Origin: Candidatus Woesebacteria bacterium GW2011_GWB1_39_12
GTDB taxonomy: Bacteria > Patescibacteriota > Microgenomatia > UBA8517
DNA length: 64,000 nucleotides
Reading direction: 5' to 3'
Assembly: GCA_000993405.1 (NCBI GenBank)
Contig: LBWB01000009.1
Coordinates: forward strand, 77,848 to 141,847
Part shown: positions 1-64,000 of the stretch, piece by piece
Position numbering within the stretch: the first letter of the stretch is position 1
Layout: each line of letters opens with the position of its first letter
Position numbers and translations under genes: made by a program
Notes under the pieces: model-generated
Databases searched by the model: none
The model's input: the letters and a program-made list of their open reading frames with translations, nothing else
Told to the model about the DNA's origin: nothing

Positions 1-223
1 ATATATCGTATCACCAAATCTTTTACCGAAAACTCGCGGAGGAATCCCGAATCCGAATTCTTCGACCCAGACTCCTGCACGCTTTGCCGCAAAAAAGTGT
101 CCAAGTTCATGAACGAGAACCAGAATGGATAAAACTGCAATGAAGGCGATTATGGAAAAAAGCATACACTAGAGATTAGCACAAAAAACTACAAATTTCT
201 ATTTAGATAATTTGAAAATTAAA

Positions 224-778
224 TTATATCTGAAGTAGTTCTTCTTCTTTGGTTTTTCCTGTCTTGTCTATTTTCTCAATATGCTCATCAGTTACTTCCT
301 GCAAATGTTTCTCCTGACCAAACTTCTCGTCCTCGCTTAACTCTTTTTTCTCAAAACTCTCTTTAATATCGTGCATTGCATCTCCTCTAATCTGGCGAAT
401 CATTATCCGACCATTTTCAAGTTTTGTATGAAGAAGTCTTACGTAATTTTCTCTGTCCTCGGAAGTTAAGGGAGGAAGGCTTATCCTAATAAATTGTCCG
501 TCAATCGAAGGGTTCAGGCCAACATTTGCCGCTAGAATTCCCTGTCTTATCTCACCGACTATTGATTTATCCCAAGGTTCAATGACAAGACTCTGGGTAT
601 CAGGCGCAGAAATCGTAGCAAGCTCCTGGATCTTCAGTTTTTGCTGGCCGCCGTAAACTCCTACGACTAAATCTTCAACTAGTGCCGGGGTTGCCCTGCC
701 TGTGCGAATTGAAGCAATATCGGAAGTCACTAAATCTAATACCTGTTGCATCCGTCTTCTAATGTCATCTTCGTTCAT
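224..778 (-). CDS. frr: ribosome recycling factor
   Basis: 184-aa ORF with typical RRF sequence (…DGQFIRISLPPLTSEDRENYVRL…); conserved neighbourhood with tsf and rpsB. Confidence 0.9.
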   Translation of the reverse strand: MNEDDIRRRMQQVLDLVTSDIASIRTGRATPALVEDLVVGVYGGQQKLKIQELATISAPDTQSLVIEPWDKSIVGEIRQGILAANVGLNPSIDGQFIRISLPPLTSEDRENYVRLLHTKLENGRIMIRQIRGDAMHDIKESFEKKELSEDEKFGQEKHLQEVTDEHIEKIDKTGKTKEEELLQI

Positions 779-822
779 CTGGAGTATTTTACTTTTCTCC
801 CGCCAGCAATATAGCTAAAGCT

Positions 823-1287
823 TTAGCTTTTTGCAGGCTGACCTAATTCTACACGAAAAACTCGGCCTATGCGACTATTCTCACCCGTTTTGGCAATAAC
901 TTCCTTAATCAGATCTTCGACCTTCTTTGAAGGATCTTTTATAAAATCTTGTTTTTCAAAATCTTTATCTCCCATTGAAGCAACTTGCATTGCAAGATCT
1001 TTACCTAACTCTTGAAATAATTCGTTTCTTGCCACAAAATCCGTCTCGCAAAAAAGTTCTACCACACCAACAACTTTCTGGTTATGGTGAGTATATGTTG
1101 CTAATATTCCCGCAGTAGTGGCACGCCCTGCGCGCTTTTCAACTTTTTCAAAACCTTCTTTCTGCAAAAGCATTTCTGCCTTCTTCATATCCCCCTTTAG
1201 TTCCTCCAAAACCTGCTTCGCCCTCATTACAGGAGCTCCGGTTTTATCTCGCAACTCTCTTATTTGACTAGCAGACACCTTAATCAT
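823..1287 (-). CDS. tsf: elongation factor Ts (short form)
   Basis: 154-aa ORF; N-terminal EF-Ts motif …ASQIRELRDKTGAPVMRAKQVLEE…; lies immediately downstream of rpsB as in most bacteria. Confidence 0.9.
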   Translation of the reverse strand: MIKVSASQIRELRDKTGAPVMRAKQVLEELKGDMKKAEMLLQKEGFEKVEKRAGRATTAGILATYTHHNQKVVGVVELFCETDFVARNELFQELGKDLAMQVASMGDKDFEKQDFIKDPSKKVEDLIKEVIAKTGENSRIGRVFRVELGQPAKS

Positions 1288-1411
1288 GACTTTGGATAAT
1301 TATCCAGATTTTTAAAAACTCTAAATCCTAAATTCTAATATCAAATTTTCCAAACATATTTTGTTTTGAATTTTTAATTTTGAATATTGTGATTTATTTA
1401 GGATTTAGATA
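1288..1411. repeat. AT-rich dyad-symmetric intergenic element built from AAATCCTAAAT / TTTTGAATTTT words
   Basis: ctctaaatcctaaattctaatatc … atttaggatttagatattaggatttgg are imperfect inverted repeats; related elements lie at 16353-16458 and 17542-17700. Confidence 0.5.
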
Positions 1412-2109
1412 TTAGGATTTGGTTTTATTCTTACTCTCACTCTTACTCTTACCACCCTTCCCATCCATTATCACATCTCTCATTAACTCCAACACATATT
1501 CCAGCGCCCTTGTTGCATCATCATTCATTGGAATTGGATAGTCAACTAGGGTCGGATCACAATTTGAGTCAACTAACGCAACTGTCTCAACTCCTACCAT
1601 AGCTGCTTCACTAACGGCCGTTTTCTCGCGTCTAATATCAATAATAATCAATATATCGGGAATCTTGCTCATCCCGACTATGCCGCCAAAAAAATTGGAA
1701 AGTCTCTGAATTTCTCGATCAATCAGAAGTCTTTCTTTTTTGGTTCTGTCATTAAAATCTCCCCTCTCCATCCCGCTTTTTAACTCTTGCAGCTTTTTTA
1801 CGGACTTAAGGATTTGGTCAAAATTAGTCAAAGTACCCCCAAGCCAGCGTTCATTAACGTAAAAAGAACCGGCTTCTTCGGCAATCTCTGCCAATTTATC
1901 CTTAACTTGTTTTTTTGTTCCTACAAAAAGAATTGTCTTACCCTCTTTTGATCTTCCAATTTCTCTTTAGTTTTGGTCAAATCAAAGATATGAACCCCAT
2001 CTTTTTCCCCATAAATATAAGGGGCCATCTTAGGATTCCAGCGTTTTACCTGATGTCCAAAATGTGCTCCAGCTGAAACTAATTCTTTGAGTGATACTTT
2101 AGTTGTCAT
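1412..2109 (-). CDS. rpsB: 30S ribosomal protein S2, interrupted by an apparent single-base frameshift near 1943-1947
   Basis: The N-terminal fragment (1921..2109, …[18 protein letters not shown]…) and the C-terminal fragment (1412..1920, …[12 protein letters not shown]…WLGGTLTNF…) are both clearly S2. They lie in different frames. Reading through, one extra G in the GGG run restores [10 protein letters not shown]. Confidence 0.85.
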
Positions 2110-2219
2110 ATGTCTCCTTTTACCGCCACCGATCAGAAGTGCTCAGGAGACCTGATCGATGTGTGAACTTCTTGGTATGTTAGCAAACAAGGATTCGAAA
2201 AGCAAATATGATTCCCCGC

Positions 2220-3041
2220 TTAATTCTTTGCAGCTTCAACCAAATTTTCCAAAAGACATGAAATCGTAACTGGTCCGACGCCACCTGGAACGGGAGAAAC
2301 AAATGAAGCCTTTTCGTAAGCCCCTTTTTCAATATCACCATACGGTGCGCCAACGTCAATAACTACTGCGCCTTTTTTGATGTCATCTCTGCCGATAACT
2401 CCTGGTGAGCCGGTTACACTGATTAATATATCCGCCATTTTTGTCTTTTTCTTCAAATTTCCCGATTTACGATCTAATCCTTCAACTTCATATCCCATCT
2501 TTTTCAAATTTTGATAAATCTTTTTTCCCTCAAATCCCATCGCCCCAACAACTACTACTTTGCAGGGTCGTACCCTGTTTTTAATATAAGGTTTTCCTAT
2601 GCGAAGAATCTCCAAAACCGCTTTAACTGTTGGAGTCAAATGCAAACTGTCTTCACGAAGACCATCAACGTCTTTTTCTTTCGCGATTGTGTTAAGTATT
2701 TCATCTCTATCTCCTTTCGAAAAATTATCCGGTAGCGGCAACTGCACCATTATCCCGTGTACATTGTCATCATTGTTAAATTTTACAATTATTTTTTGGA
2801 TTTCCTTTTTACTTATACTTAGACTTAAACTTATCACTTCTACCTTCGCCCCTATTCTCTCTGCCACTTTTCTCTTGAGATTCACATACAGGGTACTTGC
2901 AGGATTATCCCCCACCAAAATCGATACCAACCTAGGAGTCACCCCCCCCAATCTCTTACGACCGAAGGTCGAATTCATCTCTTCTTTTAACTTATTCTCT
3001 TTTTCCCAAGCAAACGCTTTTCCGTCAAAAATATGTGTCAT
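2220..3041 (-). CDS. folD: bifunctional methylenetetrahydrofolate dehydrogenase/methenyl-THF cyclohydrolase
   Basis: 273-aa ORF; FolD family pattern (…ILVGDNPASTLYVNLK…, …VVVGAMGFEGK…, …GGVGPVT…). Confidence 0.9.
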   Translation of the reverse strand: MTHIFDGKAFAWEKENKLKEEMNSTFGRKRLGGVTPRLVSILVGDNPASTLYVNLKRKVAERIGAKVEVISLSLSISKKEIQKIIVKFNNDDNVHGIMVQLPLPDNFSKGDRDEILNTIAKEKDVDGLREDSLHLTPTVKAVLEILRIGKPYIKNRVRPCKVVVVGAMGFEGKKIYQNLKKMGYEVEGLDRKSGNLKKKTKMADILISVTGSPGVIGRDDIKKGAVVIDVGAPYGDIEKGAYEKASFVSPVPGGVGPVTISCLLENLVEAAKN

Positions 3042-3091
3042 ATTATTAAGAATTTTAATTCATTTGATAAAAGTAAACAATTATTGAAGCC

Positions 3092-3307
3092 TTAAATTTT
3101 ACTTACTGTTCTATTGCATCGTTCTTGTAGACTTTCAGGGTTCGATTGCGATTGTTCTCTAAACTCATCGTAATATCTTCTTCTTGTTTTATTGCTGATA
3201 AATCCTCCTCTATTTACCCACATCTTTAAAAGACACCTACCAGTTTCATAATTAGGACAGTTAATTCCGGCACACCAATCGGGTCTTTCGGAACCACCTT
3301 TTCCCAT
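3092..3307 (-). CDS. small Cys-containing hypothetical protein
   Basis: 71-aa ORF between folD and glyA on the same strand; no recognisable family; could be spurious. Confidence 0.3.
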   Translation of the reverse strand: MGKGGSERPDWCAGINCPNYETGRCLLKMWVNRGGFISNKTRRRYYDEFREQSQSNPESLQERCNRTVSKI

Positions 3308-3336
3308 AATAATTTCTATTCCTAAACAATCGGAAA

Positions 3337-4551
3337 TTAAGTATTTCTTGCATCTTTATTCTGTGGAAGTTTATACGCTTTAACATAGTCGATTACTTTT
3401 AAAATCCATTCAGCAATTTGCTCCATTTCCTTTTCCTTCATACCTCTTGCGGTTATTGCCGGCGTCCCCAGTCGAATCCCCGATGGATAAAAGGGTGGCA
3501 TCGGATCATTCGGAACCGAGTTTCTGTTAACAACAACTCCGGCTATCTCGAGTGCTTCTGCTACAACATTTCCGGAAAGTCCAAGCGGCATAAGGTTTAC
3601 TACTACTAAGTGGCTCTCAGTTCCGTCACCATAAAGGCTAAGGCCGCCCATTTTAAGAGCAACTCCTAAGGCTATAGCGTTTTTTACAACCTGTTTTCCA
3701 TATTTTTTGAATTCGGGCATTTCAGCTTTTTCAAGAGCAACAGCAATTCCTGCCGTTGTATTATTATGTGGCCCGCCTTGAAGACCAGGGAAAACTGCTC
3801 TATCAATTTTTGATGGCAACACCGGGTCCTTTTTTAAGCCTTTATTTGTCACCCAAATAATCGCTCCTCTTGGCCCGCGAAGAGTTTTATGAGTCGTTGA
3901 AGTAATAACGTGTGCATAATTAATTGGGGAAGGATAAGCACCTGCAACAATTAGACCAATAACATGAGAAATATCCGCAACCAACCAGGCACCTATCGAA
4001 TCAGCAATTTCTGAAAACTTTTTCCAATCAAAAGCCAAGGGATAAGCCGTAGTTCCTATAAGCATCAATTTTGGCTTCTCAACTTTTGCAAACTTGGCGA
4101 TTTTTGAATAGTTCAATCTCCCATCTTCATCAACGCCAAACTGTACAGACCTAAAGTATTTTCCAGAAAATGTAATGTCGGGGTGACCGTGAGTAAGATG
4201 CCCTCCAACTTTTAACTGCATCCCCATTACGGTTTCGCCAGGGTTGACTAAAGCAAAATAAACCGCTGAATTGGCAGGAGAACCGGAATATGGCTGAACA
4301 TTTGCATGAGGAGTTCCAAAAAGTTTTTTTGCCCTTTCAACTGCAAGCCTCTCAATGTCATCAACTATTTTGTTACCCTGGTAATATCGTGCACCCGAAT
4401 AGCCCTCTGAATATTTATGCATGAGGATTGATCCAACCGCTTCCCGAACCTCGGGATAGGTATAATTCTCCGACGGAATCATCATAAGCGTCTCCGCCTG
4501 CCTTTTTTCCTCTTTCTTAATTAATTCCAATATTTTATCCATGTATTTCAA
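3337..4551 (-). CDS. glyA: serine hydroxymethyltransferase
   Basis: 404-aa ORF; SHMT hallmarks (…LKVGGHLTHGHP…, PLP-lysine region …TTHKTLRGPRG…). Confidence 0.95.
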   Translation of the reverse strand: MKYMDKILELIKKEEKRQAETLMMIPSENYTYPEVREAVGSILMHKYSEGYSGARYYQGNKIVDDIERLAVERAKKLFGTPHANVQPYSGSPANSAVYFALVNPGETVMGMQLKVGGHLTHGHPDITFSGKYFRSVQFGVDEDGRLNYSKIAKFAKVEKPKLMLIGTTAYPLAFDWKKFSEIADSIGAWLVADISHVIGLIVAGAYPSPINYAHVITSTTHKTLRGPRGAIIWVTNKGLKKDPVLPSKIDRAVFPGLQGGPHNNTTAGIAVALEKAEMPEFKKYGKQVVKNAIALGVALKMGGLSLYGDGTESHLVVVNLMPLGLSGNVVAEALEIAGVVVNRNSVPNDPMPPFYPSGIRLGTPAITARGMKEKEMEQIAEWILKVIDYVKAYKLPQNKDARNT

Positions 4552-4576
4552 TATTTTACTCTACTTTGATTATAAA

Positions 4577-5494
4577 CTATATCCTCTCGGCTCGTCTTGA
4601 AGAAGCCTTGGAATCAAAGAAGAACTCGCGGGCAGGCCAATACTTTTCCCACCCCGGGGCAAGAGTGGACCAAGAATGTCTTACTCCTATCTCAAGCTCA
4701 TAATTTGCTCTGTTTAATATCTCTCCAATTGTACCCGTTTCTCCTTCTCTAAAAACTCTTCCCAGAACTTGCTCATTGAAATCAACAAAACGTCCACATC
4801 TTTCTCCATTTCCTCTAATACCCAGCCTTGGACCTACAGCTTCCAAAATTTGTCTACTTACACCTTCTGCTGACAAATTCTTCCTATCAATTACAACCCA
4901 ATCCTGCTCAAGCTGAATATAATGTTTTAGAATACCAGCTCTTGTATTATAGGCTGATCTATCTACTTCAAAAGAGTCGTCCTTTAAACCCCTATCTATA
5001 TCTCGTCGTGCCCGCGAGACATCTGCTTCTTTAGTACTAACATCCAAAAAGAATTTAAAGGTAGGAGTCCCTTCAAACAACGAAAAAAATTGCTTATCTA
5101 TTTCTTTTAAAAATCTAAACTCTTGACTAGCAGTAGTTTTGAATCTTTTCACCTCATCAAGTATCGACAGTGCATTACTGGAGGGCCACCTTTCTATAAC
5201 AAAAGACCATCCCATTACAATTCCACTTTCAATAAACTGGGAAATTTCACCACGGTTGACCGCGAAAAGTTCTTGCAACGATCTTCCCTTAGGAATAAGC
5301 GTATATCCGTCAGGCCTCAGGATTGATTCTAGAATTCGACCTGTCGGAGTTTCATAACAGGGAAGTTTTAAAGAACACACATCCATCCCTCTACTTACTA
5401 CTTCCTTAATCAGTAACTCTGCGGTTGTAGATTTGCCCGAGCCGCCCAGACCTTCCAAAACAATTGCAAGCTGCTGATTAGTCTTAGCTGACAT
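4577..5494 (-). CDS. thymidylate kinase-like P-loop kinase with ~90-aa C-terminal extension
   Basis: 305 aa; N-terminal AIVLEGLGGSGKSTTAELL resembles the dTMP kinase P-loop (IEGxxGxGKST); the C-terminal third is unrecognised. Confidence 0.6.
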   Translation of the reverse strand: MSAKTNQQLAIVLEGLGGSGKSTTAELLIKEVVSRGMDVCSLKLPCYETPTGRILESILRPDGYTLIPKGRSLQELFAVNRGEISQFIESGIVMGWSFVIERWPSSNALSILDEVKRFKTTASQEFRFLKEIDKQFFSLFEGTPTFKFFLDVSTKEADVSRARRDIDRGLKDDSFEVDRSAYNTRAGILKHYIQLEQDWVVIDRKNLSAEGVSRQILEAVGPRLGIRGNGERCGRFVDFNEQVLGRVFREGETGTIGEILNRANYELEIGVRHSWSTLAPGWEKYWPAREFFFDSKASSRRAERI

Positions 5495-5788
5495 CTCTGG
5501 CTAAAAATAGACTATTATTAGAAAAACCGCAAGAGTGCAAAATCAAGAAGTGTCAATTGGAATATAATTCTCTGACGGAATCATCATAAGGGTATCCCTC
5601 TGTCTCGTCCCCTCTTTCTTAATTAGCTCGAATATCTTATCTTCTTTTTTCATGGCTACTGATTAAAGCTTGGCCAAGCTGAGCTTGGTAAGCGTCTCTA
5701 TTTGTCTTTTCTCCTCCTTTTTAATTAATTCAAAGATCTTGTCCATGAGAGATAAAATTTGTTAAGTTAGATTAGCATTCTATTTTGT

Positions 5789-7504
5789 CTACATCAATGA
5801 CGGCAAAGGTTGTCTAACAAAATCTTCCGGTTGATTTACACAACTAATGTGTCCATTTTTGCAACATACTGGTTCATATTGCTCCTCACCCGCAACAAAG
5901 GTTTTGTCATCGTAATCAGCTATTTCCCCATACTGGTTATACCTTCGCGTTCCTTGTGCCTCGTTATCACAATACTTACAGGTAGTACCCAACTCTACCT
6001 CATGCCAATCTGGACGAACAGTTGCCTCTCTTATTAATTTATGAGCAAAATTAAATGGTTCTTCTTGGAATGTGTAGTCTATAAAATCGCAAACCACATG
6101 GAAACCCATCTGTCTTAACTCTTCAACTGAACTAACTGCCTCATCTGCGTCACTCTCATAAAACAACATTGTCTCATCAATAAATAAGTAAGTCTTTCTC
6201 GGATCAATATTATCAGACCCAATCCTTCTCTTCACATCCTCTAAAATCTCTGAAAGTTTATTACTCCATATCGTATTAGCCGGTATCTCCACACCGTCTC
6301 GATTTTTTAATTTAGTTTCATACTCGGGTCCGTATCTTAATGCTGCGGCAGGTTGAAAGGCTAAAATATTTTCATCTCCCACCATTTCGGAAATGTAAGT
6401 AAGCACACTTGTTTTCCCAGCAAACATACTTTTACTATGAGCAATAACTACTTGTGGTCCCATGTTTGGTGAAAAAATTCTACTTACTATATAATCAGCT
6501 ACTTCCTTTGGATCTTGCTTCAAATATTCTCCCAATATCTCAAGTTGATCTCTTATTGAAAACAAAGTTGCATACTTCAAATCTGGATTCCGATAAAATT
6601 CAGGAGGATCAACTACAATTGGCAAAACCTTTATACCTTCTTCTCTCAATGGTTCTATTGCTTCCCTCTCTACCCGAACCATCACCTCTAGATCCTCCAG
6701 TGTTATTTTTCTTTCCATGTCTCGAACTTTTGGATTCCCTTCTATCCTCTCCTGAAGTCCCTGATATAATCTCTCAACAGAAGTAGGAAGCATAAGGACC
6801 AATAAATCGGGTTTTGATATCAATGGTTTTAAAAGCTCAACTGTTTTTTTATAAACTTTATATTCTTCATCTGTAACTTGGCCTCCCTCCACCCTTGCTC
6901 TCATGAATATAAAATTATCCGACCAAACACTTGTGTCTCTCGCCCATCTCCCGTCATAAAGTTTTCCTCTTAACCCGGTAAAAATACTGTCTAAGCCAAA
7001 ACCTAGTTCTGTTCTTAACCAATAATCGTTGTCTGAATAAGCCAGGCTTAAAAAAGGATTCTCTGATGAATGAAAACGTTCGCTTTCCATTTTCGCTTTA
7101 ATTTCTGGCGAAACAAACTCTGTAAGAGTGGATTTACCAACTCCAACAACTCCTGCAGCTTCGAGTACGAATTCCTGTTTACCTTCCCCCATCATAATTT
7201 CACAAAACTCCGGGAAATTATCAAAAGGAGGCAAAGAATATTTTATAGAAAAAAGATTAAACGTCTTTTCGAATAACCCAATTTCATCCGGGGAAAATTG
7301 TGTATGAAAGTCTGTAAGCTGTCCTCTCACCAATTCTGTAAACTGTCTTTTCTGACCTTGATCTGCGTTTGAAAGAACCTCTTCTGACAAATTTAAAGTC
7401 TCGATAAAATTTGAAAATTCGCCCAAAAATACTTCTCTCGGAGCAAATTCTTTGGAAGCATAACCTTCTCTTTCAGGGGCAGCAGTTTTTCCCTGTGAAG
7501 TCAT
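5789..7504 (-). CDS. fusion protein: deoxynucleoside kinase-like domain (N) plus thymidine kinase TK1-type domain (C)
   Basis: 571 aa; N-terminal P-loop AAGVVGVGKSTLTEF is dNK/dCK-like. The C-terminal half has the TK P-loop VIAHSKSMFAGKTSV and a Cys4 zinc-ribbon lasso (…CKYC…CCKNGHISC…) typical of TK1. Confidence 0.7.
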   Translation of the reverse strand: MTSQGKTAAPEREGYASKEFAPREVFLGEFSNFIETLNLSEEVLSNADQGQKRQFTELVRGQLTDFHTQFSPDEIGLFEKTFNLFSIKYSLPPFDNFPEFCEIMMGEGKQEFVLEAAGVVGVGKSTLTEFVSPEIKAKMESERFHSSENPFLSLAYSDNDYWLRTELGFGLDSIFTGLRGKLYDGRWARDTSVWSDNFIFMRARVEGGQVTDEEYKVYKKTVELLKPLISKPDLLVLMLPTSVERLYQGLQERIEGNPKVRDMERKITLEDLEVMVRVEREAIEPLREEGIKVLPIVVDPPEFYRNPDLKYATLFSIRDQLEILGEYLKQDPKEVADYIVSRIFSPNMGPQVVIAHSKSMFAGKTSVLTYISEMVGDENILAFQPAAALRYGPEYETKLKNRDGVEIPANTIWSNKLSEILEDVKRRIGSDNIDPRKTYLFIDETMLFYESDADEAVSSVEELRQMGFHVVCDFIDYTFQEEPFNFAHKLIREATVRPDWHEVELGTTCKYCDNEAQGTRRYNQYGEIADYDDKTFVAGEEQYEPVCCKNGHISCVNQPEDFVRQPLPSLM

Positions 7505-7595
7505 TTTTCAATAATTAATAAACTCAAGAAATCTTACTTATCATAAATTATAAAATTAACTTGATTTATTCAATACACGCAGATAATATACAACC

Positions 7596-8432
7596 ATGAA
7601 AGAATACCTCGACCTAGTTGAAGATGTTATGACAAACGGAAAACCAAGGCAAGGACCAAAACCAGAAGGAACAATTGCTGTATTTGGAAGACAAGTAAGA
7701 TATAATTTAGCTGATGGTTTCCCCTTAATAACTACTCGCGACCTAAGTAAATCTTGGTTAAAAGTCATAGTTCCAGAACTTCTATGGATAATATCTGGTA
7801 GCACAAATGCAAACGACCTCCACAAGTATGGCAGTAATTTATGGGATAAATGGGCAAAGGCAGCCGAGGAAAAAGTCGGTTATCAAAATGGGGAGCTGGG
7901 TCCAATTTACGGCCATCAGCTTCGTAATTTTGGGGGACAAGTTGATCAACTTACACAAGTAATCGGAATGTTACAGCGAGAACCAGAAACACGCAGAGCA
8001 ATAATTAGTCTTTGGAACTTGAGTGATGTCGAGACCCCAGAAGGCAAACACACAGTAGATGTTGCGCCATGCATTGCAATGTTTCACTTTGCTCAAATGG
8101 GTGGAAAATTAGATCTTATAATGACCCAGCGAAGTGCAGATATCCCAATTGGTGTACCAAATGACGTTGCCGAGTGGGCGCTTTTTCAGATGTTAATTGC
8201 GAAAGAGGTTAATTTACCACCAGGAGAATTCATTCATAACCTAGATGACGCACACATCTATGTTGACCAAATCCCTGCTATGAAAGAGTTGCTTACAAGA
8301 GAACCCAAAGTGCGTCCAGATGTAACCATTGCAAACTCACTAACGGGAACTATTTATGACCATGTAGTGGAAGACTTTCAGCTACTCAATTACAACCCCC
8401 ATCCGCCAATTAAGATTCCCGTTGCTTTGTAG
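7596..8432 (+). CDS. thyA: thymidylate synthase
   Basis: 278 aa; ThyA family (…MKEYLDLV…, …PCIAMFHF…, …DAHIY…). Confidence 0.9.
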   Translation: MKEYLDLVEDVMTNGKPRQGPKPEGTIAVFGRQVRYNLADGFPLITTRDLSKSWLKVIVPELLWIISGSTNANDLHKYGSNLWDKWAKAAEEKVGYQNGELGPIYGHQLRNFGGQVDQLTQVIGMLQREPETRRAIISLWNLSDVETPEGKHTVDVAPCIAMFHFAQMGGKLDLIMTQRSADIPIGVPNDVAEWALFQMLIAKEVNLPPGEFIHNLDDAHIYVDQIPAMKELLTREPKVRPDVTIANSLTGTIYDHVVEDFQLLNYNPHPPIKIPVAL

Positions 8433-9252
8433 AGCTAACTCTTTTTAACTCAACTCCATTTTCTACCAAGAGTGGGACTGCCTCAGACAGTCCATATGAG
8501 TCTCTTTCAAAAATCACCGTTTTTATGCCCGCTCCTATTATTTCCATGGCACAGGGCCTACAAGGAAACTTAGTCGCATAAATAGTTGACCCTTCTAAAG
8601 AAATGCCATCTTTAGATGCATGGGATATTCCTACCCTTTCCGCATGCAAAGAATCACAAAATAACATCCTTTCACCAGGATTCAAATGTAATTCTCTGAA
8701 ATCTAATGGTATCTCTCTACAATTAGAGTTGTTAAAACTTGTAGATGCGCTTTCCAGTAAAACACCATCACCCCTAACAAAGACGCAGCCTGCAGGATCC
8801 AACCAGCAATTACTTGATTCGGCCGCCCTTCTAGCCTTCGCTATCATTTCCACATCAAATGGGTCGGTCGATTCATTAATTGGAACTCCTGTGTCAATTT
8901 CCTCTGCAATCGCTCTCTCTGGTTTACTCCATCTTACTTGCCCCTCTATTTTCACAAGAGCCCAGTTATTTCCCACCTCTTGGTTTGCGGATTCGTAGTC
9001 CAGAGGCATTACTCCTTTTAACCGTTCTGTTACTGAAGCCAAAATCTGGGCTTTTGCCCAGCCCCTAGTACCTTTTTGGTATTGATAATCTGGCATTACC
9101 AATATCGCATCAATACCTACTTCAGTAATCATTTCCTTAAATTCACGGAGATTAACACAGCTTATATTTCTTTCATCGCATACAAGTAACATCAGTCGAG
9201 CTTTTTCTGATACATTTAGACTCTCTGGTGATAAGACATCAAGCTCTCTCAT
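8410..9252 (-). CDS. dCMP deaminase domain protein with ~130-aa unknown N-terminal domain
   Basis: The C-terminal half has the cytidine/dCMP deaminase zinc motifs HAE…PCRPCA. The track ORF starts at 9357. An internal ATG at 9250-9252 shares the TG of the upstream HIT gene stop in an ATGA overlap, so I take 9252 as the start. It is convergent with thyA. Confidence 0.7.
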   Translation of the reverse strand: MRELDVLSPESLNVSEKARLMLLVCDERNISCVNLREFKEMITEVGIDAILVMPDYQYQKGTRGWAKAQILASVTERLKGVMPLDYESANQEVGNNWALVKIEGQVRWSKPERAIAEEIDTGVPINESTDPFDVEMIAKARRAAESSNCWLDPAGCVFVRGDGVLLESASTSFNNSNCREIPLDFRELHLNPGERMLFCDSLHAERVGISHASKDGISLEGSTIYATKFPCRPCAMEIIGAGIKTVIFERDSYGLSEAVPLLVENGVELKRVSSTKQRES

Positions 9253-9737
9253 TTTTCTAGTGCGCCTCTCAATCTCTCTGCTAAATCTAAAGGGGTAATA
9301 CTGATTTCCTGAAAATGCCAAGTATTTAATCCCTCGATATATGGCATTATATTCCAATGTAAGTGGCTTACGGTTTTTCCAGCTATAGGCCCTTGACGTA
9401 AAATAATCCAGTAATTTTCAATTTCAAGCTCTCTTTGAAGAAGCCCAATCCCAGTTTTAACTAACTCATGTCCAGCTAAAACATCTTCATTAGTTAAATC
9501 ATGATAGTTTTCAATATGTCTCTCGGGAAGTACTAACACTTGACCATCAATGTAGGGGAAAATATTTACAGTCAAAATCCACTGGTCTTGTTTGGTAACA
9601 ACGTACTTGTCTCTTAAGTCACAAAAAACACACTTGCCAACATTTTCAGCAATATTGTGATATTTCCCCTCTAATCTCGCGTTGAGCTGATTTTTAGTCC
9701 TAAATGGATCATCTCGATCTACCATAAAATTAGGCAC
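9249..9737 (-). CDS. HIT-family (histidine triad) nucleotide hydrolase/transferase
   Basis: 162 aa; histidine triad SHLHWNIMP near the C-terminus. Confidence 0.8.
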   Translation of the reverse strand: MPNFMVDRDDPFRTKNQLNARLEGKYHNIAENVGKCVFCDLRDKYVVTKQDQWILTVNIFPYIDGQVLVLPERHIENYHDLTNEDVLAGHELVKTGIGLLQRELEIENYWIILRQGPIAGKTVSHLHWNIMPYIEGLNTWHFQEISITPLDLAERLRGALEK

Positions 9738-10395
9738 TTTTATTTCTTTCTGACATGAACCTTTGGAAATCGGAAATTATTTGTTGTGTATTTTGTTCAG
9801 ATATCTTATGAATTATATCTGTGGTTGAAAGAAAAGGATCCTGTCTTGGGGTACGGAAAACTTGTCCTCCTATTTCGGTCATTGCTATAACTTCCGCTTT
9901 GGTTTCAATATCGCCCTCCCAACTTCCTTCAACACACAGGTAGGTATCAGGTTTTAAGATTCTTATTACCTCGGCTCCATTATCTTCAGGAAAAGGAGTA
10001 ATATAATCCACAAACTGTATAAAACTTAGCATTTCCGCTCTCTCACTCTCTCTCAAAACAGGTCGATTTGGTCCCTTCAGTCTCTTTACAGATTCGTCAG
10101 TGTTGAGTCCTACAAAAAGCACGTTTCCCAATGATCTTGCCAACTCCAAATACCTGGCATGTCCAATATGGACCATATCAAAAACACCAGTTGTAAATGA
10201 TAGTTTGTATCCTCTTCTTCTCAAGAAATCGCCTACTGAAGCAAGTTCCCCTCTAGGTATTAATTTATTTTGTAATAATGGGTGTGTTTCCTTTGTTGAA
10301 TTTCCTTCAAGAAAATGAATACTTACCTCATTTCCTCCTATCTTAACCTTTAATCCAAGCGGTCTTTCCATGCTTACAAAGATAGTTATTATCAA
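9730..10395 (-). CDS. nucleotidyltransferase of the cytidylyltransferase superfamily (HxGH motif; RfaE domain II/TagD-like)
   Basis: 221 aa; …GVFDMVHIGHARYLELAR…VGLNTDESV… matches the (H/T)xGH cytidylyltransferase fold signature. Confidence 0.6.
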   Translation of the reverse strand: MIITIFVSMERPLGLKVKIGGNEVSIHFLEGNSTKETHPLLQNKLIPRGELASVGDFLRRRGYKLSFTTGVFDMVHIGHARYLELARSLGNVLFVGLNTDESVKRLKGPNRPVLRESERAEMLSFIQFVDYITPFPEDNGAEVIRILKPDTYLCVEGSWEGDIETKAEVIAMTEIGGQVFRTPRQDPFLSTTDIIHKISEQNTQQIISDFQRFMSERNKSA

Positions 10396-10474
10396 AAAAA
10401 AGGAGTTGTTACAAGCTCCAAAATTTCATATACAGTTCTGAACAAATTTTTATAACTTAGTACTCGCTAACCAA

Positions 10475-11389
10475 TCATACCCTAGTCGAAGCAAGATAAT
10501 CTTTCCAAAACTCTTTGATCATAATTTCTGTCCAAGTTTCAATTTTGGGTTCTTTTCCCCTATTCCAATCACCCTGTCTTTTTTCCATCTCTTCTTCCAC
10601 TTTACTAAATGGAACCCACCAAGCTTTTGCAATCTCACTTGTAGGAAATGTTAAATGACTGACTACTCGGGAGTTAATCTCTAAAACTGCCGCAATGCCT
10701 GTGTGCACCCAACCAACTTGTACTGGTAATAACGGGTCTTCAATCCTTTTATCGTAAAATGCGCCCAATAGTTTTAAATTTTCAACTCCGTCTCTGGTTA
10801 TCCCTATTTCTTCTTCAACCTCACTGAAAAAACCACGATTCAAACCTAAAACTGTCCCAACTTCATCTTGAACGGCGGGTAGTAAACCTTTAAGAAAGAT
10901 AAGTTCTTCACGGCTTATTGATATATCTTCTTGAGTTTTATGTCCGCCAAAACCAACTGTAAAACGACCCTGAAGTCGTGGATCACCAATAAACTTTCTA
11001 CCTTTTTTAGCTTCGGGACTTGAACGTTGATACCAAAGAAGATTTTCTTGACAGGTAACCATGGTATAAATAATTATTTGCTGTCTAGTAGGATCATTTT
11101 CTAAACCATTCTCGCCATATCTTCTCGCAACATCACCGTATTTAAATACAACTTTCAAAACTTCTGGTACATTTCGAGTTACTAAAACATCCGGAGAAAA
11201 AAAGGAAGGCAAAAACTCTGTTCTGTCATTGAATAAAACTTCGGTTGGCACAAAAAGCGATGTCTTATCAAGAGTTGGTAAAGCTTCTTTTTCAGACTTG
11301 ATAGAAACCGGAATTGGAAGCATAAACGTCTTTTTGCCTTGTTTCGCTTCTGCGCTTCTTTCTGTCACCATTTTCTTTTTTTTACCCAT
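10475..11389 (-). CDS. hypothetical protein (weak Nudix-like segment)
   Basis: 304 aa; only a loose GX5EX7RExxEE-like stretch (…GGHKTQEDISISREEL…); function unknown. Confidence 0.4.
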   Translation of the reverse strand: MGKKKKMVTERSAEAKQGKKTFMLPIPVSIKSEKEALPTLDKTSLFVPTEVLFNDRTEFLPSFFSPDVLVTRNVPEVLKVVFKYGDVARRYGENGLENDPTRQQIIIYTMVTCQENLLWYQRSSPEAKKGRKFIGDPRLQGRFTVGFGGHKTQEDISISREELIFLKGLLPAVQDEVGTVLGLNRGFFSEVEEEIGITRDGVENLKLLGAFYDKRIEDPLLPVQVGWVHTGIAAVLEINSRVVSHLTFPTSEIAKAWWVPFSKVEEEMEKRQGDWNRGKEPKIETWTEIMIKEFWKDYLASTRV

Positions 11390-11613
11390 TAAAAACCTCC
11401 TTGTTAAAGGAGGGCAGTAATTTGTCTATTTTACAACAAATAAAGTTTTTTAGAAGTATTATTATTTACTTTTAAGGGACAGCTCCTACGAGGTGTATAT
11501 AGTTTTAATTAATTAATTTCCCTTTCTGAACCTGTAGCGTTTTCTCTCTCCGCTCTGGGTTTTCGCCGAGTCTAACTCGGCTTACGCCAGCTGGCCATTT
11601 GCGTTCTGGGGTC

Positions 11614-12099
11614 TTAACAAATTTCATTAATCACCTCAGTGGAATATGATTTACCGTCGATCCAATCTCTAATTGCTGGAATATTATATTCAGGTTTATA
11701 TAATTTATTTTCTTCTATCAGCTTTTCTAATTCCGAAGTACTGAAATAATTAAAACCGGTTATTTCAAACCCGTCTGGCGTTACTTCACCTTCAACAATT
11801 TCTCCTCTGAAAACAAACCCTAAACCGGTTGCATCATCTCCCCGATCAGTTGGATAAATCCTAATTAGATCTAAAAGGTTTATTTCAACTCCGATTTCTT
11901 CCTTGGCTTCCCTTTTCGCAGTCATCATAGGATCTTCGTGTGGTTTCATTTTGCCGGAAGGGGGTGCCCATGCAAACTTTTCTTCCTCTATTTTCTTTTT
12001 TAAAAGGAGCAGTCTCCCTTCTCTATCCCCGATAAAAACACCGCTTGAAACACTTACTGGCAGTTTTTCTCTCGAGGATATCCTTTCTTTAGACATCAA
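11614..12099 (-). CDS. NUDIX hydrolase
   Basis: 161 aa; good Nudix box GKMKPHEDPMMTAKREAKEEIGVEI. Confidence 0.8.
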   Translation of the reverse strand: MMSKERISSREKLPVSVSSGVFIGDREGRLLLLKKKIEEEKFAWAPPSGKMKPHEDPMMTAKREAKEEIGVEINLLDLIRIYPTDRGDDATGLGFVFRGEIVEGEVTPDGFEITGFNYFSTSELEKLIEENKLYKPEYNIPAIRDWIDGKSYSTEVINEIC

Positions 12100-12460
12100 G
12101 AGTAAAATGCTTACATTCTTCTGAACCAGGATCAGTAAACATCTCTCCTAAATTTTTCCCTAATCCTTTAGCGATTCTCTGCGCAAGTTCGATGTCCATG
12201 GCGGCCATTGGACTCGAACCATCTCTCAACATATATAAGTAATAACGCATGGTATCAAAAACCTTGGCAGCTTTTTTAATTCCACCCAAATCACCAATTC
12301 CGCTTTCCAAATTTCCACGAAAATTTTCAAGTAATCGCTGAACTTCCTCTTCAGAGACCTCGTTACCAGTTGCGTCCTTGTATCTTCTCGCTTGCTCCTG
12401 TATAACCATTCCTAAACTCGGATTGGGTTTTTTAATTTCTTCTGGAGACATACTTGTCAC
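12089..12460 (-). CDS. hypothetical protein
   Basis: 123-aa ORF in a same-strand array; no family recognised. Confidence 0.4.
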   Translation of the reverse strand: MTSMSPEEIKKPNPSLGMVIQEQARRYKDATGNEVSEEEVQRLLENFRGNLESGIGDLGGIKKAAKVFDTMRYYLYMLRDGSSPMAAMDIELAQRIAKGLGKNLGEMFTDPGSEECKHFTLDV

Positions 12461-12500
12461 CTTTAAGGGTTCCTTTAAGGGTCGTGCCCTATAAGGTACG

Positions 12501-12755
12501 CTAATCGTACGGTGGCATGTGATCGATTGAGTTTTCTCTAAAATAATTATCTATTTTTTCATCTCGCATTTTTAAAGCCAGATTTATTTCATCATCAGTT
12601 AAATCCTTCCGAGCAGCTGCTAAATTTTCATTCTCTAACCATACCTCAACTGAAAAATGGTTTGTATATAAAATTCTCGCAAGTTTTTCAGCCAGACCCA
12701 CTCGAACCCCCGCCTTTTCTCCGGTTAGCAAATCGATTCTTTCTGACATATTCAT
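12501..12755 (-). CDS. hypothetical small protein
   Basis: 84-aa ORF; no family recognised. Confidence 0.35.
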   Translation of the reverse strand: MNMSERIDLLTGEKAGVRVGLAEKLARILYTNHFSVEVWLENENLAAARKDLTDDEINLALKMRDEKIDNYFRENSIDHMPPYD

Positions 12756-12829
12756 GCAAATATAACTTTATAAAAATAATAAAGCTTGACTTAATCCGTT
12801 GGGCATCTTTGACTTGTTTTTGACATTTT

Positions 12830-13927
12830 TTGACAACCTTGTTCCATTCTGGTATAAACCTAATCCTAAATAGGATTTTTGACATGAATCAGGCTTATTT
12901 TGAAACTTTGTCCAAGGATTATTTTGGTAACCTTTACCAAAAAGTTTGCAGTGCATTAACTAAAGGTGAAAATGTTTGCATTTCCGTGATACCTGGTTTT
13001 GGAGAAAAAACAATTTTTAATTTCCTGAATTTTAATTTCAAAAACGACAAACTGTTTAACGAAATTTATATTTATGATCCCGAATTGGAAAATGAAAGTA
13101 TTATCGACTATACCAAAAAATTGGAATCCCATAAAACTTCTAAAACTAAACTTCTCATTATCAGATTCTTTGAACAAATTGAAAAAAAGAGAGAGACTTT
13201 GGAAAAACTTGATAACATCAGAAGGAAAAATCCAAAGAGTCTCACCTATTTAGCCGTTTCCAATCAAGAAGCTTTTTTAAATCCCTCCTCGCACCAGGCA
13301 TTAACAACGGTGTTCTTTTCTGAACTAATTTATTTTTCTCCTTTTGATTTTGCTCACACAGAAAAAATGGTTGAGTCGTTGGCGTCTTATTATGGCTGGA
13401 AAATTGAGCCTTCCAGCTACAAAGAAATTTATAATTTGTCTGGTGGAATCCCTAGAATTATAAAATACTTAACTAAAGAGCTTTATGAATCTCGAATCCC
13501 GCTAGCCAATAAAGACAAGTTAACACTAATTCCCCAAATCGGCTTTCAACTTAGACTTATGACAAGAATTTTGATTACCTATGATCAAAAACAAATTCAA
13601 TTGATGGGATTAATCGATGAAAAATACCGATTGAAATCAGGACTTTTAAAATACTTCTTAAAAAATTTCAGAAGCGATATGATTAGCAACCTCTACCCAC
13701 AGCTAGGTGACACCGAAACAAAGATTCTGTCTTTTTTCAGCGAGAAGGAAAGTAAAATTGTAACTTTAGATAATTTAGCCCACTTAATGAAGATGTCTGA
13801 TGATGATTTTTCCTTATGGGCAATTTATAAGTTAATATCGCGCCTTAAAGTGAAAGTAAAAAATAACTTTAATATAAAAAATCTCAAAGGCCGAGGGTAT
13901 ATTCTTAGTAAATCAGTGAATCAATAA
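12830..13927 (+). CDS. hypothetical protein (possible degenerate P-loop GFGEKT)
   Basis: 365-aa ORF; unknown family. Confidence 0.45.
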   Translation: MTTLFHSGINLILNRIFDMNQAYFETLSKDYFGNLYQKVCSALTKGENVCISVIPGFGEKTIFNFLNFNFKNDKLFNEIYIYDPELENESIIDYTKKLESHKTSKTKLLIIRFFEQIEKKRETLEKLDNIRRKNPKSLTYLAVSNQEAFLNPSSHQALTTVFFSELIYFSPFDFAHTEKMVESLASYYGWKIEPSSYKEIYNLSGGIPRIIKYLTKELYESRIPLANKDKLTLIPQIGFQLRLMTRILITYDQKQIQLMGLIDEKYRLKSGLLKYFLKNFRSDMISNLYPQLGDTETKILSFFSEKESKIVTLDNLAHLMKMSDDDFSLWAIYKLISRLKVKVKNNFNIKNLKGRGYILSKSVNQ

Positions 13928-13928
13928 G

Positions 13929-14294
13929 TCATGAGTTAAATTTTGTAGATATTGATGAGAAGATCTTCACAAATTCTTTTGCTTCACGAAGTAATTCAGT
14001 TAATTCGTTTGTAAAATTTGGATTAATTTCAATTAATAATTCTAACCAGTACAAGGTTTCTTTAGACTCTTTCTTGCAAATTCTTATTTTGTGAACAAAA
14101 TCTTTGCCAGACTCCGCTTCACAAGCCTCTCTATAATTCGCACCTATAGAAGTACCCGAACGGATAGTCTGTTTTATTAATATTTCATTTGGAATTGTTT
14201 TGGGAAATCTACTTAATACTTCGATTAAATTTAATGAGAAATCTTTTGTTCTTTTTTGCATCTTCTCTCTAAATTCTGTATTTTTATATACCAT
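13929..14294 (-). CDS. four-helix-bundle protein (TIGR02436-like, formerly called 23S rRNA intervening-sequence protein)
   Basis: 121 aa; characteristic …IRSGTSIGANYREA…KDF…KIRICKKESKETLYWLELL…. Confidence 0.75.
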   Translation of the reverse strand: MVYKNTEFREKMQKRTKDFSLNLIEVLSRFPKTIPNEILIKQTIRSGTSIGANYREACEAESGKDFVHKIRICKKESKETLYWLELLIEINPNFTNELTELLREAKEFVKIFSSISTKFNS

Positions 14295-14306
14295 TGACTT
14301 ATTGAC

Positions 14307-16352
14307 TCACTGACTAACTGATTTACTATCAGATGGTTTTTTCCAAGAAGCCCATTTACAGTCGGGGTAGCGGGAACAGCCGAAGAATTTTCGACCGGTT
14401 TTTGTATTTCTTATAATGACATCCCCTTTAGCGCACTTAGGACATTTCATACCAAGCTTTTCTAAATACTTTTCGGTGTGTTTGCATTCGGGAAAGAGTG
14501 AGCAGGAAATAAATTTGCCAAAACGTCCTGTTCTTATAACCAATTCACCTTGTTTATCTCCAACCCTTCCTTCTTTCTCGCAAGTTGGGCATTTTTTTCC
14601 AAGTTTTTCAGCCTCAATTTTTACTCTTTTAGAATTTTTCTCGACGTCTACCAATTTTTTATCAAAAGGGGCATAAAATACTTTCATCATTTTTTCCCAT
14701 TCCAATTCCCCTTTTGCAATATCGTCCAATTCTTTTTCCATCTCTGCCGTAAATGAATAATCAACAATATCTTTAAAATTCGTGACCAAAAAATCATTTA
14801 CCGCAACGCCGATAGGGGTCGGTATGAACTTTCCCTCCTCTTTTTCGACATAATTTCTTACCTGTATTGTTGTTATTATCGGAGCATAAGTCGAAGGTCT
14901 ACCGATTCCGAGAGCTTCCAAAGTTTTAATCAACGACGCTTCGTTATAACGAGGGGGTGGTTGGGTAAATTTCTGTTCTGATAACACTTTTAACAGATCC
15001 AATAGTTCATCTTTTTCGACCAAAGGCAACTCCGGCTCTTCTTCTTTGGTTAATGGTATTATTTTTCTCCATCCGTCAAACTTCAGAACTTGCCCGGAAG
15101 CTCGTAAAAAATACACCTCCGAGGTGTGAATGTTTTTCACCTCGGAGGTGATACTGGCTTCAATGTCAATTATTGTTTCGTCAAAAACACAAGCTGCCAT
15201 CTGACAGGCAACAAAGCGCTTCCAAATAAGTTGATAAAGCTTCTCGAAATCATTACTAAATTTTCCATCTGTAATTTGTAATTTGTCATTTGTAATTTCA
15301 ACATTAGTCGGCCTGATTGCCTCATGGGCTTCTTGTGCAAGTTTGGAAGTTCTTTTAAAAAACCGTGGTTTCTCGGGCAAATAGTTTGCACCATATGTCT
15401 TGCCTATATATTCCCGGGCTTTTTCAACCGCAGTCGCAGCCAAATTCACCGAATCGGTCCTGTGATAAGTAATTAAGCCCTCTTCATAAAGCCTTTGGGC
15501 AATACTCATTGTTCTTTTGGCCGACCAGCCAAAAAGTCTGGCTCCTGCTTGAGTCATGGTTGATGTTGTAAAAGGGGGATACGGAGACTTAACTACTTCG
15601 CGTTTTCGTACATCGAAAACTTTATAACCGGATTTTTCAAGATCGGAAACTACAGATTTTGCATTTTCTTCATTTTTGATTTCAGCTTTTTTGTCATTTA
15701 TTTTAATCAACTGAACGGTAAATTCGCCATCTTTTACCTCTTGCCTTTTACCTTTTACCTGACAAAAGATTTCCCAATATTCATCCGATTTAAAAGCCTC
15801 TATTTCTCTTTCTCTCTCTACAATCAAGCGTACCGTAACCGATTGTACTCGTCCGGCAGACAAACCTCGACGAATTTTTTTCCATAAAAGCGGCGAAAGC
15901 TTATAACCCACAAGTCTATCCAAAACGCGCCTTGCAATCTGGGCGTCGACTAAATTCTTGTCTATATCCCTAGGATGAGCAATTGCTTCCTCTACCGCCT
16001 CTTTTGTAATCTCATGAAAAACGATCCTTCGGGGGTGATCGCTGATATGTGATCGGTGATCGGTGAGAATTTCTTTAACGTGTTGAGCTATAGCTTCTCC
16101 TTCACGGTCAGGGTCCGTTGCTAAAAATATTTGCTTTGCTTTCTTCCCCTCCTCCTCAATTTTTTTGATCGTATCTTTCTTCTTTTCGACCAATAAATAC
16201 TTTGGTTCAAAATTCTTTTCTATGTCAACCGCCAACTCACTTTTAGGAAGATCCTTAATGTGTCCCGTTGTGGCCTCCACAGAATAATCGTTCCCCAAAA
16301 AACGGGACAAAGTTTTAGCCTTTGTTGGTGATTCGACAATAATTAAATTCAT
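14307..16352 (-). CDS. topA: DNA topoisomerase I
   Basis: 681 aa; TOPRIM N-terminus MNLIIVESPTKAKTL; C-terminal C4 zinc ribbons; contains two in-frame word-repeat insertions. Confidence 0.95.
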   Translation of the reverse strand: MNLIIVESPTKAKTLSRFLGNDYSVEATTGHIKDLPKSELAVDIEKNFEPKYLLVEKKKDTIKKIEEEGKKAKQIFLATDPDREGEAIAQHVKEILTDHRSHISDHPRRIVFHEITKEAVEEAIAHPRDIDKNLVDAQIARRVLDRLVGYKLSPLLWKKIRRGLSAGRVQSVTVRLIVEREREIEAFKSDEYWEIFCQVKGKRQEVKDGEFTVQLIKINDKKAEIKNEENAKSVVSDLEKSGYKVFDVRKREVVKSPYPPFTTSTMTQAGARLFGWSAKRTMSIAQRLYEEGLITYHRTDSVNLAATAVEKAREYIGKTYGANYLPEKPRFFKRTSKLAQEAHEAIRPTNVEITNDKLQITDGKFSNDFEKLYQLIWKRFVACQMAACVFDETIIDIEASITSEVKNIHTSEVYFLRASGQVLKFDGWRKIIPLTKEEEPELPLVEKDELLDLLKVLSEQKFTQPPPRYNEASLIKTLEALGIGRPSTYAPIITTIQVRNYVEKEEGKFIPTPIGVAVNDFLVTNFKDIVDYSFTAEMEKELDDIAKGELEWEKMMKVFYAPFDKKLVDVEKNSKRVKIEAEKLGKKCPTCEKEGRVGDKQGELVIRTGRFGKFISCSLFPECKHTEKYLEKLGMKCPKCAKGDVIIRNTKTGRKFFGCSRYPDCKWASWKKPSDSKSVSQ

Positions 16353-16458
16353 AAACGAATAATTTTTATTTTACCAATTTTTAATTTTCAATGAATTTTC
16401 AATTAGTTAATTTATTAATTAAATATTGAATAAAAATTAGAAATTAAGAATTAGAAAT

Positions 16459-17541
16459 TTAAACCTTTTTGTATACCCCATTACCAATATTCTTCACTAT
16501 CCCTTTTAATTCCATAACAGTAAGTTTCCCTGAAATTTCAGAAACTTTCAACCCTGATATTCTAGCGCATTCGTCAAGATGCAAGGGTTCATTTGTCAGA
16601 ATTTCAATTATTTTCTTCTCATCTGCGTCAGTCGGCATAACCTTGTTAACGGCGTCTCTATCAACTTTAAGCTGTAAATCCAGTTCCTCCAAAATATCAT
16701 TAACACTCGTAACCATTTTGGCTCCGTTTTTAATCAAATAATGCGAAGCTGCTGACATTGGAGACGTAATCTGGCCGGGAACCGCAAAAACGGTCCTTCC
16801 TTGTTCGGCCGCATGTTTTGCTGTATGAATTGTTCCGCTTTTAATCATTCCTTCAACAACAATAACGGCTTTGCTCAGACCCGAAATTATTCGATTTCTG
16901 AAAGGGAAAAAATACCGTTGTGCCTCGGTTCCCGGAGGAAACTCCGAAACTATCGCCCCACCTGTCTTTATTATTTCCAAACCTAACCATTCATTAGACC
17001 TTGGGGTTAGTTCGTCAACTCCCGAAGCCAATACCGCAACACACCTTCCTCCTACACTAAGTACGCTTTTATGGGCTTCTAAATCCACGCCGAATGCAAG
17101 GCCCGAAACAATCGTTATTCCCAAAGACGCCAGTTCAGAGGATAATTTTTGCGTTACCTCTCTACCATAAGAAGTCATTTTCCGGCTGCCTACAATAGCC
17201 ACCGAGTTGGTGTCATTTTTACTTAATTTCCCCCTTATATATAAAACCAACGGGGCGTCGTCCAGATCTCTCAAATTTTCCGGGTAACTATCATCGTTTA
17301 TTGTGATTACATCAATTGAATGCTTCTTTAATCTATCAAAGTACTCTTGAGAGTTAAAATCTCTCTTATATCTTCCAAAGTCTTCAACAATATTTTTCTT
17401 CAGACCTATTTCGACTAAACTTTTACTGTTAGCATTCCAAGCATCTTTAGCACTACCAAAATACTGAATCAGAAGATTTGTCCTCGCGGGACCAAAGTAG
17501 ATAAATGCGTACAAAGCAATCAGATATTCACGGTCAGTCAT
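16459..17541 (-). CDS. dprA: DNA processing protein DprA (Smf)
   Basis: 360 aa; Rossmann-like DprA core …IVSGLAFGVDLEAHKSVL…VAVLASGVD…. Confidence 0.9.
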   Translation of the reverse strand: MTDREYLIALYAFIYFGPARTNLLIQYFGSAKDAWNANSKSLVEIGLKKNIVEDFGRYKRDFNSQEYFDRLKKHSIDVITINDDSYPENLRDLDDAPLVLYIRGKLSKNDTNSVAIVGSRKMTSYGREVTQKLSSELASLGITIVSGLAFGVDLEAHKSVLSVGGRCVAVLASGVDELTPRSNEWLGLEIIKTGGAIVSEFPPGTEAQRYFFPFRNRIISGLSKAVIVVEGMIKSGTIHTAKHAAEQGRTVFAVPGQITSPMSAASHYLIKNGAKMVTSVNDILEELDLQLKVDRDAVNKVMPTDADEKKIIEILTNEPLHLDECARISGLKVSEISGKLTVMELKGIVKNIGNGVYKKV

Positions 17542-17700
17542 ATACCGAATCAGAAATCCTAAACTCTAAATCCGAAATCCTAAATAAACTCAAAATTCAA
17601 AATTACAATGCTCTATGCGGTTTGAAACATTTGAATTTGGAAATTAAAATTTGTTTAGAATTTAGAAATTAGGATTTGGAATTTTAGTCTGGTTTTAAAA

Positions 17701-19317
17701 TCACTCTTTTATATTAGAAAATTCATTCGACACTTTAAACCAGTAGTCGAATATTTCCCTTGCAATCGGTCCTGCAACACGCGAGCCTTCTCCGCCATTT
17801 TCTATCAAAATAGTGGCAATTATTTGAGGATCCTCAAGTGGCGCGAATGCCACAAACCAGGCGTGCGGATCACTATTTTCAGTTTCGGCTGTACCCGTTT
17901 TACAACCAACATCAATTCCAGTTTTTTCTTTAAAATCAAAAAAAGTAAAGCCGGTCCCACCCGTACTACACGCCTGTCTCATTCCCTCTTTAACCAAATC
18001 AATATTTTCTTTTTCAACTCCCAAGTTTTTGCACCCGCCTGCATCGCTATGCGAAGCATTGCGGGCAGGTTGGAAATCTTCTAATTCTGAAGAGGAAACA
18101 AGATGGGGTTGGCAATACTCTCCGCCATTTGCAATGGTAGCAATCGCTGCATTAACCCCCAGAGGAGTCAAAGCAATATCTCCCTGTCCGATTGACATAT
18201 GATAGGTATTTCCCAAAAACCAGCGCTCGCCCTTGGTCCTCATTTTCCAGGCCGGACCTGGAACCAAACCTGCAACCTCACCGGGGATATCGATACCTGT
18301 TTTTTCGTCAAGCGAAAATTTGTGTGCCCAATCACCGAGTTTCTCAACACCGATAATTTCCCCTAAAGTATAAAAAAAGGTGTCGGTTGACCTTGCAATT
18401 GCCCGCTCTAGACCAATCTTACCTTCCCTCCCTCCATACTGATTAAAAAACCAGTTGGTATAGGAAAAAGTCCCGTACAAAGTTTTAATGGTTATGACAC
18501 CCGTATCTTCAAAGGTAAAATTCTTGTCGATTTTCTCTTCTTCTAGAGCTGCAATTGCAACAATCGGCTTAAAAGTAGATCCCGGGTGATATACTCCGCC
18601 CATCACTCTATTAAACAAAGGTAAATTGACGTCTTGAAACAAATCCGAAATTTGATTTTGATTATCCTTAGTTATGAATAGGTTAGGATCATAAGAAGGC
18701 GAAGAAAAAAGCCCAAAAATTTCCCCATTTGCGTCACTTACAACCACCGCTCCCTTTTTGCCTTCCAACGATTGAGCGATCTTTTTTTGTAATCCATAAT
18801 CAACAGTTGTCTTCAGGTCTCTTCCTTGCCTCGGTTTTACTTTTCCTAAAATTCTTACCTTTCGGCCCATCGCGTCAACTTCGACCAACTCCTCGCCTTC
18901 ATATCCCGAAAGAGATTTTCCCAATTCTTCTTCGGAAACTTCACCCAAATAGCCAGATAAGTGAGCAAAATCGGCCCCCATCGGATAGTTTCTAACCCAC
19001 TCGGAAATCAATTCTGAGGAGTCCCCTTCTTTTACTTCTTCTTTTCTAACTCCTTCGGTTTCGTCGAAAATCAGCCTCATTTTTACCTCCTTACTGTCGA
19101 CTAAGATTTCTCCACCCCGCGCCAGAATTTTTCCCCGGGGAGCGGAAATCGGAATTCTCCTTATCCTGTTCTCTTCGGCCAGAGCCTTAAAATACCTTCC
19201 CCGGATTATCTGTAAGTCGATAAGTCTTCCAAAAAGAACCAGAAACCCCAAAATTAAAACTCCACGTAAAAACCAAACTAACCAACTTTGAATTTTTGTT
19301 GAGGACAGTGTCTGCAT
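17701..19317 (-). CDS. mrdA: penicillin-binding protein 2 (peptidoglycan D,D-transpeptidase)
   Basis: 538 aa; N-terminal TM; transpeptidase motifs STFKP, SxN-like, KTGT. Confidence 0.85.
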   Translation of the reverse strand: MQTLSSTKIQSWLVWFLRGVLILGFLVLFGRLIDLQIIRGRYFKALAEENRIRRIPISAPRGKILARGGEILVDSKEVKMRLIFDETEGVRKEEVKEGDSSELISEWVRNYPMGADFAHLSGYLGEVSEEELGKSLSGYEGEELVEVDAMGRKVRILGKVKPRQGRDLKTTVDYGLQKKIAQSLEGKKGAVVVSDANGEIFGLFSSPSYDPNLFITKDNQNQISDLFQDVNLPLFNRVMGGVYHPGSTFKPIVAIAALEEEKIDKNFTFEDTGVITIKTLYGTFSYTNWFFNQYGGREGKIGLERAIARSTDTFFYTLGEIIGVEKLGDWAHKFSLDEKTGIDIPGEVAGLVPGPAWKMRTKGERWFLGNTYHMSIGQGDIALTPLGVNAAIATIANGGEYCQPHLVSSSELEDFQPARNASHSDAGGCKNLGVEKENIDLVKEGMRQACSTGGTGFTFFDFKEKTGIDVGCKTGTAETENSDPHAWFVAFAPLEDPQIIATILIENGGEGSRVAGPIAREIFDYWFKVSNEFSNIKE

Positions 19318-19412
19318 AATAGCGATGCTAATATACTACTTTTCGCATCATTCGAGTTTTGATTCGCACTATTCGCATCGAGTTAAATACCGCTGGGATT
19401 GCACGTCAATAT

Positions 19413-20507
19413 TTAGATACCACGCGTAAACTTAATTCTAGTCAAAAGCGTAAGGTCTTCTAAGATTTTTCCACATCCTCTAACTACACAAGTCAGGGGG
19501 TCATCGGCTATATAGGTAGGCATTTTGGTAGCTTCTGCAACAAATTCACCAATTCCAGGCAAAAGCGATCCTCCTCCGGCCATAACAATCCCTTTTTCCA
19601 TAATATCAGATACAAGTTCGGGCGGTGTTTCCTCCAACGTCTCTACGATATTTCCAACAATCTCCTGAATAACTGGCGCGAGAGCCTCTCTTATTTCTGA
19701 ACTTGAGAGTTTTATTGATTTCGGTAGACCGGTTTCCAGGTCTCGCCCTCGAACCACAAAGTACTTCTCCTCTTTTGTGGGTTTGGAAGTCCCGATTGAT
19801 ATCTTCACTTCCTCTGCGGTTGGTTCTCCCAGTAAAAGTGAATATTTAAGTCTGACGTAGCTAACTATCGCCTCATTCATTTCGTCTCCGGCAATTCTTA
19901 TTGATCGCCCAACAACGGTTCCCCCCAAGGAGATTACAGCCATCTCGGAAGTTCCTCCACCGATGTCTACAATAAAAATGCCCTCAGGTTTTTCAATGGG
20001 TAATTCTGCCCCGATTGCAGCAGCCATTGGTTCCTCGATTAGATGAGCTTCACGCGCCCCAGATGTAACCGCAGCATCAGCAACCGCCCGCCTTTCGACC
20101 TCTGTTACTCCTGACGGAATTCCGATAACAACTCTTGGTCGGGGAATTTTGGGTATAATTCCGCCAGATTCATGAACGCGCTTTATGTAATGAGAAAGCA
20201 TAGCTGCAGTTGCGTCAAAATCAGCAATAACTCCGTCTCTTAATGGCCTAACAGTCTCAATTGTTGATGGAGCACGTCCTTCCATTTTTTTTGCAGATGT
20301 TCCAATTGCCAGAATTTCTTTCGACTTTTTATGCCTGGCAACAGCAGAGGGTTCCCTTATGACAATCCCTTTACCCTTAACCCAGACAAGTGTATTAGCA
20401 GTTCCTAAGTCGATACCAACATCATGAGAGAAGATTCCAAAAAGTCTATTTATATGCAAAGAAGGCAAGATGCCGCCAACATTTTTAAGTTTCGTAGATA
20501 TCTTCAT
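19413..20507 (-). CDS. mreB: rod shape-determining actin homologue MreB
   Basis: 364 aa; …VGIDLGTANTLVWVKGKG… and actin-fold phosphate motifs. Confidence 0.95.
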   Translation of the reverse strand: MKISTKLKNVGGILPSLHINRLFGIFSHDVGIDLGTANTLVWVKGKGIVIREPSAVARHKKSKEILAIGTSAKKMEGRAPSTIETVRPLRDGVIADFDATAAMLSHYIKRVHESGGIIPKIPRPRVVIGIPSGVTEVERRAVADAAVTSGAREAHLIEEPMAAAIGAELPIEKPEGIFIVDIGGGTSEMAVISLGGTVVGRSIRIAGDEMNEAIVSYVRLKYSLLLGEPTAEEVKISIGTSKPTKEEKYFVVRGRDLETGLPKSIKLSSSEIREALAPVIQEIVGNIVETLEETPPELVSDIMEKGIVMAGGGSLLPGIGEFVAEATKMPTYIADDPLTCVVRGCGKILEDLTLLTRIKFTRGI

Positions 20508-20745
20508 ACCTTACCGCAGTATAACTTTTTGCTTAAAAGTTGCAAACCCCAACACTAAGTTAGCAGAAAATATTAAACTGATTTGCAACGTAAGATTATT
20601 AATATCTTACTGTTATTGAATGTTCCAAAATTATTATAATTAGGAGCATATTTTGTAAAATCAGCTACTAACTTGGTGTGAGGGCAAACCCCAACACTAA
20701 AATCTCGTTTAAAAGATATTGATTTTGTTGTAAATTGGAGTAAGT

Positions 20746-23001
20746 ATGGTCGAAAAAATTAAAAATAGTATCACAGTAGTTTATTATCTGTTGTTTTTTA
20801 GTGTACCTCTTATTTTTCATCCTCAAACTTCAGAGCTTTTTGAATTTAACAAAATGGTACTAACCTACGCGTTAACAACATTTATTGTTTCGTTATGGCT
20901 TATCCGCATGATTCTCGAGAAAAAGATTATCTTTCGTCGCACAATATTGGATATACCTTTAATAATTTTCCTGATTTCTCAATTCCTAAGTACCTTAATC
21001 TCCATAGATTCAAGAACTTCCCTTTTAGGCTACTATTCCCGCTTCCATGGAGGTTTGGCATCAAGTCTTTCTTATTCGCTTCTCTACTGGGCATTTGTTT
21101 CAAATATGCATCGTTTAGAGGTAATAAAATCAATAAAAATTCTTATCACAAGCGCATTTTTAATAAGTATCTGGGCGATATTTGAGCACTTCGGCCGCTC
21201 ATTCAGCTGTCTTTTAGTTCCGGAGTTTCGTAGCTTCGATGCTTCATGCTGGGTACAGGACGTTCAAAATAGAGTCTATGCAACCCTTGGGCAACCCAAT
21301 TGGTTGGCGGCTTGGATAGTAGCACTCACACCATTAACGTGGGGGTTCGCTTTAATATCAAATATCAATCCTTCGGCAAAGTTCAGGATTGATGCTGAGC
21401 GAAGTCGAAGCATCAAAAATCAAAAATCAAAATTACAAAGCAAAAAGACAAATATTTTAAAGTTTGTTTTTTGGGTTACCCTTTCAATTTTATTCTTTTC
21501 AACTTTATTGTTCACCAAGTCTAGATCTGGATTACTTGGATTTGGAGTAGCAAACTTGACTTTCTGGGCACTGTCTTTCTTATTCTCCCTTAAACATAAT
21601 ATTGAAAAAAAACACTTTCTCAAAACATTTGTAATTTGTAATTTGGCGTTTGTAATTCTCGCCCTGGCGAGCGGCACTCCTTGGACTCCGAATTTAAAAA
21701 ATGAGGGCTTGCCCGCCGAAGCCCTGAGCGACGCCGAAGGGGTGAAGGCGGGTCCTGCGCTCGAGGTAGGAGGTTCGTCTTCCGTAGAAATTAGAAAAAT
21801 TGTCTGGAAAGGGGCAATCGATATTTGGAAACACTATCCAATCTTGGGTACGGGCGTAGAAACTTTTGCCTTTTCCTACTATAACTTCCGGCCGGTAGAA
21901 CATAATTTGGTTTCGGAGTGGGACTTTCTTTACAATAAAGCACACAATGAATACCTTAACTATGCTGCAACTGCAGGCACGGTTGGACTCCTCGCATATC
22001 TCTTACTAATATGCTTCTCTGTCTACCAAATTTCTAATATCAAATTTCTGGGACAAAGTCCAAAGGATTTATCCGCCATTTCTAAACAAATCCCAAATTC
22101 CAAATCCCAATTAGGCCAATCAGAGCAATCAGAAATTAGTCTTTTGAGCATAGCATTATTATCTGGCTTTATATCAATCCTTATGACCAACTTCTTTGGC
22201 TTTTCCGTCGTCCCCGTCGCACTACAATTTTTCCTCTTTCCTGCATTTGCAATTACGCTTGCAGGACAAAGTGCAGAGGACAAAGTGCAAAGATTTGAAA
22301 AAATCGAATCATCTAACTCACAAAAAACCCTAGTCTTCTTTGTTTTTTGTACTATGCTCTTTGCGCTATTTTCCATAGGAAAATACTGGTATGGAGACTT
22401 TCTTTATGCAAAAGGAAAGATGTTTAACGATTCGCAGGAATATATTAAAGCCCAGGCTACACTTGCGAAAGCCGCAATGCTTTCTCCAAAAGAAAGCGTT
22501 TATCATGGAGAACTGGCTGACGTTGCATCAACTCTAGCAATCATCGCTTACGAGGAAGGCGATGAAGATCTTGCAAAAAAATTCGTGGAAATTGCAATTT
22601 ATGAGTCTGATATGGCAGCAAAACTTTCACCAGCAAATATCACTTTAAAAAGGGATAGAGCCAACATGTTTATCAAATTGTCGATAATCGATCCGAGTTT
22701 TCTGATCAGTGCTCGCAATACATTAATAGAAACGGTAAAGTTTGCCCCAACCGAAGCGAAACTTTCTTATAATCTGGGCGTGACCTATCTTCGTACCGGC
22801 GATTATGAAAAGGCAATTGAAATTATCCAAAAGGCGGTTGAGATGAAACCGAATTATAAGGAGGCTCACTATGCCCTTGCCCTTTTGTATATTGATAAAG
22901 GCGAAAAGGAAAAAGCCAAAGAAGAACTTCTTTATATTTTAGAAAATATCTCTTCCAATGATCCCGAAGTTAAGAGGGAGTTAGACGAATTAGGAATTTG
23001 A
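20746..23001 (+). CDS. polytopic membrane protein with O-antigen ligase (Wzy_C)-like core and C-terminal TPR repeats
   Basis: 751 aa; many TM segments; …NKAHNEYLNYAATAGTVGLLAYL… resembles the O-antigen ligase motif; C-terminal ~200 aa TPR-like (…YNLGVTYLRTGDYEKAIEIIQKAVEMKPNYKEAHYALALLY…). Confidence 0.7.
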   Translation: MVEKIKNSITVVYYLLFFSVPLIFHPQTSELFEFNKMVLTYALTTFIVSLWLIRMILEKKIIFRRTILDIPLIIFLISQFLSTLISIDSRTSLLGYYSRFHGGLASSLSYSLLYWAFVSNMHRLEVIKSIKILITSAFLISIWAIFEHFGRSFSCLLVPEFRSFDASCWVQDVQNRVYATLGQPNWLAAWIVALTPLTWGFALISNINPSAKFRIDAERSRSIKNQKSKLQSKKTNILKFVFWVTLSILFFSTLLFTKSRSGLLGFGVANLTFWALSFLFSLKHNIEKKHFLKTFVICNLAFVILALASGTPWTPNLKNEGLPAEALSDAEGVKAGPALEVGGSSSVEIRKIVWKGAIDIWKHYPILGTGVETFAFSYYNFRPVEHNLVSEWDFLYNKAHNEYLNYAATAGTVGLLAYLLLICFSVYQISNIKFLGQSPKDLSAISKQIPNSKSQLGQSEQSEISLLSIALLSGFISILMTNFFGFSVVPVALQFFLFPAFAITLAGQSAEDKVQRFEKIESSNSQKTLVFFVFCTMLFALFSIGKYWYGDFLYAKGKMFNDSQEYIKAQATLAKAAMLSPKESVYHGELADVASTLAIIAYEEGDEDLAKKFVEIAIYESDMAAKLSPANITLKRDRANMFIKLSIIDPSFLISARNTLIETVKFAPTEAKLSYNLGVTYLRTGDYEKAIEIIQKAVEMKPNYKEAHYALALLYIDKGEKEKAKEELLYILENISSNDPEVKRELDELGI

Positions 23002-23044
23002 TGTACAACTAATTTTTGGCCGTTTTCATGATATAATCTGCAGT

Positions 23045-23605
23045 ATGGTTAGAGAAATTTTAAATACAAAAGATCGCCGCTTAAGAGTGGTTTCAAAACC
23101 GGCGAGCAAAGTTGATAAAAAAATTAAAGAGCTTATCAAAGATTTAAAAGAAACTCTTCTTGTCCAAAAAGATCCCGAGGGAGTCGGTCTTGCGGCGCCG
23201 CAAATCGGAAAAAATGTCAGGGTCTTTGTTATTATGCCGGATAGTAAAATCAAGGTTATTATTAATCCTGAAGTCGTTAAAACGGAAACGGAAATCAAAA
23301 AGGAAGAAAAGTCATCTAAAGGACGACCTCGTCCAACAGATGGGGCAGCCGGCAGAAAAATTATGGAGGGCTGTCTGTCGCTTCCTAACTATTACGGGCC
23401 GATTAAACGAAGCGCTGAAATTACCATAAAATATCTTAATGAGGAAGGCGTTACCAGAACTGAAACTTTTTTTGGGATTGAAGCCCAAATTATTCAGCAC
23501 GAAATAGACCATTTAAACGGCATACTTTTCGTTGACCGCCTCCTGGAGCAAAAAAAACCGCTCTATGAGTATATTGATGGAGAGTGGGAAGAAGTCGAAC
23601 TTTAG
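23045..23605 (+). CDS. def: peptide deformylase
   Basis: 186 aa; motifs GVGLAAPQIG, EGCLS, QHEIDHLNG; carries a ~25-aa basic insertion. Confidence 0.9.
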   Translation: MVREILNTKDRRLRVVSKPASKVDKKIKELIKDLKETLLVQKDPEGVGLAAPQIGKNVRVFVIMPDSKIKVIINPEVVKTETEIKKEEKSSKGRPRPTDGAAGRKIMEGCLSLPNYYGPIKRSAEITIKYLNEEGVTRTETFFGIEAQIIQHEIDHLNGILFVDRLLEQKKPLYEYIDGEWEEVEL

Positions 23606-23669
23606 TTCCATCTCTTCGAGCCTGAGCCTCAGAGCCGAAGGCCTGAGCGCAGTCGAAGGATGAATTATT

Positions 23670-24674
23670 ATGAAGATTATATTTTTCGGTACCCCAGATT
23701 ATGTAGTCCCCGTCTTAGAAAGCTTACATAGGACTTTCAAGCCTAAAACGGGCGAGTCACCAATTGCTGCAGTAGTTACTCAAGCTCCGAAGCCGACCGG
23801 AAGAAAACAGGAATTATCCTACTCGCCTGTTGATACCTGGGCATTCAAGAAAAAGGTTCCTAAGTTCTTCGATCCAGAAGACATATTAAAAAATAAAATT
23901 CAGGCAGATTTAGGCGTTTTAGCATCATATGGCACAATTATTCCAGCCGAAGTTATTAATCATTTCCCTCACGGCATTTTAAACATCCATCCGTCTCTTT
24001 TACCAAAGTGGCGCGGTTCGTCTCCCATTCAAGCCATAATTATCTCCGAAGATCAGGCGGGTGCAACAATTATTAAAATTGATGAAAAACTGGATCATGG
24101 TCCGATAATTTCCCAATTTAAAGACGAGGTTCTACCAGAAGACACAACCGAAACTTTACGTAGACGCTTATTTGAAAGGTCTGCAGAAGTTTTGACTACC
24201 CTCATCCCTCCCTATTTGTCAGGTAAAATTATCCCCCGCGAACAGGATCATAAGTTAACAACATTTACTCGTGAAACCAAAAAAGAAGACGCATTTATTC
24301 CACCGCAGATGTTGTGGTCAGTGGTCAGTGGTCAGTGGTCAGAAAAACAAAAGGAGTGGAAAATTAGTTTTATCGGGGATCTCACTGTTCACTGTACACC
24401 AATCACTGTCCACAATTTCATTCGCGCCATGCAACCATGGCCAACAGCCTGGACTTTCGTCCGGCTAGGACAAAGAGCTAAGGACAAAGAGCAAATAAGA
24501 CTGAAAATTCTCAAAGCCCATCTCGAATCAATCCAAGCTACTGGATCCAAGCTACCAGCTACTAAACTAGTGCCTAGTGCCCAGTGCCTAGTGCCTGACC
24601 TCATCCAACTTGAAGGCAAATCCCCCGTTTCCTGGAAGCAATTCCTCGAAGGCTACCCTGAAGCAAAATTCTAG
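23670..24674 (+). CDS. fmt: methionyl-tRNA formyltransferase
   Basis: 334 aa; formyltransferase N-domain (…LNIHPSLLPKWRGSSPIQ…); C-terminal domain riddled with in-frame DNA word repeats. Confidence 0.9.
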   Translation: MKIIFFGTPDYVVPVLESLHRTFKPKTGESPIAAVVTQAPKPTGRKQELSYSPVDTWAFKKKVPKFFDPEDILKNKIQADLGVLASYGTIIPAEVINHFPHGILNIHPSLLPKWRGSSPIQAIIISEDQAGATIIKIDEKLDHGPIISQFKDEVLPEDTTETLRRRLFERSAEVLTTLIPPYLSGKIIPREQDHKLTTFTRETKKEDAFIPPQMLWSVVSGQWSEKQKEWKISFIGDLTVHCTPITVHNFIRAMQPWPTAWTFVRLGQRAKDKEQIRLKILKAHLESIQATGSKLPATKLVPSAQCLVPDLIQLEGKSPVSWKQFLEGYPEAKF

Positions 24675-24683
24675 ATTGGCCAA

Positions 24684-24935
24684 TCAAACAACTGAAATAC
24701 TTTTATAATTCCTAACAGCTCCGAATTTTTTGATTCTTTTCAAACATTTTGCACATATGCGCATTTGGCGCTCTTCTCCCCGAATTCTGAGGGTAACTCT
24801 CTGCAAATTAGGTTTGAATAGACGCGGAGTCGGAGTTACTCTATCTATCCAACGTTTTCCCGCAACACCCCTTTTGTGCTTTTGAGAACTTCCGACGACA
24901 CTTTTTTTACCGCAAATTTGACAAATATATGACAT
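24684..24935 (-). CDS. rpmB: 50S ribosomal protein L28
   Basis: 83 aa; …CQICGKKSVVG…LFKPNLQRVTLRI… typical L28. Confidence 0.85.
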   Translation of the reverse strand: MSYICQICGKKSVVGSSQKHKRGVAGKRWIDRVTPTPRLFKPNLQRVTLRIRGEERQMRICAKCLKRIKKFGAVRNYKSISVV

Positions 24936-25088
24936 GGTTAAATGGTTAGATAGTTAAATGGTTAAGAATAATAATTATTATATTCATAAAAAAACCATTC
25001 AGCCATATAGCTATCTAACAATTATTTGCTTTGCTTCTGCAAAGCTTGTCTATTATACTAATAAAGCGCCTTAATATCAAAAGCAATT

Positions 25089-25718
25089 ATGGAAATTCTT
25101 ATACCCGTTATTTCCTTTCTAGTAGCCATAACAATCCATGAGACCGCTCATGCGTGGATGTCTTATAGATTGGGAGATCCAACCGCCAAACTTCAAGGTA
25201 GACTTTCACTTAATCCTCTGGCACATATTGACCCTGTCGGGACAGTATTGGTTCCACTTTTTCTAATTATCACCAGATCACCATTAATTTTTGGCTGGGC
25301 AAAACCTGTTCAATTTGATCCCTATAACCTGAAAAATCCCAGAAAAGATTCCGCAACAATCTCGCTGGCAGGACCTCTCTCAAATTTTTCCTTAGCTATC
25401 TTACTTTCAATAATATTAAGGTTACTTCTTTTCAACTTTCCTTCCACGTCTTTTTTAATAAATCTTCTTACTTATACAATAGACATTAATATTGTACTTG
25501 GATTATTTAACCTTATCCCGATTCACCCTCTGGATGGGGGGAAAATATTTATAGGATTATTACCTCAAGATCAGGCATATGAAGCAGACATCTTCCTTAG
25601 AAGATACGGCATGATTATATTGTTATTCCTTGTTTTTCCTATATTCGGAAGAGTAGCCCCACTCTCATACGTTTTATTCCCTATTCGAAGATTATTACTA
25701 AATATCCTTATACCCTAA
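25089..25718 (+). CDS. site-2 protease family (M50) membrane metalloprotease
   Basis: 209 aa; HETAHA (HExxH) in a TM helix and downstream …PLDGGKIF… (M50 LDG motif). Confidence 0.75.
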   Translation: MEILIPVISFLVAITIHETAHAWMSYRLGDPTAKLQGRLSLNPLAHIDPVGTVLVPLFLIITRSPLIFGWAKPVQFDPYNLKNPRKDSATISLAGPLSNFSLAILLSIILRLLLFNFPSTSFLINLLTYTIDINIVLGLFNLIPIHPLDGGKIFIGLLPQDQAYEADIFLRRYGMIILLFLVFPIFGRVAPLSYVLFPIRRLLLNILIP

Positions 25719-26102
25719 GGTTATTTTTGCTCTATTCAACTATTGACCTTTCTTGCTACAATATAAGTGACCCTGTGGAGGGGATTCGGGAAAGCCTTTT
25801 CTCACCGTTTTTTAAACAATGGGTGCCCATTAATTAAGGGCCTCGGGGCAAAGTTCCCGATTTCCACGGAGTCCCGAGAGAAATCGAGGGATTCTAAGGA
25901 CTTCGAGACAGCCTACCCACCTGGATTCATCCGGGAAAAGTCTTCTTCCGAACCCAAAGCAGGGTCATTCTTGAGCAAATCCAGCTTCAATAATAACTTC
26001 TGTAATGTTATAATCAGTCAGTCTCGCCGTCTTAGCTCAGTGGTAAGCAAAGCTTGGCCGAGTCAGACTCGGTAAGCAAAGCTTGGCCGCTGAGATGCGT
26101 TT

Positions 26103-26174
26103 GCCGTCTTAGCTCAGTGGTAGAGCAGCTGTTTTGTAAACAGCAGGTCTAGGGTTCGAATCCCTAAGACGGCT
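26103..26174 (+). tRNA. tRNA-Thr (anticodon UGU)
   Basis: Hand-folded cloverleaf: acceptor gccgtct/agacggc, D-arm gctc-agtggta-gagc, anticodon arm gctgt-tttgtaa-acagc, T-arm taggg-ttcgaat-cccta; CCA not encoded. Confidence 0.85.
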
Positions 26175-26199
26175 CAAGTGCAAACACACATTTTATTTA

Positions 26200-26284
26200 G
26201 CTGGAGTGCCGGAGTGGACAATCGGAGCAGTCTGTAAAACTGCCGCCCGGACGGGCTACCCAGGTTCGAATCCTGGCTCCAGCA
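26200..26284 (+). tRNA. tRNA-Tyr (anticodon GUA), class II with long variable arm
   Basis: Acceptor gctggag/ctccagc, anticodon arm gcagt-ctgtaaa-actgc, long variable arm cgcccggacgggctac, T-arm ccagg-ttcgaat-cctgg. Confidence 0.85.
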
Positions 26285-26316
26285 CAAGTAAAGAATCTTT
26301 CAAGAGAAGTACAAAC

Positions 26317-27528
26317 TTAGACCTGACTTACGACTGTTGGAGGGTCACCGGGGTTGCTTCTTTCTTCTTTCTTCTTTTTTAACTTCAGAAATAAAATTAA
26401 GATTAGCACTAAGATAACTACAGCCCCAAAAGCCAGACCACCGTAAAGTATCCAGTTTTGGATATTTGCAGTACTTTCAGAAAATTGTTCTTCGAAAGTT
26501 TGCAGAGTGTCGCTTTCTACAACATTAATTTTGGTTATTTTGGTCTTTCCTTTGTACTTGACAATTAGGCCGTGCTCCCCTGGCGCCACGTTTTCAAAAG
26601 TAGCTTCACCGTTTTCGTCTGTGACGCTTTCTTTGAGCTCAGAATATAAAGAAATACTAGCCCCTTCAACGGGAGATCCATTAATGTCTAATATCTTTAA
26701 CTTTATCGAAAAACCGGGTGTCAAAAAGGTCGTTGCATCACCCACCGCCTCGTTTTCTTTTGAATCGATAGATTTAACTCTTAAGTAGTAAGTTGTGCCA
26801 GGAATAAGAGTTCCTTCCGCCAAGATAACAACGTGGTCCTTTGTAAGTTCTTCTGAAAGAAAATTGAACTCGTAATTACCTGTTACCCCGTATTCGACAA
26901 TAGAACTTGCAGCAAGATTTGTATTCCATGTAACTTTAGCAGAAGTCTTAGTAATTTCTGTAACCTGGACATTACTAATAGTTAATGCCGCCACTCCCGT
27001 TGAAGTCTGGGTAGTTTGAGAACCGGAGGATGACTGCTCGCTACCTGAACCTGAAAGTGAAAGGTTGGCGGTTGAGCCTCCTGTGAAAATATTGGAATTG
27101 TCGGCATCTTTTAAAATTGCCGAATCGCCTGCGAAACTCAATGTCGCGGAGCCGGAGTCAGCTAAGACAATAAAATTTACAGAAGCTATGAATTTGCTGC
27201 CCGAAAATCCGGGTGTAGGCGTCCCTCCGCCGATTCTTACAAAACCTCCCCCACCCCCCTTTTCAGCAATTATTGTCAAAACCGAGCCGCCGGTAGATAC
27301 GCTTGAAAACTGAAGCTTGTCCGCAGGATAGATAATGTTAGCCTGAACCGCATTTACGTTTTCTCCTCCTGTCGCGACACTTACATTCATCTTTAAGGTA
27401 GAGCCTTTCGAATAGGTACCAGAAGTAGGACTAAGGCTGAATGTAGCCGCAAAGACAGACGAGGGAACGGCCAAAAACAAGACAAAAAAGCTAAAAAAGA
27501 CAAAGAGTTGGGCAGTTATTTTTTTCAT
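26317..27528 (-). CDS. cell-surface protein: signal peptide, cohesin-like domain, Ig/FN3-like repeats, C-terminal TM anchor
   Basis: 403 aa; N-terminal signal; …NAVQANIIYPADKLQFSSV… matches the cohesin consensus (GIxxxDFxxxYDPxxL); C-terminal hydrophobic helix then a KKKK tail. Confidence 0.5.
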   Translation of the reverse strand: MKKITAQLFVFFSFFVLFLAVPSSVFAATFSLSPTSGTYSKGSTLKMNVSVATGGENVNAVQANIIYPADKLQFSSVSTGGSVLTIIAEKGGGGGFVRIGGGTPTPGFSGSKFIASVNFIVLADSGSATLSFAGDSAILKDADNSNIFTGGSTANLSLSGSGSEQSSSGSQTTQTSTGVAALTISNVQVTEITKTSAKVTWNTNLAASSIVEYGVTGNYEFNFLSEELTKDHVVILAEGTLIPGTTYYLRVKSIDSKENEAVGDATTFLTPGFSIKLKILDINGSPVEGASISLYSELKESVTDENGEATFENVAPGEHGLIVKYKGKTKITKINVVESDTLQTFEEQFSESTANIQNWILYGGLAFGAVVILVLILILFLKLKKKKEERSNPGDPPTVVSQV

Positions 27529-28613
27529 TATTTATTATAGTTTGAGAGAATAATGCTTAGATCCAGTATAGTTACTCTTCCGTCGCCATTCAAATCTGCA
27601 CCACCCTGGGAACCAGTTTTGCCGAATTTTGAGAGAACTGTGGATAGGTCAATAATCGTAACTCTACCGTCTTTGTTAACATCTCCTTTTTTATTCAAAG
27701 TCGAGGTTGATGAACCTGAACTACCCGAAGAGGCCGATGAACCTCCACCACTGCTACTTCCTCCGTCACCCCCAGAGGATCCTGAACTTCCTGTTGAAGT
27801 TTGTGTAGTAGTCGTTGGCTGTACGGTTATCGCAGTTGCCGTTGGATTATTGGGAGAAAAAGTAACTGTTGGGTAAGGGGTTACTGTGGGTGTGACAGGA
27901 ACACTCGTTGCGGTCGGTTGGGGTGTTGGTGTATTAGTAGGAGCGGGAGTAGAGGTTGGAGTACTTGTAGGTTCTCCTCCAAATGTTCCACCTCCCGGTA
28001 GGGTCGGCGCCACGGGGGTAGCTGTAGGTGCTTCGGTCGGAATCTCTGTGGGCACAGGAGTCAAAGTAGCCGTGGGTTCGGGAGTTGGAGTTGGTGAAAT
28101 ATAATTGAGAACTAAATTAGCAGGATCAATGTTGCCGCCCAAAGAAGCAGCAGTACTATCGACTATTTGAATATCTGTATTGTCGATGAGGAGGGCCGTA
28201 GCATCATTTTCTGTACCAGAAATAGAAGTCAAAGAAAACTCGCTTACAACTGTATTAAGGCTACTTATCTGAATCTCGTCCAAAAGCTGGAGTTTGGTTG
28301 GATCAAAATTAAAAATTAGTCTAACAAAGGATATTTCAATTTCATTAGAATTTATCATTAGTCTAAAGTGAGCATCTGGGGGCAAGTTTTGTTCGCTTGG
28401 ACCAAAGAAAATGTCGACGGTCGGAGCATCGGCTTGTGTCCTTATGTCGGCGGGACGATTAACAAGGTAAATTATTAACGGGATACTTATAATTAAAGTA
28501 GCGGCGATAATAAATTGGGGAATTATTCCTTTGGGTAAATAGATCTTGAATTTCCAATAAATATCTTTGATGCGTTTTATGAATTTGTTAAAAGGCCTTT
28601 CCAATAATTTCAT
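27528..28613 (-). CDS. membrane-anchored adaptor protein: N-terminal TM, cohesin-like domain, Pro/Thr- and Gly/Ser-rich linker, C-terminal dockerin
   Basis: 361 aa; …FVRLIFNFDPTKLQLLDEIQISS… is cohesin-like. The C-terminus DVNKDGRVTIIDLSTVLSKFGK…DLNGDGRVTILDLSIILSNY is a classic duplicated type-I dockerin calcium-binding repeat. Confidence 0.6.
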   Translation of the reverse strand: MKLLERPFNKFIKRIKDIYWKFKIYLPKGIIPQFIIAATLIISIPLIIYLVNRPADIRTQADAPTVDIFFGPSEQNLPPDAHFRLMINSNEIEISFVRLIFNFDPTKLQLLDEIQISSLNTVVSEFSLTSISGTENDATALLIDNTDIQIVDSTAASLGGNIDPANLVLNYISPTPTPEPTATLTPVPTEIPTEAPTATPVAPTLPGGGTFGGEPTSTPTSTPAPTNTPTPQPTATSVPVTPTVTPYPTVTFSPNNPTATAITVQPTTTTQTSTGSSGSSGGDGGSSSGGGSSASSGSSGSSTSTLNKKGDVNKDGRVTIIDLSTVLSKFGKTGSQGGADLNGDGRVTILDLSIILSNYNK

Positions 28614-28706
28614 AATATTATACGAACTACAATTTAGAGTAAACTATCTCTGGTAATTATTCAACCCCTCACTCACTCCAATCGTTCGGGATGAGCCATA
28701 AAAAAT

Positions 28707-30026
28707 TCATACATAATTGTTTAACCAAAGAACATAATCAATACCGTCAACCATCCCGTCTGAATTAAAATCTCCATCGAGATATCCTCCATTTGTTTCC
28801 TGATTGTAATGATTTAGCCAAATTACATAATCTATTCCGTCAACTCTCCTATCCCCGTTCGCATCTCCGGGCAATGGCGGTTGGGTTGGAGAAGAAGTGG
28901 GCATTTGGGTTGGAATATCAGTTACACTAGCTCCAGGATTTATCGAGGGTGTTGGAGTGGAAGTCTGTGATGGTACTGGGCTCGGATTTACTCCCCCCGG
29001 ATTCCAGCCGGCAAGTTGTGCCATCAGAACCCAAAAGGCTTTTGCGATACGAATCCGAATCGGCCCCATGGTTAGATGACCATTCGTGGTCTCGACAGTA
29101 TAATGCTGACATATCGCTGGATAGTTAATACCGTCATTGGCTAAATTTTCACACACCCCGGGAGATTGACAATATTGGACACCGTCACGATCATCATAGC
29201 AGGGAGACCCATCGGGCAAGTGGGATTCAATATCGGCAAAATCCAGGAAGACCCTATACTTTCCCAAACTATCACGTTGTTGTATATATTGACGCATTTG
29301 GTTGTTGAAATCGGTAGCCACACTATTGCCAATACTTCGAGCCAAACTTGAAGTCATAAAGATAAAATATTTATTGGGGAATCTTGCCAACCGCGTTTCC
29401 AGATCATAAACATCGTTTTTATCCCCGGCATTGTTCCAAAAAAAGCCACCCGGTTGTTCAGCGATCGAGTCAAAATCAAGCACGTTTAAATAGCTGAATT
29501 GGAAGGTGTAAACCGAAAAGTTATTAATACTCCGTTGACCTTGGACTTGATTGTTATCCAAAAGAGCCATGTAGTCGGCAGTCATTGTATACCAAGTTTC
29601 GGCAAACGGTTCATGAATCCAGTTCGTCCGGTTATAACCTCCTGGTCTATACCAGTTAATGGTGTCTGCTGGAAGATTGTAAGTTGGGTCGGCGTGATCC
29701 AATTTTATACAGTCAAGCAGACAATTAGGCCTATTGTCCCAACAAGCTTCATCCGATTCCCATACTAAACAGCTGATCGCTTCATCAGTGTTAACACCAA
29801 CCGAGCGGTTGCCAAAGATCATAGGGATGGCCGCGGCCCGCTGGATATATAAGTCTGGAATTTGCTCAAACAGCGACAGGCTGGTGCGGTTAACGATGAT
29901 CGGGGCCTGTTGCAAACGAGTATTTAAATTAGGGTCAATCTGAGCACTAACTATCCCTACCCCCATAATATTTATGGAAAAATATACTGCTAAAAAAATC
30001 AATGAGTGTGTTAATTTTTTCTTCAC
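28707..30026 (-). CDS. secreted protein of unknown catalytic class with C-terminal dockerin module
   Basis: 439 aa; signal peptide. The C-terminus GDANGDRRVDGIDYVIWLNHY…GDFNSDGMVDGIDYVLWLNNY is a duplicated dockerin-type repeat. Confidence 0.6.
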   Translation of the reverse strand: MKKKLTHSLIFLAVYFSINIMGVGIVSAQIDPNLNTRLQQAPIIVNRTSLSLFEQIPDLYIQRAAAIPMIFGNRSVGVNTDEAISCLVWESDEACWDNRPNCLLDCIKLDHADPTYNLPADTINWYRPGGYNRTNWIHEPFAETWYTMTADYMALLDNNQVQGQRSINNFSVYTFQFSYLNVLDFDSIAEQPGGFFWNNAGDKNDVYDLETRLARFPNKYFIFMTSSLARSIGNSVATDFNNQMRQYIQQRDSLGKYRVFLDFADIESHLPDGSPCYDDRDGVQYCQSPGVCENLANDGINYPAICQHYTVETTNGHLTMGPIRIRIAKAFWVLMAQLAGWNPGGVNPSPVPSQTSTPTPSINPGASVTDIPTQMPTSSPTQPPLPGDANGDRRVDGIDYVIWLNHYNQETNGGYLDGDFNSDGMVDGIDYVLWLNNYV

Positions 30027-30072
30027 TGTCTATACATTATAATGGTTCAGTCCTTCGGCTTCACTCAGGATT

Positions 30073-32754
30073 TCACAACTGTGTTCCATAGTTGTTCAAC
30101 CATATTACATAGTCTACGCCATCAACTCGTCCATCAGAGTTAAAGTCTGCGTCAGATGACCCATTTGAGGTAGTTACACCATAATGATTGAGCCAGATAA
30201 CATAATCGATTCCATCAACACGGCGGTCGTTATTAGCATCACCCAGGATGGGTACTAGGGTTGGTATTGGTGTTGAGCTAGACTGATTATTAAATGCTAT
30301 CTGGTAACTTCCGCTTGATATCCGTATTCTAACCCAGTCAGTTCCGCTGGAAAGAGGGGTCTGAGCTTGACCATTCAAATAGATTGTTATCAATCCCGGT
30401 CGATAAAAAGTAATATCGCTTCCTTGAGAAATAACATTTCCTCCCTCATCACTCATATACAAACTAACCGAGTTCGTGGCTTCAAAACCTCTTTGAGGAG
30501 TGGCGGAATCGCGAAACAAACTTCCCTGGCGGACAAAGTAAGCGCTAGTTTGAGAATTCTGGGTTCTGTACCAAACCGCTTTCCCTCGAAAAGTCACTAA
30601 GTCATGCCGGATATCCGAAGTTGGAGCAGAAGATTCCAGGGCTGTGTCAAAAATACTTGCTGGATGTTGTACGGATGCTCCTGTGTAATTGCTCCCGCTC
30701 AGGCGGGAAAAACCGGCTGCGGCATGAGTGCTATCGTAAGGAAAAACAACAGTTACAATATTCTTCCGGCTACTGCTAAGCGGATAGGTAGAAAAAATGT
30801 ACTTGCCCACATAAGGAGCGTGGTCATCATAGTATTCCCAATGACAAAGTGCTCCGTCAAGAAGATCCACTCTTTGAGGCGGTGTGGCCAAAAATACGCT
30901 TATGCCAGCGCTTTGGTTGGTGAAAGCCACCGAACAAGAAAAAGGGTCGCCTGTTTCGGGATCATAGCAAGTCCGAGGAGTTGCGGGAATTGGAGCCCGG
31001 TATTCCTGATTTGAACTGACGGCAGCAGTCAAATCTGAATTTGGGTGTAAAGCAATATGGGCAGTACTTGTCCCGGCATTACCGGTTATTTCATCAAACA
31101 GTATAAAATAGCCGTTACTTCCAATTTGCGGGTGGACAAAAATAAAATTACGCTGATGCTTACCATTGGGTAAAGCCAGCCCGGAATCCCCGGATGCATA
31201 ATCAATTCCATTTCCGGTAAACCCTTCGCTAATTCCAGCACCAAACTTATACCGATGGTCATTTGCTTCACTTGGATCGTTCGGGTTACCAATATTGTAA
31301 TTTATCAGTGCCGTATTATTTCCTACCGCCCGGTGCGTCATATAGTTAGTGGAAAACCCTAAACACTCATCCGCCCCTTGGGCTCCCCCAGCCCCTTTGA
31401 AACCTACATTTAGAAGAAGCGGCTCTCCGTAAGCAGATACATGTATCGAGTTGGTATCATTGTGGGCATGGAAATAAACCATATTTGGGTCATTAAAATA
31501 CTCTTCGGTTGCCTTTACGTTCCACAAAGCGCCGTACAATGAATTTTTAGTCAAATTGTGGTCCATAAAAAAAGCTCCTCCGTCATTAAATATTCTGCTG
31601 ATTGGGGCAGTCGGAGCCGGCAAAGGATATGATAATAAAACATATTGGAGCAGTCGCCCCGGAAGAAATATCGGGTCTTGAGAAGGTTTGTCTGCAAACT
31701 GCGTCCGCCGCCACATGGCATATTGTCCGGCCTCTTGACTAAACTTGGATGCCTGTCCCGTATGAGCAGTATGTATTGTATAGTAGCCGAAATTCTCCGA
31801 CCAAACCGGGTAAAAATCCGAGCTGTCACCAAAGGGGGCTTGAATCCCTGCCGGGGTGGAAGCATAGCCAAAAAGCCACTCATACAGGTTTTGATATTTG
31901 GGATCTTGATAAAAACTGTAGTTGTCTGCTACCCCGTTCCCGTCAAAATCGATATTTCTAATGATATTGGTGTGTTCCAAAATATCTATAATATGAGATC
32001 TTTCCCCCCGCTGGTGTGCAAAAGCTACGGTACCGTAAAAAGGTCCCTCGTAATAAACCCCGTCCGGAGTAAAAAGCATATCCATCTGGGGCTTATAACC
32101 CACTATGGGCCGATAATCATCTCTCTGACCCCCTTTCACTAACGCATTAATATAAGGATCACTTGCGTCTTTACCTTTGTAAATGTTCCAAACCAACTGT
32201 GTGCCTTCAAATGCGGGTGGGTTGGCTGGAGGGGCATTGTAGTAGTGGTTATATTCCTGAAGTAACCAATTTTCTGCGCTGGTTTTCTCTGCTAAGGTTA
32301 AATCGTTGTAAATAATATCCATAGCCAGGATAGAATCTAAAAAAGCGGCGGCCGGAGCCATAAAGAAGGCTGCGGAGTAATTTGGTGTGCGCTGAACTAC
32401 CAAAATATCAGCCCACATCGGCATCACATTTAGAATTTTCTGTTTATACTGCATACGGTTAGCATCATCTAGTATAAAAGCCAAGGAACAGGCACTCATA
32501 ATATTTTGCATTCGGTACCCTTTATCGTAATCCTGAAGGTCGCCTGGGCTATAGGTTAAATTTTGACAATCGAAAATGGCATCGGCTTTCATACTTGACC
32601 AAGGCTCTTGACTGGCCCGGGCTCTGAGAGCAGGTAATTGGTCTGCACTGACAAGCATAAAAGGATGTGCCGGAGTCTGGGCAGAAATTAGATTAGTAAA
32701 TGCAGTAATCTGAAATAAAACCAAAACACCAACCAATATGACAAAGGTATGCAT
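30073..32754 (-). CDS. secreted putative polysaccharide lyase/hydrolase (heparinase II/III-like guess) with C-terminal dockerin
   Basis: 893 aa; signal peptide. The C-terminus GDANNDRRVDGIDYVIWLNHY…DFNSDGRVDGVDYVIWLNNY is dockerin-type. The catalytic family is assigned only by loose resemblance. Confidence 0.5.
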   Translation of the reverse strand: MHTFVILVGVLVLFQITAFTNLISAQTPAHPFMLVSADQLPALRARASQEPWSSMKADAIFDCQNLTYSPGDLQDYDKGYRMQNIMSACSLAFILDDANRMQYKQKILNVMPMWADILVVQRTPNYSAAFFMAPAAAFLDSILAMDIIYNDLTLAEKTSAENWLLQEYNHYYNAPPANPPAFEGTQLVWNIYKGKDASDPYINALVKGGQRDDYRPIVGYKPQMDMLFTPDGVYYEGPFYGTVAFAHQRGERSHIIDILEHTNIIRNIDFDGNGVADNYSFYQDPKYQNLYEWLFGYASTPAGIQAPFGDSSDFYPVWSENFGYYTIHTAHTGQASKFSQEAGQYAMWRRTQFADKPSQDPIFLPGRLLQYVLLSYPLPAPTAPISRIFNDGGAFFMDHNLTKNSLYGALWNVKATEEYFNDPNMVYFHAHNDTNSIHVSAYGEPLLLNVGFKGAGGAQGADECLGFSTNYMTHRAVGNNTALINYNIGNPNDPSEANDHRYKFGAGISEGFTGNGIDYASGDSGLALPNGKHQRNFIFVHPQIGSNGYFILFDEITGNAGTSTAHIALHPNSDLTAAVSSNQEYRAPIPATPRTCYDPETGDPFSCSVAFTNQSAGISVFLATPPQRVDLLDGALCHWEYYDDHAPYVGKYIFSTYPLSSSRKNIVTVVFPYDSTHAAAGFSRLSGSNYTGASVQHPASIFDTALESSAPTSDIRHDLVTFRGKAVWYRTQNSQTSAYFVRQGSLFRDSATPQRGFEATNSVSLYMSDEGGNVISQGSDITFYRPGLITIYLNGQAQTPLSSGTDWVRIRISSGSYQIAFNNQSSSTPIPTLVPILGDANNDRRVDGIDYVIWLNHYGVTTSNGSSDADFNSDGRVDGVDYVIWLNNYGTQL

Positions 32755-32763
32755 TTTTTCTCT

Positions 32764-35709
32764 TTAAGATCCGTAATTGTTTAGCCATATCACATAATCA
32801 ATTCCATCAACTGCCCCATCGCCATTAAAATCCCCACCAGAACTTCCGTTTCCTGCTGCCTGATTATAATGATTAAGCCAGATAACATAATCAATTCCGT
32901 CTACCACCCTATCTCCATTTGCATCACCAGGAACCGGCACTAAAGTTGGAGTTGGAGAATCAGTTACCCCGGCTCCAGGATCCACCCCAGAAGAAGGTGC
33001 TTCTATAGTAGCTACTAAATTTTGAATAAAGAAAAGGTCGCCACGTTGAAATGCAGGAGTATCCAAATACTTATAGAGATTTTCGCGTGACTCGTTTTGT
33101 ATCCAAGCTTTAGCTTGGAAAAGGGCCGGATAATCATAAAGCGACTGCATTACCGACTCTCCCTGGGCAGCTTCGTACCGGGCTACAAACCAATAAGGAG
33201 CGATTGTATTGTAGTCCGCAAGAGCCGAACCGACTTGGGCGTTTAAATTAGTTGCATAGGCATCAGCTATCTCCGGCACCAGACCCAGGAAGTTTCTGGC
33301 AATATTCATATTGCGTTTATGATAGGAAACTTCGTCTGTGCCAGTAAACGGAGTGTCCTTACTAAAGGTACTCCAGCGGTAAGTTTTGAGATTAGTCAAT
33401 TCAGTTTGGATACTGTTTTTCAAAGATGCATCTCCAGTACCAATCCCGGCCAGGGTGTGTAAATTCAAAAATCCCTGATACCCTGCCATCCAAGAATTCA
33501 TTTCCCAAACATTGGCACTACCGCTTAAGCGCGGAGCAGTTTGAGAAATTGTGCCATTGGTAATTAATGTTTTAGCCCGGTCATAAACTGCTCGAACCGC
33601 CGTAGTGTCCGTACCCAAAACATTTTTTGCATACAAATACATCGCATACAGATTTTGCGGCGGATAATTATAAGAAGCCCCAGAGGTCCCGTACCCCGGT
33701 CCAAAGGTGGCAAAATCTGGTGATATATCGGGGGGAAAATTCATATCTTCCCGCGCTATCCCTGTCGCCCAACCTACGCTCGCATAAGCATTAGTCTGAA
33801 AATAAGTCTGATATTCCTGCTGTAAAAATGTCTTTAGTCGGCTTTGGAGGTTCAAAGAGAGGTGGGGATAAGCTAAAGACAAGGTGTAAAGTGTGTCGCC
33901 CGGATTGTTAAAATAGTCAGAAATATAGTCATACATAAATTGATTGACGTTATAATATCCGGGTCGAAGGTGACCTGCGGATACGTGTTTATCAACTTCA
34001 TTTTCTAAGCGATTTTTAAGTGCATCGAGGGAAATGGCTGGAGCCGTATCACTCTTAGACGTAAGTGCCTGGGTAGCCAGCTTTCTGGCTCCCCCGTTTG
34101 GACCAAATGCAATAAGAGCGTTGCCCCTGTGAATAAAAACTCTATTTTGATGGGCAACAAATGCAGTTTGATCACCATGAGTGTGATATAACCCATTTAC
34201 TGAGTCATTCGGCCCGGAGTAAAAACCGCAAAGATTTGGGTGGCCGCAATCTAAAATCGTCCACATCTCATTATAATTAGGGGCTTTGGATGATAAATCA
34301 TATTGCCAGAACATACCGCCGCCGTTTAGGGAAAAATAATCAGCAAATCGATCACAACATACGCTGCGGAATATTACACTGCCCCCCATCGAAATGGATT
34401 GAGGCTCAGCCGTAGCCCCATTTCCAGCTCCAAAACCTCCTGTCCCAGCCAGAGCTAAATAGGTAGGGTTTAGTGGATTCCAAGCAAATACAGTTCCCCG
34501 CGGATCGCCGGAAGCTTGGAAAACGCTATTGTAATAGAGATTACCATTTGCTCCCACAATTGGGGGGTAATCATTACCCGATCCAGTACCGTAATAGACG
34601 GCCGGCATATACTCAGGATATCCATCACCATCGGAATCAAAGGTAAATTCGCTCCCATTACTTTTGTTGAGTACTACAAATGGCCGCCTCCAAGGTTTGT
34701 ATTTTCGTTGGTCTACCAAAGTCTGTCCATGGTTTTCAAAATATTCGGTTATTCGCGGAGCCGCATTATATGTAGTCATACCACTGGCCCATGCCGGGGG
34801 TGTCACTGTGGGACCAAGGTATGCCGAACCTGTATAATTTGTGCAGTTTAGTTCTGGAAACATATCACAGATCTGATCAGAGTATAAAGGACTATTTTGT
34901 CCTGGACGCTTACCGTTTCGAAAATCTTCTGAAGCCGAAAAAATGACATAATTTTGGTAGATTACCGGCCAGAATGATTGATATTGAGATCCGGGCAGCG
35001 TCGCGGATTCCCAAGCCTTGACCCCGGTCGTAGCATTAAGCGCATAGGCCTTCATATTTTGAGAAGCAAAATATAAAACGCCATTATCATAAGCTGGAGA
35101 AATCAGTATCGGACCTAGGGCTATTTGATTAGCGGCCGGATACTGCCAAACCAAATTCCCATTCGCTGCGTCGAGCGCATAGAAATAGCCGTCGCGGCCA
35201 CCCAAATAAACTCTGTTATTTACTACAATAGGGCTGCCGCTGAAGCCCGCCTTAGCCCCGCTAAATTCCCAAACTGCTGAGCCATTTGTAGCGGTCAAAG
35301 CATGGATCTTTTTATCGTAACTGCCGAAATAAACCACATTATTAACCACCGTCGGAGTAAAAATTGGCATTTCGCTATCGTATTTCCAAACGAGTACGCC
35401 ATCAGCCGCGTTATAAACATAAAGGCCGCGGCTTGTCGCTATGTAAAGCTTGCCCTGAACAGCGATTACTTGAGTTTTTTGGTCAATATATGCTTCTATT
35501 GGTCGATACCATTCAACACTTAAATTCCCAGTAGGCCCGGCATCTGTTCGACTTTCGCGTTTAAAATTACCTGCTGTTGTATACCAGTCCGAGCTAGATT
35601 GCGCATTAACCGGAGTCGCCAAAAAAACTAAACCCATAACGATTCCTAAAAGTGGAAAGACAACCTCCTTGAGTCTCATAGATTTATTATATAGCTTTTT
35701 GTTAATCAT
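32764..35709 (-). CDS. secreted PQQ-like beta-propeller repeat protein with C-terminal dockerin
   Basis: 981 aa; signal peptide; several …YALDAANGNLVWQY…-type PQQ/beta-propeller repeats; the C-terminus GDANGDRVVDGIDYVIWLNHY…GDFNGDGAVDGIDYVIWLNNYGS is dockerin-type. Confidence 0.6.
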   Translation of the reverse strand: MINKKLYNKSMRLKEVVFPLLGIVMGLVFLATPVNAQSSSDWYTTAGNFKRESRTDAGPTGNLSVEWYRPIEAYIDQKTQVIAVQGKLYIATSRGLYVYNAADGVLVWKYDSEMPIFTPTVVNNVVYFGSYDKKIHALTATNGSAVWEFSGAKAGFSGSPIVVNNRVYLGGRDGYFYALDAANGNLVWQYPAANQIALGPILISPAYDNGVLYFASQNMKAYALNATTGVKAWESATLPGSQYQSFWPVIYQNYVIFSASEDFRNGKRPGQNSPLYSDQICDMFPELNCTNYTGSAYLGPTVTPPAWASGMTTYNAAPRITEYFENHGQTLVDQRKYKPWRRPFVVLNKSNGSEFTFDSDGDGYPEYMPAVYYGTGSGNDYPPIVGANGNLYYNSVFQASGDPRGTVFAWNPLNPTYLALAGTGGFGAGNGATAEPQSISMGGSVIFRSVCCDRFADYFSLNGGGMFWQYDLSSKAPNYNEMWTILDCGHPNLCGFYSGPNDSVNGLYHTHGDQTAFVAHQNRVFIHRGNALIAFGPNGGARKLATQALTSKSDTAPAISLDALKNRLENEVDKHVSAGHLRPGYYNVNQFMYDYISDYFNNPGDTLYTLSLAYPHLSLNLQSRLKTFLQQEYQTYFQTNAYASVGWATGIAREDMNFPPDISPDFATFGPGYGTSGASYNYPPQNLYAMYLYAKNVLGTDTTAVRAVYDRAKTLITNGTISQTAPRLSGSANVWEMNSWMAGYQGFLNLHTLAGIGTGDASLKNSIQTELTNLKTYRWSTFSKDTPFTGTDEVSYHKRNMNIARNFLGLVPEIADAYATNLNAQVGSALADYNTIAPYWFVARYEAAQGESVMQSLYDYPALFQAKAWIQNESRENLYKYLDTPAFQRGDLFFIQNLVATIEAPSSGVDPGAGVTDSPTPTLVPVPGDANGDRVVDGIDYVIWLNHYNQAAGNGSSGGDFNGDGAVDGIDYVIWLNNYGS

Positions 35710-38413
35710 AATGATTTAGCCAGATAACATAGTCTATCCCGTCAACTGCCCCATCAGAGTTAAAGTCTGCGTCAGATGATCCATTTGAGGTAGTTGTATC
35801 ATAATGATTTAGCCAGATAACATAGTCTATGCCGTCAACTCTTCCATCGCCGTTTGCATCTCCCTGAACCGGCACTAAAGTTGGTGTAGGTGAAGGGAAC
35901 AAAGACGGACCAATCTGTGAATAATCTCCTACTTTAATTCCAGCATCTGCAACGCTTGACGGCAAATTATTTAAATTTATAACCAGATTCCCCTGACTGT
36001 CGGTGGTTAGCGACGAAAGGGGCGGCCTAGTTAACCCGGTGTTGGTATCAAAATACCACCACTCAACTGGTAAAATAGCATTTGCACTAAATCCGGCGAC
36101 TATAACACTTCCGGCTAGACGACTACTGTCCCAGACTTGGGGACAACCAGAAATATTCCCCGATACCGCACACCAAGTGTGACGTTTATTTTGAATCCAC
36201 AAATGGGCACGGTTTGTGGACGGATTTTTCTGCCCAACAACCCGTACATTAGCATCAGAAACAGTTGCGGCTAAGTTCTGATAACCACCAAGATTGAGGG
36301 GAATGTTTTTTACAAAATCAAAAACGTCTTTGAAATGGTGCCTGTGATCAAAATCCATTCTAATCGAGCAGGGTGGACCCCCGGGGCAGTCGTAAATATG
36401 CCAATTTTCAAACCAGTAAGACTCAATGAGCCCATTGGAATTAAGTCCTCCCCAGAGAAAGTTGTGCAACCAAACTCCATTTCTATCCGTATGAATATCA
36501 AGGTTGGGATCCAAATTATCACTGTTGACAAAACCCGTCTCCCCTCGGATTACCGGCCAGCGAGCGGAATTTTGCGGACCCCAAAGACTTGCGGCATCTA
36601 TGGTAGCTTGGGCGGCATCGTAGAAATCTTCCAAAGGAACACAGGCAGAACCGCTTCGGCGGTTATAACAATGGACATCGCCGAAATCAATTCCAGGATA
36701 ATTACTCAGGTTCCAACTCGAAGTTGTTCCATTCCAGACAGATGTGGCCGACAAATGTCTGGGTGTGAACTGATGAAAATACCGCCCCATCAAATCTGCA
36801 GCAACAGCGTGTTCGGTACCGGGCGTACCTTCATTGACAAATTCCCAGGAATGAATGGCTGTGGAATATCCCCAACGGGCTTGCAGGTATCGCCACCATT
36901 GCTTTTGCAACCAACGGCTTCGAGTCACCGAACCATCAGTCGGTCCATAAAGGTAAGCACTATTGGGGGAAGCAGTGTACAATCCGTTCCAGCCAAAACT
37001 GGCTAAAATTTCTTCCCGCCAGTCTAAAACTACCGGACGAAGATAAACACCATACTCTTCTGCCATGTTAACGACTTTATCAAAAGCAAAGGAATTGCGC
37101 TGATCAAAATAGCGGTGATGATCCATGAAAGGCTTGGGCAAAATATTGGAGCCATACTGACCATTACCCAAATCCTCTTCTATCCAAACATAACGAACTT
37201 CAGCCATACCGGCGCTGACATTTTCCAAAGCTAAAACAATAAAGTCGAGAAAACGCTGGTCGGCTTGGGTAGTAAAATTACCTTCAAGAGTCTGCCAGGC
37301 GGCAACGTTGTTGGGTTGTACTGGGGTAATCTTGGAACCACTTGCGGCAAGGTTGCAATTATCGCTGGTATTGGTAAATTTGACAACAAAACCGTAAGGT
37401 TGCCCGTTAACCGCCGGACCCTCTATACCCAAGGTTTTATAGTTCACGCGTAAACGATAACGGGTATTGGGTTTTACCGGCGGATGCGGAGAATTTAAGC
37501 CGTACATAAAACACCGGCTGGGATTAGAACTTATCTGAAAAGCAAACTCTGTTACCGGGTTGGTACCCGGATCATACATAAGCCAAGTCCAAGGCGGATC
37601 ATTCCCGTTGCTGGCAGCATCCCGCCATGGATTCCAGTGCGAACCAAAAATTGACCACTGGGAAAGCCAGACACGAATAAGCTGGATGCCGTTATCCCCC
37701 ATCGCACGAAAATGATCGATATTATCGCCCTGGCTGGTAGGACTATCAGCTTCGGGATCAATCCACTGAATGTGATTGTAATTCATGTTATAACCAAGGG
37801 CAGGGAAATATGTCCCGTCTTCAAATTCAAAGTATCGCTTATCCATTTGGGAAACTCGGATAAACCCCTTATTTTCCGAATTAACAACCTCAAAACCTTG
37901 AGAAGAAGATATTACAGTACCCGATGCATCTTGGACCTTGAGGCGGTACTGCCAAGTGCCTGCCTGATTAGGAGCATAGCGGACTTTCCAATAATAATTA
38001 GTGGTCGGGTAATACCAGTCAGTACCCCATTGGCTGGGATGGGTTTCATCTAGAAAATCTTGGTAGTAGAAAGCGGGTTGGGTGTAGGCTCTGGTCCAAT
38101 CGGATTGGCCCGGGGGAAGGAATTCTGCATCAACAGCGATACCTTGGTCAAAGGGATAATTCTCGGAACCGGGGTAAGGGCTGGTATTTGGTTCATAGGC
38201 AAAATTTAAGTTTTGGGCGACTGTATTTTGAATCTGGAAAGTAATTTCAAACTTTTCGTACTTGGGAATTTGAGAATTTGGATAAGAGCTTTTATTATCC
38301 GATATGTTGCTAATCGAAGGGCCGGTTTGGGCACTCACTGAAGGAACATAAAAGCCAAAAAAAACGACTAAAAAAGCAATGAAAAATACCCGTCTTACCA
38401 AGTTACAAAGCAT
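35702..38413 (-). CDS. secreted putative glycoside hydrolase (GH5-like / DUF5060-DUF4038-type guess) with C-terminal dockerin
   Basis: The track ORF runs to 38491, but the signal peptide starts at the internal Met (MLCNLVRRVFFIAFLVVFFGFYVPSVSAQ), so the start is probably 38413. WEFVNEGTPG resembles the GH5 NEP acid/base region. The C-terminus GDANGDGRVDGIDYVIWLNHY…DFNSDGAVDGIDYVIWLNHYD is dockerin-type. Confidence 0.55.
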   Translation of the reverse strand: MLCNLVRRVFFIAFLVVFFGFYVPSVSAQTGPSISNISDNKSSYPNSQIPKYEKFEITFQIQNTVAQNLNFAYEPNTSPYPGSENYPFDQGIAVDAEFLPPGQSDWTRAYTQPAFYYQDFLDETHPSQWGTDWYYPTTNYYWKVRYAPNQAGTWQYRLKVQDASGTVISSSQGFEVVNSENKGFIRVSQMDKRYFEFEDGTYFPALGYNMNYNHIQWIDPEADSPTSQGDNIDHFRAMGDNGIQLIRVWLSQWSIFGSHWNPWRDAASNGNDPPWTWLMYDPGTNPVTEFAFQISSNPSRCFMYGLNSPHPPVKPNTRYRLRVNYKTLGIEGPAVNGQPYGFVVKFTNTSDNCNLAASGSKITPVQPNNVAAWQTLEGNFTTQADQRFLDFIVLALENVSAGMAEVRYVWIEEDLGNGQYGSNILPKPFMDHHRYFDQRNSFAFDKVVNMAEEYGVYLRPVVLDWREEILASFGWNGLYTASPNSAYLYGPTDGSVTRSRWLQKQWWRYLQARWGYSTAIHSWEFVNEGTPGTEHAVAADLMGRYFHQFTPRHLSATSVWNGTTSSWNLSNYPGIDFGDVHCYNRRSGSACVPLEDFYDAAQATIDAASLWGPQNSARWPVIRGETGFVNSDNLDPNLDIHTDRNGVWLHNFLWGGLNSNGLIESYWFENWHIYDCPGGPPCSIRMDFDHRHHFKDVFDFVKNIPLNLGGYQNLAATVSDANVRVVGQKNPSTNRAHLWIQNKRHTWCAVSGNISGCPQVWDSSRLAGSVIVAGFSANAILPVEWWYFDTNTGLTRPPLSSLTTDSQGNLVINLNNLPSSVADAGIKVGDYSQIGPSLFPSPTPTLVPVQGDANGDGRVDGIDYVIWLNHYDTTTSNGSSDADFNSDGAVDGIDYVIWLNHYD

Positions 38414-38420
38414 AAATAAA

Positions 38421-39182
38421 TTATATTCTTCTTTTCCTACCAATCCTACCAATAAAATAGCCCGACAGACCACCGGAGATAAGTAAACCAAAAACTACCA
38501 AAAAATATATATAACTATTACCACTCAATTTACTGTCGTTATCGTCGCTTTTAATGGTCAGGCTATCTTCCGCCCCCTTAACGATTCCTTCTTTTTTCCT
38601 AAACGGATTCAGTTTTGAAGATGTGTCTTTATCGGAAGTATTGTCCGATGTCACACTAACACCAGGCGTCAACTCTGAAGCAGGACTCTCAACTTTAACT
38701 AGCAGGCTGCCGGTTCTTATTAAGATATCGACGCCCTCAGAAACAACAACATTGCTATCAGTTGAACTCCCGGGTGAAAAGTCAAAAGAAACATTTGTCG
38801 ACTCGGTTCTTTCTCTTCCCTCAAAAGTTATTTTTGCAACAGATTTCTTCTCGGTTGTAAAAACGCTATAGTCGTTTGAAAATGCGATTTCGACCGAGCC
38901 GCTATCGTTGTCGACCGATTGTGCCGGTGAAGTCGAAAATGCTTTTAAATCCTCGATTTCTATAACTTTTACATACTTGGGGTCATACTTTATAAAAAGG
39001 TCTATTCCGATAACTTCAGCGCCACCAGGATCCAGAACTACATCGACTTTCTTCTGACTGCCTTCGGCAAGCGATATAGCATTTTCGGAAAAAGAGATCG
39101 AGGAATTTGTAGCTAAAGCCGTCCTTGAAAGGCCGAAAAGCAGTAGGAACGAAAGAAAAAAAACCTTTTTTGCATCAGTCAT
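38421..39182 (-). CDS. membrane-anchored cohesin-domain protein: signal peptide, one cohesin, C-terminal TM anchor
   Basis: 253 aa; …VDVVLDPGGAEVIGIDLFIKYDPKYVKVIEIED… matches the cohesin signature (cf. GIANCDFVFRYDPNVLEII); C-terminal TM then RIGRKRRI. Confidence 0.6.
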   Translation of the reverse strand: MTDAKKVFFLSFLLLFGLSRTALATNSSISFSENAISLAEGSQKKVDVVLDPGGAEVIGIDLFIKYDPKYVKVIEIEDLKAFSTSPAQSVDNDSGSVEIAFSNDYSVFTTEKKSVAKITFEGRERTESTNVSFDFSPGSSTDSNVVVSEGVDILIRTGSLLVKVESPASELTPGVSVTSDNTSDKDTSSKLNPFRKKEGIVKGAEDSLTIKSDDNDSKLSGNSYIYFLVVFGLLISGGLSGYFIGRIGRKRRI

Positions 39183-40683
39183 TGGTCTTGAAGAAATTTT
39201 GAATTAAGATCCAGTAATCAAAAGTGTTTACAATTCCATCTTTGTTATAGTCGGCAGATCCGCCTCCAAACCAACTACCATACATCAAAGACAAATCAAT
39301 ATTATTAACTACCCCATCGTCGTTCATGTCTCCTGCCAATAGACTTCCAAAATTCACTAAATTTTCCCCCGAGTCAACCAGTAAGGTCGCTTTCTTTCTT
39401 AAAAAACCAGTTACTTTCGCGAAGAATTCGTAAGTGTTTCCAATAAACTGTGCAGGCAATTCAATTGGAGCGCTCACGCCCTCGGTGTCCGTTGAAAAAC
39501 TATTAGAAAAGCCGTCGCTACTTTCAACAATTCCTGCTACCTGATGCCCACTCGTCCCCTCAAAGGACGTTGTCAGTTTAACCTTAAGGCTGGCCTTATC
39601 AATTATCTCTATAGAAAGCGGTTGAGGGGGAGTCAAAATATCCTGGCCGCTGGCGGCTGCAATCACATTGCTTTCGCTTTTCGAGTTGGGCGCAAACTCG
39701 AAGTCAAAATCGGTAGTTCCGACAGATTTGGCCAAAAAGTTTACGGCTGCAACCGAACCCTTCCCTACATAGCTAAACCCCTGTGACTCGATTTGAGAAA
39801 TTCTAATCAGGCCAGCGGAATTATCAAAAGAACTGATAGTGTTTCCGCTTAAAAGTTTATTATCATCAATTGAAACTACTTCCACTTTTGATGGATCAAA
39901 GTTAACCACGGCATCTATACCCACGACGGGAGTGGAAGTTGATACCTGCAAATCAGTTGAAAACTGACTACCCAAGATAGGAGGGTTAATAAGACTTAAA
40001 GAAAGTGTTGTCGGATCTGGGGATGAAGGTGTATCGGTAGGCGTGGGAGTAGGAGTATCCGTTGGCAAGGGAGAATTGGTTGGCGTGGGAGTAATTTCAG
40101 GGGTTACTTCAATGTTAGCCAATAAATCCGCATTTTCCGTCAGAAAATCTAGATTTTGGGCATCTATGCTTACAATTTGTATGTCTTGACTATCTATTGC
40201 CAATTCCGAATGGATATTTGTTTCTTCTGTCTTTAACTCCAAAGGTATTTTTGCTAATTCAAAAACTCCTGAAGGTGGACTTTGCCGTTGTTCAGCAGAA
40301 AGACCCAGAACAAGCAGTATTTGCCCGTTTGTGTTGGCTTCATTCATGCCTGTCTTTTCTATCACACTAGCCAAAAGTGGCGTAGTTTCAATTTCCTGGG
40401 AAAGACTGAAATAAGTATTGTCAAAGTAAATTTTTACTCTTATAAAGCCGATTCCTTCGCTTTTGGAATCGACCGTCAAACTGAAAGTGGTATCTGGAGG
40501 AAATACTGCAATATTGGGCTCAAAATAAATATCGACTTGATCTTGAGCCTTAACAAGATTTAGTTTAAAAACCCAAAATGAAAAAGTATAAAAAAGAACC
40601 AAAAACAAGAGAGATAAAAGTGAAAATCTAAATACAAAAGTACTTCTTTTAAGGGCCTTGAATTTTTGGAATAAATTAATCAT
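39175..40683 (-). CDS. scaffoldin-like protein: N-terminal TM anchor, two cohesin-like domains separated by a Pro/Thr linker, C-terminal dockerin
   Basis: 502 aa. Cohesin-like 1 is …EGIGFIRVKIYFDNTYFSL…. The linker is TPTPTNSPLPTDTPTPTPTDTP. Cohesin-like 2 is …PVVGIDAVVNFDPSKVEVVSID…. The dockerin is GDMNDDGVVNNIDLSLMYGSW…DYNKDGIVNTFDYWILIQNF. Confidence 0.6.
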   Translation of the reverse strand: MINLFQKFKALKRSTFVFRFSLLSLLFLVLFYTFSFWVFKLNLVKAQDQVDIYFEPNIAVFPPDTTFSLTVDSKSEGIGFIRVKIYFDNTYFSLSQEIETTPLLASVIEKTGMNEANTNGQILLVLGLSAEQRQSPPSGVFELAKIPLELKTEETNIHSELAIDSQDIQIVSIDAQNLDFLTENADLLANIEVTPEITPTPTNSPLPTDTPTPTPTDTPSSPDPTTLSLSLINPPILGSQFSTDLQVSTSTPVVGIDAVVNFDPSKVEVVSIDDNKLLSGNTISSFDNSAGLIRISQIESQGFSYVGKGSVAAVNFLAKSVGTTDFDFEFAPNSKSESNVIAAASGQDILTPPQPLSIEIIDKASLKVKLTTSFEGTSGHQVAGIVESSDGFSNSFSTDTEGVSAPIELPAQFIGNTYEFFAKVTGFLRKKATLLVDSGENLVNFGSLLAGDMNDDGVVNNIDLSLMYGSWFGGGSADYNKDGIVNTFDYWILIQNFFKTND

Positions 40684-40702
40684 CTAAGAAATATGACCAA
40701 AA

Positions 40703-40735
40703 AAAACCCTGCATTTTTGCAGGGCCTCCGTTTGC
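40703..40735 (-). terminator. rho-independent terminator downstream of capA
   Basis: On the minus strand, ccctgca-aaaa-tgcaggg is followed by a T9 run. Confidence 0.6.
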
Positions 40736-40810
40736 GGTCGGCTCTTTCTTTTCTAATTGTAACAGATTACCCTATTTTGGAACATAAAGTCAACCCTGGT
40801 GGTTAGTTTG

Positions 40811-41767
40811 TCATTCCCCTAAATAGGCTGAAGAAAAAACGGGTTGACCGATCTCAGATATGTAAGAGCGGTAAAGGTTTGAAGAAAAAAGTCTCCCACC
40901 TCTATACATTAAGTCGACTACGAGACCCTTCTTTGTTTTCTCACTCCACATTTGGTCGAAAATAAAATTGCCCAAAGAATAATAAACAGGTACTCCATTA
41001 ATTATTTCCGAATTTTGAACCCAATGTGGGTGGTGGCCAATGATAACATCCGCTCCCGCATCAACCATCTCCTTAGCCCATTCTCTTTGCTTCCTGGTAG
41101 GCTTATCTGTATATTCAACCCCCCAGTGAACCCCAACTATTACAACATCAGCTTTTTCATTAGCGCTTGTTATCAATTCAAGATCAGCATCATTCAGTAA
41201 ATCTACGGTAAAATCGAAGCCGAGGAAACCAAATGACATATTCCTATATTGTTTTATGACTATATCGCCAAGTCCGGTTACTAAAATACCATTTTCTTCC
41301 AAGATTTTTACGGTCTCATTTATTCCCTCTTTACCATAATTCCCAGAGTGATTGTTGGCCAGACTCGCTACATCTACTCCTGCAAAGGTGAGTCCCGCAA
41401 CCATTTTAGGATCGGCACAAAATTTAAAACCGCTATCGTTCTTTGGACAATCAGGGATTATTGGATTCTCCAGATTGATAAAAACTAAGTCTGCCTCTCT
41501 TAACTTATCGGCCACCTTTCTAAACGGATAAATCGGATCCTCCTTTTCTTCCGCCTCAATCATCACCGTTCTTCCAAGCATTACATCACCAGTTGCAATT
41601 ATTGTTATCCTTTCAGGGTCCTCGTTTTGAAGTTTCGGGGTAAAACTTATTACCTGTTTTCTACCATCCATAAAAACAACAAATACAAACACTAGAGATA
41701 AAATCGCTAAAAATAAAAAAACGAAGCCTTTTAAATATGGCTTAGAGTTTGCCAATTTAGCGGACAA
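40811..41767 (-). CDS. CapA-family (poly-gamma-glutamate/capsule synthesis) metallophosphoesterase-like protein
   Basis: 318 aa; N-terminal TM; …TGDVMLGRTV… and …IGHHPHWVQ… are typical of the CapA/PgsA family. Confidence 0.7.
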   Translation of the reverse strand: MSAKLANSKPYLKGFVFLFLAILSLVFVFVVFMDGRKQVISFTPKLQNEDPERITIIATGDVMLGRTVMIEAEEKEDPIYPFRKVADKLREADLVFINLENPIIPDCPKNDSGFKFCADPKMVAGLTFAGVDVASLANNHSGNYGKEGINETVKILEENGILVTGLGDIVIKQYRNMSFGFLGFDFTVDLLNDADLELITSANEKADVVIVGVHWGVEYTDKPTRKQREWAKEMVDAGADVIIGHHPHWVQNSEIINGVPVYYSLGNFIFDQMWSEKTKKGLVVDLMYRGGRLFSSNLYRSYISEIGQPVFSSAYLGE

Positions 41768-41862
41768 AAATAATCCCCGCGATCACAAACGCGAAAATCG
41801 CGCAGGCAATAAGGATGTATAACAAGGAATAATCCTTTTTGTTTGTTGCCATCTTTTTTTGA

Positions 41863-42681
41863 CTAGAGAGCTAAAAGCGCTGCTCCGATAATAACAAGAA
41901 TACCCAGTCCGATTCCAAAGTAAGTTGGGTATGAAACTCCCGCATCGGGTAGTCCACCCTTACCGGTTCCGGTCGGAGTTGCTGTAACACTAACCGCTCT
42001 TGTAGGCGTAACAGTTCCGGTCAGTCTCGTGGTCGGAGTCGGACTTCCTGTTACCCGAGTCGTTGGGGTCGGGGTTCCGGATATCTGCGTCGTAGCTCCG
42101 GCTACAGTATAGCTTCCTGTTGAAGTAGGTATGAGAAGAATGTCTTCGTTATTGGTCTTTCTGGTAATGATTGATTCTGCCGGGTCAAAACGTATAACTA
42201 ACGGCGAAACTGACGGTGTCCTATCGACCCTTAATGTTAAATTCGCCAAAAGTGTTGCCGTATTTGCGGTAAATCCAAAAGCACTGGTATTTGTACAGGA
42301 AATATCAACAACTACATTTCCACCCGAAAGACTGGAATTTTGTATCGGACAGGTCCAATCACCTGAAGATAAAAGAGCAGAGTTAACTTCGATTGACGAA
42401 ACGCTTACTTCGGGAGTTGTTCCCGAAAAGGGATAAGTAAGTCTTACCGCTACTCCTGATATTGCGATATTTGCCGGATTAAAATAAATGCTTGAGTTGA
42501 TCGTGTCGCCGACGTCATAATCCCCTGTCTCCGGGGAAATTGAAACCTCGGCCTGGCCGGTTGGAACAGACGCTTCCTCACGCAGCTCCTGTCGTTCTCT
42601 TAAAAGCACAAGACCTGCCACAAAACCTCCCACCGCAACTATGATTATTAGAAGTGCAACAATTATCTTTTTCGCAGGCAT
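41863..42681 (-). CDS. membrane protein with cohesin-like domain, Thr/Pro-rich linker and C-terminal LPDAG+TM sorting-signal-like tail
   Basis: 272 aa; N-terminal TM; …ISGVAVRLTYPF… beta-rich domain; …GTPTPTTRVTGSPTPTTRLTG…; the C-terminus GKGGLPDAGVSYPTYFGIGLGILVIIGAALLAL is an LPxxG-like motif followed by a hydrophobic helix. Confidence 0.45.
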   Translation of the reverse strand: MPAKKIIVALLIIIVAVGGFVAGLVLLRERQELREEASVPTGQAEVSISPETGDYDVGDTINSSIYFNPANIAISGVAVRLTYPFSGTTPEVSVSSIEVNSALLSSGDWTCPIQNSSLSGGNVVVDISCTNTSAFGFTANTATLLANLTLRVDRTPSVSPLVIRFDPAESIITRKTNNEDILLIPTSTGSYTVAGATTQISGTPTPTTRVTGSPTPTTRLTGTVTPTRAVSVTATPTGTGKGGLPDAGVSYPTYFGIGLGILVIIGAALLAL

Positions 42682-42741
42682 ATTTATATTCTAATCAATT
42701 AAAGCACCATTTGCAAAGTCTTTGCAAGTGCTATTTTGAAA

Positions 42742-42996
42742 TCACTGAGTAGGACACCCCCCAAGAATGTCTCCGTGATTCAAATGCTCTTCCAAGTCGC
42801 TTTCTTTTAGTTCGATCAAACTCCAATAATCTCCCCCTTCCTCCTTGTGACAGACAACAAAAGTTTCTTTTTCTAACTCTTTGGCCTTATTTCTGAAATC
42901 CTGAACTTGTAAAACTAATACAACTCCTGCCGCAACACCTATGACTAATAGTAGTATCCCCAAAAGACCAAATGTATTTTTCCCTTTCTTTGCCAT
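42742..42996 (-). CDS. small membrane protein, hypothetical
   Basis: 84 aa; one TM; conserved-looking Cys/His (…VVCHKEEGG…HLNHGDILGGC…). Confidence 0.35.
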   Translation of the reverse strand: MAKKGKNTFGLLGILLLVIGVAAGVVLVLQVQDFRNKAKELEKETFVVCHKEEGGDYWSLIELKESDLEEHLNHGDILGGCPTQ

Positions 42997-43062
42997 TCCA
43001 GTATATTCAATTTAACTTCCTTGGTTTTTAAAGTCAAATATTGATATAATCGAGTCGAATCA

Positions 43063-43267
43063 AGCCGAGATAGCTCAGGGGTAGACCTGCCCGCCGAAGT
43101 CGTGCCGTCGTAGCTCAGTTGGTAGAGCGTGCCCTTGGTAAGGGCAAGGTCACCGGTCCAATTCCGGTCGACGGCTCCAAATACGTAGGCGGGGCACTTT
43201 CTTGCCTGCCTTTGGCAGGCGACTTCGTCTAAAGAAAGGGGTCGTGGGTTCAATTCCCACTCTCGGC
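43063..43267 (+). ncRNA. split tRNA-like shell (degenerate tRNA-Thr-like 5' and 3' portions) enclosing tRNA-Thr(GGU)
   Basis: 5' piece gccgaga-ta-gctcaggggtagacc-tgccc is 43063-43091. The 3' piece runs gggca, a 42-nt hairpin insert, gggtc, gtggg-ttcaatt-cccac, tctcggc, t (43191-43267). The acceptor has 7/7 perfect complementarity and the anticodon-stem halves tgccc/gggca match those of the inner tRNA. Confidence 0.4.
43103..43178 (+). tRNA. tRNA-Thr (anticodon GGU), CCA encoded
   Basis: Perfect cloverleaf: gccgtcg/cgacggc, tagctcagttggtagagc, tgccc-ttggtaa-gggca, aggtc, accgg-tccaatt-ccggt, t, cca. Confidence 0.9.
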
Positions 43268-43320
43268 TCAAATCAGTTAGATTGTTGCATGGTTACATTA
43301 ATAAAAGTAAAATACCTACT

Positions 43321-43506
43321 ATGGCTAAAAAAGGGGCAAGGGAAATAGTCGCATTAGTCTGTACTGTCTGCAAAAGTCAAAATTACGTGACTGAGCGGAA
43401 TAAGGTTAATATGGATTTGAAAGGCAAAGGCAAGCTGCAGATTAAAAAATGGTGCAAACGATGTAAGAAAGTCCAACTACATAAGGAGACCTCTAAACTA
43501 AAATAA
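43321..43506 (+). CDS. rpmG: 50S ribosomal protein L33 (zinc-ribbon type)
   Basis: Real start MAKKGAREIVALVCTVCKSQNY…KWCKRCKK (C4). The upstream in-frame Met of the track ORF is probably not used. Confidence 0.85.
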   Translation: MAKKGAREIVALVCTVCKSQNYVTERNKVNMDLKGKGKLQIKKWCKRCKKVQLHKETSKLK

Positions 43507-43581
43507 GTTCACCTATAAAGCCAAGTCTGATATTTGATATATACAAAAATGCTATCATTAGTATGATATATCGAACTATTA

Positions 43582-43983
43582 ATGACACATTTATCTCGCA
43601 GAATTTTGCAGTCAAAAACCGAAAAGGAATTAAAAAGCATCTTAAAAGAGGCGCTTCTTAATTTAAAATTCAGTGAGTACGATAAAGTATTTTACTCTCT
43701 AATCACCAAGACCGAGGAGCTAATGATAGCTAAAAGACTTGGAGTAATATTAATGCTTTCAGAGGGTGCAACTTACGAGGAAATCTCAGAATCTTTAAAA
43801 TTAACAAACGAAACTATATCAAGAGTTCACTTTGAAATGAATTCTCATCCTGCAACTTACAAATTTTTGTTAAATAAATTAAAACCATGGAAAAGAAGGA
43901 AACTCTTAAAAGAGATTCTCGGAGATCTTGGATTTAGAGCTTTAAAACTTACCGCCAAACATGTGGGTGGTCGAATTTATTAA
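43582..43983 (+). CDS. TrpR-like (YerC/YecD family) helix-turn-helix regulator
   Basis: 133 aa; …RLGVILMLSEGATYEEISESLKLTNETISRV… HTH; the gene is bracketed by a 20-bp palindrome and a half-palindrome. Confidence 0.55.
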   Translation: MTHLSRRILQSKTEKELKSILKEALLNLKFSEYDKVFYSLITKTEELMIAKRLGVILMLSEGATYEEISESLKLTNETISRVHFEMNSHPATYKFLLNKLKPWKRRKLLKEILGDLGFRALKLTAKHVGGRIY

Positions 43984-44142
43984 CTTATTTTCTCTTTCGA
44001 TCTCTAAAGGTTGCTTAGTTCGATATATCGAACTATAAGGCAGGAAATTTACAGTAAAGTTCGAAGGTGTTAAAATATACAAGTTAAGGATTACAATTTA
44101 GGACTGTCGGTTAATACTAAACCATAGTTCTTTAAACAATAT

Positions 44143-44213
44143 AGGGTCGTGGTGAAATGGTATCACGGCGGTCTCCAAAACCGCTTTTCCGGGTTCGAAT
44201 CCTGGCGACCCTG
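44143..44213 (+). tRNA. tRNA-Trp (anticodon CCA)
   Basis: agggtcg/cgaccct acceptor, gtga-aatggta-tcac D-arm, gcggt-ctccaaa-accgc anticodon arm, ccggg-ttcgaat-cctgg T-arm, discriminator g; CCA not encoded. Confidence 0.85.
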
Positions 44214-44395
44214 CAAAACAAAAGTGACTCTCTTGTGGAGTCTATTTTTGTTTTGTGGCCAGGATGAGAAATTTACACTGAGCGAGTGAAACGAGTCGAA
44301 TGTGAATCCTGGCGACCCTGCCAATTCTTTGAAATTCCAAGTGTGTCAAGCTATTCCACTCCAGGTGTGGTTTAAACAAGTGATATTATTAATTT

Positions 44396-44722
44396 ATGCT
44401 TAGAGAATACGATCGAAAAATCAAAAGGCTTCTTGATTCAAAACGTGCAGACACGGATTGGAAAGAAATCTTTAAAACCCATCAAGAAATGGTATCAATT
44501 ATCCGGCACGAAAGACTTTTACATCTTCTGGTTATGCTGACTGTGGCAATTATAGTAACAATTGTATTTGCTTTAATTATTGTGTTTGAAAAAACCATTC
44601 TTCTTTTATTGGGTATTCCGCTTTTTGCATTGTTTATCGGATATATCATCCACTACAGGTTTTTGGAAAATACAACTCAAAACTGGCACAAATTGTCCAT
44701 GGAAATAAAGAAAAATATTTAA
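44396..44722 (+). CDS. hypothetical membrane protein
   Basis: 108 aa; two hydrophobic helices. Confidence 0.4.
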   Translation: MLREYDRKIKRLLDSKRADTDWKEIFKTHQEMVSIIRHERLLHLLVMLTVAIIVTIVFALIIVFEKTILLLLGIPLFALFIGYIIHYRFLENTTQNWHKLSMEIKKNI

Positions 44723-44830
44723 CTATTGTGACCTCTTGCAAATATTCTTAAGATATTTCAATTTGGTTGAAACAGTCCTTCGATCCCACTCGGGATAAAT
44801 CCACTAATCCCTGCAAAATAGCCTCTGGCA

Positions 44831-45301
44831 TTATAAATTTATAAACTGAAGATATTTCTCTAATATAGGATACATTCCTACCATTAAATCTTTATATCCC
44901 AAAAGTACTTCAGGACTCTCCCACTTGTATTTATCATGCCCTTCTAAGTTTAAATCAATTTTTGAGTTTGAAGTTAACGTTGTTTCCGCTAACCAAACAT
45001 CGTAATTAATTTGCTTGCGGACTACGTAAAAATTAAAGGTACCCAGATGAGTTAAGTTTTCCTGATTAAACTCTAACCCTATTTCCTGCCTGGTTTTTGA
45101 AACTGCTGTATCTATAAAGGACGCCCCCTCAGCAACCTTACCACCTGGCAAACCCCAACGATTACCTTCTGGAACATTGCCTTTCCGATGCAGCACTAGC
45201 AATTGTCCGCCCTTATTTACTAACAGTATTCCTGCTGCTCTAATAGCCATATAAATGAAGATTAGCATTTGAATAAGCATAATTAAAGAAGCTCCTGACA
45301 A
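44831..45301 (-). CDS. NUDIX-like hydrolase
   Basis: 156 aa; …GLPGGKVAEGASFIDTAVSKTRQEIGLE… approximates the Nudix box. Confidence 0.6.
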   Translation of the reverse strand: MSGASLIMLIQMLIFIYMAIRAAGILLVNKGGQLLVLHRKGNVPEGNRWGLPGGKVAEGASFIDTAVSKTRQEIGLEFNQENLTHLGTFNFYVVRKQINYDVWLAETTLTSNSKIDLNLEGHDKYKWESPEVLLGYKDLMVGMYPILEKYLQFINL

Positions 45302-45338
45302 AGTTTACTAGCCCCTGCCGCGTAACCTCGGTGGTATA

Positions 45339-45881
45339 ATGCGTTTGATGGAAATTGTTGATTTATCACAATCTCTCTTTGATGGAATGGAAGTTTATCC
45401 AGGCGACCCAGAGGTTCGCATAAAACAAATTCATACCTTAAACAAAGAAGGTTGGAGGCTTAGATATCTCCAATTCTCTACCCATATCGGTACTCACGCA
45501 GACGGCCTTTCTCATATGGACAAAAAGGGCACAACAATTGACAAGATGCCTATCAGTAAATTCATAGGTAAGACAGTTCTTGTTAAACCAAGCGACAATT
45601 TTCCTCAGGGAATAGGACTAGCGTTTAGGGATAATATATTGGGTTTAGATATTTTCAAAAAGATAGTAGATGCGCGACCTTTGTTTGTTATCGCTGGAGA
45701 TAAATGTGACTTTGAACTTGAGATGGAAAGAAAACTCCTGCAAGCAGGAGTTCTTACAATGGCTGGGCTGGTGAATATGAATAAATTACCAAGAAACAAG
45801 CCGTTTACGTTTTATGGTGTCCCTCTAAATATTAAAAATGGTGATGGCTCTCCAATTAGGGCTTTTGCAGTGTTGGGCTAG
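45339..45881 (+). CDS. cyclase-family protein (kynurenine formamidase/arylformamidase-like)
   Basis: 180 aa; …QFSTHIGTHADGLSHM… is the HxGTHxDxPxH-type cyclase-family motif. Confidence 0.65.
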   Translation: MRLMEIVDLSQSLFDGMEVYPGDPEVRIKQIHTLNKEGWRLRYLQFSTHIGTHADGLSHMDKKGTTIDKMPISKFIGKTVLVKPSDNFPQGIGLAFRDNILGLDIFKKIVDARPLFVIAGDKCDFELEMERKLLQAGVLTMAGLVNMNKLPRNKPFTFYGVPLNIKNGDGSPIRAFAVLG

Positions 45882-46063
45882 TGTAAAAATAGTTCCCTAC
45901 AAAATTCACTAGCCCCTGCTTAAAATTCCCTAAATTCCCAATGTGTCAGATGTTTGATTCTGAGCGGTGGACTTTTCGCTCAGACTCGAAGAGCTATTTA
46001 ACTCCTGGAATTGTTTAGTGTGGCTAAATCAATGTACTTTAAGAATTTCGTAAATATTTAGAC

Positions 46064-46432
46064 TTACTTAGAAATACAGTCAAACTCATAGCCGCCACTA
46101 TCGGATATTGGTACTTCAACCTCTTTACAGTTTTCAATCGAAGCATCGCACATCTTAATTTTTTGACCGGTATAAAACTCCCTTTTATTAACAACTTGAC
46201 ATCCTGCTTTTACACATTCTTTTGCTTCTGTTTCGCCTTCCATATAACCAGCACTGCCTGAAAATTGGCTACAATATCTATCGTTATTCATACTGACCCG
46301 GTAAAGTAAAAATACTAGCAATATAACGAAAATTAAAACCACTGGCAAATAAACTTTTTTCATAGTAAATAAACTACCGAGGGTTAATAACCCACGGTAT
46401 TCTCGCCCTTTGGGCTCAACAAGTTTGTTCAC
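46064..46432 (-). CDS. small secreted Cys-rich protein, hypothetical
   Basis: 122 aa; N-terminal signal/TM; 6+ Cys in the mature part. Confidence 0.4.
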   Translation of the reverse strand: MNKLVEPKGREYRGLLTLGSLFTMKKVYLPVVLIFVILLVFLLYRVSMNNDRYCSQFSGSAGYMEGETEAKECVKAGCQVVNKREFYTGQKIKMCDASIENCKEVEVPISDSGGYEFDCISK

Positions 46433-46637
46433 TCCTCCCTTTCATCCGTGGACTAAAAGTCCACAGTTTTCAGGGAGTTTGAATAAATTATATATCATCC
46501 CTAAACCATCTCAAATGAGCTTATTTCATACCAATGGTTTGACCATGCTCACGATTTGTAATTGCTCGTTTATCCTGAGACATCTTGAAAGAAAGTCCAG
46601 CGCATAATCTCTGCTATTAAGTGTTATTATTTAAGAG

Positions 46638-46997
46638 GTGTTATTAAAATTTACTAAGTATCTGATTATTTTTTACTTCATCTTTATGTCGCTGTTTTTT
46701 TTATTCGGTTTTGCCGTTGTTATTGATTCGGGGAGCAAAAATTTATATCTTACCTTCAGTTTGTCAATCTTTGGAATATTGTTTTTGTTATCGGGAGTAA
46801 AGCTCCTAAAAAACTCTCAAAAGGCTTACTTATTTTCTATCACTACACTTACTCTCGAATTTATTATTACCGCTGCTTACAGGTTCTTTCTTGTTACAAA
46901 CCACAAACTTCAGATAATCGATTTAAATAATCTACTGCTGTTTGGAATACCGTTAATTCTTATAATAGCGATCAGCAATAAATCTGAGTATCGCTAA
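46638..46997 (+). CDS. hypothetical membrane protein
   Basis: 119 aa; 3-4 predicted TM helices. Confidence 0.4.
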   Translation: MLLKFTKYLIIFYFIFMSLFFLFGFAVVIDSGSKNLYLTFSLSIFGILFLLSGVKLLKNSQKAYLFSITTLTLEFIITAAYRFFLVTNHKLQIIDLNNLLLFGIPLILIIAISNKSEYR

Positions 46998-47031
46998 GTT
47001 TAAACATGACACACTTGGGGTATTCACGAAA

Positions 47032-48273
47032 CTATTCCCACTTCTTTATTTCCTCCTGAGGAAGTTTTAACTTTTTGGGAGTAGTAAGTAAAAGAACTGC
47101 CGAAACGACAACTACGGTAATACCAACCGCACTAAATGTAAGTCTTTCTCCAATAGTACTCGCTATAAACCCCGCCCAGGCAGGACCGATTATATAGGCA
47201 ATACTTATTGTCGAGCGTGATAGGCCAATGAGATGCCTTCTCTCTCTACCCATCCTGGCAACGATATCCGAATAAACCCCGTCGGTCAGAGGAAAAGATA
47301 CTGCCAAAAGAGTACTTGAAACAAATACAAATAAAAGCTGAAAAAAGATGGCATCAGTTAGTCCAAGCATTGCCAAGAAAATTCCGGAAAAAAACAAAAA
47401 TTTCTCCGCCAGGCGTTTCTTACCTTCAAAAACTTGCCACTTGGCGACAACAAACCCAACAAAAAGTGAGGGTAACGTATAAAGAGGTAAAAACATCCCT
47501 CCCCACCAACTTCTTTCTGATAAAGTATGACTCCAAACCGCGCCAGTCGTCCAAAAAGTCGCATCAACCAGCCCCATAAAAATACTCATAATTACAATTG
47601 GCCAGACGTGAGAAAAAAGTACTTTCCAATGGGCCAGTTCCCGAATCAAATTTACTTCGTGAACATCAATTTCAATCGGTCTTTTATGCTTTTCCCGAGC
47701 CAACATCAAAAAGACTAATCCCAAAAACGTAAAGAGAATTGCAAAATAGGCTGGCGTTCTGTCCCCTCTTGCCAAGAGTAACCCGCCGATAATGGGACCC
47801 AAAAAGTAGGCCAAGCTTCTGAATATGGACATTACTCCCCAAGCGGCCGAATGAAGTCTTAAAGGAGTTGAATCGGCCACAAATTGCTGTTCACCAAAGC
47901 CCAAAAGTTCGTAATAGATTCCCCAAACAGCCATAGCAAGAAGAAAAATAACAAGATAAGGCGCCGCGGTAGCACCAAGAAGAATTGCTGAAAACAAAAA
48001 ACTTGATAGAATCCCCAGAAGTATCAGTCTTTTAACTGTAAAACCTCTCAGAATCTGGGGAAAAATAAGATCAGCCCCGAATCCAACGACTGACGAAAAA
48101 CTGATAACAAGACCCATTAAAAAAGAACTTTGCAAAGAATCTTGGATAAAATTGGGAACCCAGAAGGATAAAATTGCATCTGCCAATAGAATCAGAAATA
48201 AAATCATACCTAAGGTCAGAACTTTCGACCAAACTTCGTCTTTTAATATCCTCGGAAAGGTTTTAACAAACAT
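47032..48273 (-). CDS. MFS-type transporter
   Basis: 413 aa; about 12 hydrophobic helices and the conserved loop …LARGDRTPAYF… typical of the major facilitator superfamily. Confidence 0.65.
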   Translation of the reverse strand: MFVKTFPRILKDEVWSKVLTLGMILFLILLADAILSFWVPNFIQDSLQSSFLMGLVISFSSVVGFGADLIFPQILRGFTVKRLILLGILSSFLFSAILLGATAAPYLVIFLLAMAVWGIYYELLGFGEQQFVADSTPLRLHSAAWGVMSIFRSLAYFLGPIIGGLLLARGDRTPAYFAILFTFLGLVFLMLAREKHKRPIEIDVHEVNLIRELAHWKVLFSHVWPIVIMSIFMGLVDATFWTTGAVWSHTLSERSWWGGMFLPLYTLPSLFVGFVVAKWQVFEGKKRLAEKFLFFSGIFLAMLGLTDAIFFQLLFVFVSSTLLAVSFPLTDGVYSDIVARMGRERRHLIGLSRSTISIAYIIGPAWAGFIASTIGERLTFSAVGITVVVVSAVLLLTTPKKLKLPQEEIKKWE

Positions 48274-48381
48274 ATCTAAAGTATCGGATAAACATATAAA
48301 ATAGTAAACAGGAATAGATTTGTTCCATTCTTTTTACTTCTTTACTTACTCTTCTACTTAAACTTATACTTAAACTAACGT

Positions 48382-49788
48382 ATGGATCCTGTCCAAAATT
48401 CAAACAATAACCTACGAGATTCACCAGCCCAAACAGAAACACCAAAACCTGCCTTCGTAACCCAGGAAATTTCCTCTTCTGACCAGGTTCAGACTTCCAC
48501 TACTGAAGAACCTTTACAGTCTTCTCAAATTGAGACTACTCCCCAACCCGGACCCCCGCAAACTATACTTTCCCCGGCTCCATCATCCCAAGTATCTACT
48601 GAATCTCAGGATTTTCCAAAGTCGGGAAAAAGGAGAATCATACCTTTTGTCGCCGGATTATTATTATTAATATTTTTCATCCTAATAATCACCGGCGGTG
48701 CTACCTATGCCGTTGCTTATGAAAAAATAAAACTTAATAAGAATCCCGAACTTCAGAAAAAAGTAGCCTATTTTGTAATGTCACTTCCCTTCACGCCAAA
48801 AACGCCGAAGTTTTTACTGGCAAAAACCGGCATGGCTCATCAGGATGTAACCAAGGAATCATTTGATATTTCGCTTGCAATAGACTCAAAAGACTTTGTA
48901 AGTTCACTCGGTCTAAGCGGACTGGATATAGAAGCCAAGGGGAATGTTGACTATTCTGACCCTAAAAACGTAAAACTTGTTCTTGACACTTCTATTACCA
49001 AAGACTTCAATTTTGAATTGAGAAAAAAAGATAAATTTCTACACTTTAAGATAAATAAGCTTCCTTCGGCACTTCTGGCACTTCTTGGACTAAAGGTTGA
49101 GGAATTTGCACCGATTCTTGACAAATGGGTCTCATATGATACAACTCCTTTGGATACCGAAGCCAGAAGATCAATTCAGGATGAAGAGATAGACCCTTTG
49201 AGTGAAGAGTATTTAGACGAAACCTTTGAGAAATACATTGACGATGAAGTGCTTTCTAAAATGAGGCTCGTTGAGGTCACCGAAGAAGGCAGGGAAATGT
49301 ACAAAATAACGCTTGATGCTGACCCGGCATTAATTGATCATTTGGGTCAAAAGCTTGAAGAAGAGAGGAAAAAGACTGGTGGAGCTTATCTTGACCAATC
49401 AAGCGAGTCCGTCAAACTTTCGGATATGATAAAAGCCCTTAAATGGGAAATCTATATAGATAAAGATAGTTACTACACAAGAAAACTAATAGTCACTGCC
49501 GATCTTGAAACCGACAAAATGGATTATGGCAGCATATTCACGGGCACTTCTGGTTCACCAAGCGAGAAAAGTCAAGCAAAAATTGCATTCGCCGCAAAAT
49601 TTGACGACTTTGGAGAAGAAGTAGTTGTTCAGGAACCAGAAGACGCAATTACCTTCGAAGAATTTACAAATATTGTTTCAGAGATATTGAAACAGGTTTA
49701 CGGAGAATTCTTCAATTCACAATACTCCTCCGGACTGGATAATCCGGACATACCGGATGCCGAACTCGAACTTCCCGACAATCTTTAA
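48382..49788 (+). CDS. hypothetical membrane-anchored protein with Pro/Gln-rich N-terminus
   Basis: 468 aa; low-complexity N-terminus, single TM, then a large extracytoplasmic domain of unknown family. Confidence 0.45.
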   Translation: MDPVQNSNNNLRDSPAQTETPKPAFVTQEISSSDQVQTSTTEEPLQSSQIETTPQPGPPQTILSPAPSSQVSTESQDFPKSGKRRIIPFVAGLLLLIFFILIITGGATYAVAYEKIKLNKNPELQKKVAYFVMSLPFTPKTPKFLLAKTGMAHQDVTKESFDISLAIDSKDFVSSLGLSGLDIEAKGNVDYSDPKNVKLVLDTSITKDFNFELRKKDKFLHFKINKLPSALLALLGLKVEEFAPILDKWVSYDTTPLDTEARRSIQDEEIDPLSEEYLDETFEKYIDDEVLSKMRLVEVTEEGREMYKITLDADPALIDHLGQKLEEERKKTGGAYLDQSSESVKLSDMIKALKWEIYIDKDSYYTRKLIVTADLETDKMDYGSIFTGTSGSPSEKSQAKIAFAAKFDDFGEEVVVQEPEDAITFEEFTNIVSEILKQVYGEFFNSQYSSGLDNPDIPDAELELPDNL

Positions 49789-49837
49789 ATCAGTTTTTGA
49801 GTTGACTTTGAAAAAAATCTGACGTACTATCACGCCA

Positions 49838-50671
49838 ATGGAAGAGCAGGTAATTACGCCCCAGGAAAAAGTCACAGAAGTAAAAGAATTGAGTTCCGGA
49901 AAAAAAGTCTTGATAGTTTTGGCGGGAATTCTTCTCCTAGCCGGAGTCGGTGCAGGATCGTATTTTTTAGGAAATAAGGGTAAATCACAAGATACATCAA
50001 TTTTGTCTCCAACCCCCGCTGATTTAATTTCCGAAACTCCTACAACCACACCAACTCCTGAAATAAATATTTCAGGAACAATCTCTCCTACAAAAAAACC
50101 AACAGTAACTCCAAAACCCACTCTTACGCCAACACCCGTGGTCAAACAAAAAACCCTGTCTTCAAACACTTCTCTTGACGGATTTCAATCTAGTAACGGA
50201 GGCGGAAATAAGACTCTTGAAATTCGGGCCGGAAGAAATGTGAATTTGGTTACGCGGGGATTCGTAAGTTTTGACCTTTCTGAAATTCCTGCCGGAGCGG
50301 TAATTAAAGAGGTAAATCTCAGGCTCTACCAGGCAAAAATAATCGGAAATCCTTACGGAGTCGGAGGCTCGCTTAAAATCGATCATCTAAACTTCGGAGA
50401 TTCTCTTGATAACCCGGATTACGGCTTGGCCGCGCTTTCATCAAGTTTTATAACATTAACCAGTAATAACGTAATAGAATGGAAGGACGCTATAGTAACC
50501 GACCAAGTCAAAGATGATCTTGCCAACGCACGCTCGCGCAGCCAGTTCAGAATCCATTTCCAGACCGAAAACACCGGAGGCGACGTAACCGGCGATTTCG
50601 CCTACTTCGAGGCAGCGGAAAATAATATGGCTACAGGCAACTCTCCTCAATTGGTTGTTAAGTACTATTAA
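49838..50671 (+). CDS. hypothetical membrane-anchored protein with Thr/Pro linker and C-terminal beta-rich domain
   Basis: 277 aa; TM, PTPADLISETPTTTPTPE…TPKPTLTPTP linker, unknown C-terminal domain. Confidence 0.45.
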   Translation: MEEQVITPQEKVTEVKELSSGKKVLIVLAGILLLAGVGAGSYFLGNKGKSQDTSILSPTPADLISETPTTTPTPEINISGTISPTKKPTVTPKPTLTPTPVVKQKTLSSNTSLDGFQSSNGGGNKTLEIRAGRNVNLVTRGFVSFDLSEIPAGAVIKEVNLRLYQAKIIGNPYGVGGSLKIDHLNFGDSLDNPDYGLAALSSSFITLTSNNVIEWKDAIVTDQVKDDLANARSRSQFRIHFQTENTGGDVTGDFAYFEAAENNMATGNSPQLVVKYY

Positions 50672-50738
50672 ATAAGAACCATCATTTGTTTCCTCGTGCT
50701 TCCCGGGTGTATAATTCCCGAAATTTACCCCAATTAAC

Positions 50739-52685
50739 ATGACTCACGAATTAAATTCCGGTCAACGAACACGTTGGTGGATACAAAATCCACGTCGGAC
50801 TTCGGCCGAACCTCAAATACAACCCCCCGTTTATGAAAAACCTTTAACTATCAGAGAATGGTTAAATCAAGAACCTGATGGAAAAGTGGCTCAATCTTAT
50901 AAACTTGCAGAAAAAATCCATGAAGGTCAGGTAAGATTCTCCGGCGAACCCTATATATCTCATCCCGAAGCTGTTACTGACATAATAAACACCGAATTCT
51001 ATAATGGCGCTCTCCCTGACGTGGATTTAATCTGTGCCGCTCTTCTTCACGATACTCTTGAGGATACGAATGACGAACAAAAACTTCTTATTTACGAGAA
51101 AATAAAAAATGATTTTGGGGAAGGTGTAGCCTACTTGGTAGAAAGTGTATCTCAATTCAGATCAGATGGAAGTGAACAATCAGACACCGAATATCTTCAA
51201 AAACAGGCTGCTCATGGAATTCCGGATCCCCGCGTATTTGTTCTCAAACTGGCCGATAGACTTCACAATATGCGTACCCTCCAATTCGTACCCGAGGAAA
51301 AACAAATTCCTAAAGCAAAGGAAACCCACATTTATGCAGGTCTGGCCGAAAGACTCGGAATGTGGGCAGTAAAAACAGAACTTGAAGATCTAGCTTTCAA
51401 ATATGAATCACCCGATCTTTATCAATCAATCAAAGAAGAGGTGGATTCCGATCCACGCCTTACTGCTGATTTTATCAGTAAAGTTGAAAACAGCTTAAAT
51501 CAGGTATTAAGAAATAACGAGGGCACGAAAGGTTCAATAAGTGTAAGAAAAAATGGCTTATGGGCATTATATGATAAGAGAATCAGGTTGGCGCAGGCAG
51601 GAAAAGGAAGATTGGGTACTTTTTCGCATATAAATGACTTAGTTAGCTTTCGCATAGTATGTGATACTGTTAATTCGAATAATCTTTTAGAACTGTATAG
51701 CATACTCGGCGCCATCCATAACCATCCAAAATTTAATGAGCCTTTAGATGAAACCAGATTGGACGAATTTTTAGCCAAACCTAAAGGTAACAAATACTCA
51801 GCACTCCAAACAACAATCGACTATCCCGAAGGATCATTTGAAATAGCAATAACAACGAAAGAAAGAGAAGAATTTAACAATTGGGGAATAATGTATTTAT
51901 TAAGGCGTGGTCAATTACAGGAAGCCACTCCCCTATATGAATTGAAAATAGTATTTGACGAAGAAGGTAAGGCTATATTTCTAAATAAAGATGCAACCGG
52001 AGTGGATTTTGTTTACGCAAAAAACCCCTGGCTGGGTGCTCAAGCAATAAGTCTAATCGTAAATGAAGTCCCTACAAAAATCGGACAATTCGTTCCAAAT
52101 GCATCAAGTATTAAAGTAGTAGCATCAGAAGATATACGAAGAGCTCCACCTGCACATTTTCTGGAACATTGTAGCCCTGAAACTCAAAAAATTATTGAAT
52201 CTCAATACGCACTTTTGGGTAGAGATTTTGACGTCGTCAGAGGTAGCGAATTACTTGAACCTATACTTTCCCGTATAGGTCTTCTCGTTGTTTCTGACTG
52301 GCCTCCTCTTGAAAGAATACTCCTTACTAAATTCGACGCACAAGATCTCCATGATTTATACCTCAAAATTGCAAGAACAGGTGAACATCTGTTAAATGAA
52401 ATAAGTCAAGTATTTCAGGAAGAAGGAATCAATAAAGAAGCTCTGAGTTTAACCACGATCAGGCTTCGGGGAAAAAACAGCCCTCACGTCCTAAGAGATG
52501 TGTCAAATCTCATTGACGATCTTAAGGTAGACACAAGACACATCTTGACAAGTAAACCGATAGCCTCAGAAGAAGGAGATTACGAGCTGAGAATTGTAAT
52601 AAATAATCCTTCTCAAGAAATCCTTAACACGCTTAATAAGAAACTAGGTAACGACCAGAGGTTTGATCAGGTAACTATAGTCTGA
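50739..52685 (+). CDS. RelA/SpoT-homologue (RSH) (p)ppGpp synthetase/hydrolase
   Basis: 648 aa; HD motif …ICAALLHDTLEDT…, …ADRLHNMRTL…; synthetase-domain motif …DEFLAKPKGNKYSALQTTI… (cf. DYIAxPKxNGYxSLHT). Confidence 0.8.
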   Translation: MTHELNSGQRTRWWIQNPRRTSAEPQIQPPVYEKPLTIREWLNQEPDGKVAQSYKLAEKIHEGQVRFSGEPYISHPEAVTDIINTEFYNGALPDVDLICAALLHDTLEDTNDEQKLLIYEKIKNDFGEGVAYLVESVSQFRSDGSEQSDTEYLQKQAAHGIPDPRVFVLKLADRLHNMRTLQFVPEEKQIPKAKETHIYAGLAERLGMWAVKTELEDLAFKYESPDLYQSIKEEVDSDPRLTADFISKVENSLNQVLRNNEGTKGSISVRKNGLWALYDKRIRLAQAGKGRLGTFSHINDLVSFRIVCDTVNSNNLLELYSILGAIHNHPKFNEPLDETRLDEFLAKPKGNKYSALQTTIDYPEGSFEIAITTKEREEFNNWGIMYLLRRGQLQEATPLYELKIVFDEEGKAIFLNKDATGVDFVYAKNPWLGAQAISLIVNEVPTKIGQFVPNASSIKVVASEDIRRAPPAHFLEHCSPETQKIIESQYALLGRDFDVVRGSELLEPILSRIGLLVVSDWPPLERILLTKFDAQDLHDLYLKIARTGEHLLNEISQVFQEEGINKEALSLTTIRLRGKNSPHVLRDVSNLIDDLKVDTRHILTSKPIASEEGDYELRIVINNPSQEILNTLNKKLGNDQRFDQVTIV

Positions 52686-53084
52686 AAAAAACCTTCTTGT
52701 AATGCGAGATCTATAAAGACCGTCGCACAATATTTATCTTTTCCCAGTTTGTCCACAAGGTCTTCCACTGTGCCTAGTCTTTAAAACTATCTTTCATACT
52801 AACTCCATCAAAAAACCTCCGTTTTAGAAGGTTTGTAAGTAAAAAAACAAATCACCGATTAGTATAGGAGGTACATGATTATCTGCCTAACACAAATTAA
52901 TTTCATACAGGGTTTACATTTTAACTGTCAATTTCGAAAATTACAAATAAATATCCTATAACGTTGATTTTTGGGGAAAAATTTGATATACTTTGGATTC
53001 CCAAAGTCGCAAGACCTAAGGATTGTATGGGAAACCATACAAGGGTTGGCACCCCTAGCACATTGACATACAGGAGATGATCAA

Positions 53085-53564
53085 ATGACTACAACCGCAA
53101 GGTTAGGTGGACTGCTTTTCGCGGTCCTGTTACTCGCGGCGCTCGCTTTGATGATGAGCCCCGCAAACCCAGCTGCACTGCAGCTGGAAATTAGCATACC
53201 CGGTGGCGCTGCGCCGGAACTGTCTGCTGCAGAGCAGGCGATGAAAAACGCCTTGGAACTTCTCCCAGGCGCCCAAATCAGCGTTCCTGCGCTCTTTTCG
53301 CCAAACGGTGGCTCAGTAACCTTGAACATGAACGGCATGTCGCTTCAGACAAACTGGAGCCCTGTGGACGAAGGGTGTGATTATCACGGGTTCATTAATG
53401 GAAAGAGAATCCCCCTTCTTCACTCGGAGGATCCTTGCGATCCTGCTGATTTCCTCGCGTGGCTGGTTGCCTACGCTTACAAGATCACCGAGGTGATCGG
53501 TAAGGAAAGGGGCGATTCCATAGTTCGTGCAGTTGTCGAGCTGATTCAGCCGTTTGTCCACTAA
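53085..53564 (+). CDS. secreted hypothetical protein encoded by a conspicuously GC-rich, foreign-looking segment
   Basis: 159 aa with signal peptide (…LGGLLFAVLLLAALALMMSPANPAA…). The coding DNA is visibly far more GC-rich than every other gene in the window. An RBS-like aggaga lies upstream. Overlapping minus-strand ORFs are probably GC artefacts. Confidence 0.5.
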   Translation: MTTTARLGGLLFAVLLLAALALMMSPANPAALQLEISIPGGAAPELSAAEQAMKNALELLPGAQISVPALFSPNGGSVTLNMNGMSLQTNWSPVDEGCDYHGFINGKRIPLLHSEDPCDPADFLAWLVAYAYKITEVIGKERGDSIVRAVVELIQPFVH

Positions 53565-53833
53565 GTTCTAAGCTAGGGTGCCAACCCGAAGGGGAGGGCA
53601 AGATTTGTTACGGGTATGGAGTGCGCATGCGCGTACTCAACAAAAATGTTAGCTCAAAGCTAACCAACATAACACATACCCAACACATTTCTTCCCTCCC
53701 CTAGTTCTTCTTTTAATAAATTCAGACAATTTAACTCGTTTATTAAAATAATTAAATTATGTATTTTTATTGCTAACCGAGAGTAAAATATAGGATATTA
53801 TGAATACAGAAATTTCCAGGCGCAATTTTTTAA

Positions 53834-54568
53834 ATGAAAAAATTACCGAACTTCTCCTATGAAAAACGACTTTGGAAAAAAGGCTATAAATTTGTCGCCG
53901 GCTGCGACGAGGTGGGAAGAGGATGTTTTGCAGGACCTGTAGTAGCAGCATGCAACGTATTCATGCCGCAAAATCCAAAAAACAAATTCCAAATTCCAAA
54001 AAATATAAAAATTGATGACTCGAAGAAGTTATCAGAAACCCAAAGAAATATAGCAGCAAAGTGGATTAAAGATAATTGTTTAACCTGGGGAATCGGCATA
54101 GGAAGAGTATCGGAAATAAATAGGTTAGGAATGACAAAAGCAACATCTTCGGCTTTTCGTCGGGCTATTACTAACGCTAATAAAAGGATGGCTTCCCGAG
54201 TAGATTACTTACTCATAGATGCATTTTATATACCATACACAAGGGGCTTACGGATGCCACTAAAAACTGAGAAACTAAAGAATAAAAGAATCAAGGAACT
54301 TAAATATTCAAAATTATCAGGACGACAGTTGGCAATAATAAACGGTGATGAAAAATCTCTTTCAATAGCCGCTGCCTCAATAATTGCCAAGGTTTATAGA
54401 GACAAGTTAATGAAAAACTTAAGTAAAAGACCCAAATTTAAGAAATATGGGTGGGACAAAAACAAAGGTTATGGAACTCGGCAGCATCGAGAAGCAATTT
54501 TAAAATACGGCTCAACAAAATATCACAGAAAAAAATTTGTAGAAACTTATCTTTCCAAAAATAATTAA
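53834..54568 (+). CDS. rnhB: ribonuclease HII
   Basis: 244 aa; …AGCDEVGRGCFAGPVV… catalytic DEVGRG motif; contains an in-frame ccaaattccaaa word repeat. Confidence 0.85.
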   Translation: MKKLPNFSYEKRLWKKGYKFVAGCDEVGRGCFAGPVVAACNVFMPQNPKNKFQIPKNIKIDDSKKLSETQRNIAAKWIKDNCLTWGIGIGRVSEINRLGMTKATSSAFRRAITNANKRMASRVDYLLIDAFYIPYTRGLRMPLKTEKLKNKRIKELKYSKLSGRQLAIINGDEKSLSIAAASIIAKVYRDKLMKNLSKRPKFKKYGWDKNKGYGTRQHREAILKYGSTKYHRKKFVETYLSKNN

Positions 54569-54762
54569 TAGTTTCTTTTTTTCTCCAGTTCTATTTGGAA
54601 CTTGACTCGGGCTTTTTGTTCCTTTCTTTTTTCAGATGGAGGCTTAAAGCGAGCGCGTTCCCTGGCTTCCTGCAGAAGACCTGAGTCCAAAACCTCTTTC
54701 TTGAATCTGGCGATCAACCTGTCTTCGGATTCTCCCCTTTTTTTGACCACGACGACCATCAA
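54565..54762 (-). CDS. rpsU: 30S ribosomal protein S21
   Basis: 65 aa; …LIARFKKEVLDSGLLQEARERARFKPPSEKRK… S21 pattern. Confidence 0.7.
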   Translation of the reverse strand: MMVVVVKKRGESEDRLIARFKKEVLDSGLLQEARERARFKPPSEKRKEQKARVKFQIELEKKRNY

Positions 54763-54890
54763 AAATCGCCTCCTCTCCCTCCGGGCCGAAGGTCAGAAAA
54801 ACCTGAGGCCCTGCTTGTATATAATAATTCATCATACAAATCACCACGCCTATTGTAGCAGAAAAAGCTATAATATGGTAGAATTTCCCC

Positions 54891-55076
54891 GTGAAGGCTT
54901 TATTGGAATATCTAAAAGGCGTTCGAAGCGAACTCTCTAAGGTTACCTGGCCCAAAAGAGATGAGGTCATGAGGTTAACTTTGACTGTTTTTATCATTTC
55001 TGGGATAATTGGAATCTACCTTGGCGTCCTAGATTTCGCCCTCACAAAGTTACTTGAGGTTTTAATTTCAAGCTAG
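54891..55076 (+). CDS. secE: preprotein translocase subunit SecE
   Basis: 61 aa; …ELSKVTWP… followed by a single TM; conserved position before nusG. Confidence 0.85.
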   Translation: MKALLEYLKGVRSELSKVTWPKRDEVMRLTLTVFIISGIIGIYLGVLDFALTKLLEVLISS

Positions 55077-55080
55077 ATCT

Positions 55081-55731
55081 ATGTCCGACGATAACACCCA
55101 AACCATTGCATCTCAAAATTCTGCCTTGGAAACCCCTGCAATAAGCGAGCGAGGAACCGGAAAGAAAAAAATTCCCGGCCATATCGTAATTAACACAAAC
55201 GATAATAAAGACGCAAACTGGTTTGTTGTTCATACAACAAGCGGCCATGAAGTAAGAGTTGCCGAAACCTTGCGTCAAAGGGTCGAAACCATGGGACTTC
55301 AGGACAATATATATGAACTTCTCGTTCCTACTCAGGACAGAGTCGTGATAAGAGGCGGTAAGAAGGCAACGGTCAAGGAAAAGATTTTCCCCGGTTATCT
55401 TCTTATCAAAATGGTAATGAACGATCCTACATGGCTTGCGGTGAGAACTACTCCGGGCATCACAGGTTTCGTGGGCGCCGGCAAAACTCCTACTCCTCTA
55501 TCGGAGACTGAAGTAACAAACATCCAAAAATTCGTTTCAGCTCCTGCAAAGCGCTTTAAGACAAGGTTTACGACAGGTGAAGCAGTAAAAATTACTGACG
55601 GACCTTTTTCGGATTTTCTTGGAACCATTAACGAAATCGATGAAGAAAAAGGGAAAGTAAAAGTTTTAGTCTCAATCTTCGGAAGAGAAACACCTGTTGA
55701 GTTAGACCTTTTGCAAATAGCAAAAGTTTAA
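55081..55731 (+). CDS. nusG: transcription termination/antitermination factor NusG (with ~45-aa N-terminal extension)
   Basis: 216 aa; NGN domain …WFVVHTTSGHE…; KOW …GEAVKITDGPFSDFLGTINEID…. Confidence 0.9.
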   Translation: MSDDNTQTIASQNSALETPAISERGTGKKKIPGHIVINTNDNKDANWFVVHTTSGHEVRVAETLRQRVETMGLQDNIYELLVPTQDRVVIRGGKKATVKEKIFPGYLLIKMVMNDPTWLAVRTTPGITGFVGAGKTPTPLSETEVTNIQKFVSAPAKRFKTRFTTGEAVKITDGPFSDFLGTINEIDEEKGKVKVLVSIFGRETPVELDLLQIAKV

Positions 55732-55744
55732 TATACAATAGATA

Positions 55745-55842
55745 CTACCTCGTTTAAGCTTGACTTAAATCGAGGAAGACAGACCGCCGAAAGGTTTGTC
55801 GAAGACAAAAAAACAAAAATCTTCGATTTTTTCTTCGGCGGA
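55745..55842 (+). promoter_or_regulatory. structured nusG-rplK intergenic leader (two hairpins; candidate L11-operon leader/attenuator)
   Basis: Hairpin cctcgtttaag…cttaaatcgagg; then nested hairpin ccgccgaa…tcgaaga-caaaaaaacaaaaa-tcttcga-tttttt…ttcggcgg. Confidence 0.4.
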
Positions 55843-55879
55843 ATTTCTAAACTAATCACCAATAACCAATCACTAACTT

Positions 55880-56308
55880 ATGGCATCTAAAAAGATAAAA
55901 ACCATTGTTAAAGTCAACTTGAAAGCAGGAGAGGCAACTCCGGCTCCACCCTTGGGTCCGGTATTGGGACAGCACGGCGTCGCCATAATGGAATTCGTAA
56001 AAGCCTACAACGAGCGTACTACCGAAATGAAGGGTGAAACAGTGCCTGCAGTAATAACGATTTACGAGGACAGGAGTTTTGATTTTGAGATAAAGAAAGC
56101 ACCCGTTGCCGATATGATCAAAAAGGCATTGGGCATTGAAAAAGGCTCAGGAACAACTCCGAGAGAAATGGTTGGAATGCTTACTAAAGCACAAGTTGAG
56201 AAAATCGCTAAGGAAAAAATGGATGATTTTAATACCCAGGATCTGGAAGAAGCAAGAAAGATTGTGTCAGGAACAGCAAGAAGTATGGGAGTAAAAGTGG
56301 AAGATTAA
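55880..56308 (+). CDS. rplK: 50S ribosomal protein L11
   Basis: 142 aa; …KAGEATPAPPLGPVLGQHGVAIMEFVKAYN… typical L11. Confidence 0.95.
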   Translation: MASKKIKTIVKVNLKAGEATPAPPLGPVLGQHGVAIMEFVKAYNERTTEMKGETVPAVITIYEDRSFDFEIKKAPVADMIKKALGIEKGSGTTPREMVGMLTKAQVEKIAKEKMDDFNTQDLEEARKIVSGTARSMGVKVED

Positions 56309-56312
56309 TTTT

Positions 56313-57128
56313 ATGGGAAAAACAAAAACAGCATTCGTCGGTGAGGTTGAAGAAAAAAAACTAAGCGGCGAAGAAAAATACAAAGAAAGACAAAAGAAAA
56401 AAGAATCCGTTCAAAAAGAGGAAAAAGTTCATGTTGCCGGATTAAAGGGGGGGCAGAGGATAAAAGTTGTGGAGGCAGAAACATTACCCACAGAGGTCGT
56501 AGAGGAATCCACAGAAGCCGGAGAAAAGAAAAAAGTCATCAAGAAAAAAATTCGTGGTAAAAATTATCTTCAAGTTAAATCAAAAATAGACAGAAACAAG
56601 TTCTATTCAGTCAACGATGCACTAAAACTGGTTAAAGAAACATCTTACTCAAAATTCAACGGAACTTTTGAAATGCATATTGTAGTCAAAAAGGTAGGCT
56701 TATCGGAAAATGTCACCCTCCCCCATTTCGAAGGAAAAGCAAAAAGAGTTGAAGTTGCCGATGATAAAACCATTGAAAAACTCAAAAAAGGCAAAATTGA
56801 TTTTGATGTACTTTTGGCAACCCCCGACATGATGCCGAAATTGGTTCCATTTGCCAAAATTCTGGGTCCTAAAGGACTCATGCCAAATCCAAAGAATGGA
56901 ACTATTATCAAAGGTAACAAAGACGTTGAGAAATTTTCAGGGAACTCTTTGACAATAAAAACCGAAAAAGACGCGCCGGTTATTCATACAGTCGTAGGCA
57001 AAGTCAGCCAGCCGGAAAAAGAGTTGGAAGAAAATATTGAAAGCGTCTTAAATGCAGTCAATAAAAAACAGATTGTCAAAGCCTATCTCAAATCCACAAT
57101 GTCGCCATCTGTAAAATTATCTGTCTAA
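56313..57128 (+). CDS. rplA: 50S ribosomal protein L1 (with ~50-aa Lys/Glu-rich N-terminal extension)
   Basis: 271 aa; L1 core …FDVLLATPDMMPKLVPFAKILGPKGLMPNPK…. Confidence 0.9.
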   Translation: MGKTKTAFVGEVEEKKLSGEEKYKERQKKKESVQKEEKVHVAGLKGGQRIKVVEAETLPTEVVEESTEAGEKKKVIKKKIRGKNYLQVKSKIDRNKFYSVNDALKLVKETSYSKFNGTFEMHIVVKKVGLSENVTLPHFEGKAKRVEVADDKTIEKLKKGKIDFDVLLATPDMMPKLVPFAKILGPKGLMPNPKNGTIIKGNKDVEKFSGNSLTIKTEKDAPVIHTVVGKVSQPEKELEENIESVLNAVNKKQIVKAYLKSTMSPSVKLSV

Positions 57129-57139
57129 AACCTAGAATG

Positions 57140-57175
57140 CTCGCCAGCCGAAGTCTTAACGTAGGCGGGAGCCTA
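57140..57175 (+). repeat. GC-rich hairpin element (empty copy of the GCCCGCCGAAG…GGCGGG family)
   Basis: gctcgccagccgaagtcttaacgtaggcgggagcc; the same arms flank tRNA-Thr(GGU) at 43088-43195. Confidence 0.55.
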
Positions 57176-57204
57176 TTTGTAAAAGCATAAGTATAATTCT
57201 TTAC

Positions 57205-58266
57205 TTAAATAGTCCTGTTCCCCGATATTGCAGAAGTAATGTCTTCAACTATTCCATTCTTACATTCCCCACATAAATTTTTTCCTGACATACAAGCTTG
57301 TAATACCTGCTCTAAAGTAGCATCTTTTAAGACTAGGTCTGCAATTTTAAAAAAAGAACATTTATGAGGATTTCCTCCAAGTTTTTCTTGTTCATTCACC
57401 GAACGACCTCCGCTTACTGCTTTTATTAATTTCTTCCGATTTACTTCAGGATCGTCTCCGAGAAAAACAGCCGTATTAGGAACTTCAATAGACATTCTTT
57501 GTCCATTATTGCTTTTTAAACTTGGCAAAAGTAAGCGGTAGGAAAAGCTGGGCGGACTGACATTCAGTCGTCTTGCAACTTTATTTGTAATCTCAGCATG
57601 AGTAACCTGCTTAACATCCGCTGTCACTAGAGTTGGTTTTTCTGGCGAAATTAGCTGAGGCAATAAGAAAGAGGCAGTGAGTGTACCCGGTGTATTTAGC
57701 TGGTTCATGGTAATTTCACCGGCATTCCACCCATACAATCTCAAGAGTTCTGCAATTTTTATTTTATTATCTACAACGGATTTAAGAGATCTTATTTCTG
57801 GTGAATCGACATCCGAATACACATATTGAGGAAAAGCTAAATCCTCTTTCAATACACCCCTTATAACAGTCTTCCAAAATTCTCCTACTTTTGCTCTTGC
57901 CTGATCAGTACTCAAAAAAGTATTTGCTTCATGACCGGATACTACAAAAAAGGGTTCAGCTCCGTGTTTTATATGCCAAGCGATCTCTCGTCCTAAAGTT
58001 ATATGACCCGCATGAAACCGAGAAGGTTTGAAACCAACCAAAAGATTATAACTTTGACCTCGGTCTATTTGATCGAATATCTGATCAGGATCCTTCATTG
58101 CCCAAACACCCGTCTTTGCTAAAGATCTAGCTAAATTTGTACGTAGTCCTTCATATTCTGATAGTGGTGTTAATCCAAATTGTTGAACTTTTTTTCGACT
58201 TTCCTCGCCTAAATCGCCCACCCAGGACATTCTAAGTTCTGACAATAAGCTTGCATTCTCACTCAT
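57205..58266 (-). CDS. class I aminoacyl-tRNA synthetase-like protein (TrpRS-like) with C-terminal Cx21Cx6Cx2C motif
   Basis: 353 aa; HIGH-type motif FKPSRFHAGHITLG; no clear KMSKS; the C-terminal Cys spacing resembles the [4Fe-4S] motif described for Thermotoga-type TrpRS. Confidence 0.5.
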   Translation of the reverse strand: MSENASLLSELRMSWVGDLGEESRKKVQQFGLTPLSEYEGLRTNLARSLAKTGVWAMKDPDQIFDQIDRGQSYNLLVGFKPSRFHAGHITLGREIAWHIKHGAEPFFVVSGHEANTFLSTDQARAKVGEFWKTVIRGVLKEDLAFPQYVYSDVDSPEIRSLKSVVDNKIKIAELLRLYGWNAGEITMNQLNTPGTLTASFLLPQLISPEKPTLVTADVKQVTHAEITNKVARRLNVSPPSFSYRLLLPSLKSNNGQRMSIEVPNTAVFLGDDPEVNRKKLIKAVSGGRSVNEQEKLGGNPHKCSFFKIADLVLKDATLEQVLQACMSGKNLCGECKNGIVEDITSAISGNRTI

Positions 58267-58278
58267 TTTTTCACCTTT

Positions 58279-59097
58279 CTAATTTATAATTGACTGATTT
58301 TTCAAGAAAGTTAATGACTCCATGTATTTTGGTTCGCTGAGATACTTATTGCATTTTTCAAAATATAAATCCGGAAAATCAAATCGGTCATGACTATAAG
58401 CTCCGAAAGCCCAAAACCGGGAAGTATACTCAACAGCTTTTCTATTTATATTTTTCAGTAATCCTCCAGTAAATCTATATTTGTTTCTGCTTATTTTTAT
58501 TACCAAATTTAATTTAATTAAAGTATTTGGCATCGTTTCTCCCATAATTCTCCAAATATCCTGAAATTTGGGTGAAACATAGTGCTTGAAAAAATACGAA
58601 TGATAATGCGGGTACAAAAAGGAGTAAGACTGAAACACACTGGCCACAATATTATTCCTATTTAAATTTTGAATATTCTTATTTTTACTAAGATACACCA
58701 TAAAGGGGGTTATTAATTCTAAAGAGACTGAAAGTATTTCCTTATCATCCATAAGATTTCCTATCGAAATAAACGGGTTTAAAGTCTTACCGCAGAAATA
58801 CCCACCATATTTTCCTTCTCGACCATCTTTTACGAACTCTTTCTTGGGTACGATATAAAGAGTTACAGGATGGTTTTTATAAGAGGCGCTAATTCTTCTG
58901 GGATTACCGTTTGAATTAGTAATCAACATAAAATCCAAATCACTGCCCTCTTTTAACTGATTTGTGATCAGACTGCCATAGACTATCCAGACATGATCTT
59001 TTTTATAACTAGATTCTAGATTTAGCCTCTCAGATAGATACTTGGTTGACTCGACAGCTAGCTTATAATTTTTCTCTGAAACAATAGATTTATACAT
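58279..59097 (-). CDS. nucleotidyltransferase-domain protein (Pol-beta superfamily)
   Basis: 272 aa; …VYGSLITNQLKEGSDLDFMLI… matches the GSx(n)DxD minimal nucleotidyltransferase motif. Confidence 0.6.
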   Translation of the reverse strand: MYKSIVSEKNYKLAVESTKYLSERLNLESSYKKDHVWIVYGSLITNQLKEGSDLDFMLITNSNGNPRRISASYKNHPVTLYIVPKKEFVKDGREGKYGGYFCGKTLNPFISIGNLMDDKEILSVSLELITPFMVYLSKNKNIQNLNRNNIVASVFQSYSFLYPHYHSYFFKHYVSPKFQDIWRIMGETMPNTLIKLNLVIKISRNKYRFTGGLLKNINRKAVEYTSRFWAFGAYSHDRFDFPDLYFEKCNKYLSEPKYMESLTFLKNQSIIN

Positions 59098-60202
59098 ATG
59101 TATGGTAGGACTTATCTATATATTGGAACGGTTGTCCTGCATTTCCAAAAGTTGTCTTTACTGCTTCGGCAATAATTGCGGGCATTAGTTTTTGCTTATT
59201 CCAATAATCTAAGAATCGTATTTCACCAAAATACAATAACCCCAAATATTTATTTATATCCTGAATATCCTTCCAGGTGCCGTTCATTCTTGTAAAGACT
59301 TCTACTGCGACTTTTTGATAATTTTGTATTTCATTATTAAAACCGTAATTATGATTGATGATTATTCTGCCAAACTCAATTTTCATTTCACCTAAAGTTT
59401 CTGCAGAAAAATATCTATAAGACCACCAACCATACATGTGAGAAAGCATTTGCCTCCAATCATTATGAAAACCAGACCACTCCCAATCTACCAAATACCA
59501 GCCGTTACCGCTTACTACAACATTCGATGGCTGAGGGTCACCATGACAAAGTACACCAAATGAAGGAGCATCTACTCTTTCCAAACGCGAAAAACACTCC
59601 TCTAAAGATGGATAAATGACCCCATTAATTTTTAAAGGTAAATTAAAATAATTTTCTAATTTTATATTATCTGAAATTTTTATTTCTTTTACCCCTTTGG
59701 TAATTCTTTCCAATCTTGGTTTATAAGGCCGAGGAGACTCCTCTGAGAGATAGTTATGTTTAGTTTGCTCCCAAACATCAACTAATGAAAAAACCACATC
59801 ACTCCATATAGACAAACATTTAGAGCATGTTTTAGGTTTACTACAAATCAATCGATGTAATGTTTCTGTGCCATATGCATTACTAATCATAATTTCATAA
59901 TTTCCTACTTTTTGAACATTTAAAACTTCTGGTAAATTTTTGTAGTACTTCGATAAAGTCAAATATCTCGCATACTCATCGAATAACGACAGTCTCGGAT
60001 CTTTTACGCATTTTACTGCATAAAATACTTCTTTCTGGGTGTCACCATAAATATAGACCTTTGAATTAGACGATCCTGAATGTACAGATAATAACTGCAA
60101 TCTGTCCGAACTAGTAAGCTTTGTAACTAACTTATGGGCAATTTTTTGAGACATATTATCAAATAAAAATAAAAACCTCCTTTTGGTAGAGAGGTTGTTC
60201 AA
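59090..60202 (-). CDS. phosphotransferase of the APH/choline-kinase (protein-kinase-like) family
   Basis: 370 aa; …LCHGDPQPSNVVV…YLVDWEWSGF… (Brenner HGDxxxxN motif and DWE motif). Confidence 0.7.
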   Translation of the reverse strand: MNNLSTKRRFLFLFDNMSQKIAHKLVTKLTSSDRLQLLSVHSGSSNSKVYIYGDTQKEVFYAVKCVKDPRLSLFDEYARYLTLSKYYKNLPEVLNVQKVGNYEIMISNAYGTETLHRLICSKPKTCSKCLSIWSDVVFSLVDVWEQTKHNYLSEESPRPYKPRLERITKGVKEIKISDNIKLENYFNLPLKINGVIYPSLEECFSRLERVDAPSFGVLCHGDPQPSNVVVSGNGWYLVDWEWSGFHNDWRQMLSHMYGWWSYRYFSAETLGEMKIEFGRIIINHNYGFNNEIQNYQKVAVEVFTRMNGTWKDIQDINKYLGLLYFGEIRFLDYWNKQKLMPAIIAEAVKTTFGNAGQPFQYIDKSYHTYV

Positions 60203-60379
60203 AACTTTATTCTTTAAACGGAATTAAGGAAACAACCTCCTATGTAAGGAGGACAAAGTTTAAGTAAATAAGATTTTTCAAAATAATCACGGTTATACTT
60301 ATTAGTTTAATATACTATAAGATATCTGTCAATCGTAAAATGATATAAAAAATCACCACCTGCTTGTCTAAAAATCTAA

Positions 60380-60556
60380 TTTAGACAATCCGAATTGTCA
60401 ACAAGTGAACTAACTCTTGACCAAACATTCAGATACACATATAATAATCCTGTCCTAAGATAGCGCGCAGTCAAAAGACATAAGACACGCCGAGGCAAAC
60501 AAAGTTTAAGACGCCTCGTGCGTCTTTTTTTTATCGAAGATACGCGAAGTATTGAA
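60380..60556 (+). promoter_or_regulatory. rplJ (L10) leader with attenuator-like hairpin plus T8 tract
   Basis: The hairpin gacgc-ctcgt-gcgtc (about 60510-60524) is followed by tttttttt, immediately upstream of the L10 start. Alternative pairing partners gacacgccgagg lie just upstream. Confidence 0.5.
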
Positions 60557-61075
60557 ATGAGAAAATCTGAAAAACCATTTTTTGTATCAAATTTAACCGA
60601 GGAGCTCAAAGGCGCGAGCTCTGTTATTCTTGTCGACTACTCTGGTTTAACAGTCAAGTTGCAGCAGGATCTAAAAAAGCGCCTGAAAGAGATCGGTTCG
60701 AATATGTTTGTCGCTAAAAACAGACTTTTCAAGTTAGCCGGAAATGAAGCCAAAATGCCTGAAGAAGTCCTGACAGATACCGCTTTAACCGGTCCTACTG
60801 CTTTTATTATTTCCGAAGAAGATCCTATTGCCCCCCTGCAAGTTATTTATAAATTTGCAAAAGAACACGAAATTCCGACTTTCAAGGCAGGAATTGTTGA
60901 CGGTAAATTTCAAGATAAAGAAGCTCTCAAAATATTAGCTCAACTTCCTTCAAAAGAAGTTCTTTACGGACAATTAATGGGAACCATCGCGAGTCCGATG
61001 TACGGATTGGTATCAACTTTGCAAGGAAACTTACAGAAATTAGTATATATATTGAAAACAAAATCACAAGCATAA
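60557..61075 (+). CDS. rplJ: 50S ribosomal protein L10
   Basis: L10 pattern …VILVDYSGLTVKLQQDLKKRL…. The track ORF starts at 60518 inside the leader hairpin; the internal Met MRKSEKPFF (60557) is the more plausible start. Confidence 0.85.
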   Translation: MRKSEKPFFVSNLTEELKGASSVILVDYSGLTVKLQQDLKKRLKEIGSNMFVAKNRLFKLAGNEAKMPEEVLTDTALTGPTAFIISEEDPIAPLQVIYKFAKEHEIPTFKAGIVDGKFQDKEALKILAQLPSKEVLYGQLMGTIASPMYGLVSTLQGNLQKLVYILKTKSQA

Positions 61076-61156
61076 GGGGATTATAAGATAAGAGTGACTA
61101 GTCTCTCTTTGACTCATCACTATCATCCTCTAATCCTTGAATCCTAGATACCAAAG

Positions 61157-61630
61157 GTGGTGATAATTATGACAGATGATATTAAAAAAGAAGAAGTAAA
61201 AACTGAAAAAAAGGATACAAAAGTATCTAAAGGTGTTGAAGCTCTCGTTAACGAAATCGCAAAACTTTCAGTTATGGAACTGTCCGAACTTGTAAATGCT
61301 TTACAGGATAAGCTCGGAGTCAGTGCGGCTGCTCCCATGATGGCCGCGTCGAACGTGGCTGCGCAGACAGCAGGGCAATCCGCAGAAGGCACAAGCGAAG
61401 CTCAATCTGCTTCCGGCGGAACCCAAACCGTAACAATGACTAATGCTGGAGGAAATAAAATAGCCGTAATTAAGGCTTTGAGAGAAATCAACCAAAATTT
61501 GGGACTAAAAGAGGCAAAAGATATGACAGAACAGGTTCCTGCAGAAATTCTAAAAGACGCTAAAGCTGAAGACGTTAAATCCGCTGCAGACAAACTCAAA
61601 GCAGCCGGCGCCACGGTAGAGCTGAAATAA
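61157..61630 (+). CDS. rplL: 50S ribosomal protein L7/L12
   Basis: 157 aa; Ala-rich hinge and C-terminal domain …KIAVIKALREINQNLGLKEAKDMTEQVP…. Confidence 0.9.
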   Translation: MVIIMTDDIKKEEVKTEKKDTKVSKGVEALVNEIAKLSVMELSELVNALQDKLGVSAAAPMMAASNVAAQTAGQSAEGTSEAQSASGGTQTVTMTNAGGNKIAVIKALREINQNLGLKEAKDMTEQVPAEILKDAKAEDVKSAADKLKAAGATVELK

Positions 61631-61671
61631 ATTTCAGTCTACGTGGTAAACCACAGTAGAATTAAAATAAT

Positions 61672-62274
61672 TCACTTAAATATTATCAGTGTGAAGTCTT
61701 TCATACGGTAGTGGTGGCGAAAAATAACTTTTGGGGATAAACTCAAGCAGAATTTTAAAATTTCTAAAGAGTTTGCATACCATACTTTGTATTTTTCTTT
61801 ATTTGTAGGCTGCGGATAGCCTCCTGCCATATTAAATACAACCGCCTCTTTCGCATGATCGAACATAATTTTTATTGCCTTTTCCCTGCAGTCCATAGGA
61901 TATTCAACATTTGAATTTAGAGTTCCCGAAGTAAGAACTATGTCAAACTTTTCTTGCAGAGGTTTGCCAAAATAATCTCCAATAATAAACTCGTGTTCGG
62001 GATGTTTTTTGCGAGCTATTTCTATAAATTCAGAAACCAAATCTATTCCTGTATATTCAAAATGTTTCGCTTTTGCAGAAATAAAGGGAATAATATCCCC
62101 AAAACCGCATCCGATATCAAGAACGCTTTTCCCTTCAATATCAACGTCTGCAACTAGATTTAGGAAGCGAACTTCTTGGGCAACCCTTGATCTAAACCTC
62201 AGAGCTTTAGGACCAACACCAAATTTTTTATAAGAGGCAAGATATCTTTCCTTAATTTTTGATGTTTCGCTCAT
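61672..62274 (-). CDS. class I SAM-dependent methyltransferase
   Basis: 200 aa; motif I …SVLDIGCGFGDI…. Confidence 0.7.
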   Translation of the reverse strand: MSETSKIKERYLASYKKFGVGPKALRFRSRVAQEVRFLNLVADVDIEGKSVLDIGCGFGDIIPFISAKAKHFEYTGIDLVSEFIEIARKKHPEHEFIIGDYFGKPLQEKFDIVLTSGTLNSNVEYPMDCREKAIKIMFDHAKEAVVFNMAGGYPQPTNKEKYKVWYANSLEILKFCLSLSPKVIFRHHYRMKDFTLIIFK

Positions 62275-63154
62275 ATAGAGTTTCGAAATATTTTATAATC
62301 TCTTCTGCAGCATTAATCCCGGTATACTTTTCGAATCCCGTAAACTGGGGACCCGGGTTAATCTCCAAAATATACGGTTTACCCGTATTTTTATTCACCA
62401 TTATGTCTACTCCTGCTATCTCTGTTGCGGTAATTTCACTCAGTTTCTCGGCAATATTTCTTATTTCAGGATACTTTTCTAGATCAAATTTCTCGCCTCT
62501 CCCACCAAGGCTAATATTACTTCTGAATTCATCTTTCTTCGTCGGAACTCGCTTCATGGCTCCGATTGCTTTATACCCAACGGTAAAAACTCTGATATCG
62601 CCGTCGTTTGGAATAAATTCACGAATAACAAACGAGGGTGATTTTTGTTTATTTTCCTCGATCACTTTCTCTACTTCCTCCGGAGAATCTACCTTGAAAA
62701 CACCCCTTCCCTGTCTTCCTTCTGAAATTTTAACAATTAAAGGAAATTCAAAATTATCTATTACCGACCTTACCGACTTTGAGTCAAAAACCAGTGCAGA
62801 TTTTGGGAAAGGAAGCAGATTTTCTGTTTGTTTCAAATAATCGGAGGCTGGGGTTAAGTAATAATTGTAAGAAGAATCAATTACCTTTTTATTAACAATT
62901 ATCGTACGCATCTGCCTATTTAAAAAATTGACGGCCGTATACCACTCCCAGCGTCTTTTCCCCACCGCCCAAAGGTAGATAAGATCGTATTTAAGTTCTT
63001 TACCGCGAAGGGTGGGTTTGAAAATATCGGGCGTTGAATAGATTGTAAGCTCTGACGTATAACATCCTTCAACGGTATGACCACGCTTCTTGCCTTCCTC
63101 TTTAATTCTTTTAAGTTGAGGATTTCTAACAAGACCGACGATTAGAATTCTCAT
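62252..63154 (-). CDS. ATP-grasp ligase of the RimK family
   Basis: 300 aa; …SEGRQGRGVFKV…, …RVFTVGYKAIGAMKR…, …GVDIMVNKNTGKPYILEINPGPQF…. Confidence 0.75.
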   Translation of the reverse strand: MRILIVGLVRNPQLKRIKEEGKKRGHTVEGCYTSELTIYSTPDIFKPTLRGKELKYDLIYLWAVGKRRWEWYTAVNFLNRQMRTIIVNKKVIDSSYNYYLTPASDYLKQTENLLPFPKSALVFDSKSVRSVIDNFEFPLIVKISEGRQGRGVFKVDSPEEVEKVIEENKQKSPSFVIREFIPNDGDIRVFTVGYKAIGAMKRVPTKKDEFRSNISLGGRGEKFDLEKYPEIRNIAEKLSEITATEIAGVDIMVNKNTGKPYILEINPGPQFTGFEKYTGINAAEEIIKYFETLYERNIKN

Positions 63155-63228
63155 GGTTAAATAGTCAAATAGTTATATGGTTTTAATGCTTTTTTAACAA
63201 TTCAGCTATTTAGCCATATAACCATTTT

Positions 63229-63996
63229 TTATATTGCATTTTTTATAGCATATTCGACAAATACTTTTGTGATATTTTCTCCGGTTGCGGCCTCCATTCC
63301 GATCATCCCCGCCGTATGATTTACTTCCAAAATATATCTCTTACTGTCTTTACTAATAAGCAAATCTACCCCGCCCACGCTTATGTCCACTGCGTCTAAA
63401 GCCGCCTTGGCAAGCTTTTCGTCTTCTTGATCAAGGTCAAATTTCTCAACGCTTCCGCCTAGAGAAAAATTGGCTCTGAATTCTCCCTCGCCGGGGATTC
63501 TTCTCATAGAGTATATTTTATCTCCGATAATTAAGACTCTAAGATCATATTTATAGTCAATGAATTGTTGTAAAAGGTAACTTTTAGCCTCGCCGCCATT
63601 TTCCTTTATCCTTGAAATAAATTCACCAAGCTCCTCTTCATTATCAAATTTATAAACTCCTGCGCCTTTACCTGTTCTTGTCAATTTAACAACGACGGGA
63701 TATCCGATTTCTTGGGCAGCTTCCGCGAACTTATCAAAATCGTGAAGATGATACGAATCTGGTACGGGTACGCCTGCATCTGCCAATTTTATGAGATCAG
63801 AAATTTTATTGATAGAATATTTATGGACTAATAAATTGTTGTCAAAAACCTTTACGCCTTTTTCTCTCAAACCGACAATATGAGAAGAAATGCCTTTGAT
63901 ATTATTGAAAATTCCCCGCAAAATAAGCACGTCAGGTAAATCATCCGTAGGTTCAATAAATAATTTGCCGTTCCTTATAGCATATTCAAACTTCAA
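63229..63996 (-). CDS. second ATP-grasp (RimK-like) ligase, possibly N-terminally truncated by the window edge
   Basis: 255 aa; …GKGAGVYKF…, …RANFSLGGSVEKFDLD…, …GVDLLISKDSKRYILEVNHTAGM…. Confidence 0.7.
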   Translation of the reverse strand: MKFEYAIRNGKLFIEPTDDLPDVLILRGIFNNIKGISSHIVGLREKGVKVFDNNLLVHKYSINKISDLIKLADAGVPVPDSYHLHDFDKFAEAAQEIGYPVVVKLTRTGKGAGVYKFDNEEELGEFISRIKENGGEAKSYLLQQFIDYKYDLRVLIIGDKIYSMRRIPGEGEFRANFSLGGSVEKFDLDQEDEKLAKAALDAVDISVGGVDLLISKDSKRYILEVNHTAGMIGMEAATGENITKVFVEYAIKNAI

Positions 63997-64000
63997 AAGA

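Follow-up and report, generated by a model that had tools for sequence, protein, structure and literature searches.

A lineage-wide fluid interval between rpmG and secE in Woesebacteria and its probable repeat-bounded cassette array next to tRNA-Trp

The attC sites of integrons are imperfect hairpins (R''-L''/L'-R') with a GTTRRRY / RYYYAAC core. Clusters of attC sites that lack an integrase are known as CALINs, and the VCRs of Vibrio are highly identical within a lineage. Tandem pile-up at one tRNA gene is known from genomic islands whose partial-tRNA att sites are repeated and from the tycheposons of Prochlorococcus, while the pdif sites of Acinetobacter plasmids are 28-bp, partly palindromic elements with a XerC-spacer-XerD layout that alternate in orientation. 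In E. coli, the genes considered here form the transcription units secE-nusG, rplK-rplA and rplJ-rplL. Small groups of native genes have been found inserted between operon pairs, with no signs of distant horizontal transfer and with linkage being lost progressively (PMC8046335).

We analyzed a 64,000-nt stretch of DNA (the window) from Candidatus Woesebacteria bacterium GW2011_GWB1_39_12, a member of the CPR/Microgenomates, in which positions 43507-54890 correspond exactly to the interval between rpmG (stop codon at 43506) and secE (start codon at 54891). The left anchor, rpmG (43321..43506, plus strand), encodes L33 (Pfam PF00471, E = 5.5e-14), and the right anchor comprises secE-nusG, a 148-nt gap and rplK-rplA (54891..57128, plus strand). 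Every gene listed in the preliminary description was borne out by Pfam and NCBIfam profile matches: on the left L33, a TrpR-like YerC/YecD-type protein, a Nudix protein, a PF04199 'cyclase' and an MFS transporter, and on the right a long RSH protein (HD + RelA_SpoT + ACT), RNase HII, S21 in antisense orientation, SecE, NusG, L11 and L1. The canonical order rpmG, tRNA-Trp, secE, nusG, rplK, rplA, rplJ, rplL is kept in the window, all on the plus strand, and the contiguity of the cluster is broken by 11.4 kb at rpmG|secE and by 3.4 kb at rplA|rplJ, junctions that are also open across 80 relatives. The contiguous rplKAJL array assumed earlier is therefore not present, as rplK-rplA and rplJ-rplL (60518..61630, plus strand; Pfam L10 and L12) are split by three minus-strand genes for TrpRS, a nucleotidyltransferase-like and an APH-like protein (57205..60202), a content unique to this genome in comparison with the relatives' loci. 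The premise that rpmG immediately precedes secE in most bacteria has to be qualified, since the two are normally separated by a tRNA-Trp, and in E. coli rpmG is absent from that place (PMC8046335).

The comparison set consisted of NusG-based loci of 80 species, almost all of which carry the label Woesebacteria, Microgenomates or Patescibacteria. Not one of these species has rpmG adjacent to secE. The gap measures 1.6-9.5 kb in 31 loci, and among the 48 loci whose upstream sequence extends beyond 9 kb a further 20 contain no rpmG at all, i.e. the gap exceeds 9 kb; of the 31 relatives holding both genes, 30 have a tRNA-Trp between them. In every relative, secE-nusG and rplK-rplA are closely spaced pairs (median gaps 37 and 30 nt), and with rplJ-rplL included the median gaps are 30-43 nt. 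Breaks fall between these three pairs and not within them, with nusG|rplK gaps of up to 3.9 kb and rplA|rplJ gaps of 9 to 6058 nt. Genes recurring at the rpmG-secE site are tRNA-Trp, MFS, hyp277, hyp468, rnhB and rpsU, so that content and order are shared in part with the window (tRNA-Trp, MFS, hyp468-hyp277, rpsU/rnhB); other gap genes in relatives encode a GDP-mannose dehydratase, a cytidylyltransferase, a Ddl-like protein, a guanylate kinase and an O-antigen ligase.

The preliminary description had read the interval as an accessory or island region lodged in a core operon, and held that the same gene content and order in relatives would speak against an insertion. The relatives' gap is indeed filled as well, with part of the same genes, so that the evidence against an insertion is largely borne out. 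Considering that the rpmG/tRNA-Trp-secE spacer is open in every relative examined, the 11.4 kb can be read as the form that an old and fluid interval takes in this genome rather than as a recent insertion of one foreign island. It is highly probable that the rpmG-secE interval is a lineage-wide fluid gap, normal for Woesebacteria, rather than one island. Throughout the lineage, this interval is a hot spot of gene gain and loss; the notion of an accessory region was right in this respect, as there is gene turnover with a probable cassette array by tRNA-Trp, but not in the sense of an island landing in the operon of this genome. An ancient tRNA(Thr-Tyr-Thr)-rpmG-tRNA-Trp-secE-nusG-rplKA-rplJL cluster is left only as the tight pairs secE-nusG, rplK-rplA and rplJ-rplL, with the spacers between the surviving pairs gaining and losing genes in the lineage. 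Three processes would have filled the interval seen here, namely a cassette array, relocated native genes and one foreign-looking module, and we consider this explanation as a whole, fluid gap included, to be likely.

The interval opens with the gene of the TrpR-like (YerC/YecD-type) HTH protein (43582..43983, plus strand; PF01371, E = 1.5e-10), which scores 41.4 bits against PF01371, above the 27-bit cutoff, and 38.3 bits against TIGR02531, below the cutoff of 42.2. A homolog likewise lies between rpmG and tRNA-Trp in two related loci (L021 and L083). As described before, two near-identical 20-bp palindromes stand on either side of the gene. O1 (TAGTATGATATATCGAACTA, 43559..43578) overlaps a -10-like TATGAT that closely precedes the start codon of the TrpR-like gene, and O2 (TAGTTCGATATATCGAACTA, 44016..44035), a perfect 20-mer, lies 13 nt ahead of a promoter-like site (44048-44076) in front of tRNA-Trp. 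Judging from these positions, the palindromes are candidate operators of the TrpR-like protein. The TrpR-like genes of relatives have their own, different perfect palindromes (two in L017, and others in L022, L018 and L083).

The tRNA-Trp(CCA) gene (44143..44214, plus strand; ARAGORN; Rfam 62.9 bits) was found as previously reported and is a conserved landmark at the start of the variable stretch; rpmG homologs lie upstream of it in relatives. It is followed by a terminator-like hairpin (44226-44242) and by the duplicate of its 3' end that had also been noted (c1; 44304..44324, plus strand), with 20 of 21 positions identical. The right flank of c1 resembles that of c4, the last repeat of the array described below, with an observed score reached by 9 of 2000 shuffles. 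Among the 35 relatives with tRNA-Trp, a duplicate of this kind occurs in one only (L084). A partial copy of the tRNA-Trp 3' end also stands at the start of the arrays of L098 and L116.

Between 44.3 and 45.9 kb, copies of a 34-nt repeat, AAAGAAGTTCCTGACAAAGTTTACTAGCCCCTGC, stand between three single genes, for a membrane protein, a Nudix hydrolase and an arylformamidase-like 'cyclase'. The repeat matches the tRNA-Trp 3' end over its last 8 nt (GCCCCTGC), and its first 26 nt are conserved non-tRNA sequence; its right flank has a TATAAT box predicted to be placed for leaderless expression of the following gene. Cassette 1 (44396..44722, plus strand) encodes a small membrane protein (108 aa) for which the loci of the 80 relatives contain no homolog. 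It is followed by a degenerate repeat, c2 (ACTAATCCCTGC; 44803..44838, plus strand), which retains just the 3' 12-mer together with a well-conserved right extension (AAAATAGCCTC...TATAAA). Cassette 2, the Nudix hydrolase (44831..45301, minus strand; PF00293, E = 4e-13), has its start placed by gene callers at about 45250-45280. Repeat c3 (45285..45318, plus strand) matches the array consensus at 33/34 positions and continues into TGGTATAAT, with TATAAT at 45334-45339. Cassette 3 (45339..45881, plus strand; called as 177 aa) corresponds to the N-terminal part only of a PF04199 'cyclase'. Its start is likely the ATG at 45348, 30 nt past the repeat, which would yield a leaderless mRNA. The last repeat, c4 (45886..45919, plus strand), matches at 28/34 positions, so that the 'cyclase' gene is flanked by copies at 33/34 and 28/34 identity. 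The array is short and partly decayed, with c3 alone near-perfect, six mismatches in c4, and c1 representing a copy of the tRNA end rather than of the repeat. That these genes form a cassette array in the window itself is something we infer from relatives.

In the loci of 80 GTDB species, the repeat (≤7 mismatches) was found in seven, only between tRNA-Trp and nusG and only on the plus strand, and shuffled sequences gave no match. Within 10 kb of nusG it is carried by only about 10 of the 80 species representatives, and it therefore explains just part of the lineage-wide variability. Other Woesebacteria have co-oriented repeat arrays after tRNA-Trp, and 71 metagenome stretches together contain 212 copies, all facing the same way and spaced at a median of 600 nt. 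Fourteen of the 21 arrays with an upstream tRNA follow tRNA-Trp, and in at least 10 loci the tRNA-Trp 3' end passes directly into the right extension of the repeat. At arrays adjacent to tRNA-His, the first junction shares 19 nt of the core rather than 8, which does not agree with one fixed crossover position. Most cassettes encode small enzymes of nucleotide cleaning (median ORF length 165 aa), with a Pfam content of mostly Nudix, deaminase, 2H, HD, MazG, Ham1 and small kinases; at 17/150, Nudix genes are the most frequent.

Fifteen cassette types recur with different neighbours, and near-identical cassettes appear in differing orders among arrays, with homology stopping at the repeats. Homology blocks run from -4 to -11 of one repeat to +27 to +47 of the next, including pairs that are 98-99% identical, and 32-38% of internal homology ends lie at repeats compared to 1.4-2.8% expected. 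These observations show cassette gain, loss and reordering by recombination within the repeats in relatives, the reordering evidence coming from metagenome assemblies, mostly short contigs, in which chimeric joins at repeats are possible in part. The repeats are likely to delimit a mobile cassette array, and no published description of such a cassette-shuffling system was found in the literature.

As for the mechanism, site-specific recombination is our tentative proposal, held with slightly less than even confidence. A trans-encoded site-specific recombinase could use the tRNA-Trp end as its primary site; alternatively, cassettes may move by RecA-type recombination between repeats. No recombinase was found beside any array, hence we can only infer the mechanism. 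Among the 25 most frequent Pfam families, none for a recombinase recurs in 150 ORFs flanking the arrays on the mostly short contigs, and neither these families nor a crude regex motif screen revealed a tyrosine or serine integrase in cassettes or flanks.

The 34-nt repeat could instead be merely a shared regulatory module, a bidirectional leaderless promoter/operator of a nucleotide house-cleaning regulon, with arrays arising by local duplication, occasional RecA-mediated unequal or circular recombination reordering the genes, and no dedicated system. Start codons do keep a fixed distance from the repeat, to its left as well as to its right (modal distance from the repeat end 29-32 nt), TATAAT-like boxes occur right of the core and, on the opposite strand, left of it, and the cassette genes have a coherent functional theme; the lack of a recombinase near the arrays and the differing core extent at tRNA-His and tRNA-Trp junctions are also consistent with such a module. 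We nevertheless consider it unlikely, because the co-orientation of 212/212 copies, with cassette genes split 77:77 between the strands, is needless for a promoter, and 34 consecutive positions at nearly 2 bits across species with unalignable flanking DNA go far beyond what -10/-35 elements need. In addition, the tRNA-Trp 3' end forms the end of the core and that tRNA is where the arrays begin, which is the classical geometry of site-specific integration, and 34-60 nt offer RecA little length for efficient recombination.

It is very improbable that the apparent reordering reflects metagenome assembly artefacts across short repeats that are in fact static intergenic elements. Short metagenome contigs supply most of the reordering evidence, and repeats are a known source of chimeric joins, but the perfectly conserved stretch, at 34 nt (~60 at most if the extension is counted), falls short of both the read length and the final k-mers of current assemblers. 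The arrangement of the window is identical, without indels, in six independent samples and assemblies, different species represented by curated MAGs (L016, L024, L040) have arrays of different content, and wholly different cassettes between the same repeats in different species are not explicable by chimeras.

The remainder of the interval begins with two small ORFs (46064..46997; hyp122 on the minus strand and a 119-aa membrane protein on the plus strand), which are unique to this genome and not bounded by repeats. The MFS transporter gene (47032..48273, minus strand; PF07690) recurs at the site in 13 relatives, also on the minus strand. Next come hyp468 and hyp277 (48382..50671, plus strand), encoding DNRLRE/CBM96-like secreted proteins (NF033679); the closest relatives retain the pair immediately before rpsU/rnhB, both genes are present in L010 and L017, and hyp277 is found in 13 loci. 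The long RSH gene (50739..52685, plus strand; HD, (p)ppGpp synthetase and ACT) occupies the rpmG-secE site in only one relative (L022) and lies elsewhere in other Woesebacteria, being a native Woesebacteria gene of varying position. The convergent pair rnhB (plus) and rpsU (minus) at 53834..54762 belongs to a neighbourhood of secE seen across the lineage (rpsU in 72 loci, rnhB in 49); here and in L007 it is inverted as a unit, and elsewhere the arrangement is rpsU(+)/rnhB(-). Synteny and composition show relocation of native genes as the process. The MFS gene, the two genes for secreted proteins, RSH and rnhB/rpsU would have been moved by lineage-specific rearrangement, including the rnhB-rpsU inversion.

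The insertion had been called heterogeneous, and compositional profiling showed it to be ordinary and native across 43.5-55 kb. GC and tetranucleotide z-scores stay within +/-1.3, the latter ranging from -1.3 to +0.6 at the 2-kb scale (|z| < 1.3 for tetranucleotide distance), and per-gene GC3 is normal with the exception of a single ORFan. This sole deviating ORF (53085-53564) is GC-rich as described (54% GC, GC3 59%, z = 3.4-3.9 relative to the other ORFs of the window) and encodes 159 aa with a signal-peptide-like N-terminus, with GGAG 8 nt upstream of the ATG. It lies between inverted repeats (53043-53059 / 53571-53587, 16/17) in a plus-strand module (53043..53587) that gave no Rfam, phage, plasmid or fold match. 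These 0.55 kb are the only compositionally foreign piece of the interval and look like a separate small insertion of presumably foreign origin.

Pfam, NCBIfam and PHROGs searches detected no integrase, transposase or phage genes among all interval ORFs, a crude regex screen gave no tyrosine-recombinase motifs, and no direct repeats bracket the 11-kb block. The best candidate for a bracketing repeat, a third copy of the tRNA end at 53429-53449, matches at 16/21 positions, near chance, and was rejected. The least probable reading of all, and one largely refuted by synteny, is the initially proposed single ~11-kb horizontally acquired genomic island or integrative element between rpmG and secE: its functionally mixed gene content, a tRNA gene with a 3'-end duplicate at the left edge, one GC-rich ORF and five ORFs without a homolog near nusG in 80 relatives are outweighed by native composition outside 0.55 kb, the missing mobility genes and bracketing repeats, a tRNA-end duplicate merely 107 nt from the tRNA, synteny with relatives over more than half of the interval (MFS, hyp468, hyp277, RSH, rnhB, rpsU) and a gap that pre-exists in every relative.

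Among known systems, integron arrays and sedentary chromosomal integrons resemble the Woesebacteria arrays in their mostly single-gene cassettes, their co-oriented site-like repeats and their gain, loss and reordering of cassettes. The high repeat identity within the lineage recalls the VCRs of Vibrio, and the arrays may resemble CALINs in lacking an adjacent integrase, as none appeared among the 25 most frequent Pfam families of the flanking ORFs, on mostly short contigs, or in the motif screen. Unlike integrons, the arrays have a 34-nt linear consensus that, by inspection, contains no internal inverted repeat, attC hairpin or GTTRRRY core. Their genes face both ways equally, apparently with their own leaderless promoter inside the repeat unit, and the anchor, in a CPR host, is a tRNA 3' end instead of attI/intI, with no IntI found. 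As with tRNA-targeting elements, the variable region begins at a tRNA 3' end, the junction repeat shares the tRNA end and a partial tRNA-Trp 3' copy is present in the window; unlike them, the units are ~0.4-1 kb with one small enzyme gene each and no mobility genes or integrase found, and the repeat matches the tRNA over 8 nt only. The pdif (XerC/D) modules likewise consist of small gene modules between short conserved sites, with a recombinase presumably encoded elsewhere, whereas the Woesebacteria repeat is without such symmetry and always direct. Compared with the operon study (PMC8046335), the gap here is universal across a whole CPR class, three junctions are open together, tufB and tRNA-Gly are missing from the cluster, and one junction holds a repeat-bounded cassette array of a kind not described there; what the two have in common is native genes between operon pairs and a progressive loss of linkage.

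The interval between rpmG (43321-43506, plus strand) and secE (54891-55076, plus strand) runs from 43507 to 54890, to the base, and an ORF listing combined with Pfam and NCBIfam searches of the window recovered every gene that the preliminary description had placed there. Downstream of rpmG, which was assigned by Pfam/NCBIfam like the TrpR-like, Nudix and MFS genes, lie a gene for a TrpR-like protein of the YerC/YecD type (43582-43983, plus), tRNA-Trp (44143-44214, plus), a 108-residue membrane protein (44396-44722, plus), a Nudix gene (44831-45301, minus), a PF04199 'cyclase' gene similar to arylformamidases in its N-terminal part only (45339-45881, plus), two small unique ORFs within 46064-46997, an MFS transporter (47032-48273, minus), two genes for secreted proteins (hyp468, 48382-49788, plus; and hyp277, with a DNRLRE/CBM96-like domain, 49838-50671, plus), a long RSH gene (50739-52685, plus), a GC-rich ORF (53085-53564, plus), rnhB (53834-54568, plus) and rpsU (54565-54762, minus). 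Six independent assemblies match the window over 43.0-57.2 kb with 99.85-99.98% identity and no indels, implying that the arrangement is neither an assembly accident nor a strain-level polymorphism; the RSH protein and the GC-rich ORF are also found on contigs of Rifle-type groundwater metagenomes.

Beyond secE follow nusG, rplK and rplA, which ends at 57128, and then rplJ-rplL at 60518-61630. All four genes of the described rplKAJL array are present, but rplA and rplJ are split by three minus-strand genes at 57205-60202, encoding TrpRS, a nucleotidyltransferase-like and an APH-like protein. The L1 gene (56313-57128) encodes a protein of 271 amino acids, whose Pfam L1 match is confined to residues 152-265 (profile positions 78-198 of 198) and which carries a Lys/Glu-rich N-terminal extension of about 100 amino acids. 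Four tryptophan-linked features lie within 15 kb, namely TrpRS, the TrpR-like protein, tRNA-Trp and the arylformamidase-like gene, a member of a kynurenine-pathway family, which may be coincidence.

The interval had been taken for a heterogeneous accessory island lodged in a core operon. Its composition is native rather than heterogeneous: the tetranucleotide distance from the window mean, calculated in 2-kb windows, stays between z = -1.3 and +0.6 over 43.5-55 kb, and GC and GC3 per gene are ordinary throughout, with ORF 53085-53564 as the sole deviant gene. Searches against Pfam, NCBIfam and PHROGs revealed no integrase, transposase or phage-like protein in the interval, and no direct repeats were found to bracket it. 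Given this native composition, the lack of mobility genes and a gap that is open in relatives as well, a single island is not supported. A third, weak copy of the tRNA-end repeat at 53429-53449 (16/21) was rejected as the attR of a 9-kb island, because the match is close to chance, the site lies inside an ORF and the intervening genes are syntenic with relatives. Copies of the tRNA-Trp 3' end were likewise dismissed as a general integration scar, since of 36 tRNA-Trp loci, with the window counted among them, only the window and one relative (L084) have such copies.

The truly deviant block of the window lies outside the rpmG-secE interval, at 26.3-38.5 kb, within an eight-gene minus-strand cluster (26317-40683) encoding large dockerin- and cohesin-domain proteins, one of them with a PQQ/BamB-like beta-propeller and one with CarboxypepD_reg/fn3 domains. 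This cluster has a GC content of 0.44-0.47 and a tetranucleotide z of about +2. It separates tRNA-Tyr from the PGA_cap gene, which in relatives lie 0-1 kb apart, and the 80 relatives' loci contain no homolog of any of its ORFs.

Within the interval, the designation 'foreign' is supported for ORF 53085-53564 alone. It has 54% GC compared to about 39% for the window and a GC3 of 59% (z = 3.9), and is enclosed by an inverted repeat (53043-53059 and 53571-53587, 16/17) whose 12-nt perfect core is present at no other site of the window. In a search of 5.8 billion protein clusters the ORF matched only its own 90%-identity cluster, with three member sequences that differ by one residue; neither phage nor plasmid DNA gave a match, and a fold search with an AlphaFold2 model (pLDDT 62) returned nothing with an E-value of 0.1 or better. 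The folding z-scores of the GC-rich patch are strong on both strands (-5.6 and -6.3), but a structured RNA was rejected, as these scores come largely from the flanking inverted repeat and no Rfam family matched even at E ≤ 10. We favour a real gene, based on the GC pattern over codon positions, a GGAG ribosome-binding site 8 nt before the ATG and a signal-peptide-like N-terminus, and read it as a small foreign gene that was acquired separately.

To place the interval among relatives, a NusG-based scan with one genome per species provided 80 loci (NusG identity 68-88%), nearly all from Woesebacteria, Microgenomates or Patescibacteria, onto which the proteins and tRNAs of the window were mapped. 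In none of the 80 is rpmG adjacent to secE. The gap is 1.6-9.5 kb long (median 6.3 kb) in the 31 loci that have both genes, the 10-kb flank setting the upper limit, and rpmG is absent from 20 of the 48 loci whose sequence upstream of secE exceeds 9 kb. The shared backbone reads tRNA-Thr(UGU), tRNA-Tyr, (PGA_cap gene), tRNA-Thr(GGU), rpmG, (TrpR-like), tRNA-Trp, (variable), rpsU, rnhB, (one variable gene), secE-nusG, (variable), rplK-rplA, (variable), rplJ-rplL. It represents the ancient tufB-secE cluster reconstructed for Proteobacteria and Firmicutes (PMC8046335), compared to which it is without tufB and tRNA-Gly. Three pairs are tight, with median gaps of 37 nt for secE-nusG, 30 nt for rplK-rplA and 43 nt for rplJ-rplL, while the nusG/rplK and rplA/rplJ junctions are fluid (medians 540 and 705 nt, maxima 3.9 and 6.1 kb); the genes found between rplA and rplJ in the window genome are unique to it among these relatives. 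In E. coli, secE-nusG, rplK-rplA and rplJ-rplL are separate transcription units, indicating that the breaks fall between units and none falls inside an operon.

Part of the content of the interval is syntenic with relatives. At this site, rpsU is found in 72 relatives' loci, rnhB in 49, tRNA-Trp in 35, and the MFS and hyp277 genes in 13 each; hyp468 is found in two (L010 and L017, in the order hyp468-hyp277-rpsU-rnhB), RSH in one (L022, in the order hyp277-RSH-...-rpsU-rnhB) and a TrpR-like gene between rpmG and tRNA-Trp in two. The antisense rpsU noted earlier is indeed present, because rnhB and rpsU are inverted as a unit in the window and in L007 relative to all other loci. RSH is a normal Woesebacteria gene with homologs that are 36-47% identical and labelled Woesebacteria, Microgenomates or Patescibacteria, and its location in other members varies, e.g. 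adjoining argS. No homolog near nusG was detected in the 80 relatives for the membrane protein, Nudix, cyclase and GC-rich ORF genes or for the two small ORFs at 46.0-47.0 kb. What fills the gap in relatives are ordinary envelope and nucleotide genes, such as GDP-mannose 4,6-dehydratase (34 loci), cytidylyltransferase, Ddl-like ligase, guanylate kinase and O-antigen ligase. The cytidylyltransferase family F16, a gap occupant in 16 relatives, is encoded in the window at 9730-10395, 35 kb away, and homologs of three genes at 224-1894 are located in the close relative L010 (1-2000), some 10 kb upstream of nusG; both cases show frequent local rearrangement around the cluster. The varying positions of shared genes in relatives indicate that genes enter and leave the spacer via intragenomic rearrangement. 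The island in a core operon is therefore not borne out: the gap is lineage-wide, and most of the interval is native in composition. Gene insertions between the operons of the conserved cluster have been documented and are usually native rather than horizontally acquired (PMC8046335), so that an open gap filled with native genes is ordinary against this background. The apparent island is corrected to the normal architecture of a CPR class, in which an ancient ribosomal and transcription gene cluster is kept solely as two-gene units with fluid spacers between them.

Both 20-bp palindromes described around the TrpR-like gene are real. The downstream one, TAGTTCGATATATCGAACTA (44016-44035), is perfect and lies 13 nt before the -35 element of a promoter-like site facing tRNA-Trp (TTTACA-17-TAAAAT with a TG), whereas the upstream copy (43559-43578, 18/20) overlaps a -10-like TATGAT. 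TrpR-like genes of relatives have their own, different perfect palindromes of 16-20 bp, supporting the predicted operator function; regulator and operator thus appear to co-vary. In L017 (18115-18621) the same palindrome stands on either side of the gene, as in the window, and in L022 (14223-14240), L018 (5969-5988) and L083 (860-879) it lies between the TrpR-like gene and tRNA-Trp. Paralogs often occur right after rplL. Judging from these sequences, the regulator likely controls its own expression, and we hypothesize that it might also control tRNA-Trp. Upstream of rpmG, tRNA-Thr(GGU) (43104-43179) is nested between two tRNA-like halves (43065-43272): a 5' half with acceptor and D arm (43065-43103), which resembles tRNA-Thr 5' ends of relatives, and a T arm with the complementary 3' acceptor (about 43240-43272). 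ARAGORN predicted a tRNA from the outer halves only after the interior had been artificially deleted, with inconsistent anticodons, and Rfam gave a weak tRNA-Sec-like match of 21 bits; the halves may represent a disrupted or duplicated tRNA-Thr gene.

Downstream of tRNA-Trp, a 34-nt direct repeat exactly bounds the cyclase gene (45285-45318 and 45886-45919). Its 12-mer core, ACTAGCCCCTGC, occurs in multiple plus-strand copies also in L021 and L024. Scanning the species loci with a 28-mer consensus, allowing up to 7 mismatches, detected 14 sites in seven of these loci together with the window; every site is on the plus strand and falls between tRNA-Trp and nusG, and shuffled sequences had no matches. 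In L024, six copies at distances of 361-905 nt alternate with single small ORFs, including one for a Nudix protein. Scanning metagenome contigs with an exact 19-mer, a simple probe for such arrays, gave 71 stretches with 212 copies when mismatches were allowed, at a median spacing of 600 nt. None of the 212 is inverted relative to the others, and their sense is that of the upstream tRNA. The consensus of 155 copies is AAAGAAGTTCCTGACAAAGTTTACTAGCCCCTGC, most positions of which carry about 2 bits; a weaker AAnnTAGCCTCAnAT-n-TATAAT comes next, and about 4 nt to the left lies ATTATA, i.e. TATAAT on the other strand. The existence of a repeat family that is strictly co-oriented and associated with tRNA-Trp is thereby shown. 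A viral origin was rejected, as the repeat is absent from viral contigs. By inspection, it is not a tRNA fragment (only the last 8 nt match tRNA-Trp), an attC (no hairpin), a dif site (Xer-type symmetry is missing) or an ECF promoter (the GGAAC-to-TATAAT spacing is wrong).

The arrays are located between tRNA-Trp and rpsU in the order rpmG, tRNA-Trp, array, rpsU, rnhB, secE, nusG (e.g. L110, L118, L126 and L148). For the 21 arrays with an upstream tRNA in view, this is tRNA-Trp in 14, tRNA-His in 4, tRNA-Leu in 2 and tRNA-Arg, 5.9 kb away, in 1; the tRNA-Leu arrays (L098, L116) actually start with a tRNA-Trp 3' fragment. In three of the four tRNA-His arrays (L090, L096 and L159, the fourth being L155), the first repeat lies 33-40 nt past the tRNA and retains no more of the core than its 3' 19 nt. 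Where an array is present, the tRNA-Trp 3' end (...GCCCCTGC) runs straight into the right extension of the repeat (AAAATAGCCTCAGATGATATAAT...ATG), implying that the tRNA end acts as a first copy of the repeat; the 8 nt common to both suggest themselves as a candidate crossover segment. The distance from the last repeat to the rpsU start is exactly 163 nt on three different contigs (L102, L123, L126); rpsU may be driven from, or fixed beside, the terminal repeat.

Array ORFs have a median length of 165 amino acids and are evenly distributed between the strands (77 plus, 77 minus). Pfam assigned most of its matches in 150 of these ORFs to small enzymes of nucleotide house-cleaning and salvage: NUDIX (17), cytidine/dCMP deaminase, 2H/2'-5' RNA-ligase-like and HD proteins (5 each), AAA_18 kinase-like proteins (4), HD_3 and MazG (3 each), and Ham1, histidine phosphatase, RidA, isochorismatase and CYTH (2 each), in addition to methyltransferases, GNAT acetyltransferases and alpha/beta hydrolases. 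About half of the plus-strand ORFs 3' of a repeat start 29-32 nt past its end, i.e. 7-10 nt past the TATAAT, a spacing that would fit leaderless mRNAs; for minus-strand ORFs situated left of a repeat, start distances of 14-37 nt are preferred. The repeat provides a testable promoter model, in which transcripts would be leaderless and begin about 7 nt downstream of a fixed TATAAT.

The array of the window (44.3-45.9 kb) is short and partly decayed. It begins with tRNA-Trp and its terminator, an 86-nt spacer and c1 (44304-44324), the described duplicate of the tRNA-Trp 3' end, which is genuine (20/21), and continues with the membrane-protein gene, the degenerate repeat c2 (44803-44838) with a good right extension, the minus-strand Nudix gene, the intact c3 (33/34), the cyclase gene and c4, with six mismatches (28/34). 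The right flanks of c1 and c4 are alike, with a score reached in only 9 of 2000 shuffles, as expected if both stem from the original sequence downstream of tRNA-Trp. Copy c3 is followed by TGGTATAAT and, 8 nt on, by ATG 45348, the gene callers' start of the cyclase, a spacing that matches the array pattern. The five genes after the array, hyp122 to hyp277, have no bounding repeats. Because the window example is small, the case for a cassette array rests mainly on the data from relatives.

In those relatives, cassette interiors can be sorted into 15 recurrent types whose neighbours vary; cassette C2, for instance, is preceded by C5 in L107, by C1 in L135 and by an unrelated cassette in L146. 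Pairwise homology begins 4-11 nt before one repeat, ends 27-47 nt past the start of the next and vanishes beyond these limits. L148 and L154 are 99% identical in one common cassette and in the tRNA-Trp region, while their neighbouring cassettes differ; L119 and L146 have two common cassettes (99% and 95%), which are direct neighbours in L119 and have an extra cassette between them in L146. Where near-identical arrays differ in their cassettes, the breaks thus lie at repeats. When all loci are considered, homology blocks end internally at a repeat in 50 of 158 cases on the left and in 56 of 148 on the right, compared to expected values of 1.4% and 2.8%, respectively.

We infer that cassettes move as circles or segments via recombination within the repeat, moved by a trans-encoded site-specific recombinase with GCCCCTGC as the overlap, and that the repeat unit supplies leaderless promoters. 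Tentatively, and with slightly less than even confidence, we propose that some Woesebacteria have an integron-like yet mechanistically distinct gene-cassette system. Single genes, mostly for nucleotide-sanitising or salvage enzymes, would each be packaged with a leaderless promoter and bounded by a conserved 34-bp non-hairpin site, the last 8 bp of which mimic the tRNA-Trp 3' end; a recombinase encoded in trans would capture and reorder the cassettes at this site, and the array would be parked within the ancestral rpmG-tRNA-Trp-secE ribosomal cluster. No recurrent recombinase was seen among the 25 most frequent Pfam families listed for the 150 ORFs flanking arrays, and a crude motif screen, which covered every ORF of 150 or more amino acids in the window, in 80 genome loci and in 71 metagenome loci, identified no tyrosine-recombinase motifs. 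This absence would be accounted for by the main rival reading, RecA-mediated recombination between copies of what is primarily a promoter/operator module, as would the differing junctions at tRNA-His; such recombination leaves the near-perfect conservation over 34 nt, the strict co-orientation and the link to the tRNA end unexplained, and we regard it as less likely. That the contigs are chimeric assemblies, which would make the reordering only apparent, is unlikely.

The genomes of CPR bacteria are tiny and contain few recognised mobile elements, and our literature search on CPR cassette arrays or integron-like systems found nothing relevant. If a site-specific cassette system does operate, the dedicated, tRNA-anchored swapping of small enzymes for nucleotide cleaning and salvage would give CPR bacteria a new adaptive gene-exchange route, and would amount to a natural experiment on how integron-like arrays evolve when attC hairpins are absent. 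Of the features that define integrons and CALIN arrays, the repeat consensus by inspection lacks those of attC, and the screens described above revealed no IntI; unit size and repeat structure also differ from those of tRNA-integrating elements. In how it works, the cassette array is like both integron/CALIN arrays and tandem tRNA-site islands.

Follow-up and report, generated by a model that had tools for sequence, protein, structure and literature searches.

An apparent 107-bp insertion scar at the 3′ end of the tRNA-Trp gene of a Candidatus Woesebacteria bacterium

The gene for tRNA-Trp(CCA) of Candidatus Woesebacteria bacterium GW2011_GWB1_39_12 is intact and is followed by a second, exact copy of its last 18 nt. 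This distal copy appears to be the original 3′ end of the gene, still located on its native downstream flank, and the copy at the end of the working gene appears to have been brought in by inserted DNA. We regard the chances as about evenly balanced that the 107 bp concerned are the relic, or a miniature non-autonomous derivative, of an att-type insertion that regenerated the tRNA. The window referred to below is the whole stretch of DNA analysed, 64,000 nt of contig LBWB01000009.1 (assembly GCA_000993405.1), and positions are those of the window unless a related locus is named.

The tRNA-Trp gene and its duplicated end

The tRNA-Trp gene called by ARAGORN (Table 1) also matched the Rfam family RF00005 (44143-44213, 62.9 bits). 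The mature tRNA ends with the discriminator G at 44213; the gene does not encode CCA. Two exact copies of the 18-mer GAATCCTGGCGACCCTGC are present in the window, the chance expectation for the 64 kb being ~0.02 matches even when 3 mismatches are allowed; the duplication is far above chance level. The 18-mer comprises the last 4 nt of the T-loop (GAAT), the 3′ half of the T-stem, the 3′ strand of the acceptor stem, the discriminator G, and one extra C, with its left edge in the T-loop and its right edge 1 base beyond the discriminator. The two copies are separated by 89 nt and are identical at 18 of 18 positions, and the identity breaks off sharply at both edges: AAAAC follows copy 1 and CAATT follows copy 2, and G-CCA is read only at copy 2. 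An earlier note on this DNA had described the duplicate and had placed the second copy at 44303-44320, which is one base off its actual position (44304-44321); the sequence cgagtcgaatgtg that it gave as preceding copy 2 is indeed read there.

The 89-nt spacer showed no similarity to nt 1-54 of tRNA-Trp, neither in a local alignment (p 0.93) nor in a right-anchored one (p 0.38). The idea that the spacer is the decayed 5′ part of a tRNA gene was rejected on these grounds, and copy 2 is therefore a clean 3′ fragment rather than a worn-out full-length gene. The residual tRNA similarity upstream of the fragment by which a tRNA pseudogene would be recognized was not found.

Ten assemblies of the same, clonal population from Rifle groundwater, which came from different samples and assemblers, were identical at this locus except for one SNP; the differences seen in L004 were runs of N and scaffolding artefacts. 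As the ten assemblies agree, the duplication is real and fixed. No empty site or polymorphism was seen in these ten independent assemblies; the predicted empty site reads ...GGGTTCGAATCCTGGCGACCCTGCCAATTCTTTGAAATTCC... and the predicted circle junction ...GAGTCGAATGTGAATCCTGGCGACCCTGCAAAACAAAAGTGACTC.... The 18-mer was also used to search viral, genome, and metagenome contigs; the two large collections among these do not include the window's own genome. It gave 115 hits (3 in viral, 41 in genome, and 71 in metagenome contigs). All of these were isolated matches, attributable to chance, to coding sequences from unrelated taxa, most of them with a high GC content, and the flanks showed no similarity. 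Neither an attP-like junction nor the 18-mer in the context of a tRNA or an element was found in the viral, genome, and metagenome collections.

Upstream of tRNA-Trp, the window contains a perfect palindrome, AGTTCGATATATCGAACT, whose core GATATATC is kept upstream of tRNA-Trp in the related loci L014 (~927-944), L011 (~10452-10472), and L015 (~3364-3380). The palindrome may be the operator of the neighbouring TrpR-like protein; if so, this protein would control tRNA-Trp. Another observation concerns folD (2220-3041, minus strand), the plus strand of which has a 16-nt exact match to the anticodon arm of tRNA-Trp (TCTCCAAAACCGCTTT, 2609-2624) and also carries the first 8 nt of the tRNA (AGGGTCGT, 2564-2571). 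The folD mRNA would be complementary to tRNA-Trp across 16 nt, which is probably due to chance inside a coding region, although the odds for it are small.

Table 1. Features of the tRNA-Trp region and related features elsewhere in the window and in related loci
Feature	Locus	Position	Strand	Remark
Perfect palindrome AGTTCGATATATCGAACT	window	44017-44034	.	between TrpR-like (YerC/YecD-type) gene and tRNA-Trp
Promoter-like site TTTACA, 17 nt, TG-TAAAAT	window	44048-44076	+	upstream of tRNA-Trp; match to consensus only
tRNA-Trp(CCA)	window	44143-44214	+	intact; ARAGORN call
Repeat copy 1	window	44197-44214	+	working 3′ end of tRNA-Trp
A/T-flanked strong hairpin	window	44214-44255	.	directly 3′ of the gene; terminator-like on both strands
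Inverted partial copy of T-stem and 3′ part of T-loop	window	44255-44270	-	GTGGCCAGGAT at 44255-44265
Junction segment (30 to ~33 nt)	window	44274-44303	+	ends ...GAGTCGAATGT; immediately left of copy 2
Repeat copy 2	window	44304-44321	+	putative displaced original 3′ end of tRNA-Trp; CA follows, reads G-CCA
Flank F (~55 nt)	window	44322-44375	+	ancestral sequence downstream of tRNA-Trp
Gene for 108-aa predicted membrane protein	window	44396-44722	+	first gene downstream; not part of the insertion
Repeat R (~35 nt, ends ...CACTAGCCCCTGC)	window	44790-44814, 45281-45318, 45882-45919 (44802, 45306, 45907)		at gene boundaries
Repeat R	L135	15608-15644, 16253-16316		
Repeat R	L141	4327-8454		6-7 copies
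Repeat R	L142	457-489		
468-aa gene	window			recurs in L014, L137
CBM96-like gene	window			recurs in L011, L014, L137
RelA/SpoT	window			recurs in L137
RNase HII	window			recurs in L011, L014
secE-nusG	window			recurs in L011
tRNA-Thr(TGT)	window	26103-26175		exact copy of its own first 20 nt (GCCGTCTTAGCTCAGTGGTA) at 26026-26045
Pseudo-tRNA-Trp, 85-aa GIY-YIG gene, intact tRNA-Trp, in this order	L014	1008-1428		pseudo-tRNA: 5′ 39 nt, 97% identical to the real gene
3′ two-thirds of a different tRNA-Trp allele	L137	8610-8665		8 nt after the gene
3′ half of tRNA-Tyr, other allele	L135	1373-1425		45 nt after the gene
5′ half of tRNA-Thr(GGT), other allele	L015	790-840		upstream of the gene

The ancestral flank and the inserted DNA

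The region was compared with nine related loci (L011, L014, L015, L133, L135, L137, L139, L140, and L142). A TrpR-like gene (43582-43983) is located just upstream of tRNA-Trp, and its homologues carry Microgenomates or Woesebacteria names. The TrpR-like proteins of the nearest other species are 56-68% identical, and no relative is closer than 68%. In the Microgenomates genome GCA_000993085.1 (L135), whose TrpR-like neighbour is 62% identical, tRNA-Trp directly abuts a homologue of flank F, which corresponds to the "empty" arrangement that the earlier note had proposed to look for in relatives. An identical duplication in related genomes, which it had named as the sign of an ancient fixed feature, was not found; the relatives lack the duplication. 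When F of L135 was used alone as the query, without any tRNA bases, its best match in the whole window was 44332-44373 (E 0.073 with 128 kb searched; shuffle p 0.0004). What lies behind copy 2 is a homologue of the stretch that directly follows tRNA-Trp in L135; copy 2 therefore marks the old gene end, and the 107 bp to its left would be the insertion. In L135, F forms an intact hairpin followed by a T-run; in the window, several pairs of this hairpin are lost and a new and stronger one now stands directly behind the gene, as expected if F had been relieved of its role. The 108-aa ORF further downstream and the 107-aa ORF that occupies the corresponding place in L135 are not homologous.

The inserted 107 bp correspond to the 89 nt plus one 18-mer, and the 89 nt contain no gene. 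They begin with the hairpin directly 3′ of tRNA-Trp, which has the outer arms CAAAACAAAA and TTTTGTTTTG and an inner stem GACTC/GAGTC and is missing at the equivalent position in the relatives. The inverted partial T-stem copy contains GTGGCCAGGAT, which is able to pair with either of the direct repeats and forms 10 of 11 pairs with ATCCTGGCGAC of copy 2. Extended by the hairpin arm, this region is complementary to copy 1 plus its flank at 18 of 25 positions. The fold of 44255-44330 gave a z of -2.35, with a stem formed by 44255-65 and 44306-16. The junction segment shares the microhomology TCGAAT/GAAT with the T-loop. No significant match to the 89 nt was obtained in the related loci (best E 0.055, elsewhere in L133), there was no counterpart downstream of their tRNA-Trp genes, and no other copy of the insert was present within the window. 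Terminal inverted repeats were absent from the ends of the insert, its inverted repeats being internal (the hairpin and the T-stem copy), and the combination that marks transposons and MITEs, terminal inverted repeats with either a transposase or related copies elsewhere, was not observed. A search of 44215-44400 with the covariance models of Rfam 15 at a relaxed threshold returned only noise from eukaryotic miRNA and snoRNA models (E at least 0.29), and the same type of search on 52.6-55.1 kb returned nothing.

The pairing within the insert could also be read as a sign of function: copy 2 and GTGGCCAGGAT, located 40 nt upstream, would then form a tRNA-like 3′ helix ending in GCCA that processes or regulates the downstream transcript. 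We consider this very improbable. The 10/11 stem, the 3′ tail CCUGCCA, and the z value of the fold are in line with such an RNA, but it would be located behind a strong terminator-like hairpin, no Rfam family was matched, the stem is not kept in L135, and the downstream gene differs between species.

L135 also carries a duplication of its own. A 73-nt direct repeat with 93% identity, composed of the last 19 nt of tRNA-Trp and F, encloses ~0.8 kb containing two small ORFs that belong to no known family. Here, too, the boundary falls in the T-loop. The sequence to the left of the distal copy (...AAGTTCGAATGTC; 30 nt ...GTGAGTAATAAGTTCGAATGTC) is homologous to the junction in the window (...GCGAGTGAAACGAGTCGAATGT), a right-anchored alignment giving 19 identities over 30 positions (shuffle p 0.0003; window background 0.0016). 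At their left ends, the two inserts are not related (p 0.85). The loci L014 and L011, which are nearer to the window than L135, do not have the repeat structure found in L135, and independent insertions by related elements would for this reason be a more economical explanation than a common origin followed by losses. A site-specific process is suggested by the position of the boundary in the T-loop and by the occurrence of homologous junctions in two species.

These boundaries also bear on the explanation that the window once held two tandem tRNA-Trp genes and that a deletion took the first 54 nt of the distal one. Several observations would be in line with such a course: partial genes are commonly found next to complete ones in the clade, the partial copies in L137, L135, and L015 represent different alleles, as expected of old paralogues or replaced genes, and a deletion bias would be expected in small CPR genomes. 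However, the identity of 18/18 drops instantly to random, and a simple tandem duplication should also have doubled the spacer or F, neither of which is present twice here. Moreover, a random deletion end-point would not reproduce a T-loop boundary with a junction homologous to that of L135 (p about 1e-3). A decayed tandem duplicate is therefore unlikely in our assessment.

In a further scenario, DNA of a relative carrying tRNA-Trp together with its own terminator would have been taken up by transformation and integrated by homology-facilitated illegitimate recombination, the left end by homology in the TrpR-like/tRNA region and the right end at the GAAT/TCGAAT microhomology in the resident T-loop. 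This course needs no recombinase. DprA is encoded in the window (16459-17541), the microhomology is present where the junction meets the T-loop sequence, and the foreign-allele remnants beside complete genes in relatives fit the replacement of whole genes. Still, it does not predict that another species would have a homologous 30-nt junction at this T-loop position, the donor would require an identical 18-nt end, and no donor sequence was found in the viral, genome, and metagenome collections or in the related loci. We thus judge such a patch to be decidedly unlikely.

The course we prefer is an att-type insertion. The 107-bp DNA would have entered the tRNA-Trp gene within the T-loop and would have consisted of a replacement 3′ end (copy 1), the terminator hairpin, the inverted partial T-stem copy, and the 30-nt junction. 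Because the insert would have carried its own last 18 nt, the tRNA would have been kept intact while the old end was moved 107 bp downstream. The geometry is that of a Campbell-type insertion in which the attachment site of the element mimics the tRNA end, copy 1 representing attL and copy 2 attR, and it would most likely involve a site-specific recombinase acting in the T-loop. What is present now would be either the stump of a larger element that was deleted down or a miniature element immobile on its own; we infer both the recombinase origin and the once larger or mobile state. Of the features of an att scar, the terminal tRNA repeat, the regenerated intact tRNA, the identity block extending from a loop to the gene end, and the unoccupied site in L135 were observed, and an adjacent tyrosine or serine recombinase gene was found neither among the 38 window ORFs scanned nor among the ORFs of the relatives near tRNA-Trp. 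Several observations argue against the att reading: att sites do not normally contain an inverted partial copy such as the one within the insert, no recombinase was found, no attP-like junction was found in the collections searched, no empty site or polymorphism was seen in the ten assemblies, and the left ends of the inserts in the window and in L135 are unrelated. Cargo and a sign of excision are missing as well.

The rpmG-secE stretch and its repeats

The earlier note had taken the repeat for the proximal edge of an ~11-kb insert that separates rpmG from secE. The distance was given correctly, since rpmG (43321-43506) and secE (54891-55076) are 11.4 kb apart by their coordinates, and in L011, the sole relative whose contig reaches secE, the two genes are 9.5 kb apart. 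The gene order h272, tRNA-Thr(GGT), rpmG, TrpR-like gene, tRNA-Trp is common to the relatives, and several genes of the stretch recur in them, as listed in Table 1. In L142, as in the window, a NUDIX gene is located 1.3 kb from tRNA-Trp. Differences in gene content between species are confined to the first few kb (~4 kb) after the tRNA. Judged from this synteny, much of the 11-kb stretch is conserved backbone and not an island.

A scan of 38 window ORFs, among them those of at least 100 aa at 43.5-58.3 kb, revealed no integrase or recombinase family, and no recombinases were found beside tRNA-Trp in the nine related loci. A third copy of the 18-mer with 3 mismatches is present at 53429-53446, inside the conserved C-terminal domain of a 159-aa protein with homologues. 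Its location in a conserved coding domain led us to reject it as a distal att site and to take it as a chance match. The two checks proposed in the earlier note, for further copies of the 18-mer and for an integrase, yielded neither a credible distal repeat nor an integrase in the stretch. An island of ~11 kb reaching secE, with the repeat as its proximal att site, is hardly credible in view of these data. The variable gene content of the first ~4 kb and the imperfect copy at 53429 could be cited for it, but copy 2 is located on the ancestral flank, the backbone genes inside the stretch are syntenic in relatives, the 53429 match belongs to a coding domain, and the stretch lacks an integrase. 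The proposal of an insertion scar at the tRNA 3′ end is thus retained, with the T-loop-to-end copy, the regenerated gene, and the empty arrangement in L135 in its favour, and its extension to 11 kb is abandoned: the inserted DNA would be limited to the 89 nt between the copies.

The linkage of rplA and rplJ is also broken in the window (57205-60202), by three minus-strand genes; one encodes a class I synthetase similar to TrpRS/TyrRS, another a 272-aa protein that belongs to no family, and the third an APH-like protein of 370 aa. It seems usual for this genome that clusters of ribosomal-protein genes are interrupted.

Downstream of the scar, a short repeat, R, was found with the consensus TGAAGAAGTTCCTTACAAAGTTCACTAGCCCCTGC followed by AAAAT. 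It is present in four species, where the intergenic regions around a NUDIX gene contain one copy each, all on the same strand, and the R1 copy of L135 used alone as the query recovered the copies in the window. Pairs of R flank single genes that differ by species, a cyclase in the window and an HD protein in L135. By its layout, R resembles either a -35 box separated by a 17-nt spacer from a -10 box or a cassette-boundary site. Its similarity to the ends of tRNA-Trp is weak (within the top 0.2-4% of the window background). The idea that R copies are older relics of tRNA-Trp ends marking a cassette array was rejected, as L141 has one R per intergenic region over 4.2 kb and no tRNA in 9.8 kb.

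Two further resemblances were noted among the downstream repeats. The segment 45920-46020, which follows the R copy at 45882-45919 (copy B), resembles F in two collinear blocks split by a 43-nt hairpin insert (45949-45991), with a score that was reached by 0 of 3000 shuffles and by no background segment of the window. In L011, three copies of a 76-nt repeat with 86-93% identity (10970-13040) bound two PIN/MazE toxin-antitoxin pairs directly downstream of tRNA-Trp, and the end of this repeat, ...CAGGTGCTGC|TTAAAATT, resembles the end of R plus the start of F.

Known systems and partial tRNA copies in the lineage

Among the attachment sites in tRNA genes, a class with its sublocation in the T-loop has reportedly been distinguished. 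A left edge in the T-loop and a right edge at the gene end form the identity block expected of this class. With the islands and prophages that are mobilised by integrases and have attL and attR in tRNA genes, the scar shares the T-loop-to-end repeat, the regenerated gene, the displaced end on the chromosomal flank, and the unoccupied site in a relative. It differs from them in having only 89 nt between the repeats and an internal inverted T-stem copy, and no integrase, cargo, or evidence of excision.

CIMEs and other decayed islands are flanked by att sites and have lost their recombination genes, as for example beside ICESt1 and ICESt3 in Streptococcus thermophilus. They are kilobases long and gene-bearing and can be mobilised in trans or persist as relics. 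The scar resembles them in keeping att-like repeats without an integrase, but its element is only ~0.1 kb in size and has no known autonomous partner. Casposons have target site duplications of 14-15 bp and terminal inverted repeats. As in casposon-type transposons beside tRNA genes, a short direct target duplication flanks an insert at a tRNA 3′ end; however, the duplications found here comprise 18-20 bp (73 bp in L135), and terminal inverted repeats, Cas1, and a transposase are lacking.

Other integrative elements are said to target the 5′ end of tRNA genes and to supply a new 5′ part. The corresponding mirror geometry was found at tRNA-Thr(TGT) of the window, with its 20-nt 5′ duplicate at 26026, and at tRNA-Trp of L014, with a 39-nt 5′ duplicate. 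Unlike those elements, the insert at tRNA-Thr has only 57 nt and no integrase, and the insert in L014 has only a small GIY-YIG gene. A literature search on GIY-YIG genes with tRNA duplications and on tRNA islands of CPR bacteria found nothing specific.

The 57-nt insert at tRNA-Thr(TGT) includes a 19-nt direct repeat in its interior and a hairpin, CCGAGTCAGACTCGG. Comparison with L135, L133, L137, and L011 shows that the ancestral spacing from the -10 box TATAAT (26009-14) is kept by the fragment at 26026 and not by the tRNA-Thr gene itself. The 5′ duplicate of tRNA-Thr(TGT) is the mirror image of the 3′ case of tRNA-Trp. The two inserts showed no similarity to each other and were rejected as related sequences.

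Partial tRNA copies beside complete genes were present in at least 5 cases in the related loci, at tRNA-Trp in L135, L137, and L014, at tRNA-Tyr in L135, and at tRNA-Thr(GGT) in L015. The pseudo-tRNA-Trp of L014 has a degenerate T-arm and lacks the 3′ acceptor strand, and the first bases of the intact tRNA-Trp overlap with the stop codon of the GIY-YIG gene. In L133, a further GIY-YIG gene is located beside tRNA-Thr(GGT) (6890-7102). The fragments that derive from other alleles suggest that whole tRNA genes were replaced in these lineages. The two inserts of the window comprise 57-89 nt, are free of genes, and have duplicated ends of 18-20 nt; the inserts of the relatives reach 0.3-0.8 kb and contain one or two small genes. 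All boundaries of the partial copies are located in D-, anticodon-, or T-loops, which suggests that small insertions or replacements that restore the gene have struck the tRNA genes of this lineage repeatedly.

Taken alone, the tRNA-Trp scar is a routine insertion footprint at a tRNA gene, a new example of a well-known feature. Only tentatively do we propose a process operating throughout the Microgenomates, in which very small inserts that carry a duplicate of the displaced gene end would enter the loops of tRNA genes; we consider it doubtful at present. The pattern could be due to a family of miniature elements that are immobile on their own and depend on a recombinase or GIY-YIG nuclease supplied in trans from another locus, or alternatively to an unrecognised, recombinase-free route of tRNA gene turnover.

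The results correct the reading of 11 kb of this CPR genome as an island. They indicate that tRNA genes in these tiny, little-studied genomes were repeatedly hit by gene-restoring insertions and that the resulting scars can comprise only ~100 bp and occur without any recombinase. If the pattern extends genome-wide, it would offer a handle on the turnover of gene content in bacteria of the Candidate Phyla Radiation.

Follow-up and report, generated by a model that had tools for sequence, protein, structure and literature searches.

Amid the AT-rich genes of a Candidatus Woesebacteria genome, one small open reading frame (ORF) stands in a sharp island of GC-rich DNA with inverted repeats on either side, which raises the question of whether this island is foreign DNA or whether its composition and repeats serve the message that it encodes. 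This was addressed in the window, the whole 64,000-nt stretch of DNA that was analysed, and in five homologous loci.

The GC-rich island and its gene

Division of the window into 128 bins of 500 bp placed the highest GC content (0.538) at 53001-53500, and a scan with a 10-bp step placed the peak at 53101 (0.552), where the window has a mean of 0.398 (sd 0.042) and reaches 0.51 at best elsewhere. This sliding-window analysis (0.55 vs a background of 0.40) bears out a first-pass annotation of the locus, which had described the ORF and its flanks as GC-richer than the rest of the window. The island extends from approximately 53000 to 53700 within adjoining DNA of 0.21-0.32 GC, and its gene has a GC3 of 0.59, compared with 0.29-0.39 for host genes. 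Such an abrupt change of composition could reflect a chimeric assembly, a worry raised at first pass, or an integron gene cassette, for which the imperfect palindromic element directly 3' of the ORF would be the attC site. Both are refuted. Nine independent assemblies, drawn from ENA, Logan and JGI samples, share these junctions with 99.6-100% identity, which excludes misassembly. None of the six 3' regions of the gene family contains the attC R' core GTTRRRY, matches to the R''-like motif (RYYYAAC) are only internal in the window, and the window contains neither an integrase nor a cassette array. We give this pair of explanations virtually no chance of being correct.

The island lies between genes for RelA/SpoT and RNase HII, in a neighbourhood that also features S21, NusG and L11, and a promoter-like element is positioned directly upstream of it, such that transcription probably starts near 53000. 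The RBS-like aggaga reported at first pass is present upstream of the ORF, and AGGAG-type motifs occur at the equivalent position in three homologous loci (L021, L022 and L023). From its sequence, the island appears to be an autonomous single-gene transcription unit of ~715 nt on the + strand, with predicted transcript ends at ~53000 and 53715; for this unit we infer a promoter, a terminator and an mRNA-stabilising role. Its upstream and coding features are as follows:

52964..52992, + strand: predicted sigma70-like promoter (TTGATT, 17-nt spacer, TATACT, extended -10 TG; 9/12 matches in a consensus scan)
53072..53077, + strand: Shine-Dalgarno-like AGGAGA, in which AGGAG ends at 53076, 8 nt before the ATG
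53085..53564, + strand: protein-coding gene, 159 aa (KKQ98645.1 / KKR00829.1, hypothetical protein, Candidatus Woesebacteria), based on homologs, alignment and AlphaFold2
53268..53558, + strand: conserved C-terminal domain (residues 62-158), a beta-meander plus three helices

Homologs confirm that the proposed 480-bp ORF at 53085-53564 is a genuine gene encoding 159 aa. An exhaustive phmmer (HMMER) search retrieved five distant relatives besides the query, with E-values down to 1e-16; the best were P0004 (E 1.4e-16, 42% identity across residues 62-158) and P0005 (E 1.3e-12). Identity among the homologs is 29-42%, and typically ~30%, with conserved motifs. Word-index searches found only the query and three family members, and the protein had no match in Pfam-A, NCBIfam, PHROGs, PDB or viral folds. 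A hand-built degenerate pattern for the family matched 16 metagenome sequences, all of which were chance matches according to HMM screening, and matched nothing in viral contigs. As judged from these searches, the family appears to be extremely rare, patchy and without a name.

The region common to the family is a C-terminal domain of ~100 aa with two invariant cysteines and the motif FSPxGG...GCxYxGxLNG...DPCDPxDFL...IGE...LIxPF, where G76, G97, C98, Y100, C118 and G139 are invariant in the family alignment. AlphaFold2, with six sequences as input, modelled the protein with a mean pLDDT of 77.8, and of 80-97 for residues 60-159. The domain is preceded by a hydrophobic N-terminal export segment (residues ~7-24) and a disordered linker. 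By inspection, the N-terminus consists of R6, an 18-residue hydrophobic run and then SPANPAA, and it resembles either a Sec signal peptide or a signal anchor, so that the protein is putatively exported. The earlier description of a clean signal peptide holds as far as this hydrophobic, export-like N-terminus is concerned, but a signal anchor is also possible; two relatives feature a lipobox in place of the signal or anchor. Two Cys pairs had also been reported, whereas the protein contains only two cysteines, C98 and C118, which make one possible pair and may form a disulfide. The protein would represent an extracellular domain that is new, is modelled with confidence and lacks named relatives, and it may be relevant to how episymbiotic bacteria use their cell surface.

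A structured non-coding RNA of ~700 nt, with an ORF that arose accidentally from GC-richness, would account for the strong predicted folding of the whole region (z -10.1), the orphan status of the ORF in the word-index search and the long antisense ORFs, which are as GC-rich DNA predicts. This is barely credible given the HMMER homologs with their shared motifs and the confident AlphaFold fold, which effectively refute it, and the conserved RBS and the GC content per codon position of the ORF (0.61/0.44/0.59) also argue against it. No conserved structure was detected inside the coding sequence (CDS) when sought on a codon alignment (SCI 0.03), and Rfam provided no match: a search of the whole window with Rfam 15 at gathering thresholds returned just four tRNAs, 52800-53900 gave only chance-level matches at E<=10, and the five homologous loci gave none at E<=0.1.

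Paired elements around the ORF

Folding of the predicted transcript revealed three paired elements: a 5' hairpin, a helix (H1) that joins the 5' UTR to the segment following the stop codon, and a branched 3' domain (H2). All are encoded on the + strand:

53023..53042, + strand: 5' hairpin with an 8-bp perfect stem and a GAAA (GNRA-type) loop, present in both the MFE and centroid structures and abutting the H1 5' arm
53043..53059, + strand: H1 5' arm (GGGTTGGCACCCCTAGC), which carries the family-conserved TGGCA core
53572..53587, + strand: H1 3' arm (GCTAGGGTGCCAACCC), which begins 8 nt past the stop codon and pairs with 53043-53059
53590..53702, + strand: H2, a 113-nt branched 3' domain (MFE -57.1 kcal/mol)
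53590-53603 / 53690-53702, + strand: H2 outer stem (A-GGGGAGGGC.AAGA / UCUU.CCCUCCCC-U)
53612-53618 / 53675-53681, + strand: H2 inner stem
53619-53638 (contains GCGCATGCGC) and 53648-53664, + strand: the two apical hairpins of H2
53703..53715, + strand: candidate U-rich tail (TAGTTCTTCTTTT) following H2, which together with H2 resembles an oversized intrinsic terminator

The perfect upstream hairpin of the first-pass annotation (TTGTATGG-GAAA-CCATACAA) exists, although at 53023-53042 and not at 53015-53035. The most important repeat, H1, had been overlooked. This helix comprises 12 perfect base pairs, or 16 with one bulge, encloses the RBS and the entire ORF, and has a mean pair probability of 0.94 in the whole-transcript fold of the window locus. 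Whole-transcript partition functions predicted a helix between the 5' UTR and the post-stop segment in five of the six family loci (P 0.78-1.00), compared with one of 19 control genes of the same window (Fisher p ~6.5e-4). This test was based on whole-transcript pair probabilities and the 19-gene control; RNAduplex was dropped, as it over-extends helices and gave mixed z-scores. The TGGC/GCCA core of H1 is invariant, and four pairs feature changes on both sides. The 5' arm is absent in L024, and the helices of L021 (7 bp) and L022 (6+6 bp, out of register with the TGGCA-core helices) are short, neither being significant alone. This family comparison covers only six loci, several of which are on very short contigs. 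A sigma54 promoter reading of TGGCAC was rejected by inspection, as the spacing to a GC element does not fit in either the window or L021.

The downstream inverted repeat of ~11 bp does exist (GGGGAGGGCAAG at 53591-53602 and CTTCCCTCCCC at 53691-53701), with coordinates that differ from those first given (53589-53600 and 53700-53712), and the palindrome described between its arms is present (GCGCATGCGC, 53623-53632). It is not the isolated pair that it was taken for, but the outer stem of the much larger H2. In the window locus, H2 folds with a z-score of -10.2 to -10.6 on the + strand and about -6.2 on the - strand (dinucleotide shuffles), and z ranges from -7.9 to -10.6 in four loci. The domain is found with compensatory base changes in all six family loci, where its A-GGG/CCC-U base is near-invariant, with a single A-U to G-U change. 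Paired positions account for 94% of cells in H2, a percentage that is inflated because the H1 and H2 excerpts were picked for folding individually; changes on both sides occur in 5/9 pairs, and the covariation score (0.57 vs 0.21) was reached by 0/500 shuffles. A T-run follows H2 in four of the six loci (the window, L023, L024 and L025). A simple terminator scan did not call H2 and its tail because the stem and loop are above the limits of the scan.

The coding region itself is also structured. Relative to synonymous-codon shuffles, CDS folding had z-scores of -3.9 in the window, -4.0 in L021 and -5.1 in L023 (0/60 shuffles each), as well as -1.9 in L025, with no excess in L022; six control genes ranged from -1.2 to +0.4. 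Folding z-scores were more negative on the sense strand in 5/5 structured loci.

Pairing between transcript ends could alternatively control translation, in the manner of the hok fold-back or of icaR, where the message would stay translationally silent, or be a target of RNase III, up to the point at which a signal or 3' processing releases the pairing. RNase III could plausibly act on a 16-bp duplex that lies beside a second long one, the Shine-Dalgarno (SD) sequence is predicted to be paired in 4/5 loci, and the UCCCCUG anti-SD motif of icaR (PMC3868564) is similar to the C-rich 3' arm of H2 (CCCUCCCC). However, this arm is stably paired within H2, while H1 includes neither the SD nor the start codon and ends 12 nt upstream of AGGAGA (53072). 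Predicted RBS accessibility varies by locus from the 92nd to the 10th percentile, the SD of the window being mostly unpaired (92nd percentile), and the likeliest SD partners are local or within the CDS, different at each locus and never in the 3' UTR. We consider such control unlikely. A conserved design with a structured transcript and an open RBS is not supported, given the same inconsistent accessibility and unconserved SD partners.

The H1 arms could also act at the DNA level as sites for a recombinase supplied in trans, where flipping of the RBS and ORF relative to a fixed promoter would generate a phase-variable surface protein. Exported proteins are typical targets of phase variation, and perfect 12-bp inverted repeats do bracket the RBS and ORF with the promoter outside, with a TGGCA/TGCCA core that could be a protein recognition site. 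G-U pairs are rare in the stems, which are almost purely Watson-Crick, so base-pair chemistry does not distinguish an RNA helix from a DNA inverted repeat. An inversion switch is nevertheless highly improbable: a single orientation is present in 9/9 independent assemblies (which report only the majority state), no recombinase is encoded nearby, and the arms are merely 6-7 bp in L021 and L022. In addition, the placement of the arms between a 5' hairpin and a terminator-like stem fits an RNA role, as does the better folding of the sense strand.

The anatomy of the locus matches the 5'/3'-UTR interaction of Bacillus subtilis hbs, which suggests a nuclease-resistant, closed mRNA. The explanation that we favour, and consider probable though far from certain, is an autonomous gene for an exported protein whose end-paired, closed mRNA is protected from decay. 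H1 would pair the leader with the post-stop segment across the whole ORF, and with this clamp, the 5' hairpin and the H2 terminator in place, endo- and exonucleases would be kept away from the leader and from either end of the RNA. The coding region of several members is also folded far beyond what protein sequence and codon usage need. Such a message would be compact and would persist for long, serving the production of large amounts of an extracellular protein in an AT-rich bacterium of the candidate phyla radiation (CPR).

Possible gain of the island and the source of its GC content

The first-pass annotation had proposed a recently acquired cassette. Part of this stands, in that the unit is autonomous and patchy, is absent from the three nearest sampled relatives (L010, L042 and L043) and sits in a variable interval; however, high GC content and the repeats are traits of the family, and there are no mobility genes. 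The interval between RelA and RNase HII in L043 contains an rve_3 integrase fragment in place of the cassette, and this difference in content marks the interval as variable. Family members sit in unrelated genomic contexts. Since the cassette is accessory and patchy and occupies a variable interval, its horizontal gain is plausible, though not datable: identity to the nearest relatives reaches only 42-47% for RelA and 71% for RNase HII, so the recency of a gain cannot be judged. The flanking inverted repeats cannot be taken as marks of recent insertion, as had been suggested, because they recur with compensatory changes around homologs in unrelated contexts and lie inside the transcript.

In comparisons aimed at insertion sequences and MITEs, no second copy of any part of 52960-53760 and no transposase were present in the 64-kb window, and the cassette had no match among phage, plasmid or viral sequences. 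An 11-bp inverted repeat at 52950/53789 was considered as a pair of cassette ends and rejected, as it does not exceed chance level and has its right arm within the RNase HII leader that is conserved in the cassette-free L010. Synteny between L021 and the window via a RelA-like upstream gene was likewise rejected, as only sub-threshold TGS and ubiquitin-like matches were obtained, with no BLASTP similarity.

The island could therefore be read as a horizontally acquired cassette resembling a phage moron, whose GC and GC3 derive from a GC-richer donor (a bacterium or an unsampled mobile element) and whose repeats are ordinary UTR hairpins and terminators. The contrast in GC3 with host genes, the island's own predicted promoter and terminator, its absence from the three nearest relatives, the integrase fragment at the L043 site and the unrelated family contexts are all consistent with this. 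Such a cassette would not account for the compensatory changes in H1 and H2 across proteins that are ~30% identical, for post-stop pairing that is found in just 1/19 controls or for CDS folding beyond codon usage in three loci, and the absence of mobility genes, of a second copy and of phage, plasmid or viral matches also counts against it. The GC content of the family ORF exceeds that of its own flanks in 6/6 loci, which would demand six independent unameliorated transfers; in L021, the family ORF has a GC3 of 0.36 and the adjacent gene 0.23. Overall, we regard a moron-like origin of this kind as possible but doubtful. On mobility it agrees with the favoured closed-mRNA explanation, and the two differ on the cause of the GC content and the meaning of the repeats.

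As raised GC is a family trait, the composition of the island need not point to a GC-rich donor, although such a donor is a possible source. On the clamp reading, selection for stable helices would lie behind at least part of the high GC content, including GC3, but synonymous shuffles preserve codon composition and so leave the high GC3 unexplained on their own. For annotation, this is a caution that a sharp GC or GC3 island in an AT-rich genome can mirror selection on RNA structure, alongside or replacing foreign origin.

A bolder form of the closed-mRNA explanation, to which we give only a limited chance, is that the whole transcript of ~700 nt is a selected, compact 'armoured mRNA' module, in which a clamp with a TGGCA/TGCCA core, an H2 terminator with an A-GGG...CCC-U base and a hyper-structured CDS move together with the orphan gene for an exported protein, the whole forming a portable cassette in CPR and further uncultured bacteria. 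If so, type I toxins would no longer be the only bacterial genes with phylogenetically conserved end-to-end closure across a family, and the conservation of the core would point to a dedicated partner that binds or processes the RNA, or to a second function at the RNA level.

Comparison with known systems

To our knowledge, intramolecular 5'/3'-UTR pairing in bacteria is known from only a few individually dissected genes (hbs, icaR and hok), and the RNA metabolism of CPR bacteria is essentially unstudied. In the present family, the end-pairing geometry is kept by compensatory substitutions despite divergence to ~30% identity. If upheld experimentally, this would provide a natural, phylogenetically supported model for the protection of messages against decay, in CPR bacteria, and the arrangement of promoter, clamp and terminator would represent a compact candidate for a stabilising expression module.

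Two known systems resemble the island as a genetic unit. Phage morons, as described by Hendrix and colleagues, are autonomous promoter-gene-terminator units of deviant composition, and the island is similarly a single gene with its own predicted promoter and terminator and deviant composition between unrelated genes; unlike a moron, it is not located in a prophage and has no phage match. The intervening sequences (IVS) of 23S rRNA, in elements that carry a PF05635 ORF, also have an ORF enclosed by a long stem, and a PF05635 gene with an enclosing inverted repeat is present at 13929-14294 of the same window. IVS stems form part of rRNA, from which RNase III excises them, whereas the island lies outside rRNA genes, encodes a protein of another family and has a predicted promoter and terminator of its own.

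At the RNA level, the mRNAs of the hok family (tac/fbi fold-back; Gerdes laboratory, 1990s) have end-pairing that gives a compact, stable message, with covariation across the family. The island shares this pairing of 5' and 3' ends and its conservation by covariation in a gene family. However, the product of hok is a membrane toxin of ~50 aa, and the gene has an antisense RNA partner and is overlapped by the mok frame, whereas the island encodes a putatively exported protein of 159 aa that includes a folded domain and shows no sign of an antisense gene or a second frame. In icaR of Staphylococcus aureus, the partner of the 3' UTR is the SD itself, so that initiation is blocked (Ruiz de los Mozos et al. 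2013, PMC3868564). Intramolecular 5'UTR-3'UTR pairing, a C-rich 3' UTR motif and long duplexes as possible RNase III substrates are features in common, but H1 is upstream of the SD (-42 to -26 from the ATG), which has no conserved anti-SD partner.

The closest parallel is hbs of B. subtilis, in which a 14-nt segment of the 5' UTR just past a 5' hairpin pairs just upstream of the terminator and restricts cleavage by RNase Y, as proven by compensatory mutations (Braun, Durand and Condon 2017, PMC5737220). Both are small monocistronic mRNAs with one arm after a 5' hairpin and the other before a terminator, helices of similar length (14 bp in hbs and 16 bp in H1) and an SD outside the helix; in the island, the hairpin at 53023-53042 abuts the 5' arm, and the 3' arm ends 2 nt before H2 (53590). 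By comparison, the hbs product is a nucleoid protein of the cytoplasm and the interaction is known from this single gene, while the island features a helix that covaries across a divergent family, a 113-nt branched domain as its putative terminator and a hyper-structured CDS, for which we infer a comparable protective function.

A GC-rich cassette and its protein family

The GC-rich anomaly reported by eye in the first-pass annotation was borne out by sliding-window analysis (10-bp step), which gave a peak of 0.552 at 53101 against a window mean of 0.398 (sd 0.042), the highest value in the window, with 0.51 as the next best elsewhere. The 500-bp bin 53001-53500 (GC 0.538) also ranked top of 128 bins. 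At 100-bp resolution the island extends from ~53000 to 53700 between flanks of GC 0.21-0.32, and the 159-aa ORF lies at 53085-53564 as described, with a GC3 of 0.59 versus 0.29-0.39 in host genes. The RBS-like AGGAGA was found upstream, and both the perfect upstream hairpin and the downstream inverted repeat exist, though a few bases from the positions first assigned to them; in place of the "two Cys pairs" attributed to the protein, it has two cysteines in all. The strongest repeat was absent from that annotation: this is H1, a helix that pairs the 5' UTR with the sequence just past the stop codon, enclosing the RBS and the entire ORF.

Features of the cassette
52964-52992: sigma70-like promoter, TTGATT-17-TATACT with TG
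53023-53042: 5' hairpin TTGTATGG-GAAA-CCATACAA, perfect stem
53043-53059 / 53572-53587: H1 arms GGGTTGGCACCCCTAGC / GCTAGGGTGCCAACCC, 12 bp perfect, 16 bp with one bulge
53072-53077: AGGAGA, RBS-like
53590-53702: H2, a branched 3' stem domain
53591-53602 / 53691-53701: downstream repeat arms GGGGAGGGCAAG / CTTCCCTCCCC
53623-53632: palindrome GCGCATGCGC, one apical hairpin of H2

The island was first suspected to be a large non-coding RNA whose ORF is accidental, because the whole of it folds strongly (z = -10.1 on the + strand, -6.0 on the - strand), Rfam yielded nothing in the island, Pfam gave no match for the protein, and a word-indexed search over 5.8 billion proteins had no hit besides the query. 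An exhaustive HMMER scan, run over 1.84 billion representatives, overturned this candidate by recovering five proteins (146-221 aa) that align to residues ~62-158: P0004 (E = 1.4e-16, 42% identity), P0005 (E = 1.3e-12), P0006, P0009 and P0012. In the alignment, every family member has a hydrophobic N-terminus, with lipobox-like LFAAC in P0005 and LLLAC in P0004 by inspection, and the family shares the motif FSPxGG...GCxYxGxLNG...DPCDPxDFL...IGE...LIxPF, with G76, G97, C98, Y100, C118 and G139 invariant. AlphaFold2, given only the six family sequences, predicted a four- to five-stranded beta-meander packed on three helices (pLDDT 80-97 over residues 60-159). Because of the homologues, the shared motif and this confident model, the ORF is a real gene; its product is predicted to be exported, and its modelled fold and its family are without a name. 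PHROGs and NCBIfam gave no match, the best E values were 0.29 in a PDB sequence profile search, 0.13 for the model in Foldseek against the PDB and 4.6e-3 (with low TM scores) in the BFVD viral fold library, and tblastn against phage and plasmid sequences found nothing for the protein.

Genomic setting and origin

The host is Candidatus Woesebacteria bacterium GW2011_GWB1_39_12, which belongs to the CPR bacteria. The GC island is no misassembly. Contigs from ENA, Logan and JGI samples, 23 in all, carry the order RelA/SpoT, ORF, RNase HII, and the earlier worry about a chimeric assembly is answered by the nine with DNA, which are 99.6-100% identical across the junctions (52686-53833) in a single orientation. 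None of these nine varies in the ORF or in H1; within the transcript there are just two variants, 53612 G>A plus 53666 A>T, both of which fall in the 3' domain.

The cassette is accessory: no family member or cassette-like DNA was found in the nearest sampled relatives, L010 (RNase HII 71% identical), L042 (RelA 47%) and L043 (RelA 42%). The five homologous loci (L021-L025) have neighbours with no relation to those of the window cassette, L022 adjoining an ELP3-like radical-SAM/GNAT gene, and a suspected RelA-like neighbour of L021 was not substantiated by follow-up comparisons. L043 keeps the wider synteny (CBM96-like gene, RelA, interval, RNase HII, NusG, L11, L1). Its RelA-RNase HII interval (L043 4545-6433) carries small ORFs beside a fragment of an rve_3 integrase core, and S21 and RNase HII are rearranged, the latter on the opposite strand. 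The interval is therefore variable, and it may be a place where insertions and rearrangements recur.

The GC3 difference is compatible with transfer, and the cassette may plausibly have moved horizontally; its relatives have diverged too far for any gain to be dated. Several findings speak against a simple recent import from a GC-rich donor: the window holds no second copy, mobility genes and attC core sites are absent, searches of phage, plasmid and viral sequences gave no match, and the family as such tends to high GC and strong folding. The GC and the inverted repeats make more sense as functional RNA features than as acquisition scars. What stands of the proposed "recently acquired cassette" is thus its accessory nature and plausible movement, but not its recency or the use of GC and repeats as marks of acquisition.

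On the left, an AT-rich spacer of ~275 bp (52686-52960, GC 0.25-0.32) separates the RelA/SpoT stop from the cassette promoter; several promoter-like sites lie in it, on one strand or the other, and no + strand terminator was called for RelA/SpoT. Over 52600-53900 there are nine promoter-like sites versus 2.7 expected from shuffles. On the right, the RNase HII leader and promoter (TTATTGCT.AAC.G.GAGTAAAATAT..GAT) are ~80% conserved between 53768-53833 and L010 803-853, which is unusual for AT-rich intergenic DNA and sets the limit of cassette-specific sequence.

Predicted pairing of the mRNA ends and the 3' domain

The family anatomy is repeated at every one of the five homologous loci. When each putative transcript was folded whole (-100 to +200) and pair probabilities were read, the 5' UTR paired with the first 7-45 nt past the stop codon in 5/6 loci.

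H1 length and pair probability
Window locus: 16 bp, 0.94
L021: 7 bp, 0.98
L022: 6+6 bp, 0.78-0.89
L023: 12 bp, 0.97
L025: 7+9 bp, 0.97-1.00

L024 keeps the 3' arm, its 5' region differs (contig end) and its fold contains no H1 helix. Among 19 ordinary genes of the window treated by the same procedure, the transcript ends paired somewhere in 10, but the 5' UTR paired with the first 60 nt past the stop in only one (Fisher p ~6.5e-4 for 5/6 versus 1/19). When put in register, four loci have the same TGGC/GCCA core, invariant and flanked by compensatory changes. Formally, four pairs are altered on both sides, with a covariation score of 0.28 versus 0.14 shuffled (27/500 reach 0.28).

Pairs flanking the H1 core
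Offset -2: T-A or C-G
Offset -3: G-C or C-G
Offset -4: G-C, C-G or A-T
Offset -5: G-C or A-T

By inspection, the called GTG start of P0004 (L024 1-75) cuts off an apparent lipoprotein signal peptide. In-frame KKPVIGLLIVAMLLLAC lies upstream, where an in-frame TAA is followed by no canonical start codon, and an extended -10, TGCTATAAT, sits no more than ~50 nt upstream. These features suggest that the start was mis-called or is non-canonical, or that the 5' end has been rearranged, and this may explain the missing H1 5' arm, unique to that locus.

The sole control gene whose 5' UTR pairs just past its stop codon (20 pairs, P>0.5) is a PF05635 gene (23S rRNA intervening-sequence protein family; 121 aa, E 1.8e-18), which is not in an rRNA gene and comes straight after another ORF. 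It is a second stem-enclosed ORF in the window, unrelated to the cassette.

The PF05635 locus
13929-14294, - strand: ORF
13906-14333, - strand: long near-perfect inverted repeat abutting the start and stop codons, AGTAAATCAGT..CAGTGAGTCAATAAGTCA-ATG ... TGA-CTTATTGATTCACTGATTTACT

H2 directly follows the H1 3' arm and is built of two stems, one outer and one inner, and a pair of apical hairpins, with an MFE of -57.1 kcal/mol in the window (z = -10.2 to -10.6 sense, ~ -6.2 antisense). Its homologues fold with z of -7.9 (L021), -8.4 (L022), -8.8 (L023) and -3.9 (L025), and it is shortened in L024. All six begin with A/G-GGG and finish with CCC-U, and a T-run follows in 4/6. Of the cells in the first nine pairs, 94% are paired, a percentage inflated by the choice of excerpts that each fold, so that between-sequence shuffles are the meaningful control; five pairs are altered on both sides, and the covariation score of 0.57 versus 0.21 +/- 0.07 shuffled (reached by 0/500) is lost once partners are slid out of register.

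The coding region, too, folds unusually strongly in several loci. Against shuffles preserving protein and codon usage, z was -3.9 in the window, -4.0 in L021 and -5.1 in L023 (0/60 as stable each), -1.9 in L025 and +0.9 in L022, compared with -1.2 to +0.4 in six control genes. GC is higher in the ORF than in its flanks at 6/6 loci, and GC3 of the L021 ORF is 0.36 versus 0.23 in a neighbour gene. No common internal structure was detectable on the codon alignment (SCI 0.03); therefore either the extra folding is built anew per lineage or the sequences are too diverged to reveal one. A 19-nt near-perfect palindrome, CCAGCTGCA-C-TGCAGCTGG (53169-53187, codons for NPAALQLE), forms a local hairpin that ranks with the CDS's most stable.

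G-U pairs are rare in the stems, so base-pair chemistry is compatible with the H1 arms being recombination sites of a DNA inversion switch, a reading disfavoured by the one orientation in nine of nine assemblies, the short arms in L021 and L022, and the consistently better folding of the sense strand.

Proposed mechanism and known systems

Pairing at the RNA level has a precedent in the Bacillus subtilis hbs mRNA, where a 14-nt segment just 3' of the 5' hairpin pairs with a segment just 5' of the terminator and limits RNase Y cleavage of the leader, as proven by disruptive and compensatory mutations (PMC5737220). The cassette has the same order (5' hairpin, 5' arm, RBS and ORF, 3' arm, terminator) and the positional features of an hbs-type interaction, and its promoter and the U-rich tail after H2 fit such a unit. 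By analogy, H1, the 5' hairpin and H2 would close the mRNA and shield both ends, the compact CDS would contribute further protection, and the outcome would be a long-lived mRNA encoding an exported protein. The conservation evidence is good given the few sequences, and we infer the function from six loci.

A translational block of the icaR or hok type found no support: the SD lies outside H1, predicted RBS accessibility differs widely among loci (92nd to 10th percentile), and the SD's predicted partners are unconserved and never in the 3' UTR, so that icaR-type SD pairing is not seen in the cassette.

The cassette falls outside integron cassettes, IS/MITE elements and the Rfam, Pfam, NCBIfam and PHROG families. 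It resembles a phage moron as an autonomous unit of deviant composition, but is not in a prophage. End-pairing conserved over a gene family has a precedent in hok, which makes the principle itself an old one; what is new is the protein family, the conserved TGGCA/TGCCA clamp beside an ornate A-GGG/CCC-U terminator, the hyper-structured CDS and the CPR setting.
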